Below are positions 1-64,000 of a stretch of DNA of 64,000 nucleotides, in pieces. Origin of the DNA: a virus (lineage: Duplodnaviria > Caudoviricetes); IMG/VR virus record IMGVR_UViG_3300005614_001084, positions 64,001 to 128,000 of that record; one strand, 5' to 3'. The position numbers were made by a program, and so were the translations under genes. The notes under the pieces were generated by a model that was given only the letters and a program-made list of their open reading frames with translations, was not told the origin of the DNA and made no database searches. Numbering within the stretch: the first letter of the stretch is position 1; every line of letters begins with the position of its first letter.

Positions 1-2
1 TC

Positions 3-743
3 AACGCCTTCTCGAAATACAGCGGATTCAGCGTCTTCAAGATCATGAAGGCAGCGCGTGCCTTAGACCTGAACCTGTGGCGCGGGCTGTCCAGCGAACC
101 CGGACGTGATCGGGTACGTGATTACGACGTCAAGGACTTCCAACAGGAAGCCTTGATCAAGTACATGATGGACAATCCTTGGATCCCGAGCCCGGGATCC
201 AGTATGTCGAAGCAGGGAGAATGGGGCACTGGCAGAAAACCAGCAGCCTGCTTGCGCTGCAATCGATCCGACAAACCCCACTTCTCCAAAGGGAAATGCC
301 GCGGCTGCTACAACGCGCAGTACAAGGTCCGCAGCGGCGTCCGCTTTTCTGATCTCACGACAGAAAAAGTCGTCGCCATGAGAGAAGCCTACGCCAGCGG
401 AGTGACGCAGCCGAAGCTAGCCCTTCAGTACTCCGTCTCTAAGTCGACGGTCAGCAAGATCATTCGCGGCGAATATTGGGCCAAGGCTGGTGGGCCGATC
501 AACAAAAGAGCCAGGAAGGGCAGTCATGGAAGAGTGGGAAGAGACATGGCGTCAAGCACGCCTGCCGCGAATGGCGGCTCGAATGATCTGGAGCTACGGG
601 GCGTGGCTGGTGGGCTCGCAGGCGGAGAGATTCGCGATGAAGCAACCGCCCGCACCGGAGAAGGACTGGGACCTGTTCGTGCCGATCCACACGTGGAGAC
701 AGGCCGCGATGTCGATCCCGAAGAAGGCGACCCTCAACGGTAA
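3..743 (+). CDS. 5'-truncated protein with CxxC zinc finger and C-terminal HTH (NUMOD/HNH-associated type)
   Basis: The frame is open from the window edge. It contains CLRC...H...CRGCY, then LTTEKVVAMREAYASGVTQPKLALQYSVSKSTVSKIIRGEYW (HTH). The last ~70 aa overlap the next gene and look spurious. Confidence 0.5.
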   Translation, partial: NAFSKYSGFSVFKIMKAARALDLNLWRGLSSEPGRDRVRDYDVKDFQQEALIKYMMDNPWIPSPGSSMSKQGEWGTGRKPAACLRCNRSDKPHFSKGKCRGCYNAQYKVRSGVRFSDLTTEKVVAMREAYASGVTQPKLALQYSVSKSTVSKIIRGEYWAKAGGPINKRARKGSHGRVGRDMASSTPAANGGSNDLELRGVAGGLAGGEIRDEATARTGEGLGPVRADPHVETGRDVDPEEGDPQR

Positions 744-933
744 CCGCGGGCTTCACTTCACGATCGACGGCGTGACGTTCGACATCTGGCCGGACGAGCT
801 GTCGCGCTTCATTCAAGAAGCAACATCACCAGGACGGATCAAGGCGAAGTGGGGCTTCAGCTTCGTCGTAGACGTGCGCCACGGACTCGTCATCCGTGCC
901 GAACGTATCTTCAGATCGCCAGACCGTTTTTGA
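526..933 (+). CDS. Pol-beta superfamily minimal nucleotidyltransferase
   Basis: WLVGS...KDWDLFV...FDIW matches the GS + DxD + third Asp signature. Confidence 0.55.
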   Translation: MEEWEETWRQARLPRMAARMIWSYGAWLVGSQAERFAMKQPPAPEKDWDLFVPIHTWRQAAMSIPKKATLNGNRGLHFTIDGVTFDIWPDELSRFIQEATSPGRIKAKWGFSFVVDVRHGLVIRAERIFRSPDRF

Positions 934-1117
934 TCATGAAGTCCTTCACCTCCCGAGGCACCGGCATCAGCAGGTCCTCGGAGGTGATGTACCGGTGCAG
1001 CACGGCGGACAGCGCGTTCTCGAAGCAGTCTTCGGGACCCACGCTGTCCATGCCGCGCACACGCACCAGGCGCTTTCCGACCTTGATCTTTGCCTCGACT
1101 ACCGTACGTTCCGTCAT
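911..1117 (-). CDS. hypothetical protein
   Basis: 68 aa, GGAG RBS, directly follows the 1188-aa gene. Confidence 0.55.
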   Translation of the reverse strand: MTERTVVEAKIKVGKRLVRVRGMDSVGPEDCFENALSAVLHRYITSEDLLMPVPREVKDFMIKNGLAI

Positions 1118-1119
1118 GA

Positions 1120-4100
1120 TCAGTCTCCTGGTTCACCCGTCGCTACGCCACCACTGACCTGCGGAAGCTGGCCGCTGATGGTCCGAAGCAGCTCTACGGC
1201 CGAGCCGAGATGCTGCATGCTCTGGTACGCGACCGGATCGCGGCTTTGCTGCTGGCGCATCACGGCTTCTCGCTGCACCTCACTGAGCCGTCCGCCCGCG
1301 GCGCCGGTGGTCGTCATGCGAATGAGCTGCTCGGCTTCGGACTGGCTGAAGCCGCCGCCTGCCATGCTGCGGAACTGCGAGACAAGATCACCGCTACCCG
1401 AGACACCCATTCCGGAGAGATGCGTCTGAAGCTGACGCGCCACCTCGTCGGCCCCAGCGCCACCACGCTGAAGAATCGCCATCGCACGGCGAGCATCGAC
1501 CTGACGTCCACCGACGGTGATCCCGGCCTCGCTGAAGCTGTTGCCGGTCAGCATGCCGAGCGCAGTCTCCGCGCTCTGCGCGCCACCACGACGGCCGCCA
1601 CCGGTGAGCGCGCGCACCTGCTGCCGGATACCGGCACCGGCACCGAGCACTTCGCGCCCGAACTCGTCTCCACCCAAGCTCTCGCTGAGCGCGCGGTACT
1701 CCGCCGACGAGGTGTCCATGCGCGCGAGCTGCATCATGGTGTCCTGCGCCGCGGTGTTCAGGGACGAACCGCTCTGCGACAGATCGCGGAAGCGACCCGC
1801 CAGGGCACCAAACTGGCGCCCCATCGAAGTGTCGCCGAGGCGGCGGGCGAGCCGACTGTAGTCGGCACCTGTGCTGAGCCGGCCCTCGATCAGCTCGCGC
1901 TGACGACCTTCGTCGATCCCGAAACGCTCGAACTCCGATCCGATACCTCCGCCCGAGCGGATATTCTCTTCCATCTGCTGGATCATGGAACGCGCAGCAC
2001 GGCCCTCGGCCGAGCCCTCGTCGGCGTAGGCTCCGCCCTGCGCCATCACGTCCTGGCGAAGAAGCTCCAGCTCCGCTTGCTGGCCTGCACGATCGCCGCT
2101 CATGCCAGACATCCGACGGATGCGGCGCGTGAACATGTCGGAGCCACCGACCGAGCGTACGGCCTCCTCGCTGACGCCACGGAGCCCTTGGAGCTGCATC
2201 GCTGCCGCTGCGCCGCCCCCAGCCGCCCTCCGGCCCAAGGAACGCTCGATGTCTGCCTCGGAGTAGCCGGAGCGGCGCAGAAGGGCGGCCTGGGTCTCGC
2301 GCGCCCCGGCTTCGTCCATCGAAGCTCCTGGACCGCCTGCCTCACGACCCAGCCGTTCGGCGAGGTGGCCGCCACCGGTGATGAAGCTCGCCGCCTGATC
2401 GGCAGGCGTCATGATCTGCTCCATCTGACCGCTGCCCATACCGAGCATGCGCATGATGTCGCGGCCCATGCCTCCGAGCGTATCGCCGCCGCCACGGGCG
2501 TTCGCCAGGCCTGCTCGGGTCGGAGAGACACCACCGACACGCATCCCGTTCTGCGCCATGAAGGCGTCGACCGCGTTCGCCGAGGCCCCGCCGTTCATGT
2601 ACTGGTAGAAGTTCGACGCGTTGCCGCCGGCCGCAGCCATCACCTGCGCGTTCATGATGTCGCGTCGAGTCGCGTTCGCGTCCGCGCTGAGGCGCTGAAG
2701 CTGATTGGCGTCTGCACCGAACACCGCTCCCGATCTCGCCATCTGAGCGGAGTCGACCGCCTCCATGAGCTGCGACGCCCCCATGCCACGGACTCCTCGG
2801 ACCCCGCGCGCCGTCAAGCTCTCGCCCACGCTCATGTATCCGGTCTCGATGCCGAGCCCACGAAGCATGCGCTGGGCGAGAGGCGTTCCGAAGGCCTGAG
2901 ATCCAGACACCCCGGCACCGCTGACCCCAGAGCCAACGGAAAGCCGATCCATGTCCGACTGCGAAGCCTGTCCGATGCTCATCCGAGCCATGGCTCGGCG
3001 ATCTTCTGTCGTCATGCTGCTGGCGGTGACGCCGAGCACGTCGTTCATCGTGCGCTCGGCGAGCGACGAGATACGGGTGAGGAAGCTACGGCCCAGCTCG
3101 CGCGCACGCGTGACGCCCATCGTGTCGGACATCCCGTGTTCGAGATGACGCATGAAACCGTCGAAGCTGCGGTTCTCCGAGATGTCCTGCGACAGCGCCT
3201 GCTGACGACCCGACGCCATGCGATCGATGCTCTCCGACGATGCGATCGCGCCCTGATTGCGCATCAGGCTCATCATCATCTCGGACTGCGGCCGATCCAT
3301 GTGGAACCGTCGCTGGAGAACCAGGCTGGCGAGATCGTCACCCTGGTCGAGCACACGGTCGCCTACCATCAGGCGCATCATGCCGATCTGGGCAGCCATA
3401 CCGCCCTGCTCCATCACGGCGCCGCGCAGCATGCCCTCACGGTTCAACGCCCGAGCGCGACCCATGCCGCCGACACGTCCGTGAGCGGCTCGACTCACCT
3501 CGCCGGTGGTCAGGTCGCCGGACATCATGCGCTGCATCATGTCCTGATCGAGCCCGGTACCGTTAGCGTTCGACATCGCGAAGAGCGAGTACCGCCCCAT
3601 GCCGGTGCGACTGAACTGTCCCGCACGCTGAAGCATGTTCGTGGTGAAGGCTGCTATCGCCTCCGGACCCTGAAGACCTCCCGTTGCCTCCGACAACATC
3701 TCCTGGTTGATGGCACCCGAGCTGAGGGCCGCTCCGAGCGTCTGCGCGCCCCGAAGCGCACCCATGGCGCCCTGACGACCGAGCCCACCGAAGCCTCGGC
3801 TGATCTGCGAGCCCTGCGCACTGAGTGCGATCAAGCTCTGACGATCCATACCCGTGACGGCCTCGGCGCTACGCACCTCTGCCGCGAAGTTCGACTGATC
3901 GCTCGACCTGAAGATACCGCTCTGTTGCGCACCTCGGACGAACTGAAGCGCGTCCGTGAGCGTGCCGCCTAGCTCACGCTGCACGTCCCGAAGCGTGTTC
4001 AGCATCGTGCGGAAGCGCTGCGTGAACTGCTGCACGTCGCGCACCGCGGTGAACATGCCGGAGTCCGCGCCGCCCTGGACCAACGACGTCATCTCTTGGG

Positions 4101-4686
4101 CCGAGCTGAACGGACTGCGGCGCAGCTCGCCGCCCATCATCGATCCGATCTGACCCATCTGCTGCTGGCTGAAGCCGCGCCCGAAGGCGCCCTGCCCGCC
4201 CATGAACTGGAAGTTGTTGCGGAGCGTTGAGTTCAAGGCCGCCTGCTCGTGCATGCCTCCGGCGAACGCTCCTCCATAGACCTGAGCCGCTTGGCCCGCA
4301 GCGTAGAGCGGCAGACCCATCGCGGCCCCGCCCACGGCACCCATCGCGGCCCCGCCCATTCCGAAGCGGGCTCCCATCATCGCACCGCTGAACGGATCCA
4401 TCGGGATAGGCGCGAAAGCGCTCATCATACCGAGCCCAGCCATGCCGACGCCCATTGCGGTCGTGCCCAGGTTTCCCATGCGGGCCGCGACCTGCTCCCC
4501 GTACATCCCACCCATACCTCCACGCATCGCGCCGATCGCGCTGAGCTGGGGCATCTGGGGCGCACCCATCATCGGCATCTGGCCGCCGCCCATGCCGATC
4601 TGCTGGGCATAACCGCCATAGCCGGCGAACATGCCCATCTGCTGGCCCACCATGCCAGAGATCATCGCGGATGTGTACACAGTCAT
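1120..4686 (-). CDS. tape-measure-like / ejected virion protein (1188 aa, G/A/M/Q/R-rich, no Lys, Cys or Trp)
   Basis: Very long, predominantly helical-looking low-complexity protein with hydrophobic Gly/Met segments near the N-terminus, in a phage context. Confidence 0.6.
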   Translation of the reverse strand: MTVYTSAMISGMVGQQMGMFAGYGGYAQQIGMGGGQMPMMGAPQMPQLSAIGAMRGGMGGMYGEQVAARMGNLGTTAMGVGMAGLGMMSAFAPIPMDPFSGAMMGARFGMGGAAMGAVGGAAMGLPLYAAGQAAQVYGGAFAGGMHEQAALNSTLRNNFQFMGGQGAFGRGFSQQQMGQIGSMMGGELRRSPFSSAQEMTSLVQGGADSGMFTAVRDVQQFTQRFRTMLNTLRDVQRELGGTLTDALQFVRGAQQSGIFRSSDQSNFAAEVRSAEAVTGMDRQSLIALSAQGSQISRGFGGLGRQGAMGALRGAQTLGAALSSGAINQEMLSEATGGLQGPEAIAAFTTNMLQRAGQFSRTGMGRYSLFAMSNANGTGLDQDMMQRMMSGDLTTGEVSRAAHGRVGGMGRARALNREGMLRGAVMEQGGMAAQIGMMRLMVGDRVLDQGDDLASLVLQRRFHMDRPQSEMMMSLMRNQGAIASSESIDRMASGRQQALSQDISENRSFDGFMRHLEHGMSDTMGVTRARELGRSFLTRISSLAERTMNDVLGVTASSMTTEDRRAMARMSIGQASQSDMDRLSVGSGVSGAGVSGSQAFGTPLAQRMLRGLGIETGYMSVGESLTARGVRGVRGMGASQLMEAVDSAQMARSGAVFGADANQLQRLSADANATRRDIMNAQVMAAAGGNASNFYQYMNGGASANAVDAFMAQNGMRVGGVSPTRAGLANARGGGDTLGGMGRDIMRMLGMGSGQMEQIMTPADQAASFITGGGHLAERLGREAGGPGASMDEAGARETQAALLRRSGYSEADIERSLGRRAAGGGAAAAMQLQGLRGVSEEAVRSVGGSDMFTRRIRRMSGMSGDRAGQQAELELLRQDVMAQGGAYADEGSAEGRAARSMIQQMEENIRSGGGIGSEFERFGIDEGRQRELIEGRLSTGADYSRLARRLGDTSMGRQFGALAGRFRDLSQSGSSLNTAAQDTMMQLARMDTSSAEYRALSESLGGDEFGREVLGAGAGIRQQVRALTGGGRRGGAQSAETALGMLTGNSFSEAGITVGGRQVDARRAMAILQRGGAGADEVARQLQTHLSGMGVSGSGDLVSQFRSMAGGGFSQSEAEQLIRMTTTGAAGGRLSEVQREAVMRQQQSRDPVAYQSMQHLGSAVELLRTISGQLPQVSGGVATGEPGD

Positions 4687-4723
4687 CGCAGGTGTTAGCG
4701 TACCCGAATCCCCTGACTTCGCC

Positions 4724-4742
4724 TATCAGCTCTCGAAGGAGG
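4724..4742 (+). promoter_or_regulatory. CTATMAG phage promoter box plus SD
   Basis: GCCTATCAG-N8-GGAGG-N4-ATG; the same box recurs before many gene starts in the window. Confidence 0.55.
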
Positions 4743-4746
4743 ATCC

Positions 4747-5100
4747 ATGTCCCAGGACAATCGATGGAAGTGCCCGAAGTGCGACAAGATGAACATGCCG
4801 ACGAACCTCGCGTGCAGCGAGTGTGCGACCGCCAACCCGCAGGTGCAGCAGACCGGCGGGGTCGTGCTGGTGCCGAGGATCGGCAACGTGCAGGCGTACG
4901 TCACGCTCGAAGGCGACGGCATCCAGCGTCAGCCCTACGCAAAGTTCGGCCGGATCAAGGTCGGTGAGGATCCGCGTCCACTCAACCTCTTCAACATGGA
5001 GGAGGTTGCGGCGCTGCACGCTCTCACCGAGCAGGTCTTGCGTGAGGCGTACAGGATGCAAACGATCGTCGTGCCCGCGCTGATGGAGGAAAAGGGATGA
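4747..5100 (+). CDS. RanBP2-type zinc finger protein
   Basis: WKCPKCDKMNMPTNLACSEC = W-x-C-x2-C-x3-N-x6-C-x2-C. Confidence 0.65.
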   Translation: MSQDNRWKCPKCDKMNMPTNLACSECATANPQVQQTGGVVLVPRIGNVQAYVTLEGDGIQRQPYAKFGRIKVGEDPRPLNLFNMEEVAALHALTEQVLREAYRMQTIVVPALMEEKG

Positions 5101-5855
5101 ATCACGTCAACGTGATCGTGCTGTTCGGCGTGAAGGGCAGTGGCAAAGACACCGTCGGCCACTACCTGCACAACGAGCACAACTTCGCTCCCGACAGCTT
5201 CGCCTCGCCGCTGAAGAAGATGGTGAAGCTGGCGTTCCCCGACTTCACCGAGGTCGATCTCTACGGGCCCAGCGCAGGACGCGAGCGTCAGTACGCGCAG
5301 TACCCGAAGACCGACGACTGCCTGAAGTGCGGATCGGTTCTATTCGATAACGCTAAGTCGCCTATCGGAGCTGAGTTGATCTGTACAGCCTGCGGTTCCA
5401 CCTACCCGTACGACGTGAACCCAAGGATCGCACTACAAACGCTGGGCACCGAGTGGGGGCGTCGCCTCTACAAAGACATATGGGTCGACGCCGCGGTGCA
5501 GCGCGTCAGAGCCGAACGCCTGGACTGGCGCAAGCGGCTGTTCGGTCGTAACCAGACCTACTTCCCTCCACCCGGCTTCGCGATCGAGTTCGAGAACGAG
5601 CCGAAGTTCGTCTTCACGGACGGGCGCTTCGCCAACGAGCAGGTGCGATGCGCCGAGATGGGCGCGACAACCGTGCTACTCCTGCGGAAGCTGGAGGAGT
5701 CGGAAGACACCCACGCCAGCGAGGCCGAGCTGAAGACGATCCCGCGCGAGAAGTTCGACTACGTCCTCGACAACCGCGGCACGCTCGAAGAGCTGCCGAG
5801 CAAGATCGAGGAGATGCTCAAGGCCCTGCGAGATCCGGGCCCACCTCACCTATAA
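5097..5855 (+). CDS. deoxynucleoside monophosphate kinase with inserted zinc ribbon
   Basis: P-loop GVKGSGKDT, SFASPLK, RIALQTLGTEWGR, TDGRFANE and HASE motifs of T4 gp1-like kinases; CLKC...CTAC insert. Confidence 0.85.
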   Translation: MNHVNVIVLFGVKGSGKDTVGHYLHNEHNFAPDSFASPLKKMVKLAFPDFTEVDLYGPSAGRERQYAQYPKTDDCLKCGSVLFDNAKSPIGAELICTACGSTYPYDVNPRIALQTLGTEWGRRLYKDIWVDAAVQRVRAERLDWRKRLFGRNQTYFPPPGFAIEFENEPKFVFTDGRFANEQVRCAEMGATTVLLLRKLEESEDTHASEAELKTIPREKFDYVLDNRGTLEELPSKIEEMLKALRDPGPPHL

Positions 5856-5894
5856 GCAAGTGAGAGGCGCATCCTCCTTCGTGTTCTCTCCCCA

Positions 5895-5949
5895 CCGTGA
5901 ACCCGCAACGCAGGTATCCAGCCATGGGTGCCTGCGTTGCGGGGCACGG
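5895..5949 (+). other. long 5'-UTR stem-loop
   Basis: CCCGCAACGCAGGTATCCA / TGGGTGCCTGCGTTGCGGG forms a 19-bp stem with G-U pairs, plus an outer CCGTG/CACGG stem. It lies downstream of TATAAG at 5851. Confidence 0.6.
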
Positions 5950-5968
5950 CCTATTCGTTTGGAGATCT

Positions 5969-6628
5969 ATGAGCATCACGTTCGCCAAGACCGTCCACCG
6001 GACGAACCCCAGCCTCCTCGCCGAAGGCTCGCCCCGGCCCGAGCCGCTGGTGTTCAAGAAACAGCGCGGCAACGCGTACGAAGACGACTACGAGGACGAG
6101 TACGGGCTGTGGAAGCACGAGCATCCGATCATGGCTGAGGGTCCGATCTGGCTCTACATCATGACGTACGAATGGCCGAGCGAGAGGTTCGAGAAGCCGC
6201 GACATCGCTGGGCTTCCGATCTCATCGCGGTGTCGCCCTTCTTCGCCACCGACACCTCCATCATCAGCGCGATGAACAGCATGGGCGACTATCTCGAAGA
6301 GAGCTGGGACGGCCTCAATGATGCGGGGAAGGAGGCCGCGATCTGCGAGATGCTGATCGACTACGGCGTCAAACTCACCGTCATCACGAAGACCAGCACA
6401 AGAGCAAAGGGTCCGTTCAAGGGCTGCGCGGTCGAGGCTTCAGTCGCCAGCTTCCTGTGGGGCTTCGTCGCCGACCGTCAGGTCAACGCCATCGGCAGTT
6501 CGGGCTGGGACTTCCTGAGTGGAGACCTCGGGCTCGGCGAGCACAAGAAGACGCCCGATGGCTTCCAAGTCAAGGTGATCGACTGGTTGAACAACCGCTA
6601 CCCAGATCGTAAGGAGCATCACACGTGA
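5969..6628 (+). CDS. hypothetical protein
   Basis: GGAG RBS, typical codon usage. Confidence 0.65.
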   Translation: MSITFAKTVHRTNPSLLAEGSPRPEPLVFKKQRGNAYEDDYEDEYGLWKHEHPIMAEGPIWLYIMTYEWPSERFEKPRHRWASDLIAVSPFFATDTSIISAMNSMGDYLEESWDGLNDAGKEAAICEMLIDYGVKLTVITKTSTRAKGPFKGCAVEASVASFLWGFVADRQVNAIGSSGWDFLSGDLGLGEHKKTPDGFQVKVIDWLNNRYPDRKEHHT

Positions 6629-6939
6629 AAAAGGAACCGCCTCCTCTGAGCCAGTGGCAGCTTCTGCGAGCGAACCAGCTCGCGCTGAACAAGGAGGGAA
6701 TCGCGCTGCACGCCGGATACTTCGGTGATCGCCCCGCCGCCTACCTCTGCGCCGTAGTACCGGAGAAGGGTGGAGGCGTCCGGCTCGATCCCATAGCGTT
6801 ACTGCTCGACGAGACCATCATCGAGGAGTTCCGCACGAAGCTCGCCAGCATGGTGGGCCACGAGCTGGAGAGCCCACACACCCACGTGCTCCGCGACTCC
6901 GAAGACATGAAAGACCACGACCCCGAGGAGCCCAACTGA
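6625..6939 (+). CDS. hypothetical protein
   Basis: GTGA overlap with the previous gene, AAGGAG RBS. Confidence 0.6.
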   Translation: MKKEPPPLSQWQLLRANQLALNKEGIALHAGYFGDRPAAYLCAVVPEKGGGVRLDPIALLLDETIIEEFRTKLASMVGHELESPHTHVLRDSEDMKDHDPEEPN

Positions 6940-7163
6940 TGATCGCACATCTCACACCAGCCTACGGCAAGGACTACCGCGCCAAGCGAGAGATCGTCAG
7001 CACACTGAAGGGCGGTGGCGATTTCATCCTGAACGATCCCAGCTCACGCTGGAACAACCGACCGATCAATCTGCCGCAGCTTAAAGAAGCCGGCTACACC
7101 AGCGTGACCGTACGCTTCAACAAGCTGAAGCGCGTCACCTCCGTCACGCTGAGCAAGCTGTGA
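6939..7163 (+). CDS. hypothetical protein
   Basis: Coupled start/stop, GAGGAG RBS. Confidence 0.65.
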   Translation: MIAHLTPAYGKDYRAKREIVSTLKGGGDFILNDPSSRWNNRPINLPQLKEAGYTSVTVRFNKLKRVTSVTLSKL

Positions 7164-7299
7164 GCTACGGCGGCGACGTTGGAGAAGAGTGCGCGTGCTG
7201 TCACCAGATCATCAAGCTGGATTACGACGGCACCTACGAATGTGCCTGCACCGCGGGCGAATGCGACAACTGCTGCAACGATCACAGCGAGGAAGAACA

Positions 7300-7623
7300 A
7301 TGAGCTGGATCAGGCTCCGCGAAGTGAATCAGTGGAACGTGATCAGCTACTCGGAATCGACGGTTCTGACGCGAACCCTCAACGGCCACGGCCTCATCAA
7401 GCTCGAAGAGCGTTCGATGCCGGTACGATGGCCCGACGGCACGACTGAGTACATCGATCTCAAGAGCGTCAAGACCCAGGTCGACACGTACGACATGGGG
7501 TCGACCCACAAAACCGAGCAGACCCGCTTCGGTTTCTGGACCAAGGTCCACGGCCTGCTGCTCTGGGTCGACATCTGCGGAGTCGAGGTGCGCACCGATT
7601 ACCTCGGCAGGAACGAGCCGTGA
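7300..7623 (+). CDS. hypothetical protein
   Basis: GAGG RBS, protein-like sequence. Confidence 0.55.
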   Translation: MSWIRLREVNQWNVISYSESTVLTRTLNGHGLIKLEERSMPVRWPDGTTEYIDLKSVKTQVDTYDMGSTHKTEQTRFGFWTKVHGLLLWVDICGVEVRTDYLGRNEP

Positions 7624-8246
7624 ACGAGCGCTGCCCCAGCACGACAGTCACCGGCCTGCTCGAAGCTGCGGAGTCGAACTCGATGTTCGACTACTACAGC
7701 GATCGCTGGCGGCAAGACAGCGCATTCGGCCGCGTGGAGTGGGTCGGCACGATGCTAGGCCGCCTGGCGGACCGGAAGCTCGTCGACTGGTCCGGCGACA
7801 TGTCCGACGTTACGATCACCGAACTGGGCAAGAAGTATCTGGCCTGGTTGCGCGGCGGACGCCGTGGGCCCAACCCGTGTAGGAGTTCCGATGAAGCACC
7901 GTTGGTGGAGGTGGCGCGTACGGCGCCACAAGATCACAGTGATCGACAACGAGACGCAACGACTGACCGAGCCAAGATCACGGCTTCGGTGGCAGGCACT
8001 GCGCGTATCGACGGAGGAGTTCATCCTCCACGCCAAGCTCAACGTAGGCTACAACATCCGCCCGCTGATGTTCGTCGTTCGCAAGACCGACAACGCTCGA
8101 AGGCGGGCGCGACGCCGGCTCGTCAGCAGGTGATCAGTGCCAGCGCGCCGGCAGCCAGCCCACGGGGTAGCCGAACAGCGCGGAGAGCAGCCAGAAGCAC
8201 GCCACGACGATGATGACGGCTCGCGCAACGCGAGCCATGAGGAACC

Positions 8247-8807
8247 ATGAAGACCATCCTGAAGATCCGTAAGTCCGACGACGTGCTCGACGACACCGCA
8301 TACCCCGTCCGCAGACTCATCATCGAGAACGGACGGATCATCGATCACATCGACGAGAACAAGGAAGCCGCCTACAGCTACATCGGCATGCCTGGCAAGG
8401 GCAGCACGATGCACGACCTCGACATCTGGCTGTCCTACCGCTGCCGGCCCGACGTCCACCCGATGAACTTCCACGAGGCGCAAGAGTTCGGGTTCCACAG
8501 CACCGGAAAGTGGGAGGAGATCAACGATTCCTGGGGCATGATGAACCTGCTGCGCGCGGGTGAGCAACCGGTCGAAGGTCCGGTCGACGATAACGTACCG
8601 GAGAGCAAGATCTGCCGATGCCCCGCACCACACCCCGGCCACGTCCCGGTCCAGCACGTCGAGGGCTGTCACGTCGGCAAGACCATCGCAGCCGTGGGCT
8701 GCTCGTTCTGTGGTGCTAAGGCCGGCCAGCCCTGCGTCGCAGACGGAGGCACCTGGATCATGCCGGGCATCCACAACGCAGTCCGCAAGCTGCCCGAGGA
8801 CGCGTGA
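8247..8807 (+). CDS. hypothetical protein with C-terminal Cys/His zinc-finger-like region
   Basis: GAGGA RBS; CSFCGAKAGQPC...H motif. Confidence 0.6.
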   Translation: MKTILKIRKSDDVLDDTAYPVRRLIIENGRIIDHIDENKEAAYSYIGMPGKGSTMHDLDIWLSYRCRPDVHPMNFHEAQEFGFHSTGKWEEINDSWGMMNLLRAGEQPVEGPVDDNVPESKICRCPAPHPGHVPVQHVEGCHVGKTIAAVGCSFCGAKAGQPCVADGGTWIMPGIHNAVRKLPEDA

Positions 8808-9134
8808 ACGGCAACCCAACGATCGGCAAGACGCCGTCGGGCACTGGCTGGAAGGTCTACGTGATCGGCCAGCCCAACAGCCACTTCTCGGACTGGCGTG
8901 GATCGAACATGCGCATCATCCCGCTGCCCGGTCAGCCCAGTCGCGGCTTCACCTCACGGAGTACGCGCTGGAGCACCTCAACAAGTCGGTGCCGAAGGGC
9001 GAGGACGATCCCGACTATCGACGCTGGCTGAGGCGCTTCGACGGCTCGTTCATGACCGAAGATCGGTTCAAGAGCCTCGAAGAACGGGATGTGGTCTATC
9101 AAGAAGGAACCTGGCGGTTCCGGGAGAAGAAGGC

Positions 9135-9488
9135 GTGAAGTTCATCGTCGAGATCGAGCTGGGCAACGACGCGATGCAGACGAACCGGGACGTCTCCAAG
9201 GCGTTGCGTCAGGTCGCCAAGGAGGTCGACCACCAGGGCGCAATGTTCCGCAAGCCCACAGAGTTCAAGATCAGAGACCTCAACGGCAACACCGTAGGAC
9301 GCTACGAAACAGCCGACGAACCCAAGAAACCTGCCCGCGATAGCTACCCATCAATGGGCCAGAACCTACAGCTACTGGTTCACGTAGCTACGATCCTGAA
9401 AGACCGCCTGAAGGATCAGAGACTGTCTGAGCTATTCCAGCCCGAGGAGCTGGAGAGCCTCCACAAGATCAGCGCTTGGGCAAAGTGA
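9135..9488 (+). CDS. hypothetical phage protein
   Basis: FIVEIELGNDAM...IRDLNGNTVG motif common in small phage proteins. Confidence 0.6.
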   Translation: MKFIVEIELGNDAMQTNRDVSKALRQVAKEVDHQGAMFRKPTEFKIRDLNGNTVGRYETADEPKKPARDSYPSMGQNLQLLVHVATILKDRLKDQRLSELFQPEELESLHKISAWAK

Positions 9489-9490
9489 AG

Positions 9491-9519
9491 AAGGGGACCT
9501 CGCGGTCCCCTTTCTTTTG
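9491..9519 (+). terminator. intrinsic terminator closing the plus-strand island
   Basis: AGGGGACC-TCGC-GGTCCCCT followed by TTCTTTT between convergent genes. Confidence 0.75.
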
Positions 9520-9522
9520 CCC

Positions 9523-9810
9523 TCAGTCGTCTTCCTCGACTTCGATTTTGGTCTCGCCTCGCAGCGCCGACTGATGCTTCGGCTTCTTCATCACGTGCGA
9601 CATGTAACGCTGCACGATCGTCTTGCACTGCTGGCAAAGAAACGAGAACTCCACGATGTTCTTGTCGTCCATCTGGACCACGAGGCTCTTCGGCGGATCC
9701 GGGATCTTGCCGCCTCTCGCCATCTTCACGACTTCGTCGAGGCTTACCTCCGCCTCGTCCTCTCGCGGACAGCGCGTGCACTGCCGCTTGATCGCCAGGG
9801 TCGCGTTCAC
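9523..9810 (-). CDS. small CxxC protein
   Basis: CTRC...CQQC. Confidence 0.6.
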   Translation of the reverse strand: MNATLAIKRQCTRCPREDEAEVSLDEVVKMARGGKIPDPPKSLVVQMDDKNIVEFSFLCQQCKTIVQRYMSHVMKKPKHQSALRGETKIEVEEDD

Positions 9811-10025
9811 GGCTGCTTCTCCGTGGCCAGGTACATGATGTAGGTCTTCACGATGGCTCGTTCGATGTTGATCAGAGGGGAGGGGTTCGTACTGCCGTTG
9901 GTGCGCTGGCGCTCGATGAACCAGCGCTCGAACTTGGCGATCTCGCCGTTGAGCAGCTCATCAGCTCTTTCCGGCGGGAGCTGCTGCGGGAGCGGGCGGA
10001 TTTTGATTTCGATCTCCAGGTCCAC
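9807..10025 (-). CDS. hypothetical protein
   Basis: Coupled to its neighbours. Confidence 0.55.
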   Translation of the reverse strand: MDLEIEIKIRPLPQQLPPERADELLNGEIAKFERWFIERQRTNGSTNPSPLINIERAIVKTYIMYLATEKQP

Positions 10026-10437
10026 TGGGGCTCTCCTTCGCTACGGGCTTCACGTGACCGTTGCCGTTCGTCTTGGCAGCCGGGGCAGCCGGCTTGGCCT
10101 CGGTCTTCTGCGGTTCTGCCTTCGGCTCCGCAGCGGACGTGACCACCGTCGGAGTGGCGGGCACGACCGGCTCTTTCAGCAGCTCGGCGATGGGAGTGTT
10201 CTCCAGCCGCGTCAGCGAGGTCTGTAGCCCGTCCATGTACTCGACCAGGTCGGCCGAGGTCATCTCGATGTGGTCCGCCGGTACGCGGCCGTGGTCGCTC
10301 CTGGTGACGAACATCTCCGCCATGCCGCCATCGGCCGGCATGTAGTTCGTCTTCAGGTAGAGGACGAGCATCTTCGCCACCGCGATCTTCGACCGCAGTT
10401 CCGAGATCTGCCCGTTGATTTCGCCGACGGTTGCCAT
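9961..10437 (-). CDS. hypothetical protein, Pro/Ala-rich C-terminus
   Basis: ORF with typical codon usage. Confidence 0.6.
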   Translation of the reverse strand: MATVGEINGQISELRSKIAVAKMLVLYLKTNYMPADGGMAEMFVTRSDHGRVPADHIEMTSADLVEYMDGLQTSLTRLENTPIAELLKEPVVPATPTVVTSAAEPKAEPQKTEAKPAAPAAKTNGNGHVKPVAKESPSGPGDRNQNPPAPAAAPAGKS

Positions 10438-10439
10438 GG

Positions 10440-11126
10440 CTATGTGCTGAGGAAGGACCGAATACGGCCCTGTAGATCAGCTCCTGCTCCTGTGTCCTTG
10501 AGGATGTTCTTCAGCGGATAGATCGCCCACTTGCGGTCCACCCGAGCCTGGTCCAGTCGGTCGCCGGCTTGCGCGCCCGTCGCCTTGAGGATGTCCTCGG
10601 TGCGGCTGTGGATGTTGGACTCGAACAGGCCCCGACGGATGTCGCAGTTGCCGTCGAGGTTCAACCACATCCGCATCACGAGGCCTGCCCAACCCTGGAG
10701 CGTGAGGTGTCCGCCGACCTGGCCTGCGAGGTCCTTGGGGCTGACGGCGCGCTTGCAGCGCGGGCACAGCGCCGCCGTCTTCGAGACCCAGCGAAGGTCC
10801 AGCGGGCCCGAGCATGTTCGTCGAGCCCCGTTCTTCTCGACGAGGTTCGGGCAGAAGTACACCACGGCGTCTCCGCCACCCGTGGCCTGGCCCATGTTCT
10901 TCCACGCCGTGATCATGCCGGGGAACGCCTCGTTCACCTTGCGGCCCAAGAAGACCACTTCCAGCTTGTACTCCGCCTGGACCTGATCGAGCTGCGCCTC
11001 TTTGAACAGCGCGTCGAGCTTGCTCTGGACCTCGGCTTCGATGTGGAGATCGTCGGCGCCCTCGGCGTAATCGACCACCCCGTGCGGGACACGGCTCTTT
11101 CCGTCTCGACGTACGAAGTTGTCCAT
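10440..11126 (-). CDS. hypothetical zinc-binding protein
   Basis: Start MDNFVRR with AGAG RBS; CP...C...CPRC. Confidence 0.6.
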   Translation of the reverse strand: MDNFVRRDGKSRVPHGVVDYAEGADDLHIEAEVQSKLDALFKEAQLDQVQAEYKLEVVFLGRKVNEAFPGMITAWKNMGQATGGGDAVVYFCPNLVEKNGARRTCSGPLDLRWVSKTAALCPRCKRAVSPKDLAGQVGGHLTLQGWAGLVMRMWLNLDGNCDIRRGLFESNIHSRTEDILKATGAQAGDRLDQARVDRKWAIYPLKNILKDTGAGADLQGRIRSFLST

Positions 11127-11128
11127 GA

Positions 11129-11563
11129 TCAGCTCTTGGTCGAGGTGGCGACGGCGAGGGCCTTGCTCGCGGTACCGGCGTCGTGTGCCCCCATCATCTT
11201 CCCGCTCGCGGGATCGAAGGGGTAGTCCTTGCGCCCGACCAGCGGCTGCGACACCACCTCGACCGAGGACTGCACGGCGCGGACTGCTGCGGCGCCCAGG
11301 GCTTCCGACGCCGCCTTGACGTCGTTCTGAAGCACGACACGCCACAGGAAGCGGATGTTGTTGGTCTGATCGACGTAGAACCACTTGCTGACGTCGGTGC
11401 TCCACGGCTGTCCCACCGAGGCCAGCAAGAACTCGCTCATGGTCTCGTTCCAGAAGCTGTCCTTGGCGACGCGCAGGAGAACGATGACACGCCCGGGTGC
11501 CGTCTCGGTCTTCGCGATCGAAATGCCGGCACGCTGAAGAAGCTTGTTGAGGGCGATGGCCAT
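11129..11563 (-). CDS. hypothetical protein
   Basis: Operon spacing, GGAG RBS. Confidence 0.6.
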   Translation of the reverse strand: MAIALNKLLQRAGISIAKTETAPGRVIVLLRVAKDSFWNETMSEFLLASVGQPWSTDVSKWFYVDQTNNIRFLWRVVLQNDVKAASEALGAAAVRAVQSSVEVVSQPLVGRKDYPFDPASGKMMGAHDAGTASKALAVATSTKS

Positions 11564-11565
11564 GA

Positions 11566-12078
11566 TCAGACTCCCATGTCGATGATGACGCCGAACGTCG
11601 CGTCGTTGAAGTAGATCGTCGGACCGCCGAGAACGAGAAGCTTGTCGGGGTACTTCTCGTTCTCGTGGTAGCTCACGTTCATGCCGAGGAACGTATCGGG
11701 CTGCGAATGCTCCTCGATCCCGAAGTAGTCGGCGAAGATGTCTCCGGCCGGCGCCAGGATGCCGCAGACGCGCAGACGTTCGTTGCTGATCGTCTTGGTG
11801 GCGAGCCCGAGGTTGAGGTAGGGGTGGGAGTCGGGCTTGAACTCCTGAGTCAGCAGGCGGATCTTGCCCATGAGGAACTCCAGATCGACGTCGATCTTCG
11901 TCTCGGTCTTCGGCAGCACCGGCGAATCGTCCTCGTCCTCCATCAGCCGCGAGACGATGAACTCCTCGGGCGTGACCTCGACCTTCTGGATGCCGCTGAG
12001 CTGCATCACGCGCTTGAACAGCGACACGACACGCTCCACGCCCTTGGGCAGCGGCTCGTTGTGGACCCGCAGCTTCAT
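11566..12078 (-). CDS. hypothetical protein
   Basis: Start MKLRVHNE overlaps the stop of the RHH gene. Confidence 0.6.
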   Translation of the reverse strand: MKLRVHNEPLPKGVERVVSLFKRVMQLSGIQKVEVTPEEFIVSRLMEDEDDSPVLPKTETKIDVDLEFLMGKIRLLTQEFKPDSHPYLNLGLATKTISNERLRVCGILAPAGDIFADYFGIEEHSQPDTFLGMNVSYHENEKYPDKLLVLGGPTIYFNDATFGVIIDMGV

Positions 12079-12269
12079 CGATTCCCCGCGATCGTCTTCA
12101 TGATCTTGCTTCCGTGCTCTTTGATGTGGCGCATGTAGTGCGCCATGGCGTCGTTGATGACGCCGCTCTGCCCCCGAGGATGGTGTGCCGCCTGCTCGCG
12201 GATGAACTCGTGCAGATCGGGCAAGAACCGCACGGTCGTCGGAGGCGTCTTCTTGTCTCCACGGGGCAT
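12075..12269 (-). CDS. ribbon-helix-helix (Arc/CopG-like) transcription regulator
   Basis: TTVRFLPDLHEFIREQA...QSGVINDAMAHYM strand-helix-helix pattern, 64 aa. Confidence 0.7.
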   Translation of the reverse strand: MPRGDKKTPPTTVRFLPDLHEFIREQAAHHPRGQSGVINDAMAHYMRHIKEHGSKIMKTIAGNR

Positions 12270-12309
12270 GTGTATTCGTAGGAATACAAGGAATACACAT
12301 GACCGTCAA
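12270..12309 (-). promoter_or_regulatory. sigma70-type promoter with TGTATTC operator repeats
   Basis: TTGACG-17 nt-TATTCC; TGTATTC occurs twice directly and once inverted. Confidence 0.65.
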
Positions 12310-12588
12310 CTACGTCGGTGCGGCGCCCGTAGGCTCGCGCAGGTTCTGGAGCCCGGCGAGGTAGTCCTTGAGCCCGGGGAAGGCGGGGAAGAGGGCCTGG
12401 AGGCGCACCAGCACCCATTCGTGCATCGCTTCGAGGTCGTGGTCGGCGGTGGTGACGCCTTGAAGCAGCACGGCGTCCCGCAGCTCGCGCTCCAACTCGG
12501 TCTTGAGCCGGGGGTTCACCGCCAGCCAGTACGGCAGCCAGGTCCACCGAATCTCCAACGCGCCATCTCTGATCTGAACGAGCCTCAT
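12310..12588 (-). CDS. hypothetical protein
   Basis: Coupled ORF starting MRLVQIRDG. Confidence 0.55.
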   Translation of the reverse strand: MRLVQIRDGALEIRWTWLPYWLAVNPRLKTELERELRDAVLLQGVTTADHDLEAMHEWVLVRLQALFPAFPGLKDYLAGLQNLREPTGAAPT

Positions 12589-12917
12589 CGCGAATCCCCG
12601 CAATGCACGAAGCGGCCGTTCTGGATGAAGCCGTGCCACTCACACCCCTTCTCGCCGCCCTCGACGTGAATGCTCGGAGCGAACGTCAGCGTGCTGAAGT
12701 CGTTCCGATCGCCCGTCATCTCCCACGTCGCGCCGCTCGGGAACCAGTTCGTGAGAGCCGGGCCACCGTCGAGCGGATGACGCAGCGGTACGCTGAGGTA
12801 GTGATCGTGAATCGGACACTCGAAGACCATCACGACACCAACACGCCCGTTCTCCGAGGCCCAATGCGGGTCGGCCTGCGTCAGCAGTTCGAGCCGCTTC
12901 TCTCGCTCCTTCATCAT
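12585..12917 (-). CDS. DUF6527-like Cys/His protein
   Basis: FECP...W...TLTFAPSI...CEWHGFIQNG pattern. Confidence 0.55.
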   Translation of the reverse strand: MMKEREKRLELLTQADPHWASENGRVGVVMVFECPIHDHYLSVPLRHPLDGGPALTNWFPSGATWEMTGDRNDFSTLTFAPSIHVEGGEKGCEWHGFIQNGRFVHCGDSR

Positions 12918-14572
12918 ACCGATCGGACCGTGGCCTGAAGCAGGTGAGCGGTGGCGGTGAGCTTGTCGTCGCCGTGATCCCAGACGCGCTCCACGGTGAA
13001 CCAGAACGGGGAGTTGGGGGTCAGCGCGCTGAGCTGGAAGGGCACCTCGTACACGATGTTCGCGGTGGTGAACGCCACGGTGGCCTCGGCCGTAACGGTC
13101 AGCGCGGCGTAGGGGTTGCCGGTGCCTGTGCCATAGCTGATGCGGAACCGCGCCGTCTTCGAGGCCGATCCATTCGCATCGGCGGTCAGGTAGAGCCTGA
13201 TCACCGGATTGCTCACCTGCGTGAAGCTCGACCAGCCTGCACGGATGAAGCGACCTCCCAGAGACACGATCGCGTTGCGGACCAGCGCGTCGATGCCGCT
13301 GCCGTTGATGTCGCCGAAGATCATCTGGCAGACGATCGCCGCATTGGTACCGGTCGTACCGTAGAGCTGCGCGACGTACGCGCTTTGCTCTTCGATCCAC
13401 TGCTGGTCGTGGGCGGGCGAACCCGCGATGTGGGAGGTGGCGAAGCGGGTCCAGCCATCGGCACGACCGGCGACGGCGTTGTCGGAGCTGGAGTCAAGCT
13501 TGGTGGTGCGCCACTGGTTCGGGACCACGAGCGCGTAGCGCACTCCCTGGAACGCTCCGCTGGGTGTGGCGGTGTAGCGGCCGTCGAAGACGAGGCCGTC
13601 GCTCGGGCTGGTGTGGGTGCCCGCGATCACAAGAGCTTCGGCGTAGCTGTGCACCTCGCCGGGATCGGCAGACAAGGTGAGCTGCTTGGCGAAGTACGAG
13701 GGCAGCGTCGAAGTGGTGACGCCATGCAGCACTCCGCCCTCGATGAGCTGGAAGTTGCCGGCGGACCCGCTGCCCGCATGCGTGAACCCCTGAGCCGCCG
13801 GCAGCGTGCCACGGCGCGCGTCGTACTCGATCACGGCGGCGCACTTGTCGAACGGGATGCTGGCGCGAGAACCGCTGCCCGGCTGTGCACCAGGAACGCG
13901 ACCGGCGGCACGGTCGATCCAGGCGCGGGGCGCGCCACCCAGGTCGGCGTCGAACGGAGAATGGATCATGGGCGGAGCCTCCAGCGAGAACGTGTCCAGC
14001 GGCGTCTCGATGCCACCGCATCGATCCACCAGAGTTGCGGTGTAGAGCCCGGTGACGTCGACCTCGGGAAGCGCGGCGACGAGCAACGACGTGGCGAGCT
14101 GTGCTCCAGCCGGAGGCGTCGGCGCTGTCTGCGACGGAACGACCATCGTACTGATCGCCGGGGGGAGCGCAGGCACCAAGCTCAGGCTGGTGACGAAGCT
14201 GCTGCCGCTCGGCCCATCCCAGCGCACGCTGAAGCAGGTCACCGGCGGCGTCACATCGCTGCCCACCACGAAGATCTGCCCGTTCTCGGTGTAACTGGCG
14301 AAGAGTGCGATGCCGCCCAGACGGACTTCGCTGCGCTCTCGTCCGCAGCTCTCGCAGCTCGTCACGTTGGCGACGGCGTTCAGCGTCGAGCTGAACAGGC
14401 CCCACGACGTCGTACCACTACCGCCGAGGGTGCTGCCGACCGGCGTGCTACCGACGCCCGAAGGCGTGAAGAACTCCATCCAACGATCAACGGCTACCGC
14501 ATCGCGACGCCGTCTTGTGGCGAAGCGCGTGTAGCCGCAGGTGCAGCGTCGGTTGGGGAAGGTGGCGGGCAC
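12914..14572 (-). CDS. probable virion structural protein (beta-rich)
   Basis: 552 aa, rich in T/S/G/A, in a block with the tail fibre and holin-like genes. Confidence 0.55.
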   Translation of the reverse strand: MPATFPNRRCTCGYTRFATRRRRDAVAVDRWMEFFTPSGVGSTPVGSTLGGSGTTSWGLFSSTLNAVANVTSCESCGRERSEVRLGGIALFASYTENGQIFVVGSDVTPPVTCFSVRWDGPSGSSFVTSLSLVPALPPAISTMVVPSQTAPTPPAGAQLATSLLVAALPEVDVTGLYTATLVDRCGGIETPLDTFSLEAPPMIHSPFDADLGGAPRAWIDRAAGRVPGAQPGSGSRASIPFDKCAAVIEYDARRGTLPAAQGFTHAGSGSAGNFQLIEGGVLHGVTTSTLPSYFAKQLTLSADPGEVHSYAEALVIAGTHTSPSDGLVFDGRYTATPSGAFQGVRYALVVPNQWRTTKLDSSSDNAVAGRADGWTRFATSHIAGSPAHDQQWIEEQSAYVAQLYGTTGTNAAIVCQMIFGDINGSGIDALVRNAIVSLGGRFIRAGWSSFTQVSNPVIRLYLTADANGSASKTARFRISYGTGTGNPYAALTVTAEATVAFTTANIVYEVPFQLSALTPNSPFWFTVERVWDHGDDKLTATAHLLQATVRSV

Positions 14573-14589
14573 CGCCCGAGCTTACCCCA

Positions 14590-14817
14590 CTACTTGGACG
14601 AACCGCCAGTCTTGATCTCCGGACGAAGAAGACCGGGGCGGCTGTTGCGCACCTTCCGGCTCTCCATGCGGAGCAAACGGCCCTCCTTCCTCACGCTCTC
14701 CGCCGCGTTGGCGACGCGCTGTATGGCGTCGGGGATGTCGCTCGCCGCATGTTCCATGGAGTCCACCATGGTGCGGCGAATCGTGTCGTCTTCGCGGCGC
14801 TTGGTCTCATCGGCCAT
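14590..14817 (-). CDS. hypothetical protein
   Basis: GAGGAGG RBS. Confidence 0.55.
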   Translation of the reverse strand: MADETKRREDDTIRRTMVDSMEHAASDIPDAIQRVANAAESVRKEGRLLRMESRKVRNSRPGLLRPEIKTGGSSK

Positions 14818-15244
14818 GATCGTTCCTCCTCATGTTGCGCAAGTCTTCTGCGATCTCGCGCATCGCGTTCTTCGCCTCCGATACGGTGTCTTTCATTCCT
14901 TCGAGCATGATCGCTGTGTTGTTCAGAACGCTGGTGGTCTGCTTCAGCAAGTCAACGAACTTCTCTTGGCTCGCCTCGATGTCCTTCCGACGCTCTCGGT
15001 TTAGCTCAGCCATCTCCGCCGAGCACTGCTTGGTCAGGGCTTCGACTTTCGCCTGGTGTTCGGCTGCGTCCTTGAGGCGTCCCTGCTGCGCTTCGTCGAT
15101 CTTGCCGTAGAGCTTCTCCTGCTGCGCCGTCGACCAGCGCCAGAGGAATACGATAACCACCGCGAACGCGATGACAACGATGCCCAGAACGCCATACTGC
15201 AACAGTTGACCTGTGGCATTGTGGATCTGCTCTGCCTCTTCCAT
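14807..15244 (-). CDS. holin-like membrane protein (single TM plus coiled coil)
   Basis: LLQYGVLGIVVIAFAVVIVFLWR transmembrane segment followed by a coiled coil; lies downstream of the tail fibre gene. Confidence 0.5.
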   Translation of the reverse strand: MEEAEQIHNATGQLLQYGVLGIVVIAFAVVIVFLWRWSTAQQEKLYGKIDEAQQGRLKDAAEHQAKVEALTKQCSAEMAELNRERRKDIEASQEKFVDLLKQTTSVLNNTAIMLEGMKDTVSEAKNAMREIAEDLRNMRRNDHGR

Positions 15245-15274
15245 ACCCAGCTCCCAATGAGGCGTTGATCGAAC

Positions 15275-17677
15275 TCAGAGATCCATCGGATGCTTCAGAA
15301 CGCACATCTGATCGATCTCGAAGTAATAGTTCGAGGTTGTGCCGGTCGCGCCGAGGAACGAGAAGCCCACGGTGTCGAGCGTCGCGCCGATCCAGTTCGA
15401 GCTGAGGGCCGAGCCCTTGTCAGCGGCATACTTCTGATCGGTGGCGAAATCGAAGAGATGAGCGCCAGAGCTGGAACCAGGGAAGTCGGCGTAGTGCTCG
15501 CACTTCCACTGCGGCTTGCCCCCCGAAGGGTGGCGCTGAACCATCGTCGAGCGGAAGGGAACGACCAACGACCGCTCGTCTGCCGACGACATCAGGCCAC
15601 CGATGTTGATCCACGACGGCGTACCGTTGGAGATGAAGGCACCTGCCGCTCCCTCGACCAACGCCCCGCGAGTCGCGGTACCGACCTGGGCCTGAGCACA
15701 AGCCGCAAAATGGCTGAGACCCGATGCCTTGTTCATCAGCATCGACGGGCCCATCGAGTACCACTCGGTGTAGTGCGTGAAGTCGGCGACACCCACCAAA
15801 CGGAACTGGAAGATGAAACGGCGCACATCCGTGTGCACCAGCGGCAGGGTCAGGTCGTTGATGTAGATCGTGGCGAGCTGATTGCCCGTGAGCTTCGTCG
15901 GGAACGCGATGCGGAGGCGAGGACCTTCACGGCCCGTTACCATGCTCATCGTGAGCGAACCGCTGCTGAGCGTATCCCAGCCCACGGTGAACTGCGAAGC
16001 ATCGGACTCGTTCCACCTCCAGATCACCGGACTGCCCACGTGGGTGTCGACGTAGTTCTTCGTCGCGACGTCCTGCGCCGAAGAGGGATCAGCGACATTC
16101 CGAAGCTGCTGACCGGCGAAGGCGGCCGGGCCCGTCAGATGAGAGGCCAGCGAGACGAGGTTGGCCCCGTCGAGGAACATGTTGTTGGTCTGCCCGAGGT
16201 TGACCGCGTCTTGCAGAGAGACGCCCCCAGCGATGTTGGTGATCTTGTGGCCGTTGAAGTCGAAGTCGACCGAAGCGCTGTGGATCGCGTTCTGGATGTT
16301 GGAGGGATCATTGGCCGCGGTGTTGGCGGCACTCGCTGCTGCGCTATCGGCGTAGTTCTTGTTCGCGGCGTCACTGCCGCTGGAGGGACCCGACAGGTTG
16401 ACGATCTTGTGGCCGTTGACCGAAACGTCGCCAGTAGACGACGCCAGTGCCGAACGAACGGCACCCTCCGTGACCCCGCCGCCCGCCGGCCATGCCGGTG
16501 GATCGGGCAGAGAGCCCGCGAATCCAGCCGCGGTGCTCGGGCCGCTCCAGTCGACCCGATCCACCATGACGTAGCGCTGAACATCGCCATCGAGCTTGCC
16601 GGTGAAGAACGGGACGTAGGCGTCGTGGATCGGAGCGTACGAACTGTCGAGCAGCGTCGTGAAGGGATCATCCTCCAGGCTGATCTCGACCTTCGTCCCA
16701 GTCGTCTTGATCGTGAGGCGGACGTTGAAGTAGACGCTGTCCCCGATGTCGAGTGTGATGGGCTCGTCGTGGAGGACCGTGTTCCGGATGGTGACCAGCG
16801 ACCACGATCGAGCGGACTCCGCCCAGTTCGCAGAGAAGAGGATAGCGTTCGTGACGCCGCTGTCTCCGATTCCGCCTCCGACGCCGAAAGCGTAATGGCA
16901 CTGCGTATCCGACGTGGTCTGCGTCTGATCGATGGGAAACATCGCACGCCATTCGAGGACCAGCGGGCCCGAGGGGCCGAGCATGCGGCCCCAACCCGGC
17001 TTGATGACGAAACAGTCCGAGCCCGGCAGCGCGAAGCCAACCACGCCGACGGAGTCGAAGTACGGCAACGCCGCGAACTGTACGCCGATGTTTTCGGGTG
17101 AGCTGATCCAGCCGTCCCCGGCGCCGATGAAGTTGTCGCTGGTGTCGGATCCGCCGCCACCACCACCTGCGGCCACCGCCTCGACTGCGTTGGTGATCTC
17201 CCACACCCACTCCGCCCAGTCGCGCCAGTTCTGCGCGGAGATCCCGCGACCAGCGAGATCGGCGTAGAAGGCGTTGTCTTCGCTGAGGGCAGGGTTGTGC
17301 GCATTGAGCGTCGCTCCCGGAGGCGCAGACTCCGAGAACACGAGGGCCCGCAGCCCGGCAGCGACCGTCCGAACCGAGGCGATACGTACCGACTTGGTGA
17401 TCGTGACGCCGTCGTTGGCAGTGAGCTGGATCCGGAAGGCGCACGGTGGCGTGATGTCACCGAACGGTCCGATGGTCACCGACGTGCCGGTGGTCGCCGA
17501 CAGCGTCGCGGCAGATCCCACGACGTCCAGCAGCTCCCACGTATAGCTGACGCCGGGTCCGGGGGCCGGAGAGGTCGCGACGAGTGTGATGACCTCGCCC
17601 GGAACGAGATCGTGACGTGTGACATCCGGCGTTCCGGATCCGGGGGTCGCTTGATCGATCCTGAACTGTGCCGCCAT
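15275..17677 (-). CDS. tail fibre / receptor-binding protein
   Basis: Three NGHKIxNxxxPxxxxDAANKNYVD-type trimeric fibre repeats between beta-rich domains. Confidence 0.7.
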   Translation of the reverse strand: MAAQFRIDQATPGSGTPDVTRHDLVPGEVITLVATSPAPGPGVSYTWELLDVVGSAATLSATTGTSVTIGPFGDITPPCAFRIQLTANDGVTITKSVRIASVRTVAAGLRALVFSESAPPGATLNAHNPALSEDNAFYADLAGRGISAQNWRDWAEWVWEITNAVEAVAAGGGGGGSDTSDNFIGAGDGWISSPENIGVQFAALPYFDSVGVVGFALPGSDCFVIKPGWGRMLGPSGPLVLEWRAMFPIDQTQTTSDTQCHYAFGVGGGIGDSGVTNAILFSANWAESARSWSLVTIRNTVLHDEPITLDIGDSVYFNVRLTIKTTGTKVEISLEDDPFTTLLDSSYAPIHDAYVPFFTGKLDGDVQRYVMVDRVDWSGPSTAAGFAGSLPDPPAWPAGGGVTEGAVRSALASSTGDVSVNGHKIVNLSGPSSGSDAANKNYADSAAASAANTAANDPSNIQNAIHSASVDFDFNGHKITNIAGGVSLQDAVNLGQTNNMFLDGANLVSLASHLTGPAAFAGQQLRNVADPSSAQDVATKNYVDTHVGSPVIWRWNESDASQFTVGWDTLSSGSLTMSMVTGREGPRLRIAFPTKLTGNQLATIYINDLTLPLVHTDVRRFIFQFRLVGVADFTHYTEWYSMGPSMLMNKASGLSHFAACAQAQVGTATRGALVEGAAGAFISNGTPSWINIGGLMSSADERSLVVPFRSTMVQRHPSGGKPQWKCEHYADFPGSSSGAHLFDFATDQKYAADKGSALSSNWIGATLDTVGFSFLGATGTTSNYYFEIDQMCVLKHPMDL

Positions 17678-17727
17678 GCCGACGAGCATAGCAGAAGACC
17701 CCCGTCAACCCGAAGTCCCTACAGGGT

Positions 17728-17769
17728 GCAAAGAGAAAAGGGACCACGGGCCGAAGCCTGTGGTCCCTT
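17728..17769 (-). terminator. intrinsic terminator
   Basis: AAGGGACCACAGGC-TTCG-GCCCGTGGTCCCTT-TTCTCTTT on the minus strand. Confidence 0.75.
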
Positions 17770-17772
17770 GCC

Positions 17773-18174
17773 TCACGCGTTGTCGCAGCCGGGCGGATCC
17801 TCGGTATCGATCCCATGGGAGGCGAGAAATCTCTTCCTCGTCTCGGGATCCATCTTCTCCGCCATATCGAGCAGGCTCGTCACCTCCTTCACCTGCCGCT
17901 CGATCTCTGGCGGGATCGTTCTCATCTTCGTAGACGGCTTGATCGGAAGCACAGGAGCCAGTCTCTTGCCAAGCGGCTTCGCCGACAGGCCTGGCGCCTG
18001 GAACAACGCCTTCTCCTCCATCGCCGCCTGCCACCGCCTCACCTCGAAGTCGTGGAGCTTGGCTGCGTGTGCACGGCGCCCCTCTTCTTTCGAATCCAGA
18101 TGCATGATCAACCGCCACGATACCGCAGCGGACAAGATCACAGCCGTGAACGCGATGAATCCCCACGTGAGCAT
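17773..18174 (-). CDS. membrane protein (N-terminal TM)
   Basis: Starts MLTWGFIAFTAVILSAAVSW. Confidence 0.55.
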   Translation of the reverse strand: MLTWGFIAFTAVILSAAVSWRLIMHLDSKEEGRRAHAAKLHDFEVRRWQAAMEEKALFQAPGLSAKPLGKRLAPVLPIKPSTKMRTIPPEIERQVKEVTSLLDMAEKMDPETRKRFLASHGIDTEDPPGCDNA

Positions 18175-18176
18175 GA

Positions 18177-18587
18177 TCACCTCAGAAGCTTGTCCACGTC
18201 CTCGCGGTCGGCGGTGAAGAACACCGACGGCAGCTTGATCCGGATGATGTCGTCGCCGAAGCTGGTCCGGATGTGCTTGTTGCTCTCCTGCTCGGCGAGC
18301 CACTTGATGAACACGACGATACCGCCGACCTCCAGGTCGGGGATGGGGATGCGGGTGAGCGGATGCTCCAGCTTCCGACCACCGTACGTGGTGAAGCCGT
18401 AGGCGAGCACCTCGCCCATCGCGTGGATGCCGGAGTCTCCGTGATCACCCACCGTCTTCGGTACGATGATGCCACCCGAGGTCTTCTCTCGGAGCGGCAT
18501 CACCTTGACGAGCACGTCCTCGTTGATGAGCCGGATCTTGCGGCCATCGGCGAAGACGTACTCGTTATGCGGGAGTCTCTTCTTCAC
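18177..18587 (-). CDS. groES: co-chaperonin GroES/Cpn10-like protein
   Basis: IRLINEDVLVK...EKTSGGIIVP...GEVLAYG...LEVGGIVVF matches the Cpn10 mobile loop and core. Confidence 0.75.
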   Translation of the reverse strand: MKKRLPHNEYVFADGRKIRLINEDVLVKVMPLREKTSGGIIVPKTVGDHGDSGIHAMGEVLAYGFTTYGGRKLEHPLTRIPIPDLEVGGIVVFIKWLAEQESNKHIRTSFGDDIIRIKLPSVFFTADREDVDKLLR

Positions 18588-18590
18588 CGA

Positions 18591-19340
18591 TCACTCCTTC
18601 GTGTCGGCCTTGGTCATGTCGGTCTGCGGCGCCGAGGTCTCCGGCGGACGGCTGCGATCCGCCAGCACCTGTGTATAGAGCACCTGCGTGTTCTGCACCG
18701 CTTCCTCGTCGGTCGCACCGTAAGCCATGACGCCCGGCACGCTCTCCGCCACGCAGAGATAGCGGCCGTCGGTCTCCAGCTCGACCTCGGCCTCGACCGT
18801 CTCGCTGAGATGGTTGCCGATCAGCATGGTCTTGCGCGGGTACTGAGGCTCGGCCCGATCCGCGGTCTCCGGTGCCGGAGCCGCACTCTCCAACGCCGTG
18901 ACCGGCTTGAAGTGCATGTTCGTCGCGCGCGCGACCTCGTCGATCAGGCGATCGGTCTCGAAGGGCTGGCCGGCGTTGATGCGATCGACGATCGTGTGTG
19001 CGTCCAGGCCGCTGTCCTGGAGACTCTTGCACACGCCGAGGATGCGATCCGGCGTCGAATCCGCCAGCGTGTAGAGGTTGCGCCGGCCGTCCATGATGAG
19101 GATCGGCTTGTCGGGGTTGGGCATCGGCTTCGGTGTCCGGTACTCGACGCTGACCTGGATCGCGAGGCCCTCGACGACGAACCCGTCGGAGCCCGTGCGC
19201 TCGATGTGCTTCTTCTGCACGACGCCGACCGCGTCGATGGGCTCACCGGCCGAGTTCGTCGGCAGATCGGCGAAGAGGGCGTCGACGAGCTGGTGAGCCT
19301 GCTGACGCAAGGATTCGAGCTTGTGATCGTTCTGGGGCAT
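18591..19340 (-). CDS. protein with C-terminal HicB-like domain
   Basis: ELETDGRYLCVAESVPGVMAYGATDEEAVQN resembles the HicB N-terminal signature. Confidence 0.6.
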   Translation of the reverse strand: MPQNDHKLESLRQQAHQLVDALFADLPTNSAGEPIDAVGVVQKKHIERTGSDGFVVEGLAIQVSVEYRTPKPMPNPDKPILIMDGRRNLYTLADSTPDRILGVCKSLQDSGLDAHTIVDRINAGQPFETDRLIDEVARATNMHFKPVTALESAAPAPETADRAEPQYPRKTMLIGNHLSETVEAEVELETDGRYLCVAESVPGVMAYGATDEEAVQNTQVLYTQVLADRSRPPETSAPQTDMTKADTKE

Positions 19341-19374
19341 GGATCGTCTCCTTCTTGGGTTCTCTGGGGTAGGA

Positions 19375-19911
19375 TCAGGTCTTGTTGCGCAGGGTGCCCG
19401 GGTCTTCGAAGCTCTCGCCTCCCTCGTCCCAGGCCACCTTCATCTTGCCATCGTCCGTGACGTCGCCGGTGACGACTCCGGTACGAGGCGGGGCCGCGTT
19501 CTTCTCCCCCGGCTTCTGGGGCATCTGGACGCGCGCGCCCGGGGTGAAGGTGTTGCCGTTCTTCTCCATGTCTTCCTCCGTGATCTCGAACTCGAAGATG
19601 ATGTTCGGCCTCTTCTCGACGCCGTTCATCCGATCGATCATGTTCGCCACGACCATTCGGGCGAGCAAGCTCTTGGGTGTGATGGTGATGCGGATGTTGT
19701 CCTTGTTCTCAGGGTCAGACAAGGCCTCGACGCCCCAATCCTCCACCTTCTCTTCGGAAATGGACTTCAGGCCGATGTCGAGCATCGAGACGATCGTCCC
19801 CTTCATTGCCTCCAGAGCTTGCGGCGTGGGGTCGCGCTTGACGTAGCCTTCGAGGCCACGCCGGATGTACTCCTGTATGTAAGCCGTGCTCCTCTTGATG
19901 CTCTCGTCCAT
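19375..19911 (-). CDS. hypothetical protein
   Basis: GGAGG RBS. Confidence 0.6.
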   Translation of the reverse strand: MDESIKRSTAYIQEYIRRGLEGYVKRDPTPQALEAMKGTIVSMLDIGLKSISEEKVEDWGVEALSDPENKDNIRITITPKSLLARMVVANMIDRMNGVEKRPNIIFEFEITEEDMEKNGNTFTPGARVQMPQKPGEKNAAPPRTGVVTGDVTDDGKMKVAWDEGGESFEDPGTLRNKT

Positions 19912-19920
19912 GATCGCCTC

Positions 19921-20211
19921 CTAGTGCTTGCGCGGCTTCTTACGAGCAGCCGGCTTGCGACGGCTGATAGCCCGCTCGGGCATCGCTTCGATCTTCATGC
20001 TGGCGGCAGCGCGTCGCCACGCCTCTTCGAGGTAGAGGCTGAGGTCTTGGCCATCGGCCGGCAGGTCGATGGGGACCTTGGCCACGGCGCGCAGCTCTTG
20101 GTTGAAGAAGGGTACGGCGCCCTTCTTGATCACCAGCTCCACGCTAAGCGTGGCGGCGGGCTCGGCGCTGGTGCGCGGGATACTGTCCTTCAACGAACTC
20201 ACCTGTTGCAT
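19921..20211 (-). CDS. hypothetical protein
   Basis: GGAG RBS, basic C-terminus. Confidence 0.5.
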   Translation of the reverse strand: MQQVSSLKDSIPRTSAEPAATLSVELVIKKGAVPFFNQELRAVAKVPIDLPADGQDLSLYLEEAWRRAAASMKIEAMPERAISRRKPAARKKPRKH

Positions 20212-20460
20212 ATACGCTCCGATCTGTAGGGGCCTTGTCGGGAGGAAGATCTCTTTTCGGTACCGATCCAGTGCTGCATGGCGTCGCACCACCAACATCC
20301 GCCGAAGACGCAGCGGTCCCAAGGGAACCGCTCGTCCGGCATGGGGTGGCTGCATGTGGACAACTTACGATCATAGAGGATGGAGCGAAGCAGAACGTCC
20401 AACGACGGCCACATCACCATCCAGAGCGTAAGAATGATCCACATGCAGCCCTCCGTTCGC

Positions 20461-20808
20461 TCAGCCGTTCTCGGACTCGTCGCTTCCGCCGAAGAGGTCA
20501 CCGGCCGAGGGGATCTCCTCCGCCGACTGCTCCTTCTGCGCCGCGAGCCATGCACGAACGCCGGCCTTGATCGTCTTGTTGGCGATCTTGAGCTGGCTCT
20601 TCATCTCCTCCTCGTCGGCCATGACGTAGACGCCGGGCGCCTTGTCTTCGGTGTCGTGGCCGAACTGGATCGCGAGGGCCATGTGCTTCTGGCCATCGGC
20701 GTCGACCCAGTTGACGCAGAGGAGGTTGGCGGGCGCGACGGCGGTGACCGTGCTGCGCTTGCCGTTCACGAACTCGGGAGCCGCCTTGGGACCTTGGATG
20801 GTGGGCAT
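20461..20808 (-). CDS. hypothetical protein
   Basis: AGGA RBS, typical codon usage. Confidence 0.6.
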   Translation of the reverse strand: MPTIQGPKAAPEFVNGKRSTVTAVAPANLLCVNWVDADGQKHMALAIQFGHDTEDKAPGVYVMADEEEMKSQLKIANKTIKAGVRAWLAAQKEQSAEEIPSAGDLFGGSDESENG

Positions 20809-21118
20809 CTTCTCTTTCCTTTTCTAGGACCCGATCAGGAGGTCCTTGACCGTCTTGCGTCCATCGAGGATCTCCTCGACGGTTCTCTGGTTGATCATGA
20901 TGGGCGCGCCCTGACCGACGCGAACCCAAACTCCCCTGGGCCTGTTCTCACAGATCCAAGCGAGGCAAAAGACAAGGAGCTGGCCCCGGGAGATCGTACC
21001 TCCCGGGGTGGTTTCGTCGTGCAGGAGTTCGAGGCTGCCGTCCTCGTGGCGCTTGAAGAGCTGCACGGCTGTGTAGTCGTGCCCGCTCAACGCCAGGTCG
21101 TATCCGATCACCACCGCA

Positions 21119-21766
21119 TCACCCCTGGGAGAATCCGTCATCGTCGGTTCCGCCCACCGAGTTCGACGGAGGCCTACGGACGACCTCCGGTGCTCCCGCG
21201 CTGCCGGTGATGGGGCGCGCGGAGGCGTGAACGACCGGATTGCCCATGTCGTCCTTCTCCACGCGCCGGGGTGGGTTCTGCTGAGCGCGCGCCCGCCGCA
21301 CCAGCTTCTCGTTGAGGCGGGTGGCCGCGGGGTCATTGGCCACCCGGGCCTTGATCAGCTCTTGACGCTGAGCAAGACCGCTCTTCGGCGGAGTGGGCGC
21401 AGGCGGTGAAGCCTCTTCGATCGCCGCGGCGAGACTGGGCTCGCTCTGGAACATGGTCGGAGGCTCGGTGACTTCGTTCTCCACGTCACCCCCGAAGATC
21501 TCGTCACTGCCCTCTCCGCCCTCGGCGAGCATACTCTCCAAGGGGTCCTCTCCGTGCTCGATCTGCGGCGCGAAGACCTTCGGCCGCTGAAGAGGGTCCG
21601 GGTGCGTGCCGGTCACCGCCATCTTGATGATGGCCCCCAGCTCATCCGCCGTACACTCGATCTCCTTGATGACGCCGGCGATCGAGAGGACCACGACGTT
21701 GTGCTGCGTGTTGGTGTCGGCCTTCCAGATCTGGTTGGCAGACACGAGGTCGATCATGAGCTTCAT
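21119..21766 (-). CDS. hypothetical protein
   Basis: GGAGG RBS before MKLMIDL. Confidence 0.6.
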   Translation of the reverse strand: MKLMIDLVSANQIWKADTNTQHNVVVLSIAGVIKEIECTADELGAIIKMAVTGTHPDPLQRPKVFAPQIEHGEDPLESMLAEGGEGSDEIFGGDVENEVTEPPTMFQSEPSLAAAIEEASPPAPTPPKSGLAQRQELIKARVANDPAATRLNEKLVRRARAQQNPPRRVEKDDMGNPVVHASARPITGSAGAPEVVRRPPSNSVGGTDDDGFSQG

Positions 21767-22146
21767 CGCTTGTTTCCTCCGGGCATCGCTACGGCCGGCG
21801 GTGGAGGATTCCCCGTGACGGCCGTCCGCGCCTCGTCCTGGACCTTCTTGAGCAAGCTGCGGTTGAGCGCAACCTGCGAGAGCGCAGCGCTGCCCTGCTG
21901 TCCCGAGTACAGCAAGATCAAGCACTTGTTGGGAGAGTCGACGGGCAAGCCGTTGGCGTCAAGGCCCTGCTCGGCGTTGAACGCCACGCAGTCGGGTCCG
22001 CAGAGCCGGGTGCCGTCACCCCAGCACAGCGCGCCCTTGCCGGTGTCGAGCTGGGCCGGACGCTCGATGAAGGGACGCGGCTTCGCCTTGAGCCCGCGCT
22101 CCACCTCGTCGAGGTCCTCCAGCTCCTTGTCGCGATCTTTGGCCAT
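21763..22146 (-). CDS. Cys-containing hypothetical protein
   Basis: Coupled ORF. Confidence 0.55.
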   Translation of the reverse strand: MAKDRDKELEDLDEVERGLKAKPRPFIERPAQLDTGKGALCWGDGTRLCGPDCVAFNAEQGLDANGLPVDSPNKCLILLYSGQQGSAALSQVALNRSLLKKVQDEARTAVTGNPPPPAVAMPGGNKR

Positions 22147-22316
22147 CACGTGGGCTCGCCGTCGTTGAGCCACTTCTCGAACAGCTCGATGAGCTGCTGA
22201 TCGGTGGGATCCACCGCGACGTTGTCGCGGTAGTACTTGCTGCGCAGGAACTTGAGGAACCGCCCCACGAACTCCTGCGCCGTCGGGGGAAGCTTGAACT
22301 GGATGCCGGTGGTCAC
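22146..22316 (-). CDS. small protein (56 aa, not in the ORF track)
   Basis: GTG start overlaps the upstream stop; MTTGIQFKLPPTAQEFVGRFLKFL... fills the gap exactly. Confidence 0.55.
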   Translation of the reverse strand: MTTGIQFKLPPTAQEFVGRFLKFLRSKYYRDNVAVDPTDQQLIELFEKWLNDGEPT

Positions 22317-22858
22317 TTGTGCTTGGCCTTTCTACGTTCCTTGCGATTTCTGATCTTGTCGGCGTGCTCCTTGTCCTCGGCGGCGAAGAGCGGATGGATG
22401 TCGGTGCCCATGACTCTGGCGAACCGGCGATTCTGGCGCTCTGCCTCCTCGAACGCCGCGGTGATCGCCTTCTCGCAGACGCGCTGCATCACGGCGTCAC
22501 GCGAGTGCTGGGCCTCACGATTCCACATCACGACGCGAACGCGCTCTTCCGTCGTCATGCTCTCCTTCTCTTCGAACTTCCGAGGCAGGAGACCGATGAA
22601 CTCCAACGCCTGCACGAGCGGGCCCGCGGCGCGCGTCGCCATGACCCTAAGCAGCACGATGCCGATGCGCTCGATCGACCAGATCTTCTCGGTCGTGGCG
22701 AAGCCTGTGGTCTCCGACACCTTGCCGGTCCAGCCGCAGTTCACGCACTCCGCGTTGTTGTTGGGGCTCTGCCCATCGGCGGTGATCAGCGACCCCACCG
22801 TGGTGGTGATGAGATCGATGCCACCACAGTCGGGACAGGCGTAGCGAACTTCGGACAT
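22313..22858 (-). CDS. zinc-ribbon protein
   Basis: CPDCG...CVNCGW. Confidence 0.6.
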   Translation of the reverse strand: MSEVRYACPDCGGIDLITTTVGSLITADGQSPNNNAECVNCGWTGKVSETTGFATTEKIWSIERIGIVLLRVMATRAAGPLVQALEFIGLLPRKFEEKESMTTEERVRVVMWNREAQHSRDAVMQRVCEKAITAAFEEAERQNRRFARVMGTDIHPLFAAEDKEHADKIRNRKERRKAKHK

Positions 22859-23322
22859 CAGCGTTCCTCCGGATCCATGAGCTTGCCGAGGCCGACGAGC
22901 GCCTCGATGTGATTGGGACCTACGCAAAAGATCGAGCTATGCTCGTTCAGACGCAGCGTGACGGCCAGGATGCCGCCGAGTGGACCGACGTCGACCACCG
23001 CATACGCGGGCTCGATGAGTGCCCGAGGCGAGTACGTCATGTTCATACGAAGCGATCGGATGTCGAAGCTCGCCTCCGCCTTCCAGAACGCACGCGGATT
23101 ACGGAGCCGCCAGTTGTAGCGGTAGTTGCCATATTCGAGTAGATCGATGATTCTAAGCGTGATGGCCGCGCCGAGCCGGTCACCATACGCCTGGTTCGTG
23201 AACCGGCGCGAAAGATCATCGTGCATGAACTCCTCGAACTCCCCGGAGTCCTCGGGAAGCTCAAGGGCCGGCCGATCCACCCCAACGAGGCGGACGGTCG
23301 GCGTCTTGAACGCCGCACTCAC
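22858..23322 (-). CDS. hypothetical protein
   Basis: Coupled ORF. Confidence 0.5.
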   Translation of the reverse strand: MSAAFKTPTVRLVGVDRPALELPEDSGEFEEFMHDDLSRRFTNQAYGDRLGAAITLRIIDLLEYGNYRYNWRLRNPRAFWKAEASFDIRSLRMNMTYSPRALIEPAYAVVDVGPLGGILAVTLRLNEHSSIFCVGPNHIEALVGLGKLMDPEER

Positions 23323-24020
23323 GGCTTGCTGTCCTCGGGCTTCGCCTGGCTGAGCTTCTTGGCGAAGTCCTCGGTGGCGCTGATCGCGTTGGGATCGTCG
23401 ATGCCGCGCGATCCGTAGAGCTTGTCGACCTCCGCCGTGTTGCCCATGCGCGAGTTGCCGACGTACGCGCTGCCCATGCGCGCCGCCTTCATGATGCCGC
23501 CGCGCGACTTCGACGCGCTGAAGCCCCGCACGCCGACGCTGCCGCCGGTCTGCTGCGCGTCGATGTCCATGCCGAAGAAGAGGAACTTCCAGTTGTACTT
23601 CGTCTCCTGCTCCTTCACCAGCTTGCGGATCTGCTCGCCGGTGACGTCCATCTGGGGCTGGTTCTCACCACCGTCGCTGAAGATCAGCACGATGACCTTC
23701 GACGGCCGCTTCTCCTCCGGCATCGCGGCAAGCTTGGCGCCCATGCTCGTGATGAGCCGGTGCAGCGAGTAGTTGAGCGCCGTCATGCCCCGCGGCGAGA
23801 CGTTCTCGACCATGATGTTGGGCGCGGTGAGCACGTCCTGATCTTCGTAGATCAGCTCGTAGAGGTTGTCAAAGCTGACCACGGTGACCGAGGCCCGACC
23901 GGGCACCTTCCGCTGATCTTCGAGGAACTTGTTGACGCCGCCGACTACCTCGCTCTCCGAGCCCCTCATCGAGCCCGAGCGGTCCAGCAGCATGCCGATG
24001 TACGTGAAGTCCTTGTCCAT
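23319..24020 (-). CDS. von Willebrand factor A (vWA) domain protein
   Basis: MIDAS motif DRSGSM, plus GMTAL and SDGGEN. Confidence 0.85.
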   Translation of the reverse strand: MDKDFTYIGMLLDRSGSMRGSESEVVGGVNKFLEDQRKVPGRASVTVVSFDNLYELIYEDQDVLTAPNIMVENVSPRGMTALNYSLHRLITSMGAKLAAMPEEKRPSKVIVLIFSDGGENQPQMDVTGEQIRKLVKEQETKYNWKFLFFGMDIDAQQTGGSVGVRGFSASKSRGGIMKAARMGSAYVGNSRMGNTAEVDKLYGSRGIDDPNAISATEDFAKKLSQAKPEDSKP

Positions 24021-24289
24021 GATCTACCTGGCCTTTCTCTTCGTCTTCGTTGCGGTTCGTTGCTTCTTGCGCTTGAGCCCCTCGTCCATCCGCTTTGCGG
24101 TGTCCACGGGATAGGTGCCGCACATGATCTGCGCGACGATCGGGAATCGAAGGCGGACCTGCTCCGCCTGCTGCATGCTGCTGTACTTCGGTGTCTCTTC
24201 GAGCGTGGCACCGAGAGCCGGCAACATGGTGCCGTTGCCCCGGTAGTAACCCGGATGCTTCTCGCTGTCGTATCTGATCACGTACTCCA

Positions 24290-24910
24290 TCAGCGCAGTC
24301 TCCGCCAGTCGTAACCCTTGTACTGGCCGAGCACGAAGCTCGGAGGTTGGTGCGATCCCTCGGCCGGAGGATCGATGCTGCCGATGGTCTTGACCTCGCC
24401 CACCATCGGCGGACGCAAGTGATACGACTGGTAGTGGTACTTCTTGCTGCTCTCCTGTCCCCAGACGTTGTAGGTCTCGAAGACCTCGATCAGCACCTCG
24501 TCCTCGTCCAACCGGCCCTTGATGCCGACATACAACGCGACGACGTAGCCGTTCCGCGGATGCGGCTTCTGCTCTTGCACGAGACCGGCGGCCCGCAGCG
24601 TGGTGATGATGTGCTTGATCAGCCTCTCGTCCTCGTCGTGGGTGTAGGAGAACTTGGTGCTGGCCGCGTTGAACTCGATGTAGATCCGCCGCGCCTCTTC
24701 CTTCTTCACAGCCTCTCGGGAACTGGGATACAGGAAGACGGACGAGCCCCACGAGAGGTGCGAGCGGCTGAGCACGATCAGCCCGGTGGTTGGGTCGGCT
24801 ACGATCACACCCGGCCAGACCTGCTCGATCACCGGCAAGATGTAGGACGGCGCGCTGTCCCGCAAGATGCCGTCCAGAACGATGCTGTTCCCCTTTTCGA
24901 GGACGTTCAC
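24290..24910 (-). CDS. hypothetical protein
   Basis: Coupled ORF. Confidence 0.55.
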   Translation of the reverse strand: MNVLEKGNSIVLDGILRDSAPSYILPVIEQVWPGVIVADPTTGLIVLSRSHLSWGSSVFLYPSSREAVKKEEARRIYIEFNAASTKFSYTHDEDERLIKHIITTLRAAGLVQEQKPHPRNGYVVALYVGIKGRLDEDEVLIEVFETYNVWGQESSKKYHYQSYHLRPPMVGEVKTIGSIDPPAEGSHQPPSFVLGQYKGYDWRRLR

Positions 24911-25308
24911 TCGTCCACTCCCTGGTAGACGCCGCCTGGGTTGTCGAGCTGCGGAACGAAGGTGTACGGCAGATCGTTGCGACCTCCGGGATCGAGCACG
25001 AGCGGCCGGCCCTTGTTCCAGCCCACGATGGCCTGGAAGCGCGGGATCTCCTGGCCGCGATTCTCGACGCCCTTGGCGAGCGCCTCTTCGTCGCTGAGGC
25101 CAGTGCGCCAGTCGATCTCCTTGATGAAGTCCTCGACGGTGCGGAACCGCATCTTCGAGCCGCCCTCGGCGATGCCGTTCTCCAGCGCGACCGCTTCGTA
25201 GATCACGAGCTGATCGTCGTCATCGTGCGTGTCGCCGTTGCTGGCGCAGCCGTGCACGAAGTAGATGCCGCCCTTGTAGTGGACGAAGTAGCCCTTCTCG
25301 ACTCTCAT
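24907..25308 (-). CDS. DUF1653-like protein
   Basis: GYFVHYKGGIYFV...LVIYEA...RTVEDF. Confidence 0.65.
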   Translation of the reverse strand: MRVEKGYFVHYKGGIYFVHGCASNGDTHDDDDQLVIYEAVALENGIAEGGSKMRFRTVEDFIKEIDWRTGLSDEEALAKGVENRGQEIPRFQAIVGWNKGRPLVLDPGGRNDLPYTFVPQLDNPGGVYQGVDE

Positions 25309-25892
25309 GGTGCCTCGAAGATGTGACGGAGGAGATTGCGATCGCTGTCGGTTATGCGGGGCGGGAAGCCGCCCGAGGTCGGTGACTGCACCGCACGCAT
25401 GATGCTGGACTCGAACGGATCGTGGTCGAGCCCGAGGCAGTGCCCCAGCTCGTGTTGCAGCACCAGCAAGGTGATCTCATCGGTACCGGTGTTCGAGGTG
25501 GTGATGTCGCAGTGCCGGCTGCCCGCGGTGAAGACGGCATCGCCTCCGGGGTCACGCCAGCCGTGCTCCGACGGCGCGCCGACCACCACGGTGATGTGAC
25601 AGATGCCGGCACTGCCCGGGGCGGCGTAATCGAGCACGTTGAGCCCCAGCCGGGTGTTCGTGGTGTTGATGGCGCTCTCCACCAGCGTGTAGGCGTGCTC
25701 GGTGCCGTCGGGGGCGTAGGAGCGCGGGCAGACGAAGATGGGCGTGTCCGAGGCGCCGAAGCCTGGTGTCTCCGCCATGAGCCCGGGCTCCGTGTGCGTG
25801 GTGACGCCGTAGATCACCAGCCCGCCGCAGACCAACGTCAGCAGTCCGATGATGATCGCCATGAACTTCCAGCTCTTGATGAAATCCGCCAT
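25305..25892 (-). CDS. membrane-anchored matrixin-type (metzincin) metalloprotease
   Basis: N-terminal TM; HELGHCLGLDH zinc motif and SIM Met-turn. Confidence 0.8.
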   Translation of the reverse strand: MADFIKSWKFMAIIIGLLTLVCGGLVIYGVTTHTEPGLMAETPGFGASDTPIFVCPRSYAPDGTEHAYTLVESAINTTNTRLGLNVLDYAAPGSAGICHITVVVGAPSEHGWRDPGGDAVFTAGSRHCDITTSNTGTDEITLLVLQHELGHCLGLDHDPFESSIMRAVQSPTSGGFPPRITDSDRNLLRHIFEAP

Positions 25893-25902
25893 GCTCTCCT
25901 CC

Positions 25903-26661
25903 TCAAATCGGGCAGTTACCGATTGCATCGAGCGCGATCTCGCGCTGCGCGTCCGCCCACTCTTCGCGGGTCTCGTTGTTGCTGTTGCGCTGCTCCGCCG
26001 GCTCGGCCTCGTGATCGGAGTCGAGCTTCCTGCCCTCTTCCCCCTCCACGTCGTGGTCGTACTCGCGGTCTGCGCTCTTCTCCTCGTTCTTCACGATCGG
26101 ATTCTCGCAGTGCGTACAGATGAGATTCTCGTCTTCGCCAGGCCCATCCCAGTCGTTGAAGTCGAGGCTGTCGAGATCGCTGGACCAGCTCTCCAGGTTC
26201 TCGCTCTTCTCCTTACAGTCCTCGGCCGTGGAGCTGCCCCCGGTGAACACTGCCTCGATGTTGTCGGCCGACTCCTGGTACTCCTGCGCCACCTCATCGA
26301 TCTCGTTCTTGAGATCTTCGATGATGCTCTCCAGGGCATCGGTCCCCTCTTCCGGGTCCCAATCGTCCGCCGCATCCTCGGCAGTCTCCTGCGCGGCGTA
26401 GATGCGGCTCAGCTTGTCCGACGACGTCATGTCCGACGGCCGGAACCTGCACTCGTTCCGCATGCAGCGGATGGTCTTGGGCCGCCGGTTGAACTTGATC
26501 CACCGGTAGCTGTCGCCGAGCACGCGGACGCGCTTGCGCTTCTTCTTGCCCGTGCGCTTGTCGACGACCGTCTGCATCTCGAAGCGAGACGGACGAATCT
26601 TGGCACCGCACTTCCGGCACTCCTGCTTCGTCTGGGCGTGCTTGACTTCCGTGATCTTCAT
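25903..26661 (-). CDS. hypothetical protein with basic zinc-binding N-terminus and acidic C-terminus
   Basis: CRKC, K/R-rich region, then a D/E-rich helical region. Confidence 0.65.
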   Translation of the reverse strand: MKITEVKHAQTKQECRKCGAKIRPSRFEMQTVVDKRTGKKKRKRVRVLGDSYRWIKFNRRPKTIRCMRNECRFRPSDMTSSDKLSRIYAAQETAEDAADDWDPEEGTDALESIIEDLKNEIDEVAQEYQESADNIEAVFTGGSSTAEDCKEKSENLESWSSDLDSLDFNDWDGPGEDENLICTHCENPIVKNEEKSADREYDHDVEGEEGRKLDSDHEAEPAEQRNSNNETREEWADAQREIALDAIGNCPI

Positions 26662-27131
26662 GCGCCCTCAGGAGATACATTATGGGGATTGTTGGCCTGC
26701 TCGATCTCTTGCGTGACCGGTTCTGTGATCTCCACTTCCGTAGGAGACACGTTCGCGGAAGTCGAACTGATGATGTACGGCCCTTTGGGGCTGTAGCCGT
26801 AGGGCTTCCAGCCTAGAGCAGTGAGGTACTCGAAGATCTTCGGATCCACCACTCCATCGTGCCCAGAGCAGTAGAACTCCATGTAGTTCATCGAGTCCCG
26901 CATGTACCGCTCGGTGCCCATGTAGATCTCACCTACGTAAGCACCGGCACCACGAAACGTGACACTGAACTCGATCTCACCCTTCCTCCATGTCACGTTC
27001 GAAAATGCGCACCACAGCCGAGCAGCATTCGCCCACGACTCACGGATCCACGGAATCAATCCTTGGATGTCCTCGGTCATCGCGTAGTGGCCGTCTGGGG
27101 TGTTGAAGAGGCTGGGACCAGGACGCGTCAT
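26658..27131 (-). CDS. hypothetical protein
   Basis: GGAGG RBS. Confidence 0.55.
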   Translation of the reverse strand: MTRPGPSLFNTPDGHYAMTEDIQGLIPWIRESWANAARLWCAFSNVTWRKGEIEFSVTFRGAGAYVGEIYMGTERYMRDSMNYMEFYCSGHDGVVDPKIFEYLTALGWKPYGYSPKGPYIISSTSANVSPTEVEITEPVTQEIEQANNPHNVSPEGA

Positions 27132-27856
27132 GGCTTGACCTCCATGTTGAGGATGATGAACTCGGCCGCTGCCTGGGGCCACACAAAGCGTTCGATCATG
27201 CTCTTGTGTGGATTACTGGGATCGGTCCAGGCCACATCGAGCATGCGCGTCTTGCTGCCGTTGGGGTGGTGCACGTCGAAGTACGCGACTCGGTGCACCG
27301 CTGTGCTCTTGGTGGCCATTAGCCCTGATGCCGGCGGAACAGCGCTGCCGCCACCGGGTCCTTGACGTCGTTGGAAGTGAGATCGATGAAGCCCAGCGGA
27401 CCATCGACCGGGACGGCTGGCACACCCGCCGCGCAGTCCTTGCACGGGCTGAAGTGCTTCGGCGTCTTGGCAGTAAAGCCACGAAGGATCCTGACGTGGC
27501 CGCACTCCGCAGTCACAGTCCTGATCGTCTTCTTGTTCCAGGTGAAGGTGCGGCCGCGGACAGAGGACTTCTCCTCCTCGGTCTTCACGCACCGCACCAC
27601 CTTGCGCTTGAACTCGTCCATCACGGCCTCTTCTTGATCTCTTCGATGAGCTTGTCCCACCAACCCGCCGGCCAGTCCCCGAGCTGTCGCTTGAGTGAGT
27701 CGGCGAGATCATCCGGCTTGATCATCAGCGCGGTACGGTCCGATCCGTCGACCGTGGTCTCTGTCTTCTGGCTACCGTGCCGCAAGAACGCGGCACCATC
27801 ATTCTCCTCGTGAATGATGAACTGGACCTTCTTGACCCATCGCTCGGTTCCCACAA

Positions 27857-28855
27857 TCAGCTCTTCTTCCTCCGCGCCTTGCGCGGCTTCTTCTGGATGC
27901 TCTTCATCGCCTTGGCGAGGCGCTTCTTATCCAGCTCCTCCTGCTTCTTGATCTTGGCGACGAGTTTGGCGTCGATGAGGTCGTCCAACCGCTCCACGAT
28001 CAGATCGCGCAGCACCGTGGGTGGCAGCGCGTCGACCTCCCACGAGCTGTGGCCGTGCTTCTTCACGAACGCGGCGTACCGGGAGTCCGTGGGCTTGGCG
28101 ACGTTCGGCGGCGGCTTGTACTGCTGGATCTGCTCCATGGTGAGGGCGAGCTTCTCCACCTCGACCGAGGTTCTCCGCAGCCTGATAGCGCGGGCATGGG
28201 AGGCTTCCGCTTCCCACTTCTTGGTCTTCTCGTTGAGCTTGAAGATCGTGCCGGAGTTCACGTACTCGTCCAGGCGCACCTGGATGTCGCGCACCATGTC
28301 CTCGCCGCTGGGATCGAAGTCCCCGAGGTAGAGGATGGTGACGTCGTCGCAGCCGATGGCGTTGACTTGAGATCGGACGCGCTCGCCAGCTTCCTTCATC
28401 GCCGAGGTCGACGAATACCCACGATTCACCATGAGAGGCACGTGGTACTCGTTCGCGATCGGTGCCAGCACTCCTGCGAGCGCGTCCTTCTCCACCCACA
28501 GCTCCACGTATCGATCCTGTCCGTGAAGCCGCGGCAGGCGGTAGCTCTCGACGGCCGAATCGATCAGGTTGGTGAGCCCACTGAACTCCGGCGGCATGAA
28601 CGGGATGCGGATGCGGTCTTCCACAGCCAGCCAGTCCAGGATGCCGCCCCGTCGCGCCTTCGAGACGATCTCGCCGAGGCGCTTGTACTCGTTCTTCGTG
28701 TTCTGTATCTCGTCGCGAGAGACAAGCTGGTAGAAGAGCTGGCGGAGCGTCATCGTGAGCCCAGCCGCCTGGTACTCCTTGATGATGTCGATGATCTTGT
28801 GCAGCAGGGCCACGGTCTTATCTTCGGGCCGGTACCGCTCGTAGAACTCAAGCAT
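27857..28855 (-). CDS. Topo VI-A/Spo11-like winged-helix + TOPRIM protein
   Basis: TLRQLFYQL (catalytic-Tyr region), VELWVEKDAL, RGYSS and YLGDFDPSG TOPRIM motifs. Confidence 0.75.
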   Translation of the reverse strand: MLEFYERYRPEDKTVALLHKIIDIIKEYQAAGLTMTLRQLFYQLVSRDEIQNTKNEYKRLGEIVSKARRGGILDWLAVEDRIRIPFMPPEFSGLTNLIDSAVESYRLPRLHGQDRYVELWVEKDALAGVLAPIANEYHVPLMVNRGYSSTSAMKEAGERVRSQVNAIGCDDVTILYLGDFDPSGEDMVRDIQVRLDEYVNSGTIFKLNEKTKKWEAEASHARAIRLRRTSVEVEKLALTMEQIQQYKPPPNVAKPTDSRYAAFVKKHGHSSWEVDALPPTVLRDLIVERLDDLIDAKLVAKIKKQEELDKKRLAKAMKSIQKKPRKARRKKS

Positions 28856-30021
28856 CGAACACCTCCACGACCTGCCAACCATCGCCGCGCTTAGATCGCA
28901 CCTTCAGGACGTCTCGACGCGCCCGAGCTTCCTCGCGAATGCGCGCGGTGCCCACCACCAGATCCAACTCGGCAGTGCGAAACGCGAGAAGCGTCCACCA
29001 GCCGCCGTGCTTGCTGAACTTGATCTCCATCCCGGGAACGAGATGAAGATGCTTGCGCTCCACGCCGAGCTTCACGATGCGGCGCGCGCAGTTGCAGTCG
29101 TGCCCGTTGTCCACCGGCTTGCTGTGGCTGGCACCGAAACACCACCATCGTACGTCACGGTCCATCGCTGTCTCCTAGATCTTGATGTCACCGAGTAGAA
29201 GAGCGGTGGCGAGACCTCTCGCGTGACCGGCTCTGCGCGCGTAGTGCGCCATGCCCTCCACGCTCGCCTTGTAGCCGTTGGGATCTCCGGGAGGTGTGAG
29301 GTCCTTGGCCCAGGAGTCGGCCTGATGTTCATCGACCCGAAGACCGCGAGCGATCATGGCGTAATCACCGGGCCGATCCCAGTGCTCCGCCCACTTCAGG
29401 TTTCTGGACAGCAAGTCGTCAATCAGGATCTTGTCAGTACCGTCGCGATCCATCGAACCTCTCCATCTGCTTCTTCGCCAGGTACACGGCGGCGAGCGCT
29501 CTCCATGGCCCACCGCTCCATCGCCTCGACACGAGGTGCAGTGCTCGGGCGAGGCGGCGTTGCAGCCGCCTGCGCTTCCTACTCCTCAGGCTCACGACGC
29601 GCGCCGGATCGCGGCCCTGGCCTCGTCTTCGCTCTGCGTGATGTTCTCGATCTCGGCATAGGCCTCCGCCTTGGTCATCAGTGGGGAGTCGAGATCGATG
29701 GTGGTGTTGTCCTTGCGGTAGACGGTGAGGCGCACCACGCAGTTGCGGGGCGGCGGCTTCGCCACCTCCACAACCACGGGCGGCTTGGTTCGGCACGCGT
29801 TGCTCATGGCTGCTCCGGGAAGTACTCGTTGTGAAAGATCGTGACCCCAATGGTCCCGCTCTTGGTGTAAGGGCTGGTGATTGTCGCATCCCATGCCGGA
29901 AGACCAGCCGGGTTCTCCTTGGCCACGCAGTCGACGAGCACGTGCGCGGGCACCTGCACAGGCCTCAGAGCCACGACCAGGCGGCCCCAGATCCTCGATC
30001 CGACCCTCAGCTCTGCGCCCA

Positions 30022-30567
30022 TCATGTGTGCCTCTTCTTGATGTGCACGGGCCACTGATCGTTGGGGAACACGCCGGAGAGCGGTTCGCAACTACCAACG
30101 CGGAAGCACTTCTTCACGCAGTCGTGGTGGCAGGTGCCTTCGTCCGGACACAACGGACGGCTGCCCTTGCACGTCGGGAAGTTGTTGCAGCCCAGGAACT
30201 GATGCTTGTTGAGGTTGATCTTCTTCTGCATCAGCCCATTGCACTGAGGGCAGCGAACCGCATCTGCGGGGATCGTGGCAGCATCGACGGGACTGGACTC
30301 CAACAGATCTCTGCCGAGCTTGGAGACGTCGACCTCGACCTCGGTGACCCTGATCTGTATGATGAGGCCGTTGACCTTGACCGCCATCCAGCCGCGCTCC
30401 ACCCATTCCGCCGTGACGACCTTGTTGGGCCAGCGCACCGCAATGCCCCGGCGCTCGTCGAGCGAGTACACCACGCCCTGATCGTCGTGGAACGACGTGG
30501 CGTGTGACCGCTCGTCACCCGTTCCGACGGGCATCAGCCTACTGAAGCGATCCATGCTATCGGCCAC
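30022..30567 (-). CDS. protein with topoisomerase-I C4 zinc finger
   Basis: CPQCNGLMQKK...FLGCNNFPTCKGS. Confidence 0.65.
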   Translation of the reverse strand: MADSMDRFSRLMPVGTGDERSHATSFHDDQGVVYSLDERRGIAVRWPNKVVTAEWVERGWMAVKVNGLIIQIRVTEVEVDVSKLGRDLLESSPVDAATIPADAVRCPQCNGLMQKKINLNKHQFLGCNNFPTCKGSRPLCPDEGTCHHDCVKKCFRVGSCEPLSGVFPNDQWPVHIKKRHT

Positions 30568-31108
30568 GGTTCATCTTCTCCCACGCCTCACTCGGCAGCG
30601 CTTCGTTGTTCCCGATGTACTGCCGCGGCGTGCTGAGCTTCTGGTAGAGCGGGTGCACCGGCATGCCTGACGCCGTGAGGTTGAGGTAGAAGATGCGATC
30701 GGCGGTCTGCACCGCGTCGAGCACCTTCATCACCTGCGCGGCGCGTGCGGGCTCGGCGTGTGCGCCCCAAGCCAGGCACACCTCACCGCTCCAGCGCCCC
30801 ATATCCTTGATGTAGTTGTCGTTGCTCGGACCGATCTGGAACCCGCTCTTCTTCAGGTCCTTAGGATCGGTGGCGCGGAACGCGTAGAGGTTCACGACGC
30901 GCATGAGGCCGAAGCCCCAGTGCTTCGAGAAGCTCATGCACTTGCGGATCGTAGCGTCGTCGTACTTCGCGTCCGCGGTGCTCGGGTTGAGCATGATCCA
31001 CAGCAGACGCTGCGCCATCATCGGGTTGATGCGCTCGTCGGCGTGGCGGCTGAGGACGTAGCGGAACTCCTCGTCCCGCCCGCCCATGATGGCATCACGA
31101 TCTTTCAC
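30557..31108 (-). CDS. DUF1643 family protein
   Basis: RYVLSR, IMLNPSTAD, DDATIRKC, VNLYAFRATDP, AWG and HPLY motifs. Confidence 0.85.
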   Translation of the reverse strand: MKDRDAIMGGRDEEFRYVLSRHADERINPMMAQRLLWIMLNPSTADAKYDDATIRKCMSFSKHWGFGLMRVVNLYAFRATDPKDLKKSGFQIGPSNDNYIKDMGRWSGEVCLAWGAHAEPARAAQVMKVLDAVQTADRIFYLNLTASGMPVHPLYQKLSTPRQYIGNNEALPSEAWEKMNRGR

Positions 31109-32538
31109 GGCCAGTCTCCTTCTTCCGCCAGCTTGTAGATCGAGCCCTCCGTGCGAAGGAAGAGCTTGGTGTCGTCTGCGCTGAACGGAATGTCGAAGTA
31201 GAGGATGTGATCTGTATCGCGTTCGTCCGCGATGGGGTCCGGGCCGTGCGGCACGGTCTCCGAGCCCAAGATGTAGACGGCGCCCAGAGTGTGGGCGGCG
31301 TCCATCCAGCGCTCGATATCACGGAAGTGCCAGATCAGCAGCACGCGCCTGCCGCCCATGTCGGAGGTGGTGCGAGCGATGATCGACCACAGCTCGTCCT
31401 CGGTCTCCGTGTTCTCCGTCTTCGTCATCACGTACGCAGCAGCGTCGATGTTGTCGGGCGACGGATACACGGCGCGATTCATGCGGGCCAGCGGCTCGGG
31501 ATGGACAGCCTTCACCATCGCTTCCATCTTCGTGGCTCCAGGGCCCCAGACATCAGGCATGAAGTTCGAGCCGAAGTAGAACGCGATCCATGGGCTGGCG
31601 AGCAGCTCCACTGCGACGCCCGGGTGTACGGACGCAACCGTGAGATGGCCGTCCTCGTCGCGCATGCGGAAGTCGATCATGCCAGTATCCGACCGGTTCA
31701 CGACCTCGATGTCCTTGGTCTGGGTCACGATCAGGCGCTTCTGCGGCCACTTCAGACGTGGACGAAACAGAACGTGGATGCTGAAGGGCGCCTGTCCCTC
31801 ACCGTTCCAGTTCACCCAATCCCCGCCGTGATCTTCGGTGCGCACCTCACGCACCCAGAAGTCGTCGAGGTACTGATGCTCCAGATTCTCCTCCGTGGTC
31901 TCCGTCCAGGAGGGATCGGGCGAGTTGTACGCGGTGAGGTCGGTGACGGCGTGCAGGCCGATGATGCGCTCGTCCGGGCCCATGGCGTAGAAGCGCAGGG
32001 TATCGGCGACGTACCGCACGTACTCCTCGAAGATCTCGAACTGCGACATGGCGGCGAAGCGCTGTTCGATGCGGACCTTCTCCGCATCCCACTCCGCTTG
32101 CACATCGCCGGGAAGGAAAGGCGCGTTCTGCGTGATGATGATCTCACGCTGCTCACCATGGGCCTCGTCGCGCAGAGTAGTACGCGGCGCGTTCGACGAC
32201 TGAGCGGTGTAGATCATCTTCTGATCCAGCTTCATCTCCTTCGCCCGCTTCTTGGTGGCCTCGGCGACCAGAATGGCGACCGCAGCGTCGAACAGAGGCA
32301 GGCGCTCCAGCGCGGCGAGCAGATCGTCGATGTTGCGCAGCGTCACCTCTCCTGCTGGAGCACCGTAACTGCGATACCTCGTGCTCTCACGCAGCATCTT
32401 ACGCTCGCGCAGCTCGTCCACGAGACCGAGGAAGTGCGGCGACTGGAGCCGTAGTGAAACGCGATCGAGCGCGCCCAAGACGATGTCGCCGATCAGGCTG
32501 ACCTCGTCCATGATGTAGTTGGGATCGATCTTCTTCAC
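31105..32538 (-). CDS. hypothetical protein (477 aa)
   Basis: Long ORF with typical codon usage. Confidence 0.6.
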   Translation of the reverse strand: MKKIDPNYIMDEVSLIGDIVLGALDRVSLRLQSPHFLGLVDELRERKMLRESTRYRSYGAPAGEVTLRNIDDLLAALERLPLFDAAVAILVAEATKKRAKEMKLDQKMIYTAQSSNAPRTTLRDEAHGEQREIIITQNAPFLPGDVQAEWDAEKVRIEQRFAAMSQFEIFEEYVRYVADTLRFYAMGPDERIIGLHAVTDLTAYNSPDPSWTETTEENLEHQYLDDFWVREVRTEDHGGDWVNWNGEGQAPFSIHVLFRPRLKWPQKRLIVTQTKDIEVVNRSDTGMIDFRMRDEDGHLTVASVHPGVAVELLASPWIAFYFGSNFMPDVWGPGATKMEAMVKAVHPEPLARMNRAVYPSPDNIDAAAYVMTKTENTETEDELWSIIARTTSDMGGRRVLLIWHFRDIERWMDAAHTLGAVYILGSETVPHGPDPIADERDTDHILYFDIPFSADDTKLFLRTEGSIYKLAEEGDWP

Positions 32539-32539
32539 G

Positions 32540-32986
32540 TCAGTTCCCTTTCACTGCGAACACCACCAACATCTCATCCCACGTGTACGGCACGTCCGTG
32601 AACACCACGTTGGTGTCGCCAGTCGCCACTCCGGTATCCACTCCACGTAGCTTGGACATCCCGTGCAGCAGCGCGTCTCGCTCCAAGAACGACTCACGAT
32701 CACTGAAGTTCATCCGAATCTCGCGATGATCCTTCGTCGTCACGAGGATGGTGTAGGGCTGGACCTGCAACGCAGATCGCAGGGTGGCCAACTCGTGCTG
32801 CTTCTTGGACTTCTCCTTGAAGAGGCGCCCCTGTTCGGTCGTGATGCCGGCGATGTCCGCCACCAGCGACTTGATCCCAGCCTCGATGTGATCGGGGCAG
32901 CGGGTGCTGTTGCCCAGCGCCGGCTTACCGCACGGATAGACCTCGTCGTAGTTGCCGACGCGGGCTTCGCACTTCCCGCTGCTCAT
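32540..32986 (-). CDS. hypothetical protein
   Basis: GGAGG RBS, N-terminal C..C..C..H. Confidence 0.55.
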   Translation of the reverse strand: MSSGKCEARVGNYDEVYPCGKPALGNSTRCPDHIEAGIKSLVADIAGITTEQGRLFKEKSKKQHELATLRSALQVQPYTILVTTKDHREIRMNFSDRESFLERDALLHGMSKLRGVDTGVATGDTNVVFTDVPYTWDEMLVVFAVKGN

Positions 32987-33178
32987 ACGACCTCCTTGGG
33001 CTTGCCGACGTCCCAGTCCGTGAGGCTGAAGTTCGGCGGAACCGGGATACTGCCGTGCGCCGCTTCCTTCGCCTCGTCCTCGTCCATGGCGTGAACGGTG
33101 ACGCTGCCCACGATCGTCGCCTCCACGCGCACTACGAACTCCTTGGGTTCCTGATCTTTCTTCTTCGTCTTGGGCATC

Positions 33179-33532
33179 TCAGAACCCGTCCCGGATGAAC
33201 TTGTTGAATCGACCCACGAGGTTGGATCGCACCGTGCCTTCTGCTGCTTTGACGGCCTGAACGCACGCCTCGGCCAACTGATTCGCCGACTCGCGGATCG
33301 CGTCCACTACGGCCGGGTGCTCCCTCAGCATCTTCCACACTTCTCCTTCGGATCGCTCCAGTAGAGACCGCATGGTCGAGGACTTGCCCTCACGGATCTT
33401 GCGGATGGTGGCCTCCACCACTTCTGCGCGAATCCGCTCCTTCTCCTCTTCCGTGAGAGAAGCAACGATGGCGGGCAGCATCTCGTCCGCCATCCTGCTG
33501 TGCATCTGTTCGATCGTGTCTTCCAGACCCAT
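33179..33532 (-). CDS. hypothetical helical protein
   Basis: GGAGG RBS. Confidence 0.55.
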   Translation of the reverse strand: MGLEDTIEQMHSRMADEMLPAIVASLTEEEKERIRAEVVEATIRKIREGKSSTMRSLLERSEGEVWKMLREHPAVVDAIRESANQLAEACVQAVKAAEGTVRSNLVGRFNKFIRDGF

Positions 33533-33561
33533 GATCTACCTCCACCGTCTTCTACGCGGTT

Positions 33562-33987
33562 TCAGTGCGTGCCCGGCATCTTGGGCTGGAGCTTGAACCG
33601 CTTGAGGGTCGCCATCTTCTTGGCGTGCTCGGCCTGCTGCTTGTAGATCTGATGCATCGAGATCTTCGCCCTCTTCTTCACGAAGTCGGCAAGGTTGGTC
33701 CGGGCCTTCTCCTTGTCGCTGTCCATCGCCCGGCTGAGGACCGGGAACATCTTCGAACAGTAGGCTTCGAACGCCTCGATCGCAGGATCTTGAGTCTTCT
33801 TCGACTCGTGGAGACCGACGATGCTCTGGACGAGCGCGCGGGTCTCAAGGAGCTGCGCCTGACGGCGCTGCACCATCACCATGAGGAAGATCGTCTCCAG
33901 AAGGCTGTTGCGCGGAGGCAGCCCGTTGAACTTGTCGTACCACAAGTTCGCCAGGGCCCAGCCCACGGGAGACTCTAGCCATTTTTT
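33562..33987 (-). CDS. -1 frameshift extension of the upstream tail-chaperone-like protein
   Basis: The protein-like frame (KWLESPVGWALANL...) starts exactly at the slippery site and has no ATG or RBS of its own there. Confidence 0.6.
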   Translation of the reverse strand, partial: KKWLESPVGWALANLWYDKFNGLPPRNSLLETIFLMVMVQRRQAQLLETRALVQSIVGLHESKKTQDPAIEAFEAYCSKMFPVLSRAMDSDKEKARTNLADFVKKRAKISMHQIYKQQAEHAKKMATLKRFKLQPKMPGTH

Positions 33988-35000
33988 GCGAAGTCCGAGG
34001 TGAAGTTCTCGCGCACCCGAAGATCGAACCACTGCCCGTGCGTGCCGAGGGCGTGGAGCAGCGGCTGCGGCATGCGCGAGTACTTCTTGTACTTCGCCTC
34101 GAACGCCTTCTCGTCGAAGTCGGCATCCCACGTCCCCTGGCCGTTGCGCTTGAGGTGGTCGACCTCCTTGGTGGTGTTGATCTGGACGACGCTGAGCACG
34201 AGCACGGCGAGACCGTAGATCTCGGAAGCCAGACGCTCGTTGCGCGGATCCTGCTGCGTCATGTTGAAGAGCCAGAGGCGCGCGGCCTGAAGCTCCATGG
34301 CGGTGACGGTGCGGTAGAGCACGCGCAGCTTGCTCGGCACCACCTCCACCCACTGCGTGAACTCGCCGGTAGCGACGCCGGTGGCGAAGTCGATCTCCGA
34401 GATGCGCTTGTTGGCGGGATCCTTGACGTGATCGCGCTCCTTCGTGTTCTGGATGACGTCCTTCTGAATCGAGCGCATCACCTGCTCGTATTCGAGGTCG
34501 TCGAGGTCGTCGATGCGACGAAGCAGCGCCTCCTTGTCCTCCTTGGCCGCCGGGCCTTCGGCCTTGGTGGAGGTGTTGGGCTGCGTGTCGGGTGTGGGGG
34601 TGGGCGGGGTCGGGATCTGATCGGCCATCTTGTTCTCCTTCTTGCTTGCGGACTCGTCGGCGGCCTTCTTCACCGCACCCAGCAGCTCCAGGCTGCCGGG
34701 GCTGAGCGCCGAGGGCGTGCCGTCGGGAGCCGTAGCACGTCTGTGGCTCTCCGTGATCTGGCCGATGGTCATCTTGCCATCCCTCTCCGGCTTGTACGCC
34801 TGATTGGCGGCGGCGAGATCACCGATAGGCGGCTTGGCGGCGCGGGTTGCGGCCGCGCGCTCCGCCACACCGGCGCCGTACTTCTTGACCTGCGGCGGCG
34901 CCTGCTTTTGCACCAGCGGGTCCTTGGTGGTGTCGATGCCACCGAGGACGACCGGCGGCTTGGGGGCGATCTTGGGCGGAAACGGCATGCGGTTCTCCAT
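33975..35000 (-). CDS. putative tail assembly chaperone (gpG-like)
   Basis: Ends GCA AAA AAT GGC TAG, which contains an A-AAA-AAT slippery heptamer; Pro-rich N-terminus. Confidence 0.55.
   Translation of the reverse strand: MENRMPFPPKIAPKPPVVLGGIDTTKDPLVQKQAPPQVKKYGAGVAERAAATRAAKPPIGDLAAANQAYKPERDGKMTIGQITESHRRATAPDGTPSALSPGSLELLGAVKKAADESASKKENKMADQIPTPPTPTPDTQPNTSTKAEGPAAKEDKEALLRRIDDLDDLEYEQVMRSIQKDVIQNTKERDHVKDPANKRISEIDFATGVATGEFTQWVEVVPSKLRVLYRTVTAMELQAARLWLFNMTQQDPRNERLASEIYGLAVLVLSVVQINTTKEVDHLKRNGQGTWDADFDEKAFEAKYKKYSRMPQPLLHALGTHGQWFDLRVRENFTSDFAKNG
33981..33987 (-). promoter_or_regulatory. programmed -1 ribosomal frameshift slippery site A AAA AAT
   Basis: X XXY YYZ heptamer, in frame, one sense codon before the stop; an A6 run is rare in this GC-rich sequence. 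Confidence 0.65.
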
Positions 35001-35029
35001 TGGGGACAAAAGAGAGAAACGATCTTGAC

Positions 35030-35329
35030 TCAGTAACCTGCGAGCACGGCAGCGCCGACAGCGCAGTCCTCGGCGTGCGGCTTACCACGATCCTCGTCGA
35101 AGCCGCACAGCGCGCACTGCCCGGAGTCCTTGCTCAGCTCCAGCACCACTTCGCCGATCTGATACAGCGCGGTAACGCGGGTCAGCTCCGTACGCTGGTT
35201 CATCTCGCTGGTGGATCGGTTCTCCTCCTCCATCAGCCCCACGCACTTCGGGTGGTACTTGATCCCGTTGACGTCGGTCCAACTCAGAGGATCGATCCCC
35301 AACTTGCAGAACGGGCAAGTCACAGCCAT
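35030..35329 (-). CDS. small zinc-finger protein
   Basis: CPFC...HPKC and CALC...HAEDC. Confidence 0.55.
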   Translation of the reverse strand: MAVTCPFCKLGIDPLSWTDVNGIKYHPKCVGLMEEENRSTSEMNQRTELTRVTALYQIGEVVLELSKDSGQCALCGFDEDRGKPHAEDCAVGAAVLAGY

Positions 35330-35763
35330 CGCAGGATCTCCTTGACCGCATGCTCACGCTCGCACGCCGAGTTCACACACCGATCCAACCACGCCGAGGC
35401 GTAGTCGTTGGGCCAGCCGTTCGCCTTGCTGCTCAGCAGCGCGTCGAGCTTGGTGATGCGCCCATCCCAGATCTCGCCGGCCAAGAGGCCAAGCAGGTAC
35501 AGCATCAACCGGACCTCGTCCTGGGGACCGAACCTCGTCGGTTCCTCGCGATGGTCAAACCACAGGCACAGATGCCCGCCACCAACCCAGGCCTCCAGCG
35601 GGCGTCGCAGGCCACCCGTCGTGCTGGACAGACCCCCCGGGGGTACAACGCGTTCCTGGCGCGACGTCGTGTCCGCAGCACGAGCTTGGGCCCGCTGTAT
35701 CTGCGCCTGTACGTGCTCGGGCTTCTGGCGTCGTCGGCTTAGCGTAGAGGGTCGTCGTGACAT
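35320..35763 (-). CDS. hypothetical protein (probably leaderless)
   Basis: The ATG lies 7 nt after a -10 box. Confidence 0.5.
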   Translation of the reverse strand: MSRRPSTLSRRRQKPEHVQAQIQRAQARAADTTSRQERVVPPGGLSSTTGGLRRPLEAWVGGGHLCLWFDHREEPTRFGPQDEVRLMLYLLGLLAGEIWDGRITKLDALLSSKANGWPNDYASAWLDRCVNSACEREHAVKEILRWL

Positions 35764-35770
35764 CAGTATG

Positions 35771-35799
35771 AGAATACATGCGAATACACAAGGCGTCAA
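35771..35799 (-). promoter_or_regulatory. sigma70-type promoter with TGTATTC operator repeats
   Basis: TTGACG-17 nt-TATTCT, containing TGTGTATTC and TGTATTC; same design as the promoter at 12270-12309. Confidence 0.65.
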
Positions 35800-35807
35800 C
35801 AGCGGGC

Positions 35808-35835
35808 AAAGAGATGGGGAGAAGCCCCAGTCTCT
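35808..35835 (-). terminator. terminator closing pseudoknot array E
   Basis: AGAGA(C)TGGGG-CTTCT-CCCCATCTCT-TT. Confidence 0.6.
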
Positions 35836-36188
35836 GAGATCGGTACGACGCACATTCCATCCCGCGATCGTCTCCAACCCTACAACTCTCGTTCGTCATC
35901 GCTTCCATGCTCGGCCTAGGCCCGGCGCGTTAGCTTGAGACCCACCTGCTTACCCACGGTGGTCCTGGGTTACTGCGCCAAGCTGATCCCTCCCATGCTG
36001 CGCGCAACAAAGCTCGCGGCGCATCCGCGCGAGACTTACATCTCAACAACACCACCAGCTTTTCCGCGGTGGTCCCGGATCGATGCAGGTCTCGTCCCCT
36101 GCCAGGAGGCCCGACCTTCTCACGTAGACTTCCGTCGTCGGCCCTTTCCGTTCATCACACAGCGCCGGCTTACCCGCGGCGTTCCGGG
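35836..36188 (-). ncRNA. pseudoknot-repeat/spacer array E (3 repeats: 36163-36188, 36051-36079, 35942-35970)
   Basis: Repeats share S1-G(G)-S2-G-S1'-NAAGCN-S2'; unique spacers of ~80-105 nt. Confidence 0.8.
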
Positions 36189-36481
36189 AGCATCTTCGGT
36201 CTCACACGATGCGGGCCGTGCGGACACATCGTGAGGTCGATGGCTGGCCTGACGTCACCGCGCGAATCCATCCGATCGATGATGTTGTTGATGTCGCGCA
36301 CCTCATGCCCGGTATCGTCGAAGTGCGCCGCATCTTCGTGCGACTTGCCGCAGTGCGCGCAGAGGTCGTGAGCGTAGACACCTTCCATCTCAGCACCAGC
36401 CACGAACTCGTGCTGATCCCCGTACACATCACGGGCCAGGTTCCCGCCGCACTCCTCGCAGATGCACCTCACCTCGTTCAC
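36170..36481 (-). CDS. small Cys-rich protein whose TAA stop lies inside a pseudoknot repeat
   Basis: CEEC and CAHC; ends CGC GGG TAA GC. Confidence 0.55.
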   Translation of the reverse strand: MNEVRCICEECGGNLARDVYGDQHEFVAGAEMEGVYAHDLCAHCGKSHEDAAHFDDTGHEVRDINNIIDRMDSRGDVRPAIDLTMCPHGPHRVRPKMLPERRG

Positions 36482-37116
36482 TTCGTGCTCCCCGGCTTCA
36501 CGCGTTCGAGCAAGAAGTCGAGGTCGGCGCAGTGATCGACTCCCCACATCTCTGCGGCCTCGGCGCGAAGCTTCGCGACGAAGGTGTCGGCCTCGGCGCG
36601 CAGGGCGTGCACCTTCTCGTACAGCTTCTCGGGATCACCCCACAGCTCGGCCTTCACCATCGCGGCGTTGACCCTGCGTCCCCGACCTCCCTTGCTTCTC
36701 GGCGGATCGATCTCCGCGCTGAGCCGCATCAGTCGGTACATCCCCTCGTTGATTTCGGTCGCGCCCTCGAACGCATCCCGAATCTCCTCCGCCAGCCACA
36801 TCGCCTGCTCTTCGCTCAGCGCCAGGCGCTCGACGAGCAGCGCAAGACCATCGGCATGCTTCTTCTCCCAGTCCAGCATCGTGGCGCGGCTCTTCTTCTC
36901 CTCCGCGATGCGGCATCTCTCCTCGTGCGCCGCGTAGTAGTAGTTCGCGCGCTCCACCGGATCACTACTCGCCGTGATCTCGATGCGAACGTCGTTGAAC
37001 ACCAAGACCTCGGTGTTGCCGGTGCGCTTCGCCTCTTCCACCACCGCTTTCGTCGCATCGGTGATCCACCCCAGGGTGTGGATGGTGCCGTCTTCCCTCC
37101 GATACAGTCGAAACAT
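36478..37116 (-). CDS. hypothetical protein
   Basis: Preceded by CTATAAGATCTTGGAGG. Confidence 0.65.
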   Translation of the reverse strand: MFRLYRREDGTIHTLGWITDATKAVVEEAKRTGNTEVLVFNDVRIEITASSDPVERANYYYAAHEERCRIAEEKKSRATMLDWEKKHADGLALLVERLALSEEQAMWLAEEIRDAFEGATEINEGMYRLMRLSAEIDPPRSKGGRGRRVNAAMVKAELWGDPEKLYEKVHALRAEADTFVAKLRAEAAEMWGVDHCADLDFLLERVKPGSTK

Positions 37117-37121
37117 CTCTA

Positions 37122-37167
37122 CCTCCAAGATCTTATAGGGCAAAAAGAACACGCCAAAGCGTGTTCT
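37122..37167 (-). terminator. terminator immediately followed by CTATAAG promoter and SD
   Basis: AGAACACGC-TTTG-GCGTGTTCT-TTTTGCCCTATAAGATCTTGGAGG. Confidence 0.75.
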
Positions 37168-37930
37168 AGATGCCAAGCGGATGCCCTCACCCTCCAGCGA
37201 TCACACGAAGCAGACGCGCCTTTCTACCCTCCATCTCTCGTCGATACCACCGGCTTGCCCACGGTGGTCCTGGGTCATCGGCGGTATCACCGATCGCACA
37301 TTCTCCCGACTTCAAGACCCCCTATCCCCACCACTCGCGACGCAGTCGAACGTGCCTTCGCACTTGCGTGTCTTCCTACCGCCAGCCACCAAGATCATCG
37401 TTACTGCGGTACCCACCTGCTTAGCCGCGGTGGTCCCGGAGCGACGCGCGAAAGTCCGAGCGTCCGTACCTTCCGCCTGGTTGCCGACCCCTCGTTCATC
37501 CCTGACCGAACCGCGCCAGCTTACCGGCGGCGCACCCGGATCAACACAGAGCGCGGACCTCCACGCCCACCCATCTTCTCACGCCATCCACTTCCACTCG
37601 CCGCCCGTCCAAGTGTGCGAACGGTCGATCTCGCCGCTTACCCGCGCGTATCCGGGATGATCTGAAAAACTTTCCTTCCCACAGCCAGGTCCCCGTTCCG
37701 TCTTCCGTGACAACCTGTACCCGTACTTTCAGCACAACACCTTCTACGTACTACGTCCTGATCTCAGAACATACTCGATCCCACCGTCTTATCGGAGGTG
37801 GGCCCCGAGATCGCAATGACTGGCGGGCGTGCTCAGACCACTGCCGTCTTCCTTCGCATCCACCGCCTGTTCATTCTCTCGAATCACCAAACAGAAGGTC
37901 CAACGCCTGCTTACCCGCGGTCGTCCGGGT
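37168..37930 (-). ncRNA. pseudoknot-repeat/spacer array D (6 repeats: 37902-37930, 37780-37808, 37632-37656, 37513-37540, 37413-37440, 37246-37274)
   Basis: About 760 nt with no convincing gene; six co-varying repeats; spacers 72-138 nt. Confidence 0.85.
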
Positions 37931-38522
37931 TGATCTCGACGTCGTACATACGTCCGGCGTCGCTCTTCGGCTGCGCGTCGGGCGCCATGCTGAAGCTGAG
38001 GAGGTTGTCGCAGTCCTCGTCCTCACCGTTGTCCCGCTGCACGTCGAGCGTGACGTGACCTTCGAGCGTACGACCCGCAGTGATGACGATGTCGCCGACC
38101 TCGAAGATCAGAAGGTCCTGGTCCGCCCTACGGTCGGTGATGAGTAGCATGAGCTTGGGCGTCTGCACCGCGATGGGGTTGGGCTGTGTTGGCGCCACCA
38201 ACCGATCTGCGAGCCACATCGCACGCTCCTCTCCCGTCCACGCCATGTACTGAGGAGGCTTCAGCCCACACATCCGCAGCGCCGCGGTGACCTCCGCGCG
38301 TCGAGACGCGTGCGGGCTCATCGCCCCCTCCAGCCAGTACTCGCGCAGTCGGTGCTGGATGCTCTTGCGCGCGTTGTCGAGCGTCTCGCTCGCCAGCTTC
38401 ACCTCGTTGACGGCGAAGCTGAGTTCGTTGATGTCGGCGGCCCGTTTCTCGCGAAGCTCTTCCTGAGCCTTCTCGATCGTGCCCTCTACTTCGTCGACGG
38501 TTCGATCTTGCCATTCACCCAT
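37911..38522 (-). CDS. hypothetical protein whose TAA stop lies inside a pseudoknot repeat
   Basis: CTATAAG promoter and GGAGG; ends CGC GGG TAA GC. Confidence 0.6.
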   Translation of the reverse strand: MGEWQDRTVDEVEGTIEKAQEELREKRAADINELSFAVNEVKLASETLDNARKSIQHRLREYWLEGAMSPHASRRAEVTAALRMCGLKPPQYMAWTGEERAMWLADRLVAPTQPNPIAVQTPKLMLLITDRRADQDLLIFEVGDIVITAGRTLEGHVTLDVQRDNGEDEDCDNLLSFSMAPDAQPKSDAGRMYDVEINPDDRG

Positions 38523-38527
38523 GTGTT

Positions 38528-38569
38528 CCTCCAAGATCTTATAGGCAAAAAGGAAGGCTGTCCTTCCTT
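38528..38569 (-). terminator. terminator plus CTATAAG promoter and SD
   Basis: AAGGAAGG-ACAG-CCTTCCTT-TTTGCCTATAAGATCTTGGAGG. Confidence 0.75.
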
Positions 38570-38964
38570 CGTCCGTACTGGACTTCGTACAACCGACGAA
38601 ATACTCGAATCCTTCATTCGTCCAGCTATTTCATCAGCCAACACTTCCTTAGATCACCACCTGCTTGCCAGCGGTGGTCCCCGGATAGATCGAGCCTGTT
38701 CCTCAGATCATCAGCTACAGCAGTACCGCCAAGCGCTGCTTCGTCTCTCCATTCATTCCTGTGATCGTTCCTGCAATCCCTAGGAACCAGCCGTCCTCCC
38801 CAACTTCACCCCTCCGCTAGAGCGCCACCTGCTTACCTGCGGTGGCCCCAGGAGCTTCAGATCGGGACACCCGACATAGCTACTTGATTCCTGTCCGACT
38901 AACTAACGGGGCATCAGTCGTTGCAACTGTCCGCCGTCCTCAGCTTGCCGGCGAGGTATCCGGG
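38570..38964 (-). ncRNA. pseudoknot-repeat/spacer array C (3 repeats: 38938-38964, 38824-38853, 38656-38685)
   Basis: Co-varying stems such as CCTG/CAGG and CCTC/GAGG. Confidence 0.8.
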
Positions 38965-39446
38965 TACGATCGCGTCTCCACGCCTTCGCGCGGATGCACG
39001 CCGACGATATCGAGCAGCATGGAATCGGGGAACCTCTGCTGCACGAACTTGACGGTGTCGCGGCGCGCCAGCTCGACGTCTGCCGGCAGCATGTAGTCGG
39101 ACACCTCTTCACCGCTGTGCCACGTACAGGCGCCCTCGAAGAAGTAGCTCAGTGCTGCCATCGGCGATTTCTCGATCAGCTTGATCGCCGCAACTTCCAG
39201 CTCTGCAAGAGAGGAGAGCGGGAAGTCAGGACAGGTGTCGTCCGTTCGAACGAGCTGACGTGCCGCAGTCCGAACCTCTTCGTACTGCACCAAGGTGCTG
39301 AGCACCGAACCCACTGCACACCGTGCGCAGAAGGGCAACTGCGACGGGAACTGCGCCGTGCCGAACCACGCCCCGGGCCGCAACTGCTCGATGGGTTCGT
39401 TCTCCAGCGCGTCGATGATCTGAGCCTTTGTCACCACGATGAGCAT
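38940..39446 (-). CDS. hypothetical protein ending within a pseudoknot repeat
   Basis: AGGAGG RBS; CARCAVG. Confidence 0.55.
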   Translation of the reverse strand: MLIVVTKAQIIDALENEPIEQLRPGAWFGTAQFPSQLPFCARCAVGSVLSTLVQYEEVRTAARQLVRTDDTCPDFPLSSLAELEVAAIKLIEKSPMAALSYFFEGACTWHSGEEVSDYMLPADVELARRDTVKFVQQRFPDSMLLDIVGVHPREGVETRSYPDTSPAS

Positions 39447-39454
39447 GTCGCCTC

Positions 39455-40033
39455 CTAACATCCGTCGTCGAGATCAGAGTCACCCACGCGTCGCTCCGCC
39501 AGATGACGAAGCTCCGCCGCCTCCTCCGCGCTGAGCGGTTCGAGCTGCGCCTTCACGCGCAACGTCTCGTAGCGCGCACCCTCATCTGCGGGGAGGGCCA
39601 CCCAGGTCAATACGCCTTTCTTGATGTCATAGATCTGATCGAAGCCGAAGCGTCGCATCATGACATCAACGGGATTGCCCGCGATCTCGTAGTCGCCCGC
39701 CGTAGCCTTGAGCACGTTGTCGATGGCGGGATGGATCTCCGACACACCACCGACGCCGTACCTGATGCTGTACAGCATGCCGCGCGTACGACTGAGCGCC
39801 TCGAAGAGCTTCGCCGACAGCTCGACCGCGGCCTTGAGACGATTGCCGATCGTGGTGGTGACGACCACGGGCTTGCCATGCTTCGCCTCGTACTGCTCCA
39901 CAATGCCCTCGATCGTACCGTCGATATGATCTCTGGCGAAGTCGGGCAGCTTGTCGTAGTCGCGCCCAAAGGGCCCGCCCAGCGGGCCACCGAGCAACGC
40001 CATGCGCAGCAGTTCCACCTCACGCTTCGTCAT
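39455..40033 (-). CDS. hypothetical protein
   Basis: Coupled ORF starting MTKREVELL. Confidence 0.55.
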   Translation of the reverse strand: MTKREVELLRMALLGGPLGGPFGRDYDKLPDFARDHIDGTIEGIVEQYEAKHGKPVVVTTTIGNRLKAAVELSAKLFEALSRTRGMLYSIRYGVGGVSEIHPAIDNVLKATAGDYEIAGNPVDVMMRRFGFDQIYDIKKGVLTWVALPADEGARYETLRVKAQLEPLSAEEAAELRHLAERRVGDSDLDDGC

Positions 40034-40347
40034 AGTCCCCTTCCTCGCTCCTGGATCTCGGCCGACTGACGGCTCATGATCTTCTCCGCCTCTTTGATGC
40101 GCCGGGCGGTACTCGCGTTGAGGCTCAGCGTTCTGTACAACACGGCGAACGTGACTGAGTTGCACGCCAAGCCGATCGGAATACCAACACGCGGCGCCCC
40201 GGTACTCCACCACAAGGCGAAGGCTGTCAGGGAAAGCAAGCCGGAGATCGCACACAGCGCAGCGCACACGATCATGCCGGCGGTGATTCCGCGCTCAGCC
40301 TTCTCTTCAACTTCGAGTGGTTTCTCGCTCTCTCTGTACGGCATCAC
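40030..40347 (-). CDS. small 2-TM membrane protein
   Basis: Two hydrophobic segments. Confidence 0.55.
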   Translation of the reverse strand: MMPYRESEKPLEVEEKAERGITAGMIVCAALCAISGLLSLTAFALWWSTGAPRVGIPIGLACNSVTFAVLYRTLSLNASTARRIKEAEKIMSRQSAEIQERGRGL

Positions 40348-40850
40348 GCCTCCTCGATCTTGCCGCGCACTGGGCGCGGCGTGAGCATCACGTGCGGCTT
40401 CGGGTTGTGAATGAAGGTTCGATTGAAGTCCTCGTTCTCCACTTCAGCGATCGCCGCGGCTTCGGCTGCGATGGTGTGGAGCCAGCGCTCTGCGAACAGC
40501 ACCTGCTCCTTCGTCAGGACCAGTAGGCAGGGCCAGCATACGACGTTGTAGAGACCACTAGGCCTCGACTCGATGTCGCGCAGCGTGTCGATGAAGCCCT
40601 CGACCTGCGTCGCGAAGATGTAGAGCGTGGAGTCGAAGAACGGGGTCGAGAAGCGGTGCGCACCGATGCGCATCACGCCTCCGCCATCCAGCGCCACACT
40701 GCTGATCTCCTGCTTTGCCCATGGCTCCAGGTCGGGGTCTTCGCGCCATCGAGGCTCCTTGATGGCCAGGGCCTCGTCGCTGATCCACATCGGAGAGACG
40801 CAGCGCCGGCCTTCGCGAGCGTTCTCCGGCTTCACCAGCCACCACTTCAT
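40344..40850 (-). CDS. hypothetical protein
   Basis: Coupled ORF starting MKWWLVK. Confidence 0.55.
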   Translation of the reverse strand: MKWWLVKPENAREGRRCVSPMWISDEALAIKEPRWREDPDLEPWAKQEISSVALDGGGVMRIGAHRFSTPFFDSTLYIFATQVEGFIDTLRDIESRPSGLYNVVCWPCLLVLTKEQVLFAERWLHTIAAEAAAIAEVENEDFNRTFIHNPKPHVMLTPRPVRGKIEEA

Positions 40851-41473
40851 CACGGCCTCGCCAGTCCGAGGACGTCGACCATCACCTTGATGTAGTCCTT
40901 CATCTTCTGATCTCCCCATGCGTGGATGAGCCCCTTGGCCGGACCGAACTCCTTCGTCACGTCCTCGTTCTCGAACGCCTTGCTCAGGCGCTCCGGGATG
41001 ACGGCGAGACCGGACTCCGCCATCACCTCGATGCTCCACACGTTCTTGCGGTGGCCCACCACAAACATGATGCCGAGGCCCGCCTTCTCTTTCGGCGCGA
41101 TCGAGTACCACGGAATCATAGAGTACAGCCGATCGTTCCTCCAGTACTGGTTCGGGATCTCCTTCAGCCCGTAGTGCGGCATGCGCGCAGCAGAGAACGC
41201 TCCCTGCACGGAGTAGAACTCGTCCCACGCCCGATTCCTCATCAGGCAGGTCTCGTGCACCCACTTCTCCTGCGTCTGCACGTAGCGCTGATCGCTGAAG
41301 GCAGGACCATTCAGCTCCCAGCCGCGACCGCACAACGCGCAGGTCTTGCCTCGCACGTCACTGATGTGGTGGGTGGAGATGTAGTAGCCCTCCTGCTTCT
41401 CGTGCAGAAGCTGGCCGCGCTCGTCGAAGCCGACGCTCTTGTCTTCGGTGATGGGATTTACGATCTGAGTCAT
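40850..41473 (-). CDS. hypothetical protein
   Basis: Preceded by CTATAAGATCTAGAGGAG. Confidence 0.65.
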   Translation of the reverse strand: MTQIVNPITEDKSVGFDERGQLLHEKQEGYYISTHHISDVRGKTCALCGRGWELNGPAFSDQRYVQTQEKWVHETCLMRNRAWDEFYSVQGAFSAARMPHYGLKEIPNQYWRNDRLYSMIPWYSIAPKEKAGLGIMFVVGHRKNVWSIEVMAESGLAVIPERLSKAFENEDVTKEFGPAKGLIHAWGDQKMKDYIKVMVDVLGLARP

Positions 41474-41480
41474 GGCATCT

Positions 41481-41525
41481 CTCCTCTAGATCTTATAGGC
41501 AAAAGGAGAGGCGCGATGCCTCTCC
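41481..41525 (-). terminator. terminator plus CTATAAG promoter and SD
   Basis: GGAGAGGC-ATCGC-GCCTCTCC-TTTTGCCTATAAG. Confidence 0.75.
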
Positions 41526-41606
41526 CCGGACCGACTTCTCATCCGTCCCACATACCCTCAAACGTTACATCTGGATTCCGGCCTGCTTATCGGCGGCCTT
41601 CCCCGA
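41526..41606 (-). ncRNA. single pseudoknot repeat plus spacer (array B; repeat 41580-41606)
   Basis: TCGG/CCGA and GGCC/GGCC stems with TAAGCA loop. Confidence 0.7.
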
Positions 41607-42677
41607 ACCTTCAGGATGGAAGATCTGAGCCTGGCGAGCCTTTTCGTAGGCACCGGCTTCCACCAGCAGACCAGACCTGGATGCCACCTTGGTCTCGCCC
41701 AGGGGCGTACGTATCTCCATCGCGATCTCATGCGCCGATACGTCAGTACGCGCAAGCGGTTTCTCCTTCGCTCTTTGATCCGTGGCGAAGGCTCTCACCT
41801 CAGCGAGCGGATGCGTGGTGATGAACAGCCAGTGAAGAGCGATCATCGCCGAGGCGCTTCCCTCACCTTGGGTCTTGATCCAGTTCACAAAGATGGCGTC
41901 CCACACCTCATCGATCCGAAGATGTGTTGCGAACGCTTTTCGACGCTGTGCCGGATTCATCTGAGACAGCTCGGTGCTACTGAAGCCAGTAGCGAGCAGC
42001 GCACTCATTGCCGCACTCGATCCTGCCGGAGTGGAGACGAGCCGGGCCCACTCCTCGTGAAGAGGATCTCGGCCCTCCTCCGGCTTGGGCGGCGGTATCT
42101 TGGGATCAGGGAAGTCCGGGAACTTGTCGAACGCCGCGAGCTTGAGCCCGAGCTTGTTCATCAGCTCGATGTCGCCGGTCTCGGAGAGAAGCGTCAGGTC
42201 TTCGGCGGTAAGCGACACGAAGAGCTTGCTCAGCCACAACGCGCGAGGCGAGATCTCCCCGAACATCTCAGCGATGCAGTAGTTCACGAATCGGGTGTCC
42301 ACGCCTCCAACCAAGGTGCCGCCACGAAGATGACGTGACGTCGCCTCCGCCCACACCCTGACGCCGAGATCGTAGAGCATCTTTCGCGTCCGTGACTCGA
42401 ACTGTGCCTCCATCCGCCTGAAGCCCTCCTCCCGCATACGGGCAGACAGCGCCTCGACCCCGAGATGCAAGATCTTATCCCGTGGGATGTTGTTGCGATC
42501 GAGAACTTCTCGGACGCGGTCCGTAACTCGCTCCAGCTCCAGAACCTTACGGCGCTCGCCGTAAAGCTCCGTCTTCAACTTCTCGATCTCCCGCTCGTAG
42601 TCGGCGACCGTCTTCTTGATCCCGAACTCCTTGTTCGTCGTACGTTCCTTGATCTTCTGCACTCGCTTCTTATTCAT
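41565..42677 (-). CDS. hypothetical protein (370 aa, N-terminal coiled coil)
   Basis: AAGGAG RBS; the 3' end reads through a repeat. Confidence 0.6.
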   Translation of the reverse strand: MNKKRVQKIKERTTNKEFGIKKTVADYEREIEKLKTELYGERRKVLELERVTDRVREVLDRNNIPRDKILHLGVEALSARMREEGFRRMEAQFESRTRKMLYDLGVRVWAEATSRHLRGGTLVGGVDTRFVNYCIAEMFGEISPRALWLSKLFVSLTAEDLTLLSETGDIELMNKLGLKLAAFDKFPDFPDPKIPPPKPEEGRDPLHEEWARLVSTPAGSSAAMSALLATGFSSTELSQMNPAQRRKAFATHLRIDEVWDAIFVNWIKTQGEGSASAMIALHWLFITTHPLAEVRAFATDQRAKEKPLARTDVSAHEIAMEIRTPLGETKVASRSGLLVEAGAYEKARQAQIFHPEGSGKAADKQAGIQM

Positions 42678-43201
42678 GATCGTCTCCTTCTTCGATACGG
42701 TGGTCTGCCGCGGTTCTTCTTCACCACCGCGTACAGGCGGGCCTGGATGCGACGAAGCTCTGCGATGGTCTCGGGAGTGAGATGGCGGCGGAACACGGCC
42801 TGGCGCAGACGACGCGCCACCTTGTCCCTTCTCTCGCGTGCCCAGCCATGATCGTCGAACATGTTGAGCGTGGACTCCACGCCGAGCCCGTTCTGCCGAG
42901 CCAGCCCGATGCTGAGCAGAGACGCGATCTCCTCCTCTGCATCAACAAGTCTTTCTGAGATCTCGGCGCGATGCTGGCCAAGCCTGTGCGGATCACCGAG
43001 ACCGAAGTACGGCAGCTCCTTGCGCGATGGTGGTGCGACCAGCAGATGCGCCAGCTCGTGCGCCAAGTGCTCAGCGGTATCTGCGGTATGGGCGTCCTCT
43101 TCCTCGTCGTAGTACGGCCACTCACCTTCGATCCACCGCAGCCCGTGCTTGCTCGCCAGCTTGATGATGTTGCGCCCTGCGACCGTGTTCAACGCGACCA
43201 T
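42674..43201 (-). CDS. HExxH protein, EpmC/YfcM-like
   Basis: AHELAHLLVAPPSRKELPYFGLG resembles the EpmC motif; CTATAAG promoter and GGAGG. Confidence 0.5.
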   Translation of the reverse strand: MVALNTVAGRNIIKLASKHGLRWIEGEWPYYDEEEDAHTADTAEHLAHELAHLLVAPPSRKELPYFGLGDPHRLGQHRAEISERLVDAEEEIASLLSIGLARQNGLGVESTLNMFDDHGWARERRDKVARRLRQAVFRRHLTPETIAELRRIQARLYAVVKKNRGRPPYRRRRRS

Positions 43202-43206
43202 GCCTT

Positions 43207-43253
43207 CCTCCGCATGCTTATAGACAAAAAGATCAACCCGAAAGTTGATCTTT
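43207..43253 (-). terminator. terminator plus CTATAAG promoter and SD
   Basis: AAAGATCAAC-TTTCGG-GTTGATCTTT-TTGTCTATAAG...GGAGG. Confidence 0.7.
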
Positions 43254-43627
43254 AGTACCCAGCTCTCCGCAGAGCTATGATCCGTTCCTACCACCTATCG
43301 TAGCTACCGAAGTTCTATACCCCAATCGTTCAGTCATATGGCTGTTCAGTCATATGGCCGGCCGCCCTGTGATACTGGAGGTGGTGCCGCCTGCTTACCC
43401 GCGGCGGCCCCGGAAGTTTCGATCTGAAAGAGCGAGCCCGACGTCTCTTGTTCGCCAACGCTAGCCCCCAGAGAATGGACGACACCGGCTTACCCACGGT
43501 ATCCCTGGGATCGATCTTGTTGGACGTAGTACGTTCCCGCGTCCTGTGCCACCAGCGATACTTCGACCGCCTTCAGGCGTCCCATCCATCCTTGAAGCGC
43601 CACCTGCTTCACCGCGGTGGCCCCGGC
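43254..43627 (-). ncRNA. pseudoknot-repeat/spacer array A directly downstream of the RAMP gene (repeats 43599-43627, 43481-43510, 43386-43414)
   Basis: The first repeat starts 41 nt after the RAMP stop; G-U pairs in the stems work only on the minus strand. Confidence 0.85.
43328..43358. repeat. 16-bp-period tandem duplication GTTCAGTCATATGGC
   Basis: GTTCAGTCATATGGC-T-GTTCAGTCATATGGC. Confidence 0.85.
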
Positions 43628-43668
43628 GCAGCCTGAGTTCTCTCGGCTACTCGCGAAAGATCGCGTTC

Positions 43669-44775
43669 CTACTCCGCGGAGACCTCGGCAGCTTCCGCCG
43701 CTTCGAGGTCGTCCATGCCCTTCGAGTTGACGACACCCGCGATCTTGACGCCGCTGAGGCGCGCCACGGTCTTGTCGAGGTAGCCGGCGTACTGCTGTCG
43801 AAGCTCCGCCGGCACACCGGCGAGCAGGTGATCGAGGGGGCCCTCCTTCACCTTGCCGAGCTGCTCGAAGCTGATGGGCAGCAGCGTACCGTAGCGGGTG
43901 CCTCGGGCGGGACTGAGGCCGCGACGCGGCTGCAAGCACGCCACCCACAGCATGCGTTCGAGCTGGTCGGGGGCGAGGAAGCCCTTGACCGGCGCGCTGA
44001 ACCGGATCTCGAACTCCACGCCCGGCAGCAGCGCCTCGTACTTCTTCGGCGCCGCGGGACCGTTCGCGCTCTGCACCGGCAGCACGACCTCTTCCATCGG
44101 GGCGTCGGCCGGGATGCGGATGGGCTGGAACGCGACGTAGTCGGCACGGGCCGCCGGCAGCCCGGCCGGATGCATCACGTTGGTGCGGAACCAGCCGCGC
44201 TGCACGTCCGGCGTGATGATGATCTCCTTGGTGTTGAGATCACGCTCGAAGATACCGTTGCCGGTGATGTCCTCGTCCTTCTCGTGGACGCCGCGGGCCT
44301 TGAGCATCATCTCGCTCGGGATCTGCGAGCCGAGCAGCGGCGTCAGCGTGCGCACGCGCAGCAGGTAGCTGCGGTACTCGTCGATGATGTTGCCGCGGCC
44401 CGCCTTCTCGTCACCCTGCTTCTCCTTCTTGTCGAAGCCGGACTTCAGATCCTCCAGCTCGACAGTGCGAAGCAGCTCGGGCAGCAGATCGCCGACGTGC
44501 GCGTACTCCGGCGGGGACTTCCACCCCAGCTTCTTCATCTCCCAGACCTTCACCATCTTGGAGTTGGCGCCGACCGGGCGCTGGTTCTCCGCGATGATGT
44601 CGCGCTTCTTCAGGCCCTTCAGCGCCTGCGTGAGCAGGTTGTTGTTCGGTCCGAAGTTGCAGTCGAGCGCGGTCGCCGCCGTCTCGACGATGTTGGCGAT
44701 CGTGGCGCTCCCCATCTTCTGCACGATGTAGGTAGCGATGAGCTGGGCTTCGGTCAGGTTCTCGATGATCTTCAT
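43669..44775 (-). CDS. stand-alone Cas7-like RAMP protein with N-terminal winged-helix domain
   Basis: RAMP motifs in canonical order: LRVRTLTPLLGS, IIITPDVQRGWFR, YEALLPGVEFEIRF, G-rich loop GLSPARGTRYG. The first ~80 aa are wHTH-like. Confidence 0.75.
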   Translation of the reverse strand: MKIIENLTEAQLIATYIVQKMGSATIANIVETAATALDCNFGPNNNLLTQALKGLKKRDIIAENQRPVGANSKMVKVWEMKKLGWKSPPEYAHVGDLLPELLRTVELEDLKSGFDKKEKQGDEKAGRGNIIDEYRSYLLRVRTLTPLLGSQIPSEMMLKARGVHEKDEDITGNGIFERDLNTKEIIITPDVQRGWFRTNVMHPAGLPAARADYVAFQPIRIPADAPMEEVVLPVQSANGPAAPKKYEALLPGVEFEIRFSAPVKGFLAPDQLERMLWVACLQPRRGLSPARGTRYGTLLPISFEQLGKVKEGPLDHLLAGVPAELRQQYAGYLDKTVARLSGVKIAGVVNSKGMDDLEAAEAAEVSAE

Positions 44776-44839
44776 GTTCGTTTTCTCCCGTTGATGGGCA
44801 TGGCCCTTCAACTACTGATAGCTGATCTTAGAACGAGGT

Positions 44840-45352
44840 TCAGTGGTACAGGACGTTGGTATCCTTTCCGAGAAGAGGAACGATCAACTCCTCGGCATGG
44901 TCGTAGATGGACATCAGGTACGGCTGCATCTCTTCGAGAGAGGAATCCGTCACGATCTCTCGCATCGCTGCGATGACGCCTTCCGTCGTGGGCTTCTCGC
45001 TCCAGACCTCCAGACGATCGCAGCAGAGCGCGATGCTCCACGCGAGCACCGCCGCGATGTTCATGGTGGAGAGCGTGACGTCGCCGTTGAAGACGACATG
45101 GATGTGCCGCTGCGAACACATCCCGATGTTGATGGGCTGCGGGAGGGCCGGCTGCACGTCGAAGTGGACCTGCGTCGGGCGCTGGAATCTCCACGCCGTG
45201 GCGATCCCAAGCATGTCCGTCAGCATGCTGGGCAGCATCAGGTCGTACTCCACGCGCTCGGCGAGAACCGCGATCCTCTCCTGAATGCTGGGCTCCTTCG
45301 GCTTCGCAGACTTCGTCCGGGCCGCAGGACGCTTCTTCGTCTTGGGCTTCAC
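44840..45352 (-). CDS. hypothetical protein upstream of the RAMP gene
   Basis: GGAG RBS, CTATCAG box at 45376-45382. Confidence 0.6.
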   Translation of the reverse strand: MKPKTKKRPAARTKSAKPKEPSIQERIAVLAERVEYDLMLPSMLTDMLGIATAWRFQRPTQVHFDVQPALPQPINIGMCSQRHIHVVFNGDVTLSTMNIAAVLAWSIALCCDRLEVWSEKPTTEGVIAAMREIVTDSSLEEMQPYLMSIYDHAEELIVPLLGKDTNVLYH

Positions 45353-45759
45353 GGCTTGATCTCCGTCTTCTTGATCTGATAGCCACGGTAGGGCTTACCG
45401 TTGCTTCCGACCATACTAACGGTCTCGATCGAGTTCGCGAGCTGAAGCGACTTCAGACAGCGCGCCACGGTCTCGAAGCTGTGCGGCACACCGTCCTCGA
45501 TCTCCGAGATGCTCATCGGTCGCTTCGCGATCTTGATGAAGGCGAAGACGTTGTTCTTCGCCGTGGCGATGTCCCTCCGACTACGCTTGCGCTTCGGCGC
45601 GGCCTTGGCGATGAGCCTGCCCACCACTGCGGGGTCGAGTGTGGTCGCGGTCTTGCCGTTGAGCAGATCCTCCAAGACCTGGTTGTACTTCGCGGCCTCC
45701 GCCTCGTGGAACGCAGCCTTGGCCGCAGCATCCTTCACTCTGTCGATCAGCTTGGTCAT
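45349..45759 (-). CDS. coiled-coil plus C-terminal winged-helix DNA-binding protein
   Basis: VFAFIKIAKRPMSISEIEDGVPHSFETVARCLKSL. Confidence 0.6.
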   Translation of the reverse strand: MTKLIDRVKDAAAKAAFHEAEAAKYNQVLEDLLNGKTATTLDPAVVGRLIAKAAPKRKRSRRDIATAKNNVFAFIKIAKRPMSISEIEDGVPHSFETVARCLKSLQLANSIETVSMVGSNGKPYRGYQIKKTEIKP

Positions 45760-45782
45760 ATGTTCTCCTGGACGCATCCTCG

Positions 45783-45826
45783 TCCAAGATCTTATAGGGC
45801 AAAGAGAAAGGGGCCTTTCGGCCCCT
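45783..45826 (-). terminator. terminator plus CTATAAG promoter
   Basis: GGGGCC-GAAA-GGCCCC-TTTCTCTTTGCCCTATAAGATCTTGG. Confidence 0.75.
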
Positions 45827-45829
45827 CGC

Positions 45830-46420
45830 TCATGCGTACTCGGAATCGACATCCGGGTTCCAATAGGTGGCCACCGGGCACACTCCACTTCCGATCCAGC
45901 GCGGTCTTCCGAAGGTTGGCTCGTTGCGCCCATTCAGCAGGCCCAAGCGCCGCGCGCGCTTGATGCCTCGCCTCCAGAACCGCAGGAACATGTACCGCTC
46001 GCCCCACTCCCTGAGAGCACTACCCGGATACCCGACCTCCGTGACCAGCTGGTAGTCGATCACGCACTTCAGGAAGTAGTCAGCCCAGGATTCTCCGCGC
46101 ACTAGCCATTTCGCCAGCTCCAGCTCGAAGGGCATGAGCAGGTAGGCTTCACAGATCACTCGGCTGGGCTCGCCAAGAATGCAGTGCACGATCTCGTGCA
46201 GCAGTATCTCCGGCATCGGATCGTAGGCGTAGACCAGCCTGGCTTTGGTGCTGAAGCCGACGTCACCCTGTGGGCCCCAAGTGAAGTCTTCGGGTAACTG
46301 CGGCTGGTTCTGTTCGACGTCCGGGTCTGAGTGGTGCTCGATGCAGAGCTTGATGCCGTAGCTCTTGGCCAACTCCCCCAACTTCTGAAGGATCTTGCCG
46401 TAGTACTCGTCGTTCACCAC
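45830..46420 (-). CDS. HExxH (zincin-like) protein
   Basis: ILLHEIVHCILG...E. Confidence 0.55.
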   Translation of the reverse strand: MVNDEYYGKILQKLGELAKSYGIKLCIEHHSDPDVEQNQPQLPEDFTWGPQGDVGFSTKARLVYAYDPMPEILLHEIVHCILGEPSRVICEAYLLMPFELELAKWLVRGESWADYFLKCVIDYQLVTEVGYPGSALREWGERYMFLRFWRRGIKRARRLGLLNGRNEPTFGRPRWIGSGVCPVATYWNPDVDSEYA

Positions 46421-47559
46421 TTCTCGGTCTCGTGAATGAGTTTGATCTTGCCGAACCGAGGGACCCCGGCCGGCGTGCGCTGTGCGAAGTACTTCACCGT
46501 TGCCTTCTTGCCGATCAGCTTGTCGGCGTTCTCGAGGATGGCGACGCGTTCCGCCTTCGTCCCCACGACGTCGGCCTTGAACTTCCGCGTGGGATCGATG
46601 TCGAGCTGGAGCCAGGCCACCTTGGCACCACCGCTGGCGTTGCCTTCACCCTCCAAGATCTCCAACACCACGAACTCGGAGTCCTTGAACTCCTTGCGCT
46701 TGAGCAGCTTGTTAGTCCGCTTCTCCTCGTACTCGCCGTCGATCCTGACCATCTGGCCCTCGTAGCCCATGGCGAGCCACTCCTCGTACCAGGTGTCGAG
46801 CGCCTTCTCGGCGAAGATCGGCATGGTGGGGACGATGACGAGCGGCTTGCCCACCTCGTTCACCACGTCATAGATCCGCGAGAACCTAGCGTGGAAGAGG
46901 TCGACGCCGTTCATCGGCGAATCGTACATGTGGTACTGCACGATCTCTGCGGTCTTGGCCAGATGCTCGGGCGAGGGCTTCAGCGTCTTCACGAGAGAAG
47001 TGATCTCGTTGAAGTTGTCCTTCAGCTCGTGGTTGTACAGCTCGCCGTCGAAGCGCAAACCAGGGATGGCTGCGAAGTACGGCGCCAGCGCCTTCTCGAT
47101 GTGTGGGCAGCTCACGATGCGGTCACCCTTGCGCGACCACAGTCCCTTGGCGTCGGCGATGCAGCGGATGCCATCGAGCTTCGGCTGCGCGTACACCGGG
47201 GGCAGATGCGGGAACTGGGGCGAGAAGTTGATCTTCGCCTTGTAGTCGGCGTAGTCCTTGGCCAGCATGGGCTGGAACCGGGTGGAGGACTGCGCAGCAT
47301 CGACGGTCGTGGAGTAGCCGTCCTTCTTCTTGCGATCGTAGCCGGACTCCACCTCCAGCAGAGCTTGCTGACCCGGGGTCGTTTCGTTGGCTCGGCCGAC
47401 GTTCTTCGCCTTCGCGTTCGTCCACTCCGAAACTACGATCGCCCCATCCTTCTGCCCGCTGTGGGTGCGGTAGCGCCCGTTGGTGGTCTCCAGCTCCAGC
47501 CACCACACCTGAATCGCGCCGGTGCTGGTCCTCTTGTAGAGCTTCTCGCAGTGCATCAC
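46414..47559 (-). CDS. lig: ATP-dependent DNA ligase
   Basis: PMLA, QPKLDGIRC (motif I), FDGELY, YEGQMVR, LLKRK and PRF motifs. Confidence 0.92.
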   Translation of the reverse strand: MMHCEKLYKRTSTGAIQVWWLELETTNGRYRTHSGQKDGAIVVSEWTNAKAKNVGRANETTPGQQALLEVESGYDRKKKDGYSTTVDAAQSSTRFQPMLAKDYADYKAKINFSPQFPHLPPVYAQPKLDGIRCIADAKGLWSRKGDRIVSCPHIEKALAPYFAAIPGLRFDGELYNHELKDNFNEITSLVKTLKPSPEHLAKTAEIVQYHMYDSPMNGVDLFHARFSRIYDVVNEVGKPLVIVPTMPIFAEKALDTWYEEWLAMGYEGQMVRIDGEYEEKRTNKLLKRKEFKDSEFVVLEILEGEGNASGGAKVAWLQLDIDPTRKFKADVVGTKAERVAILENADKLIGKKATVKYFAQRTPAGVPRFGKIKLIHETEKW

Positions 47560-47766
47560 ATCCCTCCTTCTCGATCAGGGTCTCTGATCGTGCACTTCAC
47601 CTTGACGGCGTCCATGTGCAGCTCGACTTCGAGCACCCACAGCTTACCGGCTTGCAAGACGATCGTGTCTCCCTTGACCGGGCGGTCCGGCAGCTCCACC
47701 CACATGCCCTCGGGGTTGCCCTCCCAGTACAACTTCACTCCGGCGAACGTTCGATAGCCCATAGAT

Positions 47767-47820
47767 CCTCCAAGATCTTATAGGGCAAAAGAAAAGAGGC
47801 GGTACCGAAGTACCGCCCCT
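47767..47820 (-). terminator. terminator plus CTATAAG promoter and SD
   Basis: GGCGGTAC-TTCG-GTACCGCC-TCTTTTCTTTTGCCCTATAAGATCTTGGAGG. Confidence 0.75.
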
Positions 47821-47842
47821 TTCCGAATCGAGCAGGAAGAGA

Positions 47843-48091
47843 TCAGGCCGGCGCTTCGCTGGCCTTCTTCGCCGCGGCCTTCTTCGTCGCCTTCTTGGCC
47901 GCCTTCGGCTTCGGCGCCTTCTTGGCCGCCTTCGGCTTCGCCGGGCCCTGGTACTTCGAGAGCGCGTGGTAGCGCGAGACGCCCATCATCAGGAGACGCT
48001 CCTTGGCCGCCTGCTCCGAGATGTCGTGCTTCTTCGCGTAGGCGCCGACGGTCTTCGCGACGTCGTCCTTGGTCAGCTCCTTCTTTCCCAT
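47843..48091 (-). CDS. small basic histone H1-like DNA-binding protein
   Basis: KPKAAKKA repeats (27-bp tandem repeat at 47888-47940); TTGACA-16-TAACTA promoter at 48166-48193. Confidence 0.65.
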   Translation of the reverse strand: MGKKELTKDDVAKTVGAYAKKHDISEQAAKERLLMMGVSRYHALSKYQGPAKPKAAKKAPKPKAAKKATKKAAAKKASEAPA

Positions 48092-48200
48092 GATCAGAAC
48101 CTTCTTTCGTTTGCTTGTCCGGACAGGGGCACCGCGCCCCCGATCTTCTAGCGGGGATCGGTGAGTAGTTACACACCCTGGATCGGGTGTCAAGGACAGA

Positions 48201-48566
48201 TCAGATATCCATCCCACCGTCGGTCACCAGCTCGCGAAACACCGCGATGGCGACCTGCTTGGTCGTGAAGTGGCGATACTCTTCGAGCATCTCCTCGTTG
48301 TCCGGCGGCAGTGATGCCACGAACATGGTCTCCAGATCGACCCACACGTCGGCGATACGACCCTCGGCCCAAGCTTCCAGCTCGGACACCGCCGAGACGT
48401 ACCCGGGCCAGTCGGAGAACTCGTGCGAGTCCTTGTAGTACTCCGCGCCCATGGGGCCGAAGTGTAGATCGAAGAGGGCGCAGAAGCGGAGGGACTTGGT
48501 GCGATCATCCATCTCTTCGATGAAGTGCTTCCGTACGGCCTCCTCCGCCTTGTCCTGCCGGTTCAC
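48201..48566 (-). CDS. hypothetical protein
   Basis: GAGGAG RBS. Confidence 0.55.
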   Translation of the reverse strand: MNRQDKAEEAVRKHFIEEMDDRTKSLRFCALFDLHFGPMGAEYYKDSHEFSDWPGYVSAVSELEAWAEGRIADVWVDLETMFVASLPPDNEEMLEEYRHFTTKQVAIAVFRELVTDGGMDI

Positions 48567-49102
48567 GGCTCCTCGTCGTTCTCGTCTTCTCCGATCTCGT
48601 CTTCCTCGTCGTCAGAAGAACCCTGGTTGTTCATGTCCTCGTCGTCGGCGAGAGCATCGACGTGGTCGCGGCAGTGCGCCCACAGTTCGGAGAACTCCAT
48701 CTCCTCGTCGACCTCACCGTCGAGAGCCTTGTCGATGTGCTTGAGCAGCTTCTCGCGGAACTTGTTGATCCTCATTCACCCCTCAGCATAGCCGCAGTAA
48801 GTTTGATCACCAACTCTTGCGGCGGCAGAGGCAGTGACAGGTCGGGAACCAGGATAGCGAAGCCGGAGATGTCGGCCTCGCCGGTCTTGTACAGGTCGAA
48901 CGACGCATGCACAACCACGAACTCCCGTGGAGGATCTTCGAGGAGCTGCACCGTGGCTCCGGCGAAGACGCGCTGGTAAGGGATGCGCTGGGTCAGCGAG
49001 AGGCAGGTCTCCTGGTCGAGCCTGAGCCGTGGAATGGCGACGAGTCGGTGCCCCCCGTACGCCTTCACCAGCCAGAGCGTGGTCCAGGCCAGCGCGGTGC
49101 CG

Positions 49103-49510
49103 TCACGTAGGAGTTCGAGCCGGCTCTGCTCGGGCATTCTCTTCCTGCATCTTCGTGATCCAGACACGTAGCGCTCGCGCCTCGGGCACTGTCATGCGAT
49201 GGCGAAGACTCGACTCTTGGTCCAGCGCCTCGACTATCTTGGCCGCCACGAGATCACCCAGCGTACCAGACATCTCGATGCGGTTCCGCTCTCCGTCCAT
49301 CTGACGCACGGAGATAAGCACGCCCGTGATCTTGCCACCGCTGCGCATGTAAGACATACGCGTACGGATCTTCGTGGCGTTCTCGATGTTGTCCTGCCAC
49401 GCCATGGCCGCAGCATCTTCGATGATGTCGACCAGCTCGTGGCCAGGAAACATCACACTCGGGCGATCTTTACCCTTGGCCTTCGTCACCCGATCGTACA
49501 GTTCTTTCAC
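49103..49510 (-). CDS. hypothetical protein
   Basis: Coupled ORF. Confidence 0.5.
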   Translation of the reverse strand: MKELYDRVTKAKGKDRPSVMFPGHELVDIIEDAAAMAWQDNIENATKIRTRMSYMRSGGKITGVLISVRQMDGERNRIEMSGTLGDLVAAKIVEALDQESSLRHRMTVPEARALRVWITKMQEENARAEPARTPT

Positions 49511-50656
49511 TTCTTACCTCTTGGGTCTCTTGCCCAGCCTTTCGGTGGCGGGGGTGGAGGTGGAGGGTCCGGGGCGTTCTGCGGCCGCATGTCCTCCTTC
49601 CCGCACCGAGGACAGCACGCGTCCTGCCCCATCCCCTGCGTCGGCAGGGGTTCGTTGATCGGCCACGGGTACGCTGGCATGTGGAGCATCCTGAATGCCC
49701 CACAGCTTCCGCACTTCAGCTTGAAGAGGAACCGGTAGTCCTGATCCTTCGGGTCCGACACCACTGCCACCTTTCAGGAGGCCACCTTCGAGGATGTAGG
49801 CTTCGAGCCAGTGCCCAGCCATCTGCTTCGCACGGTCGATGAGCTGAGTGATTTCTCGCTCAGCTTTCTCGGCCAACGTAAAACACGGCGTGCAGATGAG
49901 TATCTTGCCGAAGATCTTTGTTGAGGTCGCGCTCAACTCGTTTCCGCACGACATGCACCGCATCTGTGGTCTCCTTTGCCATCTCTACCACGAGACGCAG
50001 CCCAGCGGCGAGGTAAGGCCAGTTCGCGTAGTGATCCCGCCGAAAGACCGGGCGCTCCTTCGTGCCTACCACCGCATCTCGATCTATGCCGTAATACACC
50101 ACGAATGCCTGCGCTCGATCATAGACTTGATGACGCTCTGACTTCTCCTTCGACCCCTTGGGCCCTGTCTTGGGAGGAAGAAGTACGGACTGCTTGATCT
50201 CCTCGTACGTGATGCTCGGCGGAGGCGCGACGTCCGCATGGACGTACGTCAACCACTCCCGAAGACCCCAGGTGTCCGGCAGCTCGTCGAGGATGCGCCA
50301 CGCCATTCTCCACGCCTGCCAGTCGAAGGGATCAAACAGATCACCAGTACGAGGGATTGTCGAGGGCCAACTTGATAGCGATCGCATGCCACCTCGCCAT
50401 GATGAAGCCGGGGTACTCTTCGCCCGCCCAGGCGATCAATCGTCTGATCGCCGTCTCCACATGTTCGTTGTCACAGAAAAGAAGATCGAGATCGGTATAC
50501 CGAAGCTGCTCATCCATGTCGCTCCGTGAGGGCAGGAGGAAGCCCAGGGGTTTACCCATGGCCTCCAACCAGCCCTCACGGTCCACGTACAGCTCAGTCC
50601 ACCTTGCGGTGTAGTGAGCTACGAGGTGAGCGATCTGGATTGCTTCGGCGTCGAAC

Positions 50657-51211
50657 TCATCCGTATCGACGGACGACATCGTCCACCGACTTCAGAGCCG
50701 CGATGCCCATGTAGTGCACCGCCTCCGACTTCGACGCCTCCATGCCGGCACGGATGACCGTGGCGGCATCGTTGGCGTAGCCGAGATAGGCGTTGCGCCC
50801 CCAGCTCGGAGGATCGGTGATGAGGTCGGCGACGTTCGACCACTTGTCCGCGATCTTGATGATGCGGCCGGAGTCGTTCATCTGCTTCATGACGTCGGAT
50901 TGGTGCTTCGTCTTGGCGACGTAGTCGTCTCCGATGCTCTTCGGCAGTGTGAGCCACCCCACGATGAGAGCGACTTCCGGATCGAAGAACTTCTCGATCT
51001 CGGGGATCGTGACCGCGGTGTCCTCAACAGTGTCGTGCAGCAGGGCGCCGCAAAGCACCACCGGCGCCGTCACACCGAACGACTCCACACGCCGGGCGAC
51101 GTCCATCACGTGAGTGACGTAGGGCACGCCCTTGCCTCCGCGCTTCTGATTGGCGTGGGCGGTGGCGGCGAACTTCGCCGCCTCCCACACCGAGTTCCGA
51201 TCGACGCTCAT
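50657..51211 (-). CDS. HD-domain small alarmone hydrolase (SpoT/Mesh1-like)
   Basis: AHANQKR...PYVTH...ALLHDTVEDT...IKIADKWSN. Confidence 0.85.
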   Translation of the reverse strand: MSVDRNSVWEAAKFAATAHANQKRGGKGVPYVTHVMDVARRVESFGVTAPVVLCGALLHDTVEDTAVTIPEIEKFFDPEVALIVGWLTLPKSIGDDYVAKTKHQSDVMKQMNDSGRIIKIADKWSNVADLITDPPSWGRNAYLGYANDAATVIRAGMEASKSEAVHYMGIAALKSVDDVVRRYG

Positions 51212-51657
51212 TCCGCCGCGCTCGTCTTCTGCGGCGCCGCGGCCTCCGCACGAGCCACGGCACGGCCGAGCTGCTTCTCCAGGTTCGCGGTGAGCGCGCC
51301 CTTGGCCGACTTGATGGCGTTGTTGTGCGCCACCTTCGCCTCGGCCGACGCCTTCTGGAGCGCGATGATGAACTCCGTCACGCGCTCGTCCGGCATGTGG
51401 CTGGTCGGGATGAACTTCTCGTCCACCTCCCAGCCGATCTTGTAGCTGAACTTCACGCGGTCGACCCCGTTCTTGTGGTCGAAGCCGGCCGAAGCGATCT
51501 CGACCAGAACGGCGGCCTTACGGCGCGCCTTCTCCTTCACGTGCTCGGGGAGGTTGTCGGGGACCACGGGATCCGGCCCGGTGAAGACGGCGAGCGGCCT
51601 CCACTCCAGCGGCGGACGTTGCAGACGAGTGGCGTTGCTGCGGCTGTTGTTACCCAT
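51208..51657 (-). CDS. hypothetical protein
   Basis: ORF with typical codon usage. Confidence 0.55.
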   Translation of the reverse strand: MGNNSRSNATRLQRPPLEWRPLAVFTGPDPVVPDNLPEHVKEKARRKAAVLVEIASAGFDHKNGVDRVKFSYKIGWEVDEKFIPTSHMPDERVTEFIIALQKASAEAKVAHNNAIKSAKGALTANLEKQLGRAVARAEAAAPQKTSAAE

Positions 51658-51683
51658 GTTCTCTCTTTCGGTTCGTTGTTGGA

Positions 51684-52196
51684 TCAGCGCGGAATCTTCG
51701 GATAGGTACGAAGGAAGTGGTCGACGAGGGAGCCGGTCGTGCCCTCTTCCTTGGGGAAGGGCACGACCGGTCTGTTCGGGAACCTCGCCTCTCGCCCCTC
51801 GGGCGTAATGAGCGCATCCTCGGGCCGGTCGATCTTGAAGCTGAAGTGTGCCCGGAAGAACGGCACCTCGATCGCCATGAGGTAGCGGCGGTTCATGTCA
51901 CGGGCGAGGCGCTTCGCCGTGAGCCGACGATGGCGAGCGCGCTTCATCGCGACGAGCTGCTGAAGACCAGGAGCCTCCCGGTCCCCGAACCCGGTCAGCA
52001 GGCAGTTCTTCCAGTCGAGGCTCGCCGACCGAGCTTCGTGGGACGCCTTCTGGAGCGCCCGGCGCGCGTTGTCGATCTCGATGCGCTGACGCTCCGACCT
52101 TCGATGCTGCGCCGCCTCCGGTAGAACACCGCGATTCTGACGGCCGGTCTGCCTCATGTAGTCGTTTCTGAGGCGCTTGTATTGATCCCAGTCCAT
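51684..52196 (-). CDS. hypothetical basic protein
   Basis: CTATCAG box at 52211-52217 and GGAGG. Confidence 0.6.
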   Translation of the reverse strand: MDWDQYKRLRNDYMRQTGRQNRGVLPEAAQHRRSERQRIEIDNARRALQKASHEARSASLDWKNCLLTGFGDREAPGLQQLVAMKRARHRRLTAKRLARDMNRRYLMAIEVPFFRAHFSFKIDRPEDALITPEGREARFPNRPVVPFPKEEGTTGSLVDHFLRTYPKIPR

Positions 52197-52223
52197 GGTT
52201 CCTCCACGAACTGATAGCTGATC

Positions 52224-52991
52224 TCAACGCTTCTTCTTCGACTCTTCTCGGTCTTTCCGTAGCTGCGCCGTGATCTCAGGATACGCGATGTGGGGCGGAG
52301 GATTGTGCTTCCTGTAGTCGGCCTCGGTACCGAGACGATACGTCATGAACTTGCCGTCCCGGACTCCCGTGGCCACGATCCAGCCACCATTCCGCCACCG
52401 CGTCACATCGATCTTATGCTGACGGAAGTCAGCCAAGGTACAGTGCCCCTTCTCCTCGATGTAGAGAATCAGCTTGATGCTGCTCACCTTCCACGGAGAG
52501 ATGGTGCTGGGGCTCTTCACACCCGCTGGTGTCCAGATCACGGTATCGGGCTTCCACGCAGGAGCATCGTAGTACGTCCGAAAGGTCTCGGGGATGCTGC
52601 TGAGAAGGTGATCGACGCCCGGTCTGTGCTCCACCACCGCCCTACCCGTGGAATAGGACGTACGATCCTTGGAAGCGGAGAAGAGCACGATGTTGAGGCG
52701 GCGACACAGCGACGCAAACTCCTTGGTGGCGAACGGCACCAGCACGGCGTGGAAGTTCGGGCCTGCCTCGCCCCAGTCCTTCGGCATCGCCTGGAACAAC
52801 ACCTCGATGTTGCAGTGCACCTTCGCCTCTACTCCGATTTGATCTCCGGGACGCGTACCACGCGTCTGCACCCTGTCGGTAGCTACCAGAAGAAGATCGA
52901 AGCCAGTCTCCGGATACACCTCCCAGCCCTGCTCTCTGGCCCGAGCAACGAAGGCTTCGCAGAGCGCAGCTTCACTGTGATACAGCTTCAT
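52224..52991 (-). CDS. PD-(D/E)xK nuclease-like protein
   Basis: EAALC...VYPETGFDLLLV...IGVEAK. Confidence 0.55.
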   Translation of the reverse strand: MKLYHSEAALCEAFVARAREQGWEVYPETGFDLLLVATDRVQTRGTRPGDQIGVEAKVHCNIEVLFQAMPKDWGEAGPNFHAVLVPFATKEFASLCRRLNIVLFSASKDRTSYSTGRAVVEHRPGVDHLLSSIPETFRTYYDAPAWKPDTVIWTPAGVKSPSTISPWKVSSIKLILYIEEKGHCTLADFRQHKIDVTRWRNGGWIVATGVRDGKFMTYRLGTEADYRKHNPPPHIAYPEITAQLRKDREESKKKR

Positions 52992-53000
52992 AGATCAAAT

Positions 53001-53024
53001 GAAAAGGGCGGCCGAAGCCGCCCC
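53001..53024 (-). terminator. intrinsic terminator
   Basis: GGGCGGC-TTCG-GCCGCCC-TTTTC. Confidence 0.7.
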
Positions 53025-53037
53025 ATTCCTCCTTGGT

Positions 53038-53718
53038 TCAGTCCCTACATCGATCGGCCGTGTAGACCTGAACCCTACTCCCACCTGTCCCTGTCATCAT
53101 GACCGGTCGGTAGCACCGAACCGCATCCTGATCGAGAGCGTAGAAGTGATTGTTCAGTAGCACGAAGCCGTCGTCTACCACCGAGGCGATCACCCGCGGC
53201 ATCGGAATGCCTCGATGCGGGTTACCGTCGTCTGTCGAGCCCCAGTTCATCGCACCGGGCAACGGGTCGCGTAGCGCGCCGGTCTCGAACAGCGTGACGG
53301 TCTCTCTCGCATAGTCCCAGTCGTCGACCCAGTTCCTCCAATCCGTCTGCTCGGGATCCATGCCGGGGTTGGTCTCCATCGTTCCCCACGGCAACGCACG
53401 CACCCAAGTCTGGTGCGGCGAAGGGGACGACGTGCGGTGCACGGCACAATAGTCTCGAATCTGATCTTCGAAACTGTAGGTGGAACCGGGATGCATCCGC
53501 AGATACCGGCGCCACCTTCGCAAGAGCACGTAGGCCATGGCTGCGTGCTCGGTCCGGTTCCTCCACCGATTCTCCGCCACGTAGCACTGCCCGAGCGCGA
53601 GCCGCGTGGAGTCGTTCCACGAGATGCTGGGCTCCGTACTGGCCTGTGCCTGGGCCTCCACGAGCCCGCTGCAAGCCAGCACGCTTCCCACGATCAAGAA
53701 CCCTAGGATCAATCTCAT
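53038..53718 (-). CDS. secreted protein (signal peptide), lysine-free
   Basis: Signal MRLILGFLIVGSVLAC...AQA. Confidence 0.6.
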   Translation of the reverse strand: MRLILGFLIVGSVLACSGLVEAQAQASTEPSISWNDSTRLALGQCYVAENRWRNRTEHAAMAYVLLRRWRRYLRMHPGSTYSFEDQIRDYCAVHRTSSPSPHQTWVRALPWGTMETNPGMDPEQTDWRNWVDDWDYARETVTLFETGALRDPLPGAMNWGSTDDGNPHRGIPMPRVIASVVDDGFVLLNNHFYALDQDAVRCYRPVMMTGTGGSRVQVYTADRCRD

Positions 53719-53836
53719 CACCACTCTCCTTTTTCGATCTCAGCACCAATGCTGGGAACGCATGACGCCGTGAGGCATCGGAAGATGGGCACACCTTCCT
53801 ATGCCATCTGGATCCGTTTGTCCAGCCTACGGACGA

Positions 53837-54451
53837 TCAGTGTGTCCGCAAAGACACACCGGCGAGATTCTTTACGGGACGATGCCAGATCGTCTTTCCG
53901 TACTTCTCGATCGCTGCTTGATGCTCTGGAGTTCCGTAACCGGCGTTCAAGATCCACAGATATTCGGGATACAGAACACTCAGTTCAGCCATGCGATCGT
54001 TCCGCAAGGTCTTCGCCACGATGCTGGCCGCGCTCACCGCCGGAACGGTGGCATCAGCCTTCACCTGAAACTGTACTCGAACACCGGCCCGAAGAAGCTG
54101 ATCCTTCAGAGTCAGATCGACGTTGCCGTCTACGATGACTTCGGATTCCGCCCCAGACGGGAGTGCGCTCACCACGTGGATGATCGACGTGTACGCTGCT
54201 CGCCTCCACGCCTCTTTTTGCCCATGGCTCTTGATGTCCTGCACCTCGGCGAAGGCGCAGAACCCAACCACCGCTACCTCCACGATCTCATCCACCAGCT
54301 TGCGCCGCCGGTCGTCGGATAGAACCTTGGAGTCCTTCACGCCCCGCTGCCGAAGCTGCGCCTGGTCCTCGGCGTAAAGCGCCAGCGCGCACACCGTGAA
54401 GGGACCTGCCCAGGCTCCGGTGCCTGACTCATCTACGCCGATGACGATCAT
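53837..54451 (-). CDS. rnhB: ribonuclease HII
   Basis: GVDESGTGAWAGP, DSKVL, VDG, KAD, VSAASIVAK, GYGT and HR motifs. Confidence 0.92.
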   Translation of the reverse strand: MIVIGVDESGTGAWAGPFTVCALALYAEDQAQLRQRGVKDSKVLSDDRRRKLVDEIVEVAVVGFCAFAEVQDIKSHGQKEAWRRAAYTSIIHVVSALPSGAESEVIVDGNVDLTLKDQLLRAGVRVQFQVKADATVPAVSAASIVAKTLRNDRMAELSVLYPEYLWILNAGYGTPEHQAAIEKYGKTIWHRPVKNLAGVSLRTH

Positions 54452-54816
54452 CGGTGATCCGGGATCTCGACCGAGTACACCGACCAGAGGTCGAGCACCG
54501 CGTGTGACTTGATGTCGTCGCGCGGCTTGCCGACCCTGTACGGCAGAGCATGACCGAGGTTGGGCGCGATGAGCTGAACCTGCGGAAGCCTGGAGCAGGC
54601 ATAGGGGTCGAGGATGCAGGGCGTGCTGTCATCGTCCTGGATCACCAACCACGAGTGTTCGACCGGCCCGTAGTGACCGTCGTAGACCATCACGGTTAGG
54701 TGCGGCTCCGCACGTTCGAGAGCGCGCCGGGCCAGGCGCGCGATCTCGTGGCAGCGGATAGGCTCCTTGTCAACCAGATCGGGAAGAAGCTCAACGAGCC
54801 TCGCCACCACTCTCAT
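54448..54816 (-). CDS. hypothetical protein (transglutaminase-like C..H..D arrangement)
   Basis: RCHE...EHSW...ILDP. Confidence 0.4.
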   Translation of the reverse strand: MRVVARLVELLPDLVDKEPIRCHEIARLARRALERAEPHLTVMVYDGHYGPVEHSWLVIQDDDSTPCILDPYACSRLPQVQLIAPNLGHALPYRVGKPRDDIKSHAVLDLWSVYSVEIPDHR

Positions 54817-55175
54817 CGACCGGATATACGACAGGGGAAAGATCCGGCTCTCGCTGTAGCTCTGCATGATGAACTCCGTGTAGGTACCAGCCGGCCGCCA
54901 CACCGGCGTCGAAGATCGCGAAGGCGAGGACAAGAGTGGCGTAGCGTTTCAATCGCCTGACGTCGTGCTTGAAGCGGAACTCGATGTTCCGTGCTCGGTA
55001 CCAGCGACGCCACCACTCACGGGTGAAACGTCGCGGCGGCAGCTCGATGAACCGCTGGTACGCGAAGTGTTGTTCGATCTTGGCCATCGTCACGTTCATG
55101 GCCGCAATGTCTGCGGGCGTCCACGCGCGCACGGGCCCAGGGTAGCGATAGAACTGGGCGATGAACTCGTCCAGC

Positions 55176-55826
55176 TCAGCCTGTTCGATCTCCGTATCCA
55201 CGATCGGGGTCGTAGGGTTCACGTTGCACCTTCGGCAGCGTAGCTGCCTCCTTCATCATGGACACGAACCAGTGCGCCTGGATGCGCGCATCCTCGATCG
55301 CTATGTGTGGAAGATCGGTGTTCTGCTTCGGAAACCACTCCTTGGGCGAGCGCGAGCGCGAGGAGTCCGGGTAGTCGCGCCCGAGCAGCATCATGCTCAT
55401 CGTAGGCAGGTCGACTCCGCCGAGTCCGGCTTTGTTCTGCTCCGCCCACGCCGACCACTTCGCCCCGGCGAAGTCCATGAGGTAGCTGCGCAGGATCGGC
55501 ATGTCGTACGCCACGGGGTTGGCGACGAAGGCGATACGCTCGCCTTCGGCCGTGAAGTGCAGGATCCAATCCATGATCGCGTTCATACCCCACCACGGAT
55601 GCACGGGGTTGACGCGGCAGGCCTCGAAGACCTCCTTCGGCTGCGAATCCCACCACTGCCTGTAGTCGGGCTCCCAGATCCGCTTCTCCGGGATCCAGAG
55701 GTTGAAGCTCAGCTCACCCGCGCTCTCCCAGACACCGGAGCGGATGGCGACGGCGCCGAAGCTCAGCATCGGAGCGGTATCGGGCCTGCGCCCGCCGGTC
55801 TCCAGATCGAAGTTGAGATAGATCAT
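55176..55826 (-). CDS. DEDDh 3'-5' exonuclease
   Basis: DLETGG, AYDMP and HIAIEDA motifs. Confidence 0.85.
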   Translation of the reverse strand: MIYLNFDLETGGRRPDTAPMLSFGAVAIRSGVWESAGELSFNLWIPEKRIWEPDYRQWWDSQPKEVFEACRVNPVHPWWGMNAIMDWILHFTAEGERIAFVANPVAYDMPILRSYLMDFAGAKWSAWAEQNKAGLGGVDLPTMSMMLLGRDYPDSSRSRSPKEWFPKQNTDLPHIAIEDARIQAHWFVSMMKEAATLPKVQREPYDPDRGYGDRTG

Positions 55827-56036
55827 GTCGAGGCCTCCCGATACTTCGCATGCGCAAGATCAGCATGATGCTTACGCCAGTCAGTCGGATCTTCTCCGGC
55901 TTTCCACGCCCGGCGCAGCTCACGTTGCGGGTCGTACGGATACGAGTAGCCGTAGGCGAACACGTACCCTGGAGTGGTGGGCTCCACGCCTGCCGCGTAC
56001 GCCCACTCTTCCCAGGTCAGCCCCTCGACGTTGGTT

Positions 56037-56588
56037 CTAGAAGCGCTTGTTCCCATGACGGTAGGACCTCGTCTCGTTGAAGGTGTGCTTCATGCGCGTC
56101 AGCTCTCGTACGTCGTAGCCCATGGCGTACAACAGATCACAAGCGCGGATGACTGCGTCGATGACCTCGATACCGAAGCCAAGCGGCTTCGACTTGCGGC
56201 ACAGCGCCACCACCAGGGCGCCCCGCAACGCCCAACGCTCGATGCTGGTGGGATCGGAAGCGTCGCCTTGAAGCCCGAGATACGCGATGAGGCTGGACAG
56301 CTTCTCGTTCGCGTTCTCGGACTTCAGGTACGCGGCGTCGAGCAGCGCCTCCAACTCTTTGAGGTGAAGGGTGCCCCACCCCTCCAGCTCCCACCTCGTG
56401 TCCCACCGGTTGTAGCAAGCTTCCGCAGTAGCTTCGCCGATCTCCGTGACGATCATCAGAAGCTTGGTCGGCACCACCGCCTTCACAAGCTCGACGCGCA
56501 AGATGCCGTCGATGATCTCGTCTTTCCACCACCCCTTGTCCACCGCGACTCGATGGATCTCCTTCGACCAGTCCGTGATCTGATTCAT
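56037..56588 (-). CDS. MazG-like nucleotide pyrophosphohydrolase with internal insertion
   Basis: KLLMIVTEIGEA...EVIDAVIRACD...KHTFNETRSYRHGNK. Confidence 0.7.
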   Translation of the reverse strand: MNQITDWSKEIHRVAVDKGWWKDEIIDGILRVELVKAVVPTKLLMIVTEIGEATAEACYNRWDTRWELEGWGTLHLKELEALLDAAYLKSENANEKLSSLIAYLGLQGDASDPTSIERWALRGALVVALCRKSKPLGFGIEVIDAVIRACDLLYAMGYDVRELTRMKHTFNETRSYRHGNKRF

Positions 56589-56992
56589 ACCGCCTCCATC
56601 AACGCCGCGACGACACGGCGGAAGTCGTTCTCGTTGTCGAGGCAGCAGCTCTCCACCGAGTAGAGCGCGCGCTCGATCCTCGCCTTCTTCTCTTCCGTGG
56701 CTTTCCCGGTGAGCGGGTCCTGATCACCCAGAACCTCGACGAGTCCGACCGTCCCGTCCGGCTCCACGCGAAGCGTGGCGTCGGGGTTGTTGTCGTAGTT
56801 CTCGGACGGCTCGACGGCGATGTCGATGTGCGTGGGCTGAGCCTCGGTGTCGATGCTCCACGTCGGGACCTCACACGCCACGGCGTGGATGTCGCCGAGC
56901 CTCTCCTTCACCGTCTCGTGGTCCGGTGCCTGCACATCCAGGATGATCTCTTCCTTGATGTAGTGGGACAGGGTGACGCGAAAGCTGCTCAT
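56585..56992 (-). CDS. hypothetical protein
   Basis: GAGGAGG RBS. Confidence 0.55.
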   Translation of the reverse strand: MSSFRVTLSHYIKEEIILDVQAPDHETVKERLGDIHAVACEVPTWSIDTEAQPTHIDIAVEPSENYDNNPDATLRVEPDGTVGLVEVLGDQDPLTGKATEEKKARIERALYSVESCCLDNENDFRRVVAALMEAV

Positions 56993-57546
56993 GGTTCCTC
57001 CTCGAACAGATTGATCAAACGATGTGCCGCCGCATCACCACGGGGCGACTTCGGGAAGATGTCGAAGAACTCTCGACACCAGCGCTCGGCCCGGACTGCC
57101 TGGGGCGTACGTCGATTGCTGATCGGATCGAGCAGCCCGATACGACCGTCGTTCGGCGTCTCGAACCCGTACCCAGCGATCTCCAAGGAGTGCCAGAAAT
57201 CATCAACTACGATGTCTACACCGAGGCGGCGCAGTACTTCAATCGTGACCGCGAAGGTCTCGACCTCGTTCAGCTTCTGGTGGTACTCGGGCGTGCGCTG
57301 CATCAGAGCGGTGAGCTTCTCCATGCAGTCGTGGTCGTGAACGTCGATCCCGAGCAGCGTGCAGTGCGCCAGCTCGTGAATGATGTGCTCGACATCCATG
57401 AGGCGGAAGTCCTCCATGGCGACCAGCCCGTCGTCTCCCAGAAGCGCGATCCCCCTGGGCTCGGCAAACGGCGCGATCTTATCGTGCAGGCGCTGAATCT
57501 TCTCTTCGTGTAGACGCTTGATCTCCTCAACTTCCTCTTCAATCAC
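56989..57546 (-). CDS. HExxH (zincin-like) protein
   Basis: IIHELAHCTLLG...NEVETFAV; TTTGCCTATCAG promoter and GGAGG. Confidence 0.55.
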   Translation of the reverse strand: MIEEEVEEIKRLHEEKIQRLHDKIAPFAEPRGIALLGDDGLVAMEDFRLMDVEHIIHELAHCTLLGIDVHDHDCMEKLTALMQRTPEYHQKLNEVETFAVTIEVLRRLGVDIVVDDFWHSLEIAGYGFETPNDGRIGLLDPISNRRTPQAVRAERWCREFFDIFPKSPRGDAAAHRLINLFEEEP

Positions 57547-57614
57547 AAGGCCTCCTCTGGCTGATAGGCAAAGAGCACGGGTGGATCACCCGTGCCCCAC
57601 CTACATCCTGATCT

Positions 57615-58652
57615 TCACCAGTTGACGGTGTAGGCCAGGACGCCGGTAGAGGAGTAGCACCGCAGGGTGCTGCCGCTGATGCAGAGACCACGGGCGGTCC
57701 AGTCGGTAGCGCTGCCGATCGGCCACGCCACAGCGTGATCGTGGAAGGCGCCATCGTCCGGAATCACGACATCACCAGGGCTTGGGCCCACGGTGGCGTC
57801 GCCGCAGTAGGTGCCCGACGAGTTGTGCGAACAGCTCATCGAGAAGCCGAGGATGTAGTGATCGCCAACCGGGCGTTCGAGCCCGAAGGCGCCGCCGGTG
57901 TCGTGGACGCAGGAGGCGCGGTGGCCATCGCTGTGGCAGGTTGCCGGAGGATTGAGATCGTAGGCTTCATCACCTACGGCACCGGCCCCGGTTTCACGCG
58001 GGAAGGTAGCGCTCACGGCGATCGGCTGCGTGAGGCCAGCGCCCCAGCGGGTGACCGAGCCGCCGTCAGTCCAGCACACCATCTCGCCCGCCGCACTGAG
58101 CCCACAACCCCGATCGAGGTCGCTGTACTCCGCGATGCTGTCGAGTATCAGCGTGCTGCTGCCATCGATCACCGCCACCATAGACGGCGTGTGGAACTCC
58201 GCGCACCACACCTCGTGGCCCCGGAGCGCGCAGGAGCCCGAGGCCGAGGCGAAGCCCGTCCCGAGCCGGCGGACGTCCTGGACCGGCGCCCAGCGCCCCC
58301 AGCACCACATCGTGCCGGCGCGGTCTAGCGCGCAGCGGCTGCCCGTGACGTCGACCGCTTCGCCTTCGGGGCGCGGCGGGCCGGCGTCGGCTTGGGCGTC
58401 CCGCCCTCCATCAGCTCCAACGTCACCAACGCTCGATCCAGCGTCCGCTGCGTCGGGTGGTAGTCCTGCATCAGCGCCGGGGTCTCCAGCGTCGGTGCCG
58501 GCGTCTTCTTGTGGCGCTTGCCACGCGTCTGCTTGGACTTGGCCATCACTCTCCATCCAGGCGTCGCCCATGACGCCTGCATCGGTCTGCGGTTGAAGAT
58601 TCATCTGCTCGGAACACCCGAGCAGGAGTAACGCGATCGTGAGTTGCTTCAT
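57615..58652 (-). CDS. myxobacterial-type lipoprotein with DAG linker and RCC1-like Cys repeats
   Basis: Lipobox LLLGC, repeated DAG motifs, CALDRAGTMWCWG and CGLSAAGEMVCW repeats; CTATAAG at 58671. Confidence 0.7.
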   Translation of the reverse strand: MKQLTIALLLLGCSEQMNLQPQTDAGVMGDAWMESDGQVQADAWQAPQEDAGTDAGDPGADAGLPPDAADAGSSVGDVGADGGRDAQADAGPPRPEGEAVDVTGSRCALDRAGTMWCWGRWAPVQDVRRLGTGFASASGSCALRGHEVWCAEFHTPSMVAVIDGSSTLILDSIAEYSDLDRGCGLSAAGEMVCWTDGGSVTRWGAGLTQPIAVSATFPRETGAGAVGDEAYDLNPPATCHSDGHRASCVHDTGGAFGLERPVGDHYILGFSMSCSHNSSGTYCGDATVGPSPGDVVIPDDGAFHDHAVAWPIGSATDWTARGLCISGSTLRCYSSTGVLAYTVNW

Positions 58653-58698
58653 GGGTTCCTCCTTCGATCGCTTATAGCCGGAATCCGGCCCTTCTTGA

Positions 58699-58869
58699 CT
58701 ACCGCAGCAGATCAACGCGATCAATGATCACGATGTCGGTGTGCGGCCTGTGAGAAATGGTGCGGCCGACGGGCGGCAGTTGCTGCGTGGTCCAGACGAC
58801 CACGCGATACTTCTTCGCCAGCTCCTTGAGATCAGAGGCGAGTGACTTCATCTCCGCGTAGTCTCTCAC
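58699..58869 (-). CDS. short protein resembling a DnaB helicase C-terminal fragment
   Basis: LKELAKKYRVVVWTTQQL and DIVIIDRVDLL. Confidence 0.45.
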   Translation of the reverse strand: MRDYAEMKSLASDLKELAKKYRVVVWTTQQLPPVGRTISHRPHTDIVIIDRVDLLR

Positions 58870-59384
58870 GCCAGCACCTGAAGCGCTTCCTGAAGCGTAA
58901 CACCCTTCGGTAGCGGGTCTGTGATCTTGCGCCGACACTTCTCGATGGCCCTCCGACGCTTGCGGCTGTCGATGACCTCCGTCTTCGAGGTCTCGGCACG
59001 GTAGGCGAAGAGCAGCATGATGAGCTTCTGGCCCACCTTGTTGATCTTCTCCACCACGGCCTCACGGCGACTCTGCGTCACTCCGATGTAGCCCGGGCTC
59101 ACGACGAAGTCGGTGAGATCGGTACGCACGAACTCCATGAAGTCGGCCGGGACCGAGTTCTTCGGCGGCTTCGGGTTGCTGCTCTTCGGATGCTTCTTCT
59201 CGAAGAACTCCGTCATCGCTGCGGCAAGCCGGATCTCCATCGAGGCGTAATCGATATCGACGTTGTGGTCCCGCTCGGCGGCACGAAAGATCTCCTGAAC
59301 TGCCCGACCCTCCTCCGTACGAAGAGGGAGGCGCTGAAGTGCCGGCCCGTCGACCACAACGAGCCCGGAAGGACTTTCACTCAT
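58866..59384 (-). CDS. hypothetical protein with isolated PolA motif-A-like segment
   Basis: DIDYASMEIRLAA. Confidence 0.5.
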   Translation of the reverse strand: MSESPSGLVVVDGPALQRLPLRTEEGRAVQEIFRAAERDHNVDIDYASMEIRLAAAMTEFFEKKHPKSSNPKPPKNSVPADFMEFVRTDLTDFVVSPGYIGVTQSRREAVVEKINKVGQKLIMLLFAYRAETSKTEVIDSRKRRRAIEKCRRKITDPLPKGVTLQEALQVLA

Positions 59385-59842
59385 GTCTCGTCTCCTGGAA
59401 TCCACGACGTAGCTCCGCTTCTTCGTACCACCAGCACCGGTAGCTGGAGCATCTTCACCACCGGCGCAAGCCGAGGATCTGCCTCGGTCCAGGGTCGCTC
59501 GATCTTCTCTTCTTCTGTAGGCTCGGGAGGGAAGGCCACCACCAACGAGACGCCCTCCAACATCTCGGCGTCCCGTAGCGCGCGACCCTGCTCGTCGTTG
59601 CCCTCTGCCGGATAGACCACGCACGCCAGTCCGATCAGCTTAGCCACCTCGGACATTACGAAGTCGAAGCCTCGCGGATCCGAATGTACCGGCATGAACA
59701 TCGCGGTGTCCCGCATGATCTCCATGACGACGCAGGCAGTGTCCCAGTCCGAGAACCAGGTGCGGCTCACTGATCCGATGAACGCAACCCTTACGGGCCC
59801 GCTCTTCGCCTGCGTCGCCAGGTAAAGCAGCGCCTCCTTCAT
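59381..59842 (-). CDS. divergent SLOG-like protein
   Basis: RVAFIGS...RGFD...RDAEML...VVAFP. Confidence 0.4.
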   Translation of the reverse strand: MKEALLYLATQAKSGPVRVAFIGSVSRTWFSDWDTACVVMEIMRDTAMFMPVHSDPRGFDFVMSEVAKLIGLACVVYPAEGNDEQGRALRDAEMLEGVSLVVAFPPEPTEEEKIERPWTEADPRLAPVVKMLQLPVLVVRRSGATSWIPGDET

Positions 59843-59843
59843 C

Positions 59844-60248
59844 TCACGCCGCGTGATGAAGGTACTGGTCGATCACGTTGTACAGCACGCCGAGGTCGGC
59901 GCCGTCGCCGTCCAACGCCTTGCCGATGGCGACCTTGGTACGCTGAAGCAGCTCGCGCGGGTCGTTCGGGTCGTGAATGCCGATCTCGTCGGCATCGATG
60001 CGCCGACGCTGCTCCACGATCCAGTCCTTCAGGAAGGAGTGGTCGGTCTTCTTGTAGATCAGGCGCGCGTGAGCCGACTTACGCCAGCTCTGATACTCCT
60101 TGCTGGTGAGAAGCCGGTTCAGGCCCCGATCGAAGTGGGTCTTCTCAGCGAGCTGGCGTTCGATGTTCCAGATGTCCTTCTCCAGCTCACGCTTCCAGCG
60201 CAGAGCTTGAGACAGGCTCGGGGGACTTCGGTAGTTCGGGTCGTTCAC
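59844..60248 (-). CDS. hypothetical protein
   Basis: GAGGAG RBS. Confidence 0.55.
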   Translation of the reverse strand: MNDPNYRSPPSLSQALRWKRELEKDIWNIERQLAEKTHFDRGLNRLLTSKEYQSWRKSAHARLIYKKTDHSFLKDWIVEQRRRIDADEIGIHDPNDPRELLQRTKVAIGKALDGDGADLGVLYNVIDQYLHHAA

Positions 60249-60260
60249 GATTCTCTCCTC

Positions 60261-60614
60261 TCACACACGATAGACGAATACGAGCAGTCCGTGTGCACGA
60301 GCTTGCTCGATCATGTTTCTGGTTCCTCCGCTATCACCGTCCCACACCGCGATGAGGGCCTCAGCGTAGCGCGCCATGCGGCCGTTGCGCTTGTGGCCTG
60401 CGCCGTACGGATCCTTCTTCCACTCGTAGTCGGGCACGCTGAAGTCCGGACCGAGCCGGACCTTGTTGAGCAGCGCCCACTCCTCGCCCAACGAATCGAC
60501 ACCGCGGGCACCTCCGCTCACCACCTCAGTGATGTGGTAGCCAGAGGCTGCGATCGCTGCTTCTACGTGAGCCATGTCCTTAATGTCGCGGCTACCCGCG
60601 ATGATGACTCTCAC
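60261..60614 (-). CDS. SLOG family protein (YspA/DUF2493-like)
   Basis: IIAGSR, VSGGARGVD, AGHKRNGRM and WDGDSGGT motifs. Confidence 0.8.
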   Translation of the reverse strand: MRVIIAGSRDIKDMAHVEAAIAASGYHITEVVSGGARGVDSLGEEWALLNKVRLGPDFSVPDYEWKKDPYGAGHKRNGRMARYAEALIAVWDGDSGGTRNMIEQARAHGLLVFVYRV

Positions 60615-60727
60615 AGAAAGCGATCCTCGTCCGGGTTGTAGGGACGGCTCGGGTCCCAGTTCCACACGATGTAAACCCCGACCCCGACGATGATCACGAA
60701 AAGCACGATCTTATCCATGTGCCCTCC

Positions 60728-61945
60728 CTACTTGAGCTGAAGCCGATCTGCCAGAGTAGTCATCCTCCGGCGCGGCTCGTCGTTACTGAGCGCCGCGCTC
60801 AGCCCTTCATTGTTGCCCACGATCACGACACCCTTCTTCGCTCGGGTGACCGCGGTGTACAGAAGCTGCTGGCTCCACATGTAGTCGTGCATGCCGTGGC
60901 ACACCACGACCACCCAGTCCCACTCCGAGCCCTGCGCCTTGTGCACCGTGAGCGCATAGGCGAGGCGGAGGGTCTTCGCCGACTCTCGATCGTACTCCAC
61001 GTGACGACCGTCGAAGTCGATGCTGAGACGCCCACGCTCGTTGTCGACGTCGGTGACTACCCCGATCTCGCCGTTGAAGACGAAACGGTCGTAGTCGTTC
61101 TCCGTCGCCAGGACGCGGTCTTTCGCCCGAAGCTGATACGTCGTGCCGTTGCCCGTACGAACGCGCCACTGCGCGTCGTGCCTACCATCTATGGGATTGA
61201 TCTTGGACTGAAGGTAGTTGTTGAGCGTCTCGATACCGAGGCTGCCGCCGTTCTGCGGCGCAAGCACCTGGATGTTCGTCACGCCGGCAGCCGGCATCTT
61301 CTCGGTCACCAGCTTCACCACGTTGTTCGCAAGAACCTCGGCATCATCGATCTGGTAGTACCTGAAGTCCTCCGCCGGCGTGTGAATATCGAGATCGCCG
61401 TTCAGAATGTAGGGTGCGTTGCGGCACACCCAAGACTTCAGCGCCGAGCGATGCACGGTCTTGAGCCGGATGGTGGGCAGGCGGTCGCTGTTGAGCAGAT
61501 CGTAGAACACCTGTCCCGGTCCCACGCTGGGGAGCTGGTCCGCATCTCCGATGAAGAAGACGCGCGTTCGCATCACGTTCACTGCGGCAAGCAGGGACTC
61601 ACACGTCTCCGCATCCAGCATCGAGGCTTCATCGCACACCACGATCTCGTGGCTCAAGGGGTTCGTTTCGTTGAAGTCGAACTGCCACACGCCGCCTCGC
61701 GGCTTGCCGCCGAGGAGGCGGTGCACGGTGAACGCCTCGTGCTCCGTGACTTCAGCGATCCGCTTCGCCGCCTTCCCCGTTGGTGCGCACAGGGCCACCC
61801 TCCAGCGACTCTGCACTCGATCCAGGAAGCTCCCAAGGATCGTCGACTTCCCGGTGCCCGGTCCTCCGGTCACTGCTCCGACCCGCTTGGTCAGCATCAT
61901 CTGCACTGCCAGCTCCTGATCGGGATCCAGGATGAGGTTCGACAT
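60728..61945 (-). CDS. recD2: RecD2-like SF1B helicase, motor half
   Basis: GGPGTGKS, DEASM, GDADQLPSVG, YALTVHKAQGSE and LYTAVTRA motifs. Confidence 0.9.
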   Translation of the reverse strand: MSNLILDPDQELAVQMMLTKRVGAVTGGPGTGKSTILGSFLDRVQSRWRVALCAPTGKAAKRIAEVTEHEAFTVHRLLGGKPRGGVWQFDFNETNPLSHEIVVCDEASMLDAETCESLLAAVNVMRTRVFFIGDADQLPSVGPGQVFYDLLNSDRLPTIRLKTVHRSALKSWVCRNAPYILNGDLDIHTPAEDFRYYQIDDAEVLANNVVKLVTEKMPAAGVTNIQVLAPQNGGSLGIETLNNYLQSKINPIDGRHDAQWRVRTGNGTTYQLRAKDRVLATENDYDRFVFNGEIGVVTDVDNERGRLSIDFDGRHVEYDRESAKTLRLAYALTVHKAQGSEWDWVVVVCHGMHDYMWSQQLLYTAVTRAKKGVVIVGNNEGLSAALSNDEPRRRMTTLADRLQLK

Positions 61946-62843
61946 CGATGTTCTCCAGTAGCTTGGTGATCTTGACCGCGATTCCACGCTCGGCTTCAGC
62001 ATACCGCGGCAGCATGATGAGCCCGAACCCAGCGATCACATGCTCGTCCCGAAGCGCCATCATGAGCCCGTCCCTGATATAGCGCGCGTTGACGCCCGCC
62101 AGCGCCGCCGCGTTCTCCTCGATCCAGTCCTCGTCCGCTCCGATGTGACCGTCAGAGCTGGCCTCCTTCAGAACCTGGAGGATGGCAGAGACGAGGCGCG
62201 AAGGAGCGGTGCGCGACGCGTTCGCCTTCGAAGCGAGGTAATCGTTCCGGGCGAAGCTGATTCCGCCGATCTCCATGTAGAGTGCGAACGGGTCCCGCTT
62301 CAGCTTCTCCGCCGACAACTCTGCCTTGGCCGCAGAATGCGCCTCTCGATGCGTCAGACCGATCTCGTAGTACGGGACGTACAGCTCCCGGTCCTTCTTG
62401 TGCTCGGTCCACGCTCGGATGATGGCGTCGACACGGTCGGGCGTAATGCCATCGATCTCCAGCAGATCGTGCGGCGTCTTCTCGATGACTTCCCAGAGCC
62501 GATCACCCCAACGTTGCGCGATGATGTCGGCACGCTTGGGACCTATCTGAGGGATACGGTCGATGATCCACTGCCGAACACCCTTCATATCAGAGGGATC
62601 GTCCATGACGATCGTCTCGACCTTGAGCTGGCGCCCGTGTTTCTCCGACTGGACGTACTGGCCCACGATGCTGACGTGCATCCCCATGCGGAAGCCTTCG
62701 AGCTGGCCCACGATCTTCAGGCGCTTGCCATCCGAAGGACGCAACTCGCCGAACCCCCAGCCATCGTTCCAGAACTTCGCAGAGATGGATACGATCTCGC
62801 CCTTGAGCGTGACCTGCTCGTCTTTCTTCTCCTCGTCCATCAC
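61752..62843 (-). CDS. RecD2-like helicase, N-terminal OB/HhH half
   Basis: KHGRQLKV, IPQIGPKRA, DPFALY...GISF and AERGIA match the RecD2 N-terminus; the final ~60 aa overlap the helicase ORF out of frame. Confidence 0.8.
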   Translation of the reverse strand: MMDEEKKDEQVTLKGEIVSISAKFWNDGWGFGELRPSDGKRLKIVGQLEGFRMGMHVSIVGQYVQSEKHGRQLKVETIVMDDPSDMKGVRQWIIDRIPQIGPKRADIIAQRWGDRLWEVIEKTPHDLLEIDGITPDRVDAIIRAWTEHKKDRELYVPYYEIGLTHREAHSAAKAELSAEKLKRDPFALYMEIGGISFARNDYLASKANASRTAPSRLVSAILQVLKEASSDGHIGADEDWIEENAAALAGVNARYIRDGLMMALRDEHVIAGFGLIMLPRYAEAERGIAVKITKLLENIDVEPHPGSRSGAGSADDADQAGRSSDRRTGHREVDDPWELPGSSAESLEGGPVRTNGEGGEADR

Positions 62844-63160
62844 TCCTCCAGCAGCCTCCGTAGTGCCGGAGGTAGCTCGAATACCACCGCCCCCTCGGGC
62901 GGGTCGAGCACGAAGGGCAGATACGACTCTGCCCGAAAGATCAACCAGAGCAGCCCGTTGCGTCGGTCGTCATACGCCAGGATGTCCTGGTAGTCGACCT
63001 CGATCGCTCCGCCGTCCGGGAACACGAACCAGATCTGTGTGGTGTCTCCGATGATGTAGTACCCGAGCCAGCCCCGGCCCCAGTTGTGACTGAAGACAGG
63101 GCTGGCTTCGAGGTGCGAATAGCGCTTAGGCAGATCGCTTGCGACGCGTCCTCTCAGCAT
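62840..63160 (-). CDS. hypothetical protein
   Basis: CTATCAG box at 63174-63180 and AAGGAG. Confidence 0.55.
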   Translation of the reverse strand: MLRGRVASDLPKRYSHLEASPVFSHNWGRGWLGYYIIGDTTQIWFVFPDGGAIEVDYQDILAYDDRRNGLLWLIFRAESYLPFVLDPPEGAVVFELPPALRRLLEE

Positions 63161-63509
63161 GTTTCTCCTTCTGCTGATAGAGGATCTCGCCCTGTTTCAC
63201 GTAGTACTCCGAGGCGCCCGGGCACTGCCGGTGGTGCTCGACGTCGCGCTCCTCCGTCCCTGCGCCGTACACGCTGGCGTGGCAGGCGAAGTCGCCTCCC
63301 ATCATGTCGCGCTCCCGCTTCACCTCGTCGCGCGCCCACTGGATCTCTTCGTCCGTGACGGGACGTGGGTCGTGGTTCTTCTGTCGCAGCTTGGTGAGGA
63401 TGGTGCCGAACTGCTTGTTGTTGTCGGTGCCGAAGGGGCAGCCCGCGCACGCTCCGCCTTCTCTCGGCGGCAGGCGCGGTCTCCAGAGCTTACGGTGATT
63501 GTTCATCAC
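63126..63509 (-). CDS. Cys/His metal-binding protein (CxxCPF...FACH...C)
   Basis: CAGCPF, FACH and CPGA. Confidence 0.55.
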   Translation of the reverse strand: MMNNHRKLWRPRLPPREGGACAGCPFGTDNNKQFGTILTKLRQKNHDPRPVTDEEIQWARDEVKRERDMMGGDFACHASVYGAGTEERDVEHHRQCPGASEYYVKQGEILYQQKEKHAERTRRKRSA

Positions 63510-64000
63510 CCACCCTGATCCTGGCCAGAACCTCCTCGATGGTGAAGCAGATCAGCCCGGGGTCGCCGCCCACGAGGTACATCAGCTCGGGCTCGAACTC
63601 CCATTGCGGCGTGAGGAAGCCCGTACCCTTGCACGTAGTGCACACCAAGTGATTGTACTGCCCCTGCTTACCCTCGCCCCCGCAGTCCCAGCAGTATTGG
63701 TTCACCGGCGGCATGTAGACGACGAGCTTGCGTCCAGATCCTGCCATCCAGCCGGCTTCGATGTGCGCGCTACGTCCGCACGGCAGCACGAGCACGCAGG
63801 TGTCCGCCCACTTCATCGCCCCAAAGTCTGCGGCGAAGCTACGCTGCGAGATCTCGTGCTTCAGCATGTCTCGATACATCACCAATGCGTTGGGATGCAT
63901 GATCTTGAACTCCGGGTTCGCGTCGAGCCAGCGGAAGCCCGTCGGGCTCACGCCGTCGGGCGGAATCGGACCACCAGACAACGGATTCCTGAAGTCGTAG
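63490..64000 (-). CDS. nucleoside 2-deoxyribosyltransferase-like protein with DnaJ-type zinc-finger insert (5'-truncated)
   Basis: YDFRNP...DFGAMKWADTCVLVLPCGRSAHIEAG; CWDCGGEG...CTTCKGTG insert. Confidence 0.65.
   Translation of the reverse strand, partial: YDFRNPLSGGPIPPDGVSPTGFRWLDANPEFKIMHPNALVMYRDMLKHEISQRSFAADFGAMKWADTCVLVLPCGRSAHIEAGWMAGSGRKLVVYMPPVNQYCWDCGGEGKQGQYNHLVCTTCKGTGFLTPQWEFEPELMYLVGGDPGLICFTIEEVLARIRVGDEQSP

Follow-up and report, generated by a model that had tools for sequence, protein, structure and literature searches.

A lysine-free tape measure-like protein and lysine depletion of predicted periplasm-exposed proteins in an uncultured phage lineage

The lysine-free gene and its tail module

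We analyzed a window of 64,000 nucleotides, positions 64,001 to 128,000 of the 172,310-bp virus record IMGVR_UViG_3300005614_001084 (Duplodnaviria; Caudoviricetes; genome G000 below). The gene of interest, P0001, lies near the start of the window (Table 1). A plus-strand reading of the same interval is interrupted by stops, and we took the minus-strand frame as coding because the GC content at its codon positions 1, 2, and 3 is 0.68, 0.54, and 0.79, respectively; 120 full-length metagenomic homologs confirm this frame. The initial annotation had described the product as devoid of lysine, cysteine, and tryptophan, and our recount agreed (K 0, C 0, W 0), with R 110, M 98 (8.25%), G 198 (16.7%), Q 93, and H 8. 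A protein is classed as having a lysine desert when an unbroken stretch of 150 or more residues, or of half or more of its length, has no lysine (Szulc et al. 2023); here the stretch spans 1188/1188 residues.

Table 1. Positions of the features discussed (window coordinates, except the hub, which is given in the numbering of G000)
Feature	Position	Strand	Basis or remark
Tape measure protein gene P0001	1120..4686	minus	ATG start; 1188 aa/codons; 0 Lys, 0 Cys, 0 Trp
N-terminal Gly/Met/Ala-rich region, residues 1-145	4252..4686	minus	candidate membrane-inserting part
Conserved helical core, residues ~140-560	3007..4269	minus	family signature; pLDDT 80-93
Variable helical C-terminal half, residues 561-1188	1123..3006	minus	low column conservation
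Small conserved ORF of 68 aa, immediately following the tape measure gene	911..1117	minus	position kept in relatives
Membrane-anchored metzincin-type metallopeptidase	25305..25928	minus	Pfam PF00413 Peptidase_M10, E 1.6e-6
Predicted lipoprotein, 228 aa	53038..53724	minus	signal ends ..VLAC; K0/R23; sequence, counts; no Pfam family
Predicted Cys-rich lipoprotein	57615..58724	minus	internal start MKQLTIALLLLGC; mature 332 aa K0/R15; translation, lipobox scan; no Pfam family
Baseplate hub, 1191 aa	G000 55948-59523		~5.6 kb downstream of the tape measure gene; structural alignment

P0001 is very probably a tail tape measure, that of an uncultured contractile-tailed phage of 172 kb: its predicted fold consists of helices throughout, the structures most like it, at low scores, are annotated as tape measures, and its gene heads a conserved module that ends in a baseplate hub. 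These features bear out the earlier label "tape-measure-like". The AF2 model (pLDDT 73, pTM 0.63) comprises 58 helices and no strand element of at least 3 residues. A Foldseek search of BFVD returned one homolog first and then hits that were, with few exceptions, annotated as tape measure or minor tail proteins, with weak scores (E 2e-4 to 3e-2, TM 0.1-0.2), and named Atlas neighbors bear tape measure families at 0.87, which we treat as a lead only. Profile searches returned 0 Pfam families at E<=1 (tape measure families PF10145, PF06791, and PF20155 included) and 0 PHROGs at E<=0.1 (tape measure groups included), and none of 37 scanned family members matched a tape measure family. Foldseek against the PDB gave nothing informative, and PDB sequence profiles gave only weak coiled-coil or helical-bundle matches, in the C-terminal half. 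No match turned up among 50,697 cultured-phage records searched by megablast and tblastn, and a scan of species genomes found no relatives.

The protein divides into three regions (Table 1). The N-terminal region has three long stretches free of charged residues (1-54, 70-96, and 108-145), hydropathy peaks at residues 73-97 and 108-131, and low AF2 confidence; by analogy with T4 gp29 (bioRxiv 10.64898/2026.03.06.709160), these segments are candidates for a role at the membrane. In alignments A1 and A2, most columns that are invariant or nearly so lie in the core.

Downstream of the tape measure gene, a conserved order is found in at least 8 relatives: a gene for 66-87 aa, a gene for ~360-410 aa (~380 aa here), and a gene for ~1010-1230 aa, the hub. 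The 66-87 aa gene follows the tape measure gene directly in relatives L036, L037, L038, L079, and L080. The hub has no Pfam or PHROG match; its identity comes from structural alignment (VIA-align), in which hub or needle proteins fill all of the top 14 rows (Z 13.3-15.8; 167-202 aligned residues), including Mu gp44 (1wru), the pyocin R2 hub (6u5h_C), phi812, A-1(L), and VgrG-like proteins. Its beta domains (residues 13-150 and about 650-770) form a tandem beta-domain hub fold within a model that is poor overall (pLDDT 49), especially outside these domains, where there are large helical and low-confidence insertions. The sheath and tube genes lie ~88 kb from the tape measure gene in this genome. 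An upstream 1062-aa protein in L037 was considered as a sheath and rejected (BLASTP E 0.05).

Lysine content across homologs and genomes

Across genomes we used crude gene calls based on GC3. In the crude proteome of the 172,310-bp record, lysine makes up ~4.2% of residues and K/(K+R) is 0.36. The binomial test proposed in the initial annotation gave P ~9e-23 for no lysine in 1188 residues at the proteome lysine frequency, and P ~5e-22 for no lysine among 110 basic residues at the proteome K/(K+R). That annotation had also called the cytoplasmic proteins lysine-rich; this was overstated, as they are lysine-normal, although many replication-type proteins do reach 6-10% Lys.

The homologs differ widely in lysine content: each has 0-68 Lys, with the sum of lysine and arginine about constant. 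The family is thus not uniformly lysine-free, the outcome that the initial annotation had named as refuting its proposal. K/(K+R) is below 0.05 in 62/119 homologs, 21 of which have zero K, and the ratio forms a continuum with its mode at zero, not two clean states. Lysine positions are poorly conserved even in K-rich homologs, merely 5 columns having K in at least half of them. The K-to-R substitution that the initial annotation suggested seeking is visible in the alignment, where 32% of homolog lysines align with a P0001 arginine against a 9% background; at column 233, for example, 63 sequences have K and 56 have R.

Base composition was the obvious confounder. Loci at GC 0.62-0.63 encode tape measures with 37-63 K, whereas the relative of lowest GC (0.572) has just 3 K, and the Spearman correlation of tape measure K/(K+R) with GC is -0.14. 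The Burkholderia phage BcepMu, at GC 0.629, has K36/R58 in its tape measure, K35/R27 in its hub, and K7/R17 in Rz; together, the same-GC relatives and BcepMu have 36-63 K and K/(K+R) of 0.29-0.47. The mutation-only expectation at 63% GC is K/(K+R) ~0.12, under which P for P0001 is still ~1e-6. Judged from these sequence comparisons, the lysine loss goes beyond composition, which supports the earlier remark that GC bias alone is insufficient. About 280 P0001 codons are one substitution from AAG (CAG 87, GAG 46, ATG 98, ACG 24, AAC 23, and others), and new lysine codons must therefore arise often. Only 3/110 arginine codons are AGR; we therefore rejected a recent one-step AAR-to-AGR change and consider the replacement old or since recoded.

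To ask which other proteins share the trait, we compared reciprocal-best-hit orthologs with those of K-normal relatives by Fisher tests of K/R. A strong Lys-to-Arg shift was seen only in the tape measure (p 1e-8 to 1e-19) and the hub (p 1e-7 to 1e-10 in the four K-richest relatives). None of the remaining orthologs reached p<0.005, and the gene between tape measure and hub was unshifted. The sheath, at 26K/39R against 24/54 and 15/25 (purged versus normal lineages), was also unshifted, as were tail proteins of 1245, 1345, and 862 aa; fiber-like and replication proteins were not purged of lysine. The hub itself has 12 K, almost all in conserved columns, and 106 R, a ratio of ~0.10 that is near the mutation-only expectation, and the lysines left in purged lineages fall mostly in shared columns (138, 349, 356, 655, 671, 1068, 1170, and 1172). 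Tape measure and hub K/(K+R) vary together among relatives (rho 0.85, n=17).

Most predicted exported proteins show the same purge. We called signal peptides and topology by our own hydropathy and regex rules, not by a trained predictor. An N-terminal signal or anchor segment is present in every other credible lysine-free ORF of this phage and in most such ORFs of its purged relatives; among these products are lipoproteins, a spanin-like protein, and an anchored metzincin with its ectodomain. In G000 and G003, half of the proteins carrying a hydrophobic segment at the N terminus are K-free beyond it, against 4/165 and 1/180 of the other proteins (p 2e-5 and 4e-7, respectively). The association is also significant in G006-G008 and not significant in G004 and G005. 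In the K-normal genomes G001 and G002, 0/5 and 0/6 proteins are K-free after the hydrophobic segment; these two, the only whole K-normal genomes compared, are a distant outgroup, and shared ancestry is therefore a possible source of this contrast. Six lipobox proteins from purged genomes contain K2/R112 in a total of 2003 mature residues. The metzincin (motif HELGHCLGLDH, then SIM) has both of its lysines before the anchor and K0/R8 in the 164-aa remainder after it. Exported proteins that keep lysine in K-normal lineages number two clear cases, one encoded at 38023 in G002 (~K5/R0) and a lipoprotein metzincin of L030 (HELLHSILGIEH, K4/R15).

Lipoboxes, the spanin-like gene, and the tmRNA tag ANDSSYAQARAA found in the phage suggest, as sequence features, that the host has two membranes and is not an actinobacterium carrying Pup.

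A proposed lysine-directed hazard in the envelope and its alternatives

The near-complete swap of lysine for arginine in parts predicted to meet the periplasm hints at a lysine-directed hazard. We think it reasonably likely that the tape measure is lysine-free through a lineage-wide removal of lysine from periplasm-exposed protein parts in response to a lysine-directed host activity. By analogy with T4 gp29, the tape measure would fill the tail tube, anchored on the baseplate hub, and infection would drive it out into the host envelope; its N-terminal segments, which are rich in Gly and Met and carry no charge, could there enter the inner membrane. Release of the gp5-gp27 hub has been described for T4, whose tape measure becomes exposed and forms the channel (bioRxiv 10.64898/2026.03.06.709160). 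The lineage would have replaced, mostly by arginine, every dispensable lysine in exposed parts: the tape measure, the hub, signal-peptide proteins and lipoproteins, the spanin-like protein, and the metzincin ectodomain. Proteins retained in the cytoplasm, and those meeting the outside medium alone (sheath and fiber-like), would keep normal lysine. Two kinds of enzyme would be the likeliest agents: one cleaving after lysine, or one for which the epsilon-amino group serves as acceptor, leaving the protein tethered to peptidoglycan. The strength of the pressure would vary between hosts. At the level of sequence analysis, the initial proposal of selection against lysine in an envelope-entering protein is supported and extended to the hub and most predicted exported proteins, and not to sheath, fiber-like, or replication proteins. 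The sequences themselves establish the composition, that it does not depend on GC, that it is confined to these proteins, and that it co-varies among relatives; the tape measure role, the periplasmic exposure, and a selective cause in the host periplasm are inferred from them.

A broader proposal is more tentative, and we put it below even chances: lysine exclusion could be a sequence-only mark of phage parts that enter the periplasm, reporting an undescribed lysine-directed envelope activity (cutting, or capture by the epsilon-amino group of incoming tape measure, hub, and exposed proteins). Such an activity would be a new layer of anti-phage defense, or a hazard, that is escaped by Lys-to-Arg replacement and gained or lost among related hosts.

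A cytoplasmic ubiquitin-like conjugation defense looks less likely than a periplasmic cause. Phages could be escaping Bil-type conjugation or pupylation aimed at the hub-tape measure complex that initiates tail assembly, and the purged virion proteins are precisely these two. Bil attaches a ubiquitin-like protein covalently to the phage's central tail fiber, an assembly initiator that recruits the tape measure (bioRxiv 10.1101/2023.09.04.556158), and lysine deserts of Mycobacterium phages have been proposed as an escape from pupylation (PMC10665810, PMC13696103). Tagging in the cytoplasm does not account for the purge of predicted exported proteins and ectodomains, nor for lysines kept on the cytoplasmic side of the anchor, and other virion proteins assembled in the cytoplasm are unchanged. 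The features that point to a two-membrane host also speak against pupylation. We regard this alternative as unlikely, if the best of the four considered.

Slightly less probable is physicochemical adaptation to the medium, for example an alkaline one, in which arginine stays charged and lysine does not, with extracytoplasmic proteins preferring arginine. The periplasm tracks external pH, only extracytoplasmic parts are affected, and a change from lysine to arginine has been reported in secreted enzymes of alkaliphiles. Virion proteins exposed to the medium, the sheath and the three large tail proteins above, should then have shifted and did not, and the trait switches between close relatives; among the switches are P0071/P0084, P0106/P0112/P0113, P0014/P0016, and a K-rich clade of 23 members.

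Neutral drift would hold that lysine and arginine are interchangeable in a low-complexity protein and that GC-biased mutation alone takes lysine to zero. We consider this improbable. The scarcity of conserved lysine columns, the roughly constant K+R with its continuous ratio, and a hub close to the mutation-only value all fit drift, whereas the ratios of same-GC relatives and BcepMu, the lack of a GC correlation, and the many codons one step from AAG do not. The near-zero ratios of over half of the homologs are also well below the neutral expectation (~1e-6 for P0001 alone), and parallel lysine loss in the hub and in unrelated exported proteins of the same genomes would be left unexplained.

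Least probable is self-immunity, in which the phage's own anchored metzincin acts in the periplasm and exposed proteins are kept free of its target residue. Five genomes (G000, G003, G004, G006, and G008) encode an anchored metzincin whose ectodomain is K-free, and tblastn detected none in the K-normal G001 and G002. It is, however, also missing by tblastn from the purged G007 (tape measure K3) and from G005, the K-normal L030 has its own lipoprotein metzincin, and metzincins are not known to be lysine-specific. We rejected tRNA-Lys cleavage by an anticodon nuclease, or another translation-level cause, because all late proteins would suffer and sheath and fiber-like proteins keep lysine. Easier passage of arginine through Sec or the tail tube was rejected because lysine is expected to cross a positive-outside membrane more readily than arginine, and the hub is not threaded unfolded.

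If lysine removal from periplasm-exposed parts is the correct reading, the comparison among relatives provides a GC-controlled case in which selection, not composition, appears to account for a lysine desert, a test named as missing in a recent review (PMC13696103). It would carry the lysine desert concept beyond tagging in the cytoplasm and into the periplasm of bacteria, and would point to a lysine-directed activity that phages must survive as the tail core crosses the envelope. Local K/(K+R) would then be a simple marker for predicting ejected and exported proteins of uncultured phages, including tape measures and hubs too divergent for profile recognition. The P0001 gene also defines a large tape measure family, with ~120 members on contigs up to ~200 kb, that has no current annotation.

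Comparison with known systems

Like the tape measures T4 gp29, P2 gpT, and BcepMu gp44, P0001 is long, all-helical, and encoded beside baseplate-hub genes, and it shares with known contractile-tail tape measures uncharged segments with predicted membrane-insertion potential. It differs in lacking a tape measure Pfam or PHROG match and any match in cultured phages, in being extremely rich in Gly, Met, and Gln, and in having zero lysine where BcepMu gp44 has 36 at the same GC. The BcepMu module (gp44-gp47) has the same genes, including a small one of 69 aa, with the small and mid-sized genes in the opposite order (TMP-gpU-small-gpD). The hub belongs with the baseplate hub proteins Mu gp44, P2 gpD, T4 gp27, and the N-terminal region of VgrG; its beta domains align at Z 13-16 with Mu gp44, the pyocin R2 hub, and the phi812 and A-1(L) baseplate proteins. 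At 1191 aa it is three times longer than known hubs, with its large insertions.

In the Bil defense, a host system places a covalent modification on the tail-tip protein from which tail assembly begins (bioRxiv 10.1101/2023.09.04.556158). A phage could plausibly escape such a system by losing lysine from hub and tape measure, but Bil acts in the cytoplasm and would leave lysine-free exported lipoproteins and ectodomains unexplained. Lysine deserts (Szulc et al. 2023, PMC10665810; PMC13696103) are similar in being long lysine-free stretches that retain arginine; they are read as avoidance of a lysine-directed process, and their enrichment has been reported for Mycobacterium phages. The published deserts concern cytoplasmic ubiquitin or Pup tagging and were not separated from GC. 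In the present case, relatives of equal GC serve as the control for composition, lysine loss follows the predicted exposure to the periplasm, and the host seems not to be an actinobacterium. The P0001 case is a compartment-specific variant of lysine deserts.

Identity and composition of the lysine-free protein

The ORF of the 1188-aa protein P0001 begins with ATG on the minus strand, while the plus-strand reading of the same interval is interrupted by stops. The initial annotation had claimed that the protein lacks Lys, Cys, and Trp, and our recount bears this out (K 0, C 0, W 0; R 110, M 98, G 198, Q 93, and H 8). That the frame is real follows from its 120 full-length homologues and from GC content at the three codon positions (0.68/0.54/0.79); a 920-codon ORF overlying it on the other strand is a shadow frame of the sort common in GC-rich DNA. 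The window spans bases 64001-128000 of the 172,310-bp IMG/VR record, which is 63% GC; the record's gene set (crude calls) contains 4.2% Lys, with K/(K+R) = 0.36. Checked against this proteome frequency, the chance of zero lysine in 1188 residues is ~9e-23, and it is ~1e-6 under a mutation-only expectation at this GC. Because ~280 codons are one substitution away from AAG, lysine codons must often arise and then be lost.

P0001 matched no sequence profile in Pfam, PHROG, or the PDB, and no relatives were found among cultured phages. Its 120 homologues in a large protein database (about 1130-1330 aa) are all metagenomic, from contigs of up to ~200 kb; their alignments show good conservation over residues ~140-560 and variability in the C-terminal half. 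An AlphaFold2 model is all-helical (pLDDT 73, pTM 0.63). Foldseek returned nothing from the PDB and, from a viral library, one homologue followed almost solely by tape measure or minor tail protein annotations with weak scores. The named protein-language-model neighbours are tape measure families too (0.87), which we treat as a lead only. In relatives (loci L036, L037, and L038 among them), the tape measure gene is followed in conserved order by genes for proteins of 66-87, ~360-410, and ~1010-1230 aa, the last being the hub. The hub model is poor overall (pLDDT 49); its beta domains match baseplate hubs with Z 13-16 over 170-200 residues (Mu gp44, the pyocin R2 hub, phi812, cyanophage A-1(L), and VgrG-like proteins), and the best 14 rows of the structure alignment are all of the baseplate-hub kind. 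The all-helical model, the weak look-alikes, and the gene order up to the hub agree with the earlier "tape-measure-like" label, and we conclude that P0001 very probably serves as a myovirus tape measure, from a family without annotation.

The order differs from that of Burkholderia phage BcepMu (tape measure, gpU, a 69-aa gene, gpD hub) in that the small gene here precedes the mid-sized one. About 88 kb separates the tape measure gene from those for the sheath (PHROG 2839) and tube. T4 likewise encodes its tape measure with hub genes, apart from the sheath. An opposite-strand block that includes a dNMP kinase gene separates the tape measure gene from its conserved upstream neighbours; several relatives (L038, L079, L080, and the P0113 contig) have a kinase of the same family next to their tape measure gene, so this interruption is old. 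In L038 the hub module is followed by a gene for a protein with a GNAT acetyltransferase domain, and L036 has a small GNAT gene close to its tape measure gene.

Residues 1-145 of P0001 hold three long uncharged, Gly/Met/Ala-rich stretches, which are candidates for a membrane-inserting part like that of T4 gp29 (bioRxiv 10.64898/2026.03.06.709160). These N-terminal 145 residues are almost wholly Gly, Met, Ala, and Gln.

Features of the record and of related loci (window, positions in the stretch; record, positions in the whole IMG/VR record)
Feature	Position	Lys/Arg	Remarks
Tape measure protein P0001	window 1120-4686 (-)	K0/R110	1188 aa
Opposite-strand block	window 4747-9488 (+)
dNMP kinase	window 5097-5855		within the block; PHROG 139
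Conserved upstream neighbours	window 9523-14572
Anchored metzincin-type zinc peptidase	window 25305-25928 (-)		Pfam M10; motif HELGHCLGLDH then SIM
Predicted lipoprotein	window 53038-53724 (-)	K0/R23	no known family
Predicted Cys-rich lipoprotein	window 57615-58724 (-)	K0/R15 (mature part)	no known family
Spanin-like protein		K0/R14	signal peptide and C-terminal anchor
Three smaller lysine-free proteins			N-terminal hydrophobic segments
Baseplate hub protein	record 55948-59523	K12/R106	about 4.5-8 kb before window start; 53% identical to L037 counterpart
tmRNA	record 130895-131281 = L006 4895-5281 (-)		phage-encoded
Putative tail tube protein	record 155480-156187 (-), outside window	0-3 K in all lineages	235 aa
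GNAT-domain protein of a relative with usual tape measure lysine	L038 19698-22484 (+)	84 K	919-928 aa, lysine-rich

Lysine content among relatives

Tape measure homologues contain 0 to 68 lysines, with K+R steady near 120-145, so the family is not uniformly lysine-free. Only one of the 120 contains any Cys, and Met is high (4-8%) whatever the lysine state; lack of Cys and high Met are thus traits of the whole family, and the absence of Lys is not. The lack of lysine in P0001 is neither structural nor compositional. A check for K-to-R exchange found homologue lysines aligned with Arg of P0001 at 32%, versus a 9% background; at alignment column 233, 63 sequences carry K and 56 carry R. Mapped onto a tree of the conserved core, lysine content follows the clades, and its state changes at least 8-15 times: there are 50-68 K in an outgroup clade and 9-52 K in a nested clade of 23 members, and several small clades with 17-33 K are nested within clades with 0-8 K. 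K/(K+R) is below 0.05 in 62 of 119 sequences.

GC bias alone cannot explain this, as the initial annotation had argued. Loci at GC 0.62-0.63 have 37-63 K and the lowest-GC locus (0.572) has 3 K; K/(K+R) correlates with GC at rho -0.14, and BcepMu, at equal GC (0.629), has a K36/R58 tape measure, versus K0/R110 here.

Reciprocal best hits were compared between this record and eight whole related ones. All have a proteome-wide K/(K+R) of 0.36-0.42, and only two orthologue sets shift strongly relative to lineages with usual tape measure lysine (K-normal). The tape measure goes from K/R 63/83, 66/75, 41/87, 37/83, and 40/100 to 0/110 (Fisher p 1e-8 to 1e-19), and the hub from 52/61, 52/74, 48/75, and 57/67 in its four K-richest relatives to 12/106 (Fisher p 1e-7 to 1e-10). 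No comparable shift was seen in the gene between them, the sheath, the tube, replication genes, or three further tail proteins of 860-1345 aa. K/(K+R) of the tape measure rises and falls with that of the hub (rho 0.85 across 17 loci). K-normal hubs have about 50 lysines scattered over the entire protein; in lineages with almost no tape measure lysine (purged), the survivors are mostly at shared columns, as would be expected if every dispensable lysine had been removed. Family members share 58-78% identity in the putative tube protein, which has little lysine in any lineage, K-normal ones included; the BcepMu tube has 12 K in 174 residues.

Exported and anchored proteins

The other lysine-free ORFs of the record are all predicted envelope proteins, save two short shadow-frame-like ORFs. 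Both lysine-free lipoproteins have relatives in genomes G004 and G006; the Cys-rich one (15 Cys, Asp/Gly/Ala-rich) has a weaker match in G003. The anchored metzincin has both of its lysines before the anchor and none in the 164 residues after it, and probably faces the periplasm. Its relatives occur in G003, G004, G006, and G008, with a lipoprotein form in locus L030; lysis, superinfection exclusion, and envelope remodelling are possible roles. In contrast, one N-terminally anchored protein keeps its lysine (K10/R9); its N-terminus is acidic, so its C-terminal domain is probably cytoplasmic.

Using our own simple rules for gene calls, signal peptides, and topology, we tested per genome whether an N-terminal hydrophobic segment goes with a lysine-free remainder (Fisher test). 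The association was significant in this record (tape measure purged, K0; p 2e-5), G003 (purged, K0; 4e-7), G006 (low, K6; 0.002), G007 (purged, K3; 0.011), and G008 (purged, K1; 0.009), and not in G004 (purged, K0; 0.35) or G005 (intermediate, K12; 0.1). In the two complete K-normal genomes, G001 and G002, a distant outgroup, 0/5 and 0/6 were lysine-free. Six lipobox proteins of purged genomes sum to K2/R112 over 2003 mature residues; K-normal lineages offer two clear exported cases only, both with lysine (about K5/R0 in G002, and K4/R15 in the L030 lipoprotein metzincin). The tmRNA tag peptide, ANDSSYAQARAA, speaks weakly against an actinobacterial host.

Proposed role of periplasmic exposure in lysine loss

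In T4, release of the gp5-gp27 hub into the periplasm is followed by exposure of the tape measure, which forms the channel (bioRxiv 10.64898/2026.03.06.709160). By this token, the parts of the virion that would enter a living cell's periplasm are the tape measure and hub; sheath and fibres contact the medium only. Periplasmic exposure is then what these two share with the exported proteins, and our reading of the lysine-free state is that lysine is selected against in the parts so exposed. The earlier suggestion of such selection on an envelope-entering protein is supported as a reading and extends to the hub and most predicted exported proteins, which are also purged.

Two other explanations fit in part. 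Cytoplasmic ubiquitin-like or Pup tagging is consistent with the tape measure and hub pair but does not account for the exported proteins; alkaline adaptation is consistent with the compartment, but sheath and fibre-like proteins are unchanged. As for self-immunity against the phage's own metzincin, one purged genome has no such enzyme and a K-normal lineage does carry one, so this reading fails; drift under GC pressure is contradicted by the same-GC controls. Under selection on periplasm-exposed parts, its strength would differ among lineages, presumably among hosts. The agent would most likely be a lysine-directed periplasmic enzyme. It would be either an endopeptidase cutting on the C-terminal side of Lys or a transpeptidase that links the protein to the wall, with the epsilon-amine serving as acceptor.

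The phenomenon belongs among "lysine deserts", whose enrichment in Mycobacterium phages was ascribed to pupylation with GC uncontrolled (PMC10665810, PMC13696103). Compared with those published cases, the present one adds a GC control drawn from relatives of equal GC, a purge confined to periplasm-exposed parts, and its extension to the tape measure and hub.

What the first reader, a model, noticed from the sequence alone, without database searches (positions are those of the whole stretch)
35808..45826. Candidate new RNA-guided system: lone wHTH-Cas7-like RAMP plus five dispersed arrays of pseudoknot-capped long spacers
Seen in the sequence: a RAMP-motif gene (43669-44775, minus) followed 41 nt later by the first of 16 related ~25-30 nt repeats. 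They are grouped 3+1+3+6+3 in five mini-arrays over 8 kb, all on the same strand. Each repeat precedes a unique ~50-140 nt spacer, and each array ends in an intrinsic terminator. I recognise no cas1/2/3/5/6/8/10 in the window, and I noticed the repeat nowhere outside 35.9-43.6 kb. Established: Cas7-family RAMPs oligomerise along guide RNAs in class 1 CRISPR effectors. Inference: each repeat+spacer is a guide RNA with a 5' pseudoknot handle, coated by this single protein and directing nuclease-free DNA or RNA binding, for example to repress host or competing-phage genes. From memory, phage-encoded stand-alone Cas7-like VIPR systems use GGY-NN repeat RNAs; I do not see that pattern here, so this looks like a different architecture.
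Basis: partly seen in the sequence, partly recalled or inferred. Interest (0 to 1): 0.96.

Follow-up and report, generated by a model that had tools for sequence, protein, structure and literature searches.

The report
Phage VIPR-like system, four-base guide code
A complete 172-kb phage genome carries a lone CRISPR-type RNA-binding protein fused to a DNA-binding domain, plus 16 pseudoknot-punctuated RNAs with G at every fourth base. It looks like a four-letter version of the five-letter VIPR guide-RNA systems first described in 2026.

Summary
Sixteen copies of a ~30-nt H-type pseudoknot lie on the minus strand in groups of 3+1+3+6+3 (35.9-43.6 kb). Both stems covary. Each group ends in an intrinsic terminator. 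The motif occurs nowhere else in the 172,310-bp virus genome. The gene at 43669-44775 folds as an N-terminal winged helix plus a Cas7/Csm3-like RAMP.

The "unique spacers" are tracts of 4-nt units with G first (76%) and three variable positions. Homologues of the protein at 30-45% identity in metagenomic phage contigs carry the same G-NNN tracts, always on the gene strand and next to the gene. One clear homologue (hhalign 99.6%) is flanked by 5-nt (H-G-T-N-N) tracts of the published non-canonical VIPR kind. Another carries (S-A-N-N) tracts.

I read this as a VIPR-like, nuclease-free RNA-guided system with a tetranucleotide unit. All VIPR arrays in the held literature are pentanucleotide. No target was found, and the pairing rule is unknown. 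Whether the pseudoknot caps the 5' or the 3' end is unresolved; relatives favour 3'. Notes from this scan already flagged four-base-period RAMP arrays on other DNA.

Verdict: a new variant of a known kind.

The parts
43669..44775 (-). Gene for the 368-aa wHTH-RAMP protein, a Vipr-like effector candidate
   Evidence: ORF with ATG at 44775. Thirteen full-length homologues start at the same Met. AF2 model has pLDDT 75.8.
44455..44775 (-). N-terminal winged-helix (PadR/Pex-like) domain, residues 1-107
43843..44388 (-). RAMP (Cas7/Csm3/Cmr4-like) domain, residues 130-311
43888..43923 (-). Glycine-rich loop R-G-L-S-P-A-R-G-x-R-Y-G, residues 285-296
   Evidence: Most conserved block of the family; P283, G286, S288-G292, R294 and G296 are invariant in 13 sequences. 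It lies between helix 269-281 and strand 298-308 of the model, the position of the RAMP G-loop.
43228..43668 (-). Array A: three pseudoknots (43596-43630, 43478-43512, 43383-43417), three tracts, terminator 43228-43253
   Evidence: Tract 43255-43384 has period-4 G with z +10.8.
41501..41609 (-). Array B: one pseudoknot (41575-41609), one tract (41524-41577), terminator 41501-41525
   Evidence: Period-4 z +3.3.
38553..38967 (-). Array C: three pseudoknots (38933-38967, 38821-38855, 38653-38687), three tracts, terminator 38553-38570
   Evidence: Tract 38855-38939 has z +11.9; the stretch 38525-38654 downstream of the last pseudoknot, which also takes in the terminator, has z +4.5. The HMM parse runs 38939-38715 and 38655-38559.
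37142..37933 (-). Array D: six pseudoknots (37899-37933, 37777-37811, 37626-37660, 37509-37543, 37409-37443, 37243-37277), six tracts, terminator 37142-37166
   Evidence: Period-4 z +4.8, +5.7, +3.7 and +4.9 for four of the tracts. HMM tracts at 37774-37659 and 37501-37284.
35815..36192 (-). Array E: three pseudoknots (36158-36192, 36048-36082, 35938-35972), three weakly periodic tracts, terminator 35815-35829
   Evidence: Period-4 z is only -0.5 to +1.4 here, so these may be degenerate.
45787..45811 (-). Promoter-like motif T-T-G-C-C-(C)-T-A-T-A-A-G-A-T-C-T after a terminator (45808-45827), heading the operon that ends in the RAMP gene and array A. Further copies at 43217-43231 (variant), 41488-41512, 38534-38558 and 37128-37152.
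   Evidence: Direct-repeat families D5 and D6; sequence. Each copy is followed by G-G-A-G-G and ATG. Its function as a promoter is inferred, not shown.

Best explanation
This is a phage-encoded, VIPR-like RNA-guided system with a four-base guide unit.

Layout. Five consecutive minus-strand operons each end in a non-coding array. The arrays are transcribed with the upstream genes and cut or terminated into 16 or more small RNAs. Each RNA has a variable tract of roughly 15-35 units of G-N-N-N, bounded by a compact H-type pseudoknot or, for the last tract, by the terminator hairpin.

Proposed mechanism. Protomers of the wHTH-RAMP protein polymerise along a tract, one per 4-nt unit. They hold the invariant G, as the Vipr G-loop and thumb hold GGY. 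They present the variable bases for gapped pairing with a target, probably double-stranded DNA of a rival mobile element or the host. The effect would be binding and silencing rather than cleavage, because no nuclease domain was detected. The fused winged helix may take the place of the separate DNA-binding Vap protein or helical bundle of VIPR.

Shown here: the fold, the pseudoknot, the 4-nt periodicity, and the co-occurrence of protein family and periodic tracts.

Inferred by analogy with VIPR: transcription and processing, one protomer per unit, DNA as the target, silencing, and the pairing rule.
For: 1. Fold. wHTH plus Cas7/Csm3-like RAMP, with a conserved G-loop and a long beta-hairpin (residues 227-249) in the thumb position.
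2. Period 4 in the window. Period-4 G in the tracts reaches z +11.9. There is no period 3, so the tracts are non-coding, and no period 5. Windows with strong period-4 power are 26 times more frequent at 35.8-43.65 kb than elsewhere, and only for G on the minus strand.
3. Whole genome. A unit HMM finds 0 tracts on the plus strand and 6 on the minus strand of the 172-kb genome. Five of the six lie in the arrays.
4. Independent loci. The same HMM finds 13 tracts in 6 of 18 metagenomic loci that encode homologues. All 13 are on the gene strand, and in each of the six loci tracts lie next to the gene; none is on the other strand. Model-free Fourier analysis shows further loci with a period-4 window near the gene. 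L003 has four tracts of 45-88 units.
5. Unit make-up is reproducible across loci: position 1 is G in 0.60-0.86 of units and positions 2-3 are close to uniform.
6. Link to VIPR. The L022 homologue (hhalign probability 99.6%, E 5e-24) is flanked by 5-nt H-G-T-N-N tracts. These resemble the WGT/NN class reported for divergent VIPR arrays (bioRxiv 10.64898/2026.10.21.760802). Published VIPR has a lone phage RAMP, one protomer per short repeat, and a pseudoknot cap (bioRxiv 10.64898/2026.04.26.720920 and .720927).
7. Viral setting. The family has 166 clusters at 50% identity in 1.84 billion proteins. It occurs in large viral contigs. Pattern scans of 185,579 prokaryote species genomes found none.
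8. The pseudoknot is supported by covariation in both stems.
Against: - No RNA data. Neither transcription, processing nor protein binding is shown.
- No target was found in the phage's own genome or in any fetched locus under six pairing rules. The guide idea therefore rests on analogy.
- No sequence similarity to a bona fide Vipr. Against SUSP1 Vipr, hhalign gives probability below 1% and phmmer gives E above 0.25. Only the shared RAMP fold links the two.
- G at position 1 is only about 76%, and tracts contain phase slips. Array E and two tracts of array A are barely periodic.
- The register between pseudoknot and tract is not fixed on either side.
- No conserved accessory gene.
Confidence: 0.6

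Rival explanations
1. One reading: a CRISPR-like system in which each pseudoknot is a 5' handle, followed by a long contiguous spacer that pairs base for base with its target, with the RAMP coating it at Cas7-like spacing.
For: The counts fit. There are 16 pseudoknots and 16 downstream tracts, and every array opens with a pseudoknot and closes with a terminator. The RAMP fold is closest to Csm3/Cmr4/Cas7-11.
Against: The 'spacers' carry a period-4 G pattern and no period 6, which contiguous spacers taken from targets would not show. Homologous loci share the period, not the repeat. No Cas1 is present in the genome and no CRISPR-type repeat array was seen around the locus. In L003 and L004 the tract comes first and the structured element last.
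Confidence: 0.1
2. The protein and RNAs form a ribonucleoprotein that does not use the RNA as a programmable guide. Examples are a decoy or sponge that poisons host class 1 CRISPR complexes or RNA-binding regulators, or a scaffold in which the G-phased tracts only nucleate protein polymerisation.
For: The co-occurrence of protein and periodic tracts shows binding partnership, not guiding. No targets were found. A Cas7 look-alike with repeat-like RNAs could interfere with host Cas7 assemblies (inference).
Against: Sixteen different tracts with near-uniform composition at the variable positions are what a library of specificities looks like. A scaffold or decoy would be expected to keep one sequence. 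Published VIPR RNAs of the same design are programmable guides (bioRxiv 10.64898/2026.04.26.720920).
Confidence: 0.15
3. The pseudoknots and tracts are cis-acting 3'-UTR elements of the five operons (mRNA stabilisers, processing or termination signals, or a selfish short repeat) and have no functional tie to the RAMP gene.
For: The arrays lie at operon ends, before terminators. In four arrays the first pseudoknot abuts or overlaps the stop codon of the last ORF, and in two of them the T-A-A of the loop is the stop codon. Four of the five arrays are 2-8 kb from the RAMP gene.
Against: Period-4 tracts recur beside RAMP homologues at 30-45% identity in unrelated contigs, on the gene strand only, although the structured element itself differs between loci. 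The pseudoknot is absent from the other 164 kb of this genome.
Confidence: 0.08

Closest known systems
VIPR systems (Vipr RAMP plus vrRNA). The type II example is Escherichia phage SUSP1. Sources: bioRxiv 10.64898/2026.04.26.720920, .720927 and 10.64898/2026.10.15.759431.
   Same: Phage-encoded. A single small-locus RAMP without other cas genes. Several ~100-nt non-coding RNAs made of tandem short units with fixed and free positions. A conserved pseudoknot bounds each RNA. Arrays lie beside the gene. I re-read the SUSP1 locus in KT454805.2: vipr at 28474-29061, vap1 at 28031-28471, with GGYNN runs on both sides.
   Different: The unit is 4 nt (G-N-N-N), not 5 nt (G-G-Y-N-N or the listed 5-nt variants). 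The protein is 368 aa with a fused winged helix, against 195 aa. No sequence similarity to SUSP1 Vipr was detected. There is no conserved vap gene. The 16 RNAs are spread over five operons across 8 kb, and tracts reach 34 units here and 88 in a relative, against 9-16. Whether the pseudoknot is 5' or 3' is unresolved. The pairing rule is unknown.
Non-canonical VIPR-like 5-mer arrays (GAC/NN, CAC/NN, WGT/NN, TGH/NN) found by entropy periodicity. Source: bioRxiv 10.64898/2026.10.21.760802.
   Same: Divergent fixed letters beside Vipr-like folds. Locus L022, whose protein is a clear homologue of the window's, carries H-G-T-N-N tracts of this kind.
   Different: That survey reports periods of 5, 18 and 60-79 nt, plus a few of 7, 8 and 10. 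A text search of the paper for period 4 found nothing.
Class 1 CRISPR-Cas backbone proteins (Cas7, Csm3, Cmr4, Cas7-11)
   Same: The best structural matches of residues 130-311. A G-loop and a thumb-like hairpin. Polymerisation along a guide is the family's established mode.
   Different: No CRISPR repeat-spacer array. No Cas1 or second RAMP copy was found; Cas5, Cas6 and large or small subunit genes were not individually searched for. The RNA period is 4 nt, not 6. The system sits in a virus.

Membership tests
VIPR (Vipr + vrRNA) | Stand-alone RAMP with an RRM core, G-loop and thumb, outside any CRISPR-Cas locus | tested here: met
   Fold matches. Conserved G-loop. No Cas1 and a single RAMP copy in the genome.
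VIPR (Vipr + vrRNA) | Protein belongs to the Vipr sequence family (PSI-BLAST family seeded on X1U2U4; SUSP1 Vipr is a member) | tested here: inconclusive
   Family profiles against SUSP1 Vipr give hhalign probability below 1%; phmmer gives E above 0.25. Only one Vipr sequence was available. The seed and the published list of 2,664 proteins could not be consulted.
VIPR (Vipr + vrRNA) | Guide RNA built of tandem short units with conserved and hypervariable positions | tested here: met
   G-N-N-N units with G at 0.76 and the other positions variable. Reproduced in related loci.
VIPR (Vipr + vrRNA) | Pentanucleotide unit (GGY/NN or a related 5-nt consensus, stated for all seven types) | tested here: not met
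   Period 5 is absent (z at most +1.4 in every tract) while period 4 reaches z +11.9. Whole-region contrast. The homologue in L022 does have 5-nt units.
VIPR (Vipr + vrRNA) | Conserved structured tail with a pseudoknot capping the 3' end of each vrRNA | tested here: inconclusive
   The pseudoknot is supported by covariation. Its side is ambiguous. Counts favour 5' (16 pseudoknots, 16 downstream tracts). L003 and L004 and the in-phase GATC unit upstream of the pseudoknot favour 3'.
VIPR (Vipr + vrRNA) | Encoded mainly by viruses or proviruses | tested here: met
   The genome is a virus record with completeness estimated at 100%. Phage-type ligase, topoisomerase, helicase and tail-fibre genes are present. 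Homologues lie on viral contigs of 68-137 kb.
VIPR (Vipr + vrRNA) | Accessory vap gene next to vipr | tested here: inconclusive
   Two small genes precede the RAMP gene in the same operon; one has a weak HTH-like match (DUF3263, E 5e-4). Neither is conserved in related loci. The fused winged helix might replace a Vap, which is inference.
VIPR (Vipr + vrRNA) | RNA-guided binding of double-stranded DNA by the 1-nt skip rule, giving transcriptional silencing | not testable with these tools
   No targets were found locally under six rules. This needs RNA and binding experiments or large gapped searches.
Class 1 CRISPR-Cas | CRISPR repeat-spacer array with contiguous spacers, and adaptation or partner Cas proteins | tested here: not met
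   No Cas1. The repeats are a 30-nt pseudoknot separated by period-4 tracts of variable length, 63-136 nt. There is only one RAMP copy.

The most novel reading that the evidence does not exclude
A second noncontiguous RNA-guide code exists. A winged-helix-fused RAMP filament reads guides in four-base units, with one locked G (or S-A in a relative) and two or three free bases. Its geometry and target-spacing rule would differ from VIPR's five-to-three rule. The phage deploys 16 or more such guides from the 3' ends of five operons. The same protein family would span 4-nt and 5-nt codes, so the unit length of an RNA-guided filament would be evolvable.
Probability: 0.45. Interest if true: 0.88.

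Novelty: new variant of a known kind. Interest (0 to 1): 0.78.

Why it matters
VIPR systems, described in 2026 preprints, showed that a RAMP filament can read a guide in five-base units and recognise DNA through a gapped code. A natural family that uses four-base units would show that the unit length and the number of locked bases can vary. It would also show that the DNA-binding accessory can be fused to the RAMP. A different footprint may bring a different target-spacing rule, which matters for models of how Cas7-type backbones evolved (6 nt in CRISPR, 5 nt in VIPR, 4 nt here). It would also offer another compact programmable DNA binder. Because one protein family here includes both 4-nt and 5-nt arrays, comparing L022 with this window should show which protein features set the period.

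Tried and rejected
Searches and tests that led nowhere:
- Rfam found nothing, either at gathering thresholds over the whole window or at E up to 5 over the arrays (only chance-level mir-928 and rsmX). So no known ribozyme or riboswitch explains the pseudoknot.
- No tRNA or tmRNA.
- Pfam and PHROGs give nothing for the protein. A profile search of solved-structure sequences gives nothing significant.
- tblastn of the protein against 50,697 isolate phage records finds no match.
- Self-targets were sought in the 172-kb genome and all fetched loci under six rules. The free positions were taken as 2-4, 2-3 or 3-4, and the target period as 2, 3, 4 or 5. Apart from self matches, nothing exceeds shuffled-unit controls.
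- Codon hypothesis (each unit reads one in-frame codon): stop triplets are not depleted among the free triplets, and open-frame lengths match shuffles. Rejected.
- Fixed register between pseudoknot and tract: not seen on either side.
- Conserved neighbouring (vap-like) genes: none found by tblastn.
- A G-only segment score was too unspecific in this G-rich strand; shuffles gave as many segments. I replaced it with Fourier analysis and a unit HMM.
- A broad 60-sequence alignment was too diverse for locus scans.

Not run:
- Gapped-pattern scans of public collections for targets. They need typed patterns and a known rule.

- As a result I have no RNA evidence, no oligomer model, and no access to the contigs of the closest homologues (87% and 79% identity).

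Full report
**1. The observation**

On the minus strand between 35.9 and 43.6 kb there are 16 copies of a ~30-nt element. The sixteenth copy, at 38933-38967, overlaps the end of the ORF at 38940-39461.

Read 5' to 3', the element has four parts. Arm a is C-C-N-G-(G). Arm b is C-C-A-C-C. Arm a' is C-N-G-G and is followed by T-A-A-G-C. Arm b' is G-G-T-G-G. The order a-b-a'-b' is that of an H-type pseudoknot.

Both stems covary among the 16 copies. Examples are C-C-T-G with C-A-G-G, C-C-C-A with T-G-G-G, and G-C-G-C-C with G-G-C-G-C. Arms of the same copy pair better than arms from different copies, and 0 of 20,000 permutations reach the observed sum for either stem.

Other checks:
- A structure-aware scan of the whole genome finds the element only in this region. 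The genome is 172,310 bp, a virus record with estimated completeness 100%.
- Rfam has no match.
- Each group ends in a terminator-like hairpin with a T-run.

**2. The protein**

The gene at 43669-44775 encodes 368 aa. Pfam and PHROGs are silent. An AlphaFold2 model built on 13 homologues has pLDDT 75.8. It shows two domains.

In the viral structure library the RAMP part matches stand-alone viral RAMPs of 194-252 aa. The most conserved block, R-G-L-S-P-A-R-G-x-R-Y-G, sits where RAMPs have their glycine-rich loop.

The genome has one copy of the gene and no Cas1. The surrounding genes are phage-type: DNA ligase, topoisomerase, Dda-like helicase and tail-fibre-like. No isolate phage is close.

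**3.

The sequences between the pseudoknots are unique, but they are phased. G recurs every fourth base.
- Against shuffles, period-4 power for G reaches z +11.9 (38855-38939) and +10.8 (43255-43384). It is between +3.3 and +5.7 for six further stretches downstream of pseudoknots.
- Periods 3 and 5 are absent from every tract. Period 6 stands out in a single tract (37660-37777, z +4.3).
- Strong period-4 windows are 26 times more frequent in this region than in the rest of the window, and only for G on the minus strand.
- In register, position 1 is G in 76% of 130 units. Position 2 is poor in C, and positions 2-3 are A/T-enriched and variable. Position 4 matches the background G+C content here.
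- A five-state unit HMM finds no tract on the plus strand of the whole genome and six on the minus strand. Five of the six lie in the arrays.
- The tracts contain phase slips. Array E and two tracts of array A are only weakly periodic.

**4. Independent support from relatives**

A profile search of 1.84 billion representative proteins finds 166 clusters. Nearly all are 340-440 aa and match across both domains. Eighteen metagenomic loci and three viral contigs that encode homologues were fetched. Pattern scans of 185,579 prokaryote species genomes found none.

The HMM trained on this window finds 13 tracts in six of the loci (L002, L003, L004, L007, L013, L019). All 13 are on the gene strand, and in each of the six loci tracts lie next to the gene. 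None is on the opposite strand in about 190 kb. Model-free Fourier analysis shows further loci with a period-4 G window near the gene.

L003 has four tracts of 45-88 units. Each is followed by a conserved ~95-nt two-hairpin element. L004 has four tracts, each followed by A-T-A-G-A-A-C and a long hairpin, the last of which doubles as a terminator. So the structured punctuation differs between loci, while the 4-nt phasing is shared.

Two relatives widen the picture.
- L012 (34% identity) has S-A-N-N units.
- L022 lies in a 34% G+C viral contig. Its 291-aa protein aligns to the family profile with hhalign probability 99.6% (E 5e-24, 269 columns covering both domains). It is flanked by two tracts with a 5-nt period, H-G-T-N-N (z 4-8).

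**5. Comparison with what is known**

The VIPR preprints describe mostly phage-encoded loci with a lone RAMP (Vipr). They also describe ~100-nt vrRNAs made of 9-16 Y-N-N-G-G units, followed by an invariant 3' tail that forms a pseudoknot. One protomer binds each unit. GGY is locked by the G-loop and thumb, and NN pairs with DNA while skipping every third target base.
- All seven types are described as pentanucleotide; this is stated in the legend of fig. S17.
- A later survey lists non-canonical 5-mers, including WGT/NN. It reports periods of 5, 18 and 60-79 nt, with a few of 7, 8 and 10. A text search for period 4 found nothing.
- The third VIPR preprint does not mention four-base units.

I re-read the SUSP1 locus in KT454805.2. 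Its 195-aa Vipr shows no significant sequence similarity to this family.

The system therefore meets these VIPR criteria: a lone viral RAMP, phased guide-like RNAs, and a pseudoknot. It fails the pentanucleotide criterion, and its sequence membership is undecided. L022 shows that the same protein family also serves 5-nt arrays of a published non-canonical kind. That is why I file the window under "new variant of a known kind".

Notes from this scan, which are AI notes and not publications, had already flagged four-base-period RAMP arrays on other DNA. One was an archaeal (C-A-N-N) case and one a phage G-NNN case. I reached the G-NNN reading, before seeing them.

**6. How it probably works**

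Five operons run leftward on the minus strand. Each starts after a terminator with the motif T-T-G-C-C-(C)-T-A-T-A-A-G-A-T-C-T, then G-G-A-G-G and ATG, and each ends in an array and a terminator. The motif resembles a -10-only promoter, which is inference. The RAMP gene is the last gene of the first operon.

I propose the following steps.
1. The arrays are co-transcribed with the upstream genes.
2. The transcripts are cut into units.
3. Each tract is coated by RAMP protomers, one per four bases.
4. The G is held by the protein, and the free bases are presented for gapped pairing to DNA.
5. The outcome is silencing, since no nuclease domain was detected.

Only the parts list and the protein-tract association are shown here. 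The rest is analogy with VIPR.

**7. Open points**

*Which end the pseudoknot caps.* The counts favour a 5' position. There are 16 pseudoknots and 16 downstream tracts, and the first pseudoknot of arrays B-E abuts or overlaps the last ORF's stop codon. In two cases the T-A-A of the loop is the stop codon.

Three lines favour a 3' cap:
- L003, L004 and published VIPR all place the structure after the tract.
- GATC or GAAC lies within 30 nt upstream of 14 of the 16 pseudoknots.
- That unit is in phase with the upstream G register in 9 of those 14, and in 4 of 4 strongly periodic cases.

No fixed register links the pseudoknot and the tract on either side.

*The pairing rule and the targets.* No match above shuffled controls was found in the phage genome or in the fetched loci under six rules. 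An in-frame codon reading is rejected.

*Missing evidence.* RNA evidence, an oligomer model, and the contigs of the closest homologues were out of reach.

**8. Verdict**

The best explanation is a VIPR-like RNA-guided system with a four-base guide unit and a winged-helix-fused RAMP (confidence 0.6). Interest is 0.78.

Noticed in passing
L022:4874-5235 (IMG/VR contig IMGVR_UViG_3300020171_000017): A 291-aa homologue of the window's protein (gene at 3998-4873) is followed by two tracts of H-G-T-N-N pentamers, separated by a possible 38-codon ORF. The same protein family therefore serves both 5-nt and 4-nt arrays.
   Followed up: partly
L012:3440-3640: Upstream of another homologue (34% identity) the tract is built of S-A-N-N units (C-A-G-A, G-A-A-G, C-A-A-C and so on). 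It has a 4-nt period but different fixed letters, similar in kind to an archaeal (C-A-N-N) array noted earlier in this scan.
   Followed up: partly
L003:11104-12640: Four tracts of 45-88 G-N-N-N units (180-355 nt) are each followed by a conserved ~95-nt two-hairpin element preceded by A-G-A-G-A-A. These guide-like tracts are far longer than any described for VIPR (9-16 units).
   Followed up: partly
window 37128-37152, 38534-38558, 41488-41512, 43217-43231, 45787-45811 (minus strand): The conserved motif T-T-G-C-C-(C)-T-A-T-A-A-G-A-T-C-T lies directly after each terminator and about 10 nt before G-G-A-G-G and ATG. It may be a phage-specific -10-only promoter, reminiscent of T4 late promoters.
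   Followed up: no
whole genome G000:C1: GATC occurs 11.5 times per kb. My own estimate from base composition is roughly three times lower.
   Followed up: no
window 37911-37913 and 36170-36172 (minus strand): The T-A-A in the loop of two pseudoknots is the stop codon of the upstream ORFs (37911-38534 and 36170-36547). The last ~48 nt of ORF 37911-38534 already show G in tract phase in 8 of 12 units.
   Followed up: partly
window 39209-39284 (minus strand), inside ORF 38940-39461: A period-4 G signal (power about 9) lies inside an apparently coding ORF about 270 nt upstream of array C. It is unclear whether this is chance or a tract overlapping a gene.
   Followed up: no
G000:C1:142997-143048 (minus strand; outside the window): This is the only HMM tract outside the arrays. 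It is a 52-nt purine-rich run of 13 units, mostly G-N-N-N, and could be an orphan guide or just a purine-rich leader.
   Followed up: no
window 46414-47559 and L020:29511-30611: Both in this phage and in phage SUSP1 the RAMP/Vipr operon lies just downstream of an ATP-dependent DNA ligase gene on the same strand. This may be coincidence.
   Followed up: no
window 43321-43350 (minus strand): A 14-nt direct duplication (C-C-A-T-A-T-G-A-C-T-G-A-A-C, twice, 2 nt apart) lies inside the last tract of array A. It keeps the 4-nt phase.
   Followed up: no

What the first reader, a model, noticed from the sequence alone, without database searches (positions are those of the whole stretch)
35942..43627. 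The 16 repeats conserve an H-type pseudoknot rather than a sequence
Minus-strand consensus: S1(3-5 bp)-G(G)N-S2(3-6 bp)-G-S1'-(U/C)AAGCN-S2'. Compensatory changes in S1: CCCA/TGGG, TCCG/CGGA, CCCG/CGGG, CCTG/CAGG, TCGG/CCGA, CCGG/CCGG. Compensatory changes in S2: CCACC/GGTGG, GCGCC/GGCGC, CCTC/GAGG, GGCC/GGCC, GATACC/GGTGTC. Mismatches at 43481, 43599, 43386 and 38656 become G-U wobbles only on the minus strand, which fixes the RNA orientation. The AAGC loop and the single G between the stems are almost invariant (one copy, 37780, has T and AAGA). CRISPR repeats are near-identical hairpins, so this differs. The pseudoknot could be a protein-loading handle, a processing or self-cleavage site, or an exonuclease block; ToxI antitoxin repeats are the known precedent for pseudoknot arrays.
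Basis: seen in the sequence. Interest (0 to 1): 0.88.

Follow-up and report, generated by a model that had tools for sequence, protein, structure and literature searches.

The report
Pseudoknot caps on phage VIPR-like guide RNAs
The 16 pseudoknot repeats are real and are most likely the structured end-caps of guide RNAs for a phage-borne, CRISPR-related VIPR-type silencing system, but one that writes its guides in 4-base rather than the published 5-base units.

Summary
A 172-kb, 63% GC virus record carries exactly 16 copies of a 29-nt element. All lie on the minus strand, within window 35941-43627. Both interleaved stems covary, and G.U pairs fit only a minus-strand RNA. Rfam has no match.

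The context explains the repeats. The gene just upstream of the first array (43669-44775) encodes a winged-helix domain fused to a Cas7-like RAMP fold. Every pseudoknot is followed by a 66-161 nt G-rich, C-poor tract with a strict 4-nt G periodicity, (GNNN)n. These tracts occur nowhere else in the genome. They recur beside RAMP homologues in nine other metagenomic loci.

This matches the VIPR systems described in 2026 preprints: a lone phage RAMP, short-period guide RNAs, and a capping pseudoknot in the SUSP1 clade. By my parse of the SUSP1 sequence, its cap has the same layout (4-bp stem 1, 6-bp stem 2).

Three things differ. The repeat period is 4, whereas all published types are pentanucleotide. 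The RAMP is fused to a wHTH. The pseudoknot most probably heads the guide at its 5' end rather than tailing it.

The scan has met 5-nt VIPR loci in other phages, but not this form. No targets were found, and no RNA data were available.

The parts
43669..44775 (-). Gene for a 368-aa protein: an N-terminal PadR/Pex-like winged helix fused to a Cas7-like RAMP. Candidate Vipr-like effector, with its own CTATCAG promoter motif at 44815-44821.
   Evidence: AlphaFold model on 11 homologues, pLDDT 74. Foldseek matches Cmr4, Csm3 and Cas7-11 at E 3e-7 to 1e-5. VIA-align gives Z 11.8 to Pex for residues 1-104 and Z 10-11 to Cmr4/Csm3 for residues 131-312. Start codon and promoter motif read.
43225..43668 (-). 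Array 1: a 41-nt leading GNNN tract, then three pseudoknot-plus-tract units, then a terminator hairpin.
   Evidence: The last tract has period-4 power 9.9.
43599..43627 (-). Pseudoknot copy 1 (GCCG-GG-GCCACC-G-CGGT-GAAGCA-GGTGGC).
43481..43509 (-). Pseudoknot copy 2 (S1 CCCA/TGGG; S2 GATACC/GGTGTC with a U.G pair).
43386..43414 (-). Pseudoknot copy 3 (S1 TCCG/CGGG; S2 GCCGCC/GGCGGC).
41500..41606 (-). Array 2: a single pseudoknot (41578-41606; S1 TCGG/CCGA, S2 GGCC/GGCC) lying in the last codons of a 370-aa ORF, followed by a 78-nt GNNN tract and a terminator.
   Evidence: period-4 power 5.7.
38546..38964 (-). Array 3: three pseudoknot-plus-tract units, then a terminator.
   Evidence: Tract 38853-38935 has G in 15 of 20 phase-0 positions and in none of the phase-2 positions.
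38936..38964 (-). Pseudoknot copy 5 (S1 CCGG/CCGG, S2 CCTC/GAGG). It overlaps the TGA stop of the 173-aa ORF.
38824..38852 (-). Pseudoknot copy 6 (S1 CCTG/CAGG).
38656..38684 (-). Pseudoknot copy 7 (S1 CCGG/CTGG with a G.U pair).
37140..37930 (-). Array 4: six pseudoknot-plus-tract units, then a terminator.
37902..37930 (-). Pseudoknot copy 8 (degenerate S2). The TAA of its TAAGC loop is the stop codon of the 203-aa ORF.
37780..37808 (-). Pseudoknot copy 9. Its junction is U and its loop is AAGA, a compensatory U-A in place of the G-C seen in the other 15 copies.
37629..37657 (-). Pseudoknot copy 10 (the weakest S2).
37512..37540 (-). Pseudoknot copy 11 (S2 TGCGCC/GGCGCG).
37412..37440 (-). 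Pseudoknot copy 12.
37246..37274 (-). Pseudoknot copy 13.
35800..36189 (-). Array 5: three pseudoknot-plus-tract units, then a terminator hairpin.
36161..36189 (-). Pseudoknot copy 14. The TAA of its loop is the stop codon of a 104-aa zinc-ribbon-like ORF.
36051..36079 (-). Pseudoknot copy 15 (loop AAAGC).
35941..35969 (-). Pseudoknot copy 16.
37132..37138 (-). One of five CTATMAG promoter-like motifs that drive the units carrying the arrays. The others are at 38538-38544, 41492-41498, 43217-43223 and 44815-44821. The four CTATAAG motifs (all but the CTATCAG at 44815-44821) are preceded by a terminator hairpin plus a T-run. None lies inside an array.
   Evidence: 16 matches in the window against 4.7 expected.

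Best explanation
Each repeat is the structured cap, or handle, of a guide-type RNA belonging to a VIPR-like, RAMP-based system of this phage.

Proposed working:
- Five promoter-driven units are transcribed on the minus strand.
- After the last gene of each unit, the transcript continues into one to six modules. Each module is a 29-nt H-type pseudoknot followed by a (GNNN)n tract of 16-35 units.
- By analogy with the solved SUSP1 VIPR complex, copies of the wHTH-RAMP protein (43669-44775) polymerise along the tract, one protomer per repeat unit. Each protomer holds the periodic G and presents the variable bases for gapped pairing with DNA of a competing mobile element.
- The pseudoknot caps one end of the filament. 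It may fix where assembly starts or stops and protect the RNA end.
- The conserved GAUC a few bases upstream of the pseudoknot is a candidate processing site that would release pseudoknot-headed RNAs from the arrays.

Shown:
- The pseudoknot covaries.
- It is linked one-to-one with a 4-nt periodic tract.
- The adjacent protein has a RAMP fold.
- The protein and tract combination is conserved across related phages.
- The layout is the same as that of the SUSP1 cap.

Inferred:
- Protein binding.
- Processing.
- DNA targeting.
- The 5' position of the cap. I put this at about 70%, against a 3' cap as in SUSP1.
For: 1. The pseudoknot is real, with covariation in both stems and a minus-strand RNA orientation.

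2. All 16 tracts that follow a pseudoknot carry a period-4 G signal.
- Summed spectral power is 65.7, against about 16 expected. Period 5 gives 10.1.
- Phased runs of up to 34 units occur without a slip.
- Genome-wide, windows with strong period-4 signal occur only inside these arrays.

3. The adjacent 368-aa protein is a wHTH plus a Cas7-like RAMP.
- Its invariant PxRGxSPARGxRxG motif is the one segment that hhalign aligns, at a non-significant score, to the SUSP1 G-loop residues that hold the guide's G bases (paper 10.64898/2026.04.26.720927).

4. The pairing of RAMP gene and tract is conserved.
- Homologues at 35-87% identity in loci L026, L029, L030, L032, L033, L035, L037, L040 and L045 are flanked by non-coding period-4 G tracts.
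- Coding DNA in the same loci shows period 3.

5. The handle type follows the protein clade.
- The pseudoknot occurs with the 87% and 56% identical proteins. L045 has one copy and L026 has five, with new compensatory stems GCTACC/GGTAGC, ACCC/GGGT and ACCG/CGGT.
- Proteins at about 40% identity instead have a hairpin with the loop GGCCGNGAUGGU.

6. The published VIPR systems fit.
- They consist of a lone phage RAMP plus guide RNAs made of short tandem repeats, capped in the SUSP1 clade by a pseudoknot that was seen by cryo-EM.
- The SUSP1 tails in KT454805 parse as S1 4 bp, L1 1-3 nt, S2 6 bp, junction G or UAG, S1', A-rich L3, S2'. These are the same stem lengths as here.
- As a positive control, the same spectral test gives period 5 for the SUSP1 arrays (power 77 over 15 windows) and nothing at period 4.

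7. Evidence for a 5' position of the cap.
- All 16 pseudoknots are followed by a tract, but only 11 follow another array module. Of the other five, four abut coding sequence with no period-4 signal, and the first one (43599-43627) follows only the 41-nt leading tract.
- The five terminal tracts end in a terminator, not a pseudoknot.
- In L026, three pseudoknots lie 5-10 nt after a promoter-like CTATMAGT motif, and each is followed by a tract and a terminator.
Against: - There are no RNA data.
- Sequence homology to SUSP1 Vipr is not significant (hhalign E 0.056, probability 1%). The link to VIPR rests on fold, architecture and context.
- The repeat period is 4, while every published VIPR type is pentanucleotide. 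A defining feature of the family is therefore not met as written.
- No target was found under ten pairing rules in the phage's own genome or in 14 related loci. Observed scores equal the shuffled null.
- G occupancy of the fixed position is only about 67%, and that figure comes from a model-fitted phasing.
- The tract register is not phase-locked to either edge of the pseudoknot.
- In L045 an 85-nt tract precedes the first pseudoknot, and in the window a 41-nt tract does so. In more distant relatives the hairpin handle follows the tracts. A 3' cap therefore remains possible.
Confidence: 0.66

Rival explanations
1. The system is the same, but the pseudoknot is the 3' tail of each guide, as in SUSP1. 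Under this reading the mature RNA is a tract followed by a pseudoknot. The pseudoknots at gene ends merely cap mRNAs, and the terminal tracts use the terminator hairpin as their 3' end.
For: - The SUSP1 cap has the same layout and is at the 3' end.
- In L045 an 85-nt GNNN tract runs from the RAMP stop codon to GATC and then the pseudoknot. The window has a 41-nt equivalent.
- In L032 and L037 the hairpin handles follow the tracts.
Against: - It leaves 4 pseudoknots with no tract and 5 tracts with no pseudoknot in the window.
- In L026 no tract is directly followed by a pseudoknot. Every tract there runs into a terminator and promoter cassette first.
- GATC upstream of the pseudoknot is present even where the upstream DNA is coding.
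Confidence: 0.2
2. The pseudoknots are processing punctuation only. They would be sites for a host or phage RNase, or small self-cleaving elements, that separate guides. This would be analogous to the hammerhead-interspersed VIPR arrays, with no role as a protein handle.
For: - Published type I and type V VIPR arrays use ribozymes between guides.
- GAUC is enriched just upstream of the pseudoknot.
- The arrays have no internal promoters, so some form of processing is needed.
Against: - A 29-nt element of 4 + 6 bp matches no ribozyme family in Rfam, even at E up to 10.
- In L026 the pseudoknots sit directly after promoters, where no cutting is needed.
- The SUSP1 pseudoknot, which has the same layout, is a retained cap in the solved complex.
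Confidence: 0.07
3. The elements are unrelated to the RAMP. They would be 3'-UTR stability or exonuclease-blocking elements, or a sponge for a host RNA-binding factor, within G-rich C-poor untranslated RNA. The tracts contain many GGA and GGAGG-like motifs.
For: - The tracts are purine-rich with many SD-like and GGA motifs.
- There is a weak rsmX-like Rfam hit (E 3.7).
- Several pseudoknots start at gene stop codons.
Against: - This does not explain a strict 4-nt register running for up to 34 units.
- It does not explain why the tracts always accompany a RAMP homologue across nine loci with otherwise different gene content.
- It does not explain why the handle type follows the protein clade.
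Confidence: 0.05
4. The elements are a ToxI-like type III antitoxin array, or a recoding (frameshift or readthrough) pseudoknot.
For: - ToxI units fold as pseudoknots (established knowledge).
- Three copies overlap stop codons.
Against: - The copies are not tandem. Spacing is 95-169 nt or more.
- No hit to any Pfam or PHROG family, ToxN/AbiQ included, was found among the 20 neighbouring proteins searched.
- Twelve of 16 copies lie in non-coding RNA. In the copies that overlap a stop codon, the stop lies inside the pseudoknot rather than upstream of it.
Confidence: 0.02

Closest known systems
VIPR systems, in particular the vrRNA 3' pseudoknot tail of the Escherichia phage SUSP1 clade (type II). 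Sources: bioRxiv 10.64898/2026.04.26.720920, 10.64898/2026.04.26.720927 and 10.64898/2026.10.15.759431.
   Same: - The system is phage-borne and has a lone RAMP-fold protein with no other cas genes.
- Guide RNAs are encoded in the non-coding DNA flanking that gene, several per locus.
- Each guide is a short-period tandem repeat with a fixed G position and variable positions, plus a conserved structured cap.
- The cap is an H-type pseudoknot with a 4-bp S1, a 6-bp S2 and a short junction. This is my parse of KT454805.
- Stem sequences differ between copies while pairing is kept.
- A DNA ligase gene lies a few genes away in both phages.
   Different: - The repeat unit is 4 nt (GNNN), not 5 nt (GGY/NN or its pentanucleotide variants).
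- The protein is 368 aa with an N-terminal winged helix fused to the RAMP. SUSP1 has a 195-aa Vipr plus a separate vap1.
- The pseudoknot most probably lies at the 5' end of the tract, not the 3' end.
- Loop 3 is UAAGCN rather than A-rich.
- There are 16 guides, spread over five transcription units and interleaved with protein genes.
- Tracts reach 35 units, against 9-16 in SUSP1.
- Sequence similarity to SUSP1 Vipr is not significant.
Class 1 CRISPR-Cas crRNAs with a Cas7 backbone (types I, III, IV and VII).
   Same: - The protein's closest solved folds are Cmr4, Csm3 and Cas7-11.
- A structured, conserved handle flanks a variable guide.
- The handle type co-varies with the protein clade.
- If the pseudoknot is 5', the polarity resembles the crRNA 5' handle.
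   Different: - The repeats are not near-identical.
- Spacer length is not constant.
- The 'spacers' are periodic low-complexity tracts rather than captured DNA.
- No Cas-family hit was found among the 20 neighbouring proteins searched.
- The locus is in a virus.
ToxI, CptI and TenpI type III antitoxin RNAs.
   Same: Repeated short RNA units that fold into pseudoknots and bind a protein partner.
   Different: - Those units are head-to-tail 34-45 nt repeats that are near-identical in sequence, next to an endoribonuclease toxin.
- Here the units are dispersed and vary in sequence.
- No toxin gene was found, and Rfam gives no match.

Membership tests
VIPR system (Vipr + vrRNA) | A lone RAMP-fold protein (RRM core, G-rich loop, thumb) encoded by a virus or provirus, without the other cas genes. 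| tested here: met
   The model of the 368-aa protein matches Cmr4, Csm3 and Cas7-11 (Foldseek E 3e-7 to 1e-5; VIA-align Z 10-11 over residues 131-312). The record is a virus record. The 20 neighbouring proteins searched gave no Cas-family hit. The thumb and G-loop were not inspected residue by residue.
VIPR system (Vipr + vrRNA) | The protein belongs to the Vipr clade, by sequence or phylogenetic relation to described Vipr proteins. | tested here: inconclusive
   An hhalign comparison of the 11-sequence profile with SUSP1 Vipr (ALH47069.1) aligns only the G-loop segment, at E 0.056 and probability 1%. No tree was built. The SUSP1 protein could not be folded here because the tool refuses proteins from annotated records.
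VIPR system (Vipr + vrRNA) | Guide RNA built of tandem pentanucleotide repeats (GGY/NN, or NNNGG, YNNNG, NNNNG). | tested here: not met
   Over the 16 tracts, period-5 power is 10.1 against about 16 expected, while period-4 power is 65.7. The SUSP1 control gives period 5 (power 77) and nothing at period 4. All published types are pentanucleotide.
VIPR system (Vipr + vrRNA) | Short-period repeat tracts with a fixed G position and variable positions, lying in the non-coding DNA beside the RAMP gene and conserved with it. | tested here: met
   (GNNN)n tracts are seen in the window. They occur only in this locus within the genome. They recur beside homologues in nine other loci.
VIPR system (Vipr + vrRNA) | A conserved structured cap on each guide, which is a 3' pseudoknot in the SUSP1 clade. 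| tested here: inconclusive
   A covarying H-type pseudoknot with the same stem lengths as the SUSP1 tail is present on every unit. However, the layout argues that it lies 5' of the tract rather than 3', and the RNA ends were not observed.
VIPR system (Vipr + vrRNA) | An accessory vap gene next to vipr. | tested here: inconclusive
   No separate vap was recognised. The proteins upstream (44808-45386 and 45349-45933) have no Pfam hit or only a weak one. The winged helix fused to the RAMP could stand in for the WH-type Vap proteins named in the paper. That is inference.
VIPR system (Vipr + vrRNA) | The RNA and protein form a filament that silences DNA by gapped pairing. | not testable with these tools
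   This needs expression, pull-down and reporter assays. An in-silico target search found nothing above the null.
CRISPR array | Near-identical direct repeats at constant spacing, separated by unique spacers. | tested here: not met
   Repeat identity is 62-90% with covarying stems, and spacing is 95-169 nt and irregular. The intervening DNA is periodic and G-rich.
Type III toxin-antitoxin (ToxIN, CptIN, TenpIN) | Head-to-tail repeats of one 34-45 nt unit next to an endoribonuclease toxin gene. | tested here: not met
   The copies are separated by 66-161 nt tracts. Pfam and PHROGs searches of 20 neighbouring proteins gave no toxin family.
Any Rfam family (ribozymes, riboswitches, ToxI) | A match to a curated covariance model. 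| tested here: not met
   cmscan found no hit in the whole window at gathering score. In 35800-43800 at E up to 10 it found four chance-level hits, none on a pseudoknot.

The most novel reading that the evidence does not exclude
This is a previously undescribed VIPR type with a tetranucleotide code. A winged-helix-fused RAMP would polymerise on (GNNN)n guides that start with a 5' pseudoknot. Each protomer would hold one G and expose three bases, instead of holding GGY and exposing two. That would give a recognition geometry (3+1) between published VIPR (2+3) and class 1 CRISPR (5+1). The family has about 160 sequence clusters in public metagenomes. Its handles were swapped during evolution, with a pseudoknot in one clade and a conserved-loop hairpin in another.
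Probability: 0.5. Interest if true: 0.82.

Novelty: new variant of a known kind. Interest (0 to 1): 0.7.

Why it matters
VIPR was described only in 2026. It is proposed as the viral ancestor of CRISPR RAMP effectors, and its defining trait is a pentanucleotide, non-contiguous guide code.

A natural relative that uses 4-nt units would show three things:
- The code length is not fixed by the RAMP fold.
- The wHTH fusion would give a second, independent geometry for asking how thumb and G-loop spacing set the pairing rule.
- The cap can move to the other end of the guide.

It would also add programmable DNA-binding scaffolds with a different information density. For the pseudoknot itself, 22 natural variants (16 in the window, 5 in L026, 1 in L045) with compensatory changes give a ready-made mutational map of what the cap needs.

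Tried and rejected
- Known RNA families. Rfam at gathering score and at E up to 10 gave nothing on the repeats.
- Similar phage DNA. blastn of the 7.8-kb region against 50,697 phage records found no match.
- Pattern scan of IMG/VR for the commonest core. It returned 25 single hits. Nearly all are plain CCACC...GGTGG hairpins without S1. One (L010) fits the motif but stands alone on its contig and was treated as chance.
- Protein-based searches of IMG/VR and of the GTDB genomes for the RAMP found no relatives. Relatives came only from Logan and JGI metagenome assemblies.
- Small ORFs overlapping the pseudoknots in L026. The frames differ between copies, so they are not coding (read).
- Pfam and PHROGs on 20 neighbouring proteins gave nothing informative beyond a ligase, a helicase and a weak zinc ribbon.
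- Phase-locking of the GNNN register to either edge of the pseudoknot was not found, with mean resultant length 0.1-0.4. This cannot settle whether the cap is 5' or 3'.
- Target search under ten pairing rules (all four bases, NNN or two N's, with target period 2, 3 or 4) against the phage's own genome and 14 related loci. Observed scores equal shuffled scores.
- Sequence search of the PDB with the protein profile gave nothing.
- RNAalifold cannot draw pseudoknots. It returned S2 extended by the G26-C35 pair.

Full report
**What is there**

The window is part of a 172,310-bp, 63% GC virus record. A repeat search, a structure-aware scan of the whole genome and a covariance model built from the copies all agree. 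There are exactly 16 copies of a roughly 29-nt element, all on the minus strand, between window 35941 and 43627 and nowhere else.

Read on the minus strand, each copy is S1 (4 nt), then G or GG, then S2 (4-6 nt), then G, then S1', then YAAGCN, then S2'.

On the ungapped MAFFT alignment A1, the two interleaved stems behave as follows:
- They pair in 88.1% of cells, against 70.0 +/- 2.1% after shuffling (0 of 500 shuffles reach the observed value).
- Eight of ten pairs show changes on both sides.
- Sliding the partners by 1-3 columns drops pairing to 33-53%.

A parse that lets loop 1 vary, over 21 copies including five from a related phage, gives the following:
- S1 is paired in 83 of 84 cells, with 12 different stem sequences.
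- S2 is paired in 111 of 126 cells, with 15 different stem sequences.
- This parse optimises the loop-1 length, so one search is the unbiased figure.

Nine G.U cells against two A.C cells place the RNA on the minus strand, the same strand as every gene in the region.

The junction G pairs with the C of AAGC in 15 copies, and as U-A in that copy.

GATC lies within 14 nt upstream of S1 in 10 of 16 copies, against 1.9 expected.

Rfam has no match.

From established knowledge of H-type pseudoknots, the geometry is sterically ordinary. A 1-2 nt loop crosses the deep groove of a 6-bp stem, and a 4-6 nt loop crosses a 4-bp stem. This is the compact type seen in luteoviral frameshift signals.

**Layout**

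The region is a row of minus-strand transcription units. Each starts at a CTATMAG motif. Those at 47783, 45797, 43223, 41498, 38544 and 37138 read CTATAAG (CTATAAGATCT in all but the one at 43223) and are followed by an SD sequence and ATG. The one at 44821, before the RAMP gene, reads CTATCAG. There are 16 such motifs in the window against 4.7 expected. All but the CTATCAG motif at 44821 are preceded by a G+C hairpin with a T-run, which I read as the terminator of the previous unit.

Five units end in one to six modules of a pseudoknot followed by a 66-161 nt tract, and then the terminator. No promoter motif lies inside an array.

Three pseudoknots overlap the stop codon of the last gene (38936-38964, 37902-37930, 36161-36189). 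One lies in the last codons of a 370-aa ORF (41578-41606).

**The tracts**

They are G-rich and C-poor, and they carry a 4-nt G periodicity:
- Summed over the 16 tracts, spectral power at period 4 is 65.7, against an expectation of about 16. Periods 3, 5, 6 and 7 give 10-21.
- Phased by a simple four-state model, the tracts read as GNNN units for up to 34 units without a slip. The other three positions are broadly variable.
- Across the whole genome, the only windows with strong period-4 signal lie inside these arrays.

**The neighbouring protein**

The gene that precedes array 1 (43669-44775, 368 aa) has no Pfam hit. Eleven homologues were aligned and folded, giving pLDDT 74.
- Foldseek against the PDB returns Cas7-family RAMPs: Cmr4 6s6b_I at E 3.4e-7, plus Csm3, type VII Cas7 and Cas7-11.
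- An independent aligner gives Z 11.8 to the PadR-like winged helix of Pex for residues 1-104, and Z 10-11 to Cmr4/Csm3 for residues 131-312.
- The family has 162 clusters at E <= 1e-3 in 1.84 billion representatives. Most are 340-440 aa, so the fusion is the family's normal form.

**Conservation**

Contigs carrying homologues were fetched.
- In L026, L029, L030, L032, L033, L035, L037, L040 and L045, the non-coding DNA next to the homologue shows the same period-4 G signal, while coding DNA shows period 3.
- The pseudoknot itself is found only with the closest proteins. L045 (87% identity) has one copy, ACCG-GG-ACCACC-G-CGGT-TAAGCT-GGTGGT, preceded by GATC.
- L026 (56% identity) has five copies, with new compensatory stems and a GAA loop 1.
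- Proteins at about 40% identity are accompanied instead by hairpins with covarying stems and a conserved loop, GGCCGNGAUGGU. There are nine in L032, three or four in L029, and a variant in L037.
- The handle type therefore follows the protein clade, as CRISPR repeats follow their Cas proteins.

**What is known**

A full-text search led to the VIPR preprints. VIPR systems are mostly phage-borne. They consist of a lone RAMP (Vipr), usually an accessory Vap, and vrRNAs encoded in the flanking intergenic DNA.

vrRNAs are 9-16 pentanucleotide repeats (GGY/NN; variants NNNGG, YNNNG, NNNNG) followed by a conserved 3' tail. In the SUSP1 clade that tail forms a pseudoknot. [quoted passage not shown] Targets are competing phages and satellites. 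An independent survey of periodic intergenic arrays found periods of 60-79, 18 and 5 nt. The rest were periods 10, 8 and 7, with no period 4.

I fetched SUSP1 (KT454805). By gene order, Vipr is ALH47069.1, 195 aa, a neighbour of a DNA ligase gene. A ligase also lies a few genes from the RAMP here (46414-47559).

The SUSP1 tails parse as GTAG-TTA-GTCTCA-G-CTAC-ATTAAAA-TGAGAC, with two variants that have other stems. That is S1 of 4 bp and S2 of 6 bp, the same layout as here. This is my own reading of the sequence, because the paper's figure is not held. The same spectral test gives period 5 for the SUSP1 arrays and nothing at period 4.

hhalign between the two proteins aligns only the G-rich loop, and not significantly.

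**Reading**

The pseudoknot is the structured cap of guide-type RNAs of a VIPR-like system.

Three features depart from the published family:
- The unit is 4 nt.
- The RAMP carries a fused winged helix. This could stand in for the WH-type Vap proteins, but that is inference.
- The cap most probably sits at the 5' end.

The argument for a 5' position is one of bookkeeping:
- All 16 pseudoknots are followed by a tract.
- Four pseudoknots abut non-periodic coding DNA upstream, and the first one (43599-43627) follows only the 41-nt leading tract.
- Five tracts end in a terminator.
- In L026, three pseudoknots lie 5-10 nt after a promoter motif and are followed by a tract and a terminator, and no tract runs directly into a pseudoknot.

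Against it:
- SUSP1 and the hairpin-handle relatives have 3' caps.
- A headless tract precedes the first pseudoknot in L045 (85 nt) and in the window (41 nt).
- The register is not phase-locked to either edge of the pseudoknot.

I put the 5' position at about 70%.

The GAUC upstream of the pseudoknot is a candidate processing site. That is inference only.

**Limits**

- No RNA data could be consulted.
- No target was found under ten pairing rules in the DNA at hand. This says little, because the host and its mobile elements are unknown.
- Binding of the RNA by the protein is inferred from fold, context and the solved SUSP1 precedent. It was not tested.

**Earlier notes of this scan**

First-stage notes on the same stretch proposed a wHTH-RAMP with 'pseudoknot-headed (GNNN)n RNAs' and a period-4 register. 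Both were tested here and hold.

The scan has also reported 5-nt VIPR loci in other phages. None has 4-nt units or this pseudoknot.

**Verdict**

- The structural interpretation is supported.
- The function is best read as a guide-RNA cap or handle.
- The kind is known since 2026.
- This is a new variant of it.

Noticed in passing
window 37132-37160, 38538-38566, 41492-41520, 43217-43245, 45791-45820, 47777-47805 (minus strand): Repeated cassette: a G+C hairpin, then TTTT(T)G(C/T)C, then CTATAAG (mostly CTATAAGATCT), then an SD sequence and ATG. CTATMAG occurs 16 times in the window against 4.7 expected. It looks like a terminator followed at once by a phage-specific promoter. An earlier first-stage note reports a phage-encoded RNA polymerase elsewhere in this genome.
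   Followed up: partly
L032:1287-4115, L029:11343-12265, L037:7392-7415 and 7591-7632: In more distant relatives of the RAMP, the guide tracts are punctuated by a different handle: a hairpin with covarying stems and a conserved 12-13 nt loop, GGCCGNGAUGGU(G). There it is placed after the tracts. In L037 the last hairpin carries a T-run and may double as a terminator.
   Followed up: partly
window 43328-43357 (minus strand): A 14-nt stretch recurs 16 nt downstream (CCATATGACTGAAC twice, a step of four GNNN units) inside the last tract of array 1. This suggests that tracts grow by duplication in multiples of the 4-nt unit.
   Followed up: no
window 42674-43201 (minus strand): A 175-aa protein between arrays 1 and 2 contains an HExxH motif (HELAH), reminiscent of ImmA/IrrE-type metalloproteases. 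There is no Pfam hit.
   Followed up: no
window 35760-35800 (minus strand): After the terminator of the last array there is a sigma-70-like promoter, TTGACG, 17 nt, TATTCT. It differs from the CTATMAG motifs used in the array region.
   Followed up: no
L026:9903-9930, 11320-11350, 11625-11655, 11865-11895: The terminator hairpins that close each guide unit in L026 share a nearly identical loop, GAC(U/C)GCCA(A/C). Those RNAs may therefore carry a conserved 3' element as well as the 5' pseudoknot.
   Followed up: no
window 46414-47559; L026:2512-3651; L044 (SUSP1):29511-30611: An ATP-dependent DNA ligase gene lies within a few genes of the RAMP gene in this phage, in L026 and in SUSP1.
   Followed up: no
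L010:6883-6903 (IMG/VR contig, 71% GC): A lone sequence, CCCA-AGA-CCACC-G-TGGG-TAAGCA-GGTGG, fits the pseudoknot motif. It has no second copy and no RAMP homologue in the 14 kb fetched. It is probably chance, but could be a solo guide.
   Followed up: partly
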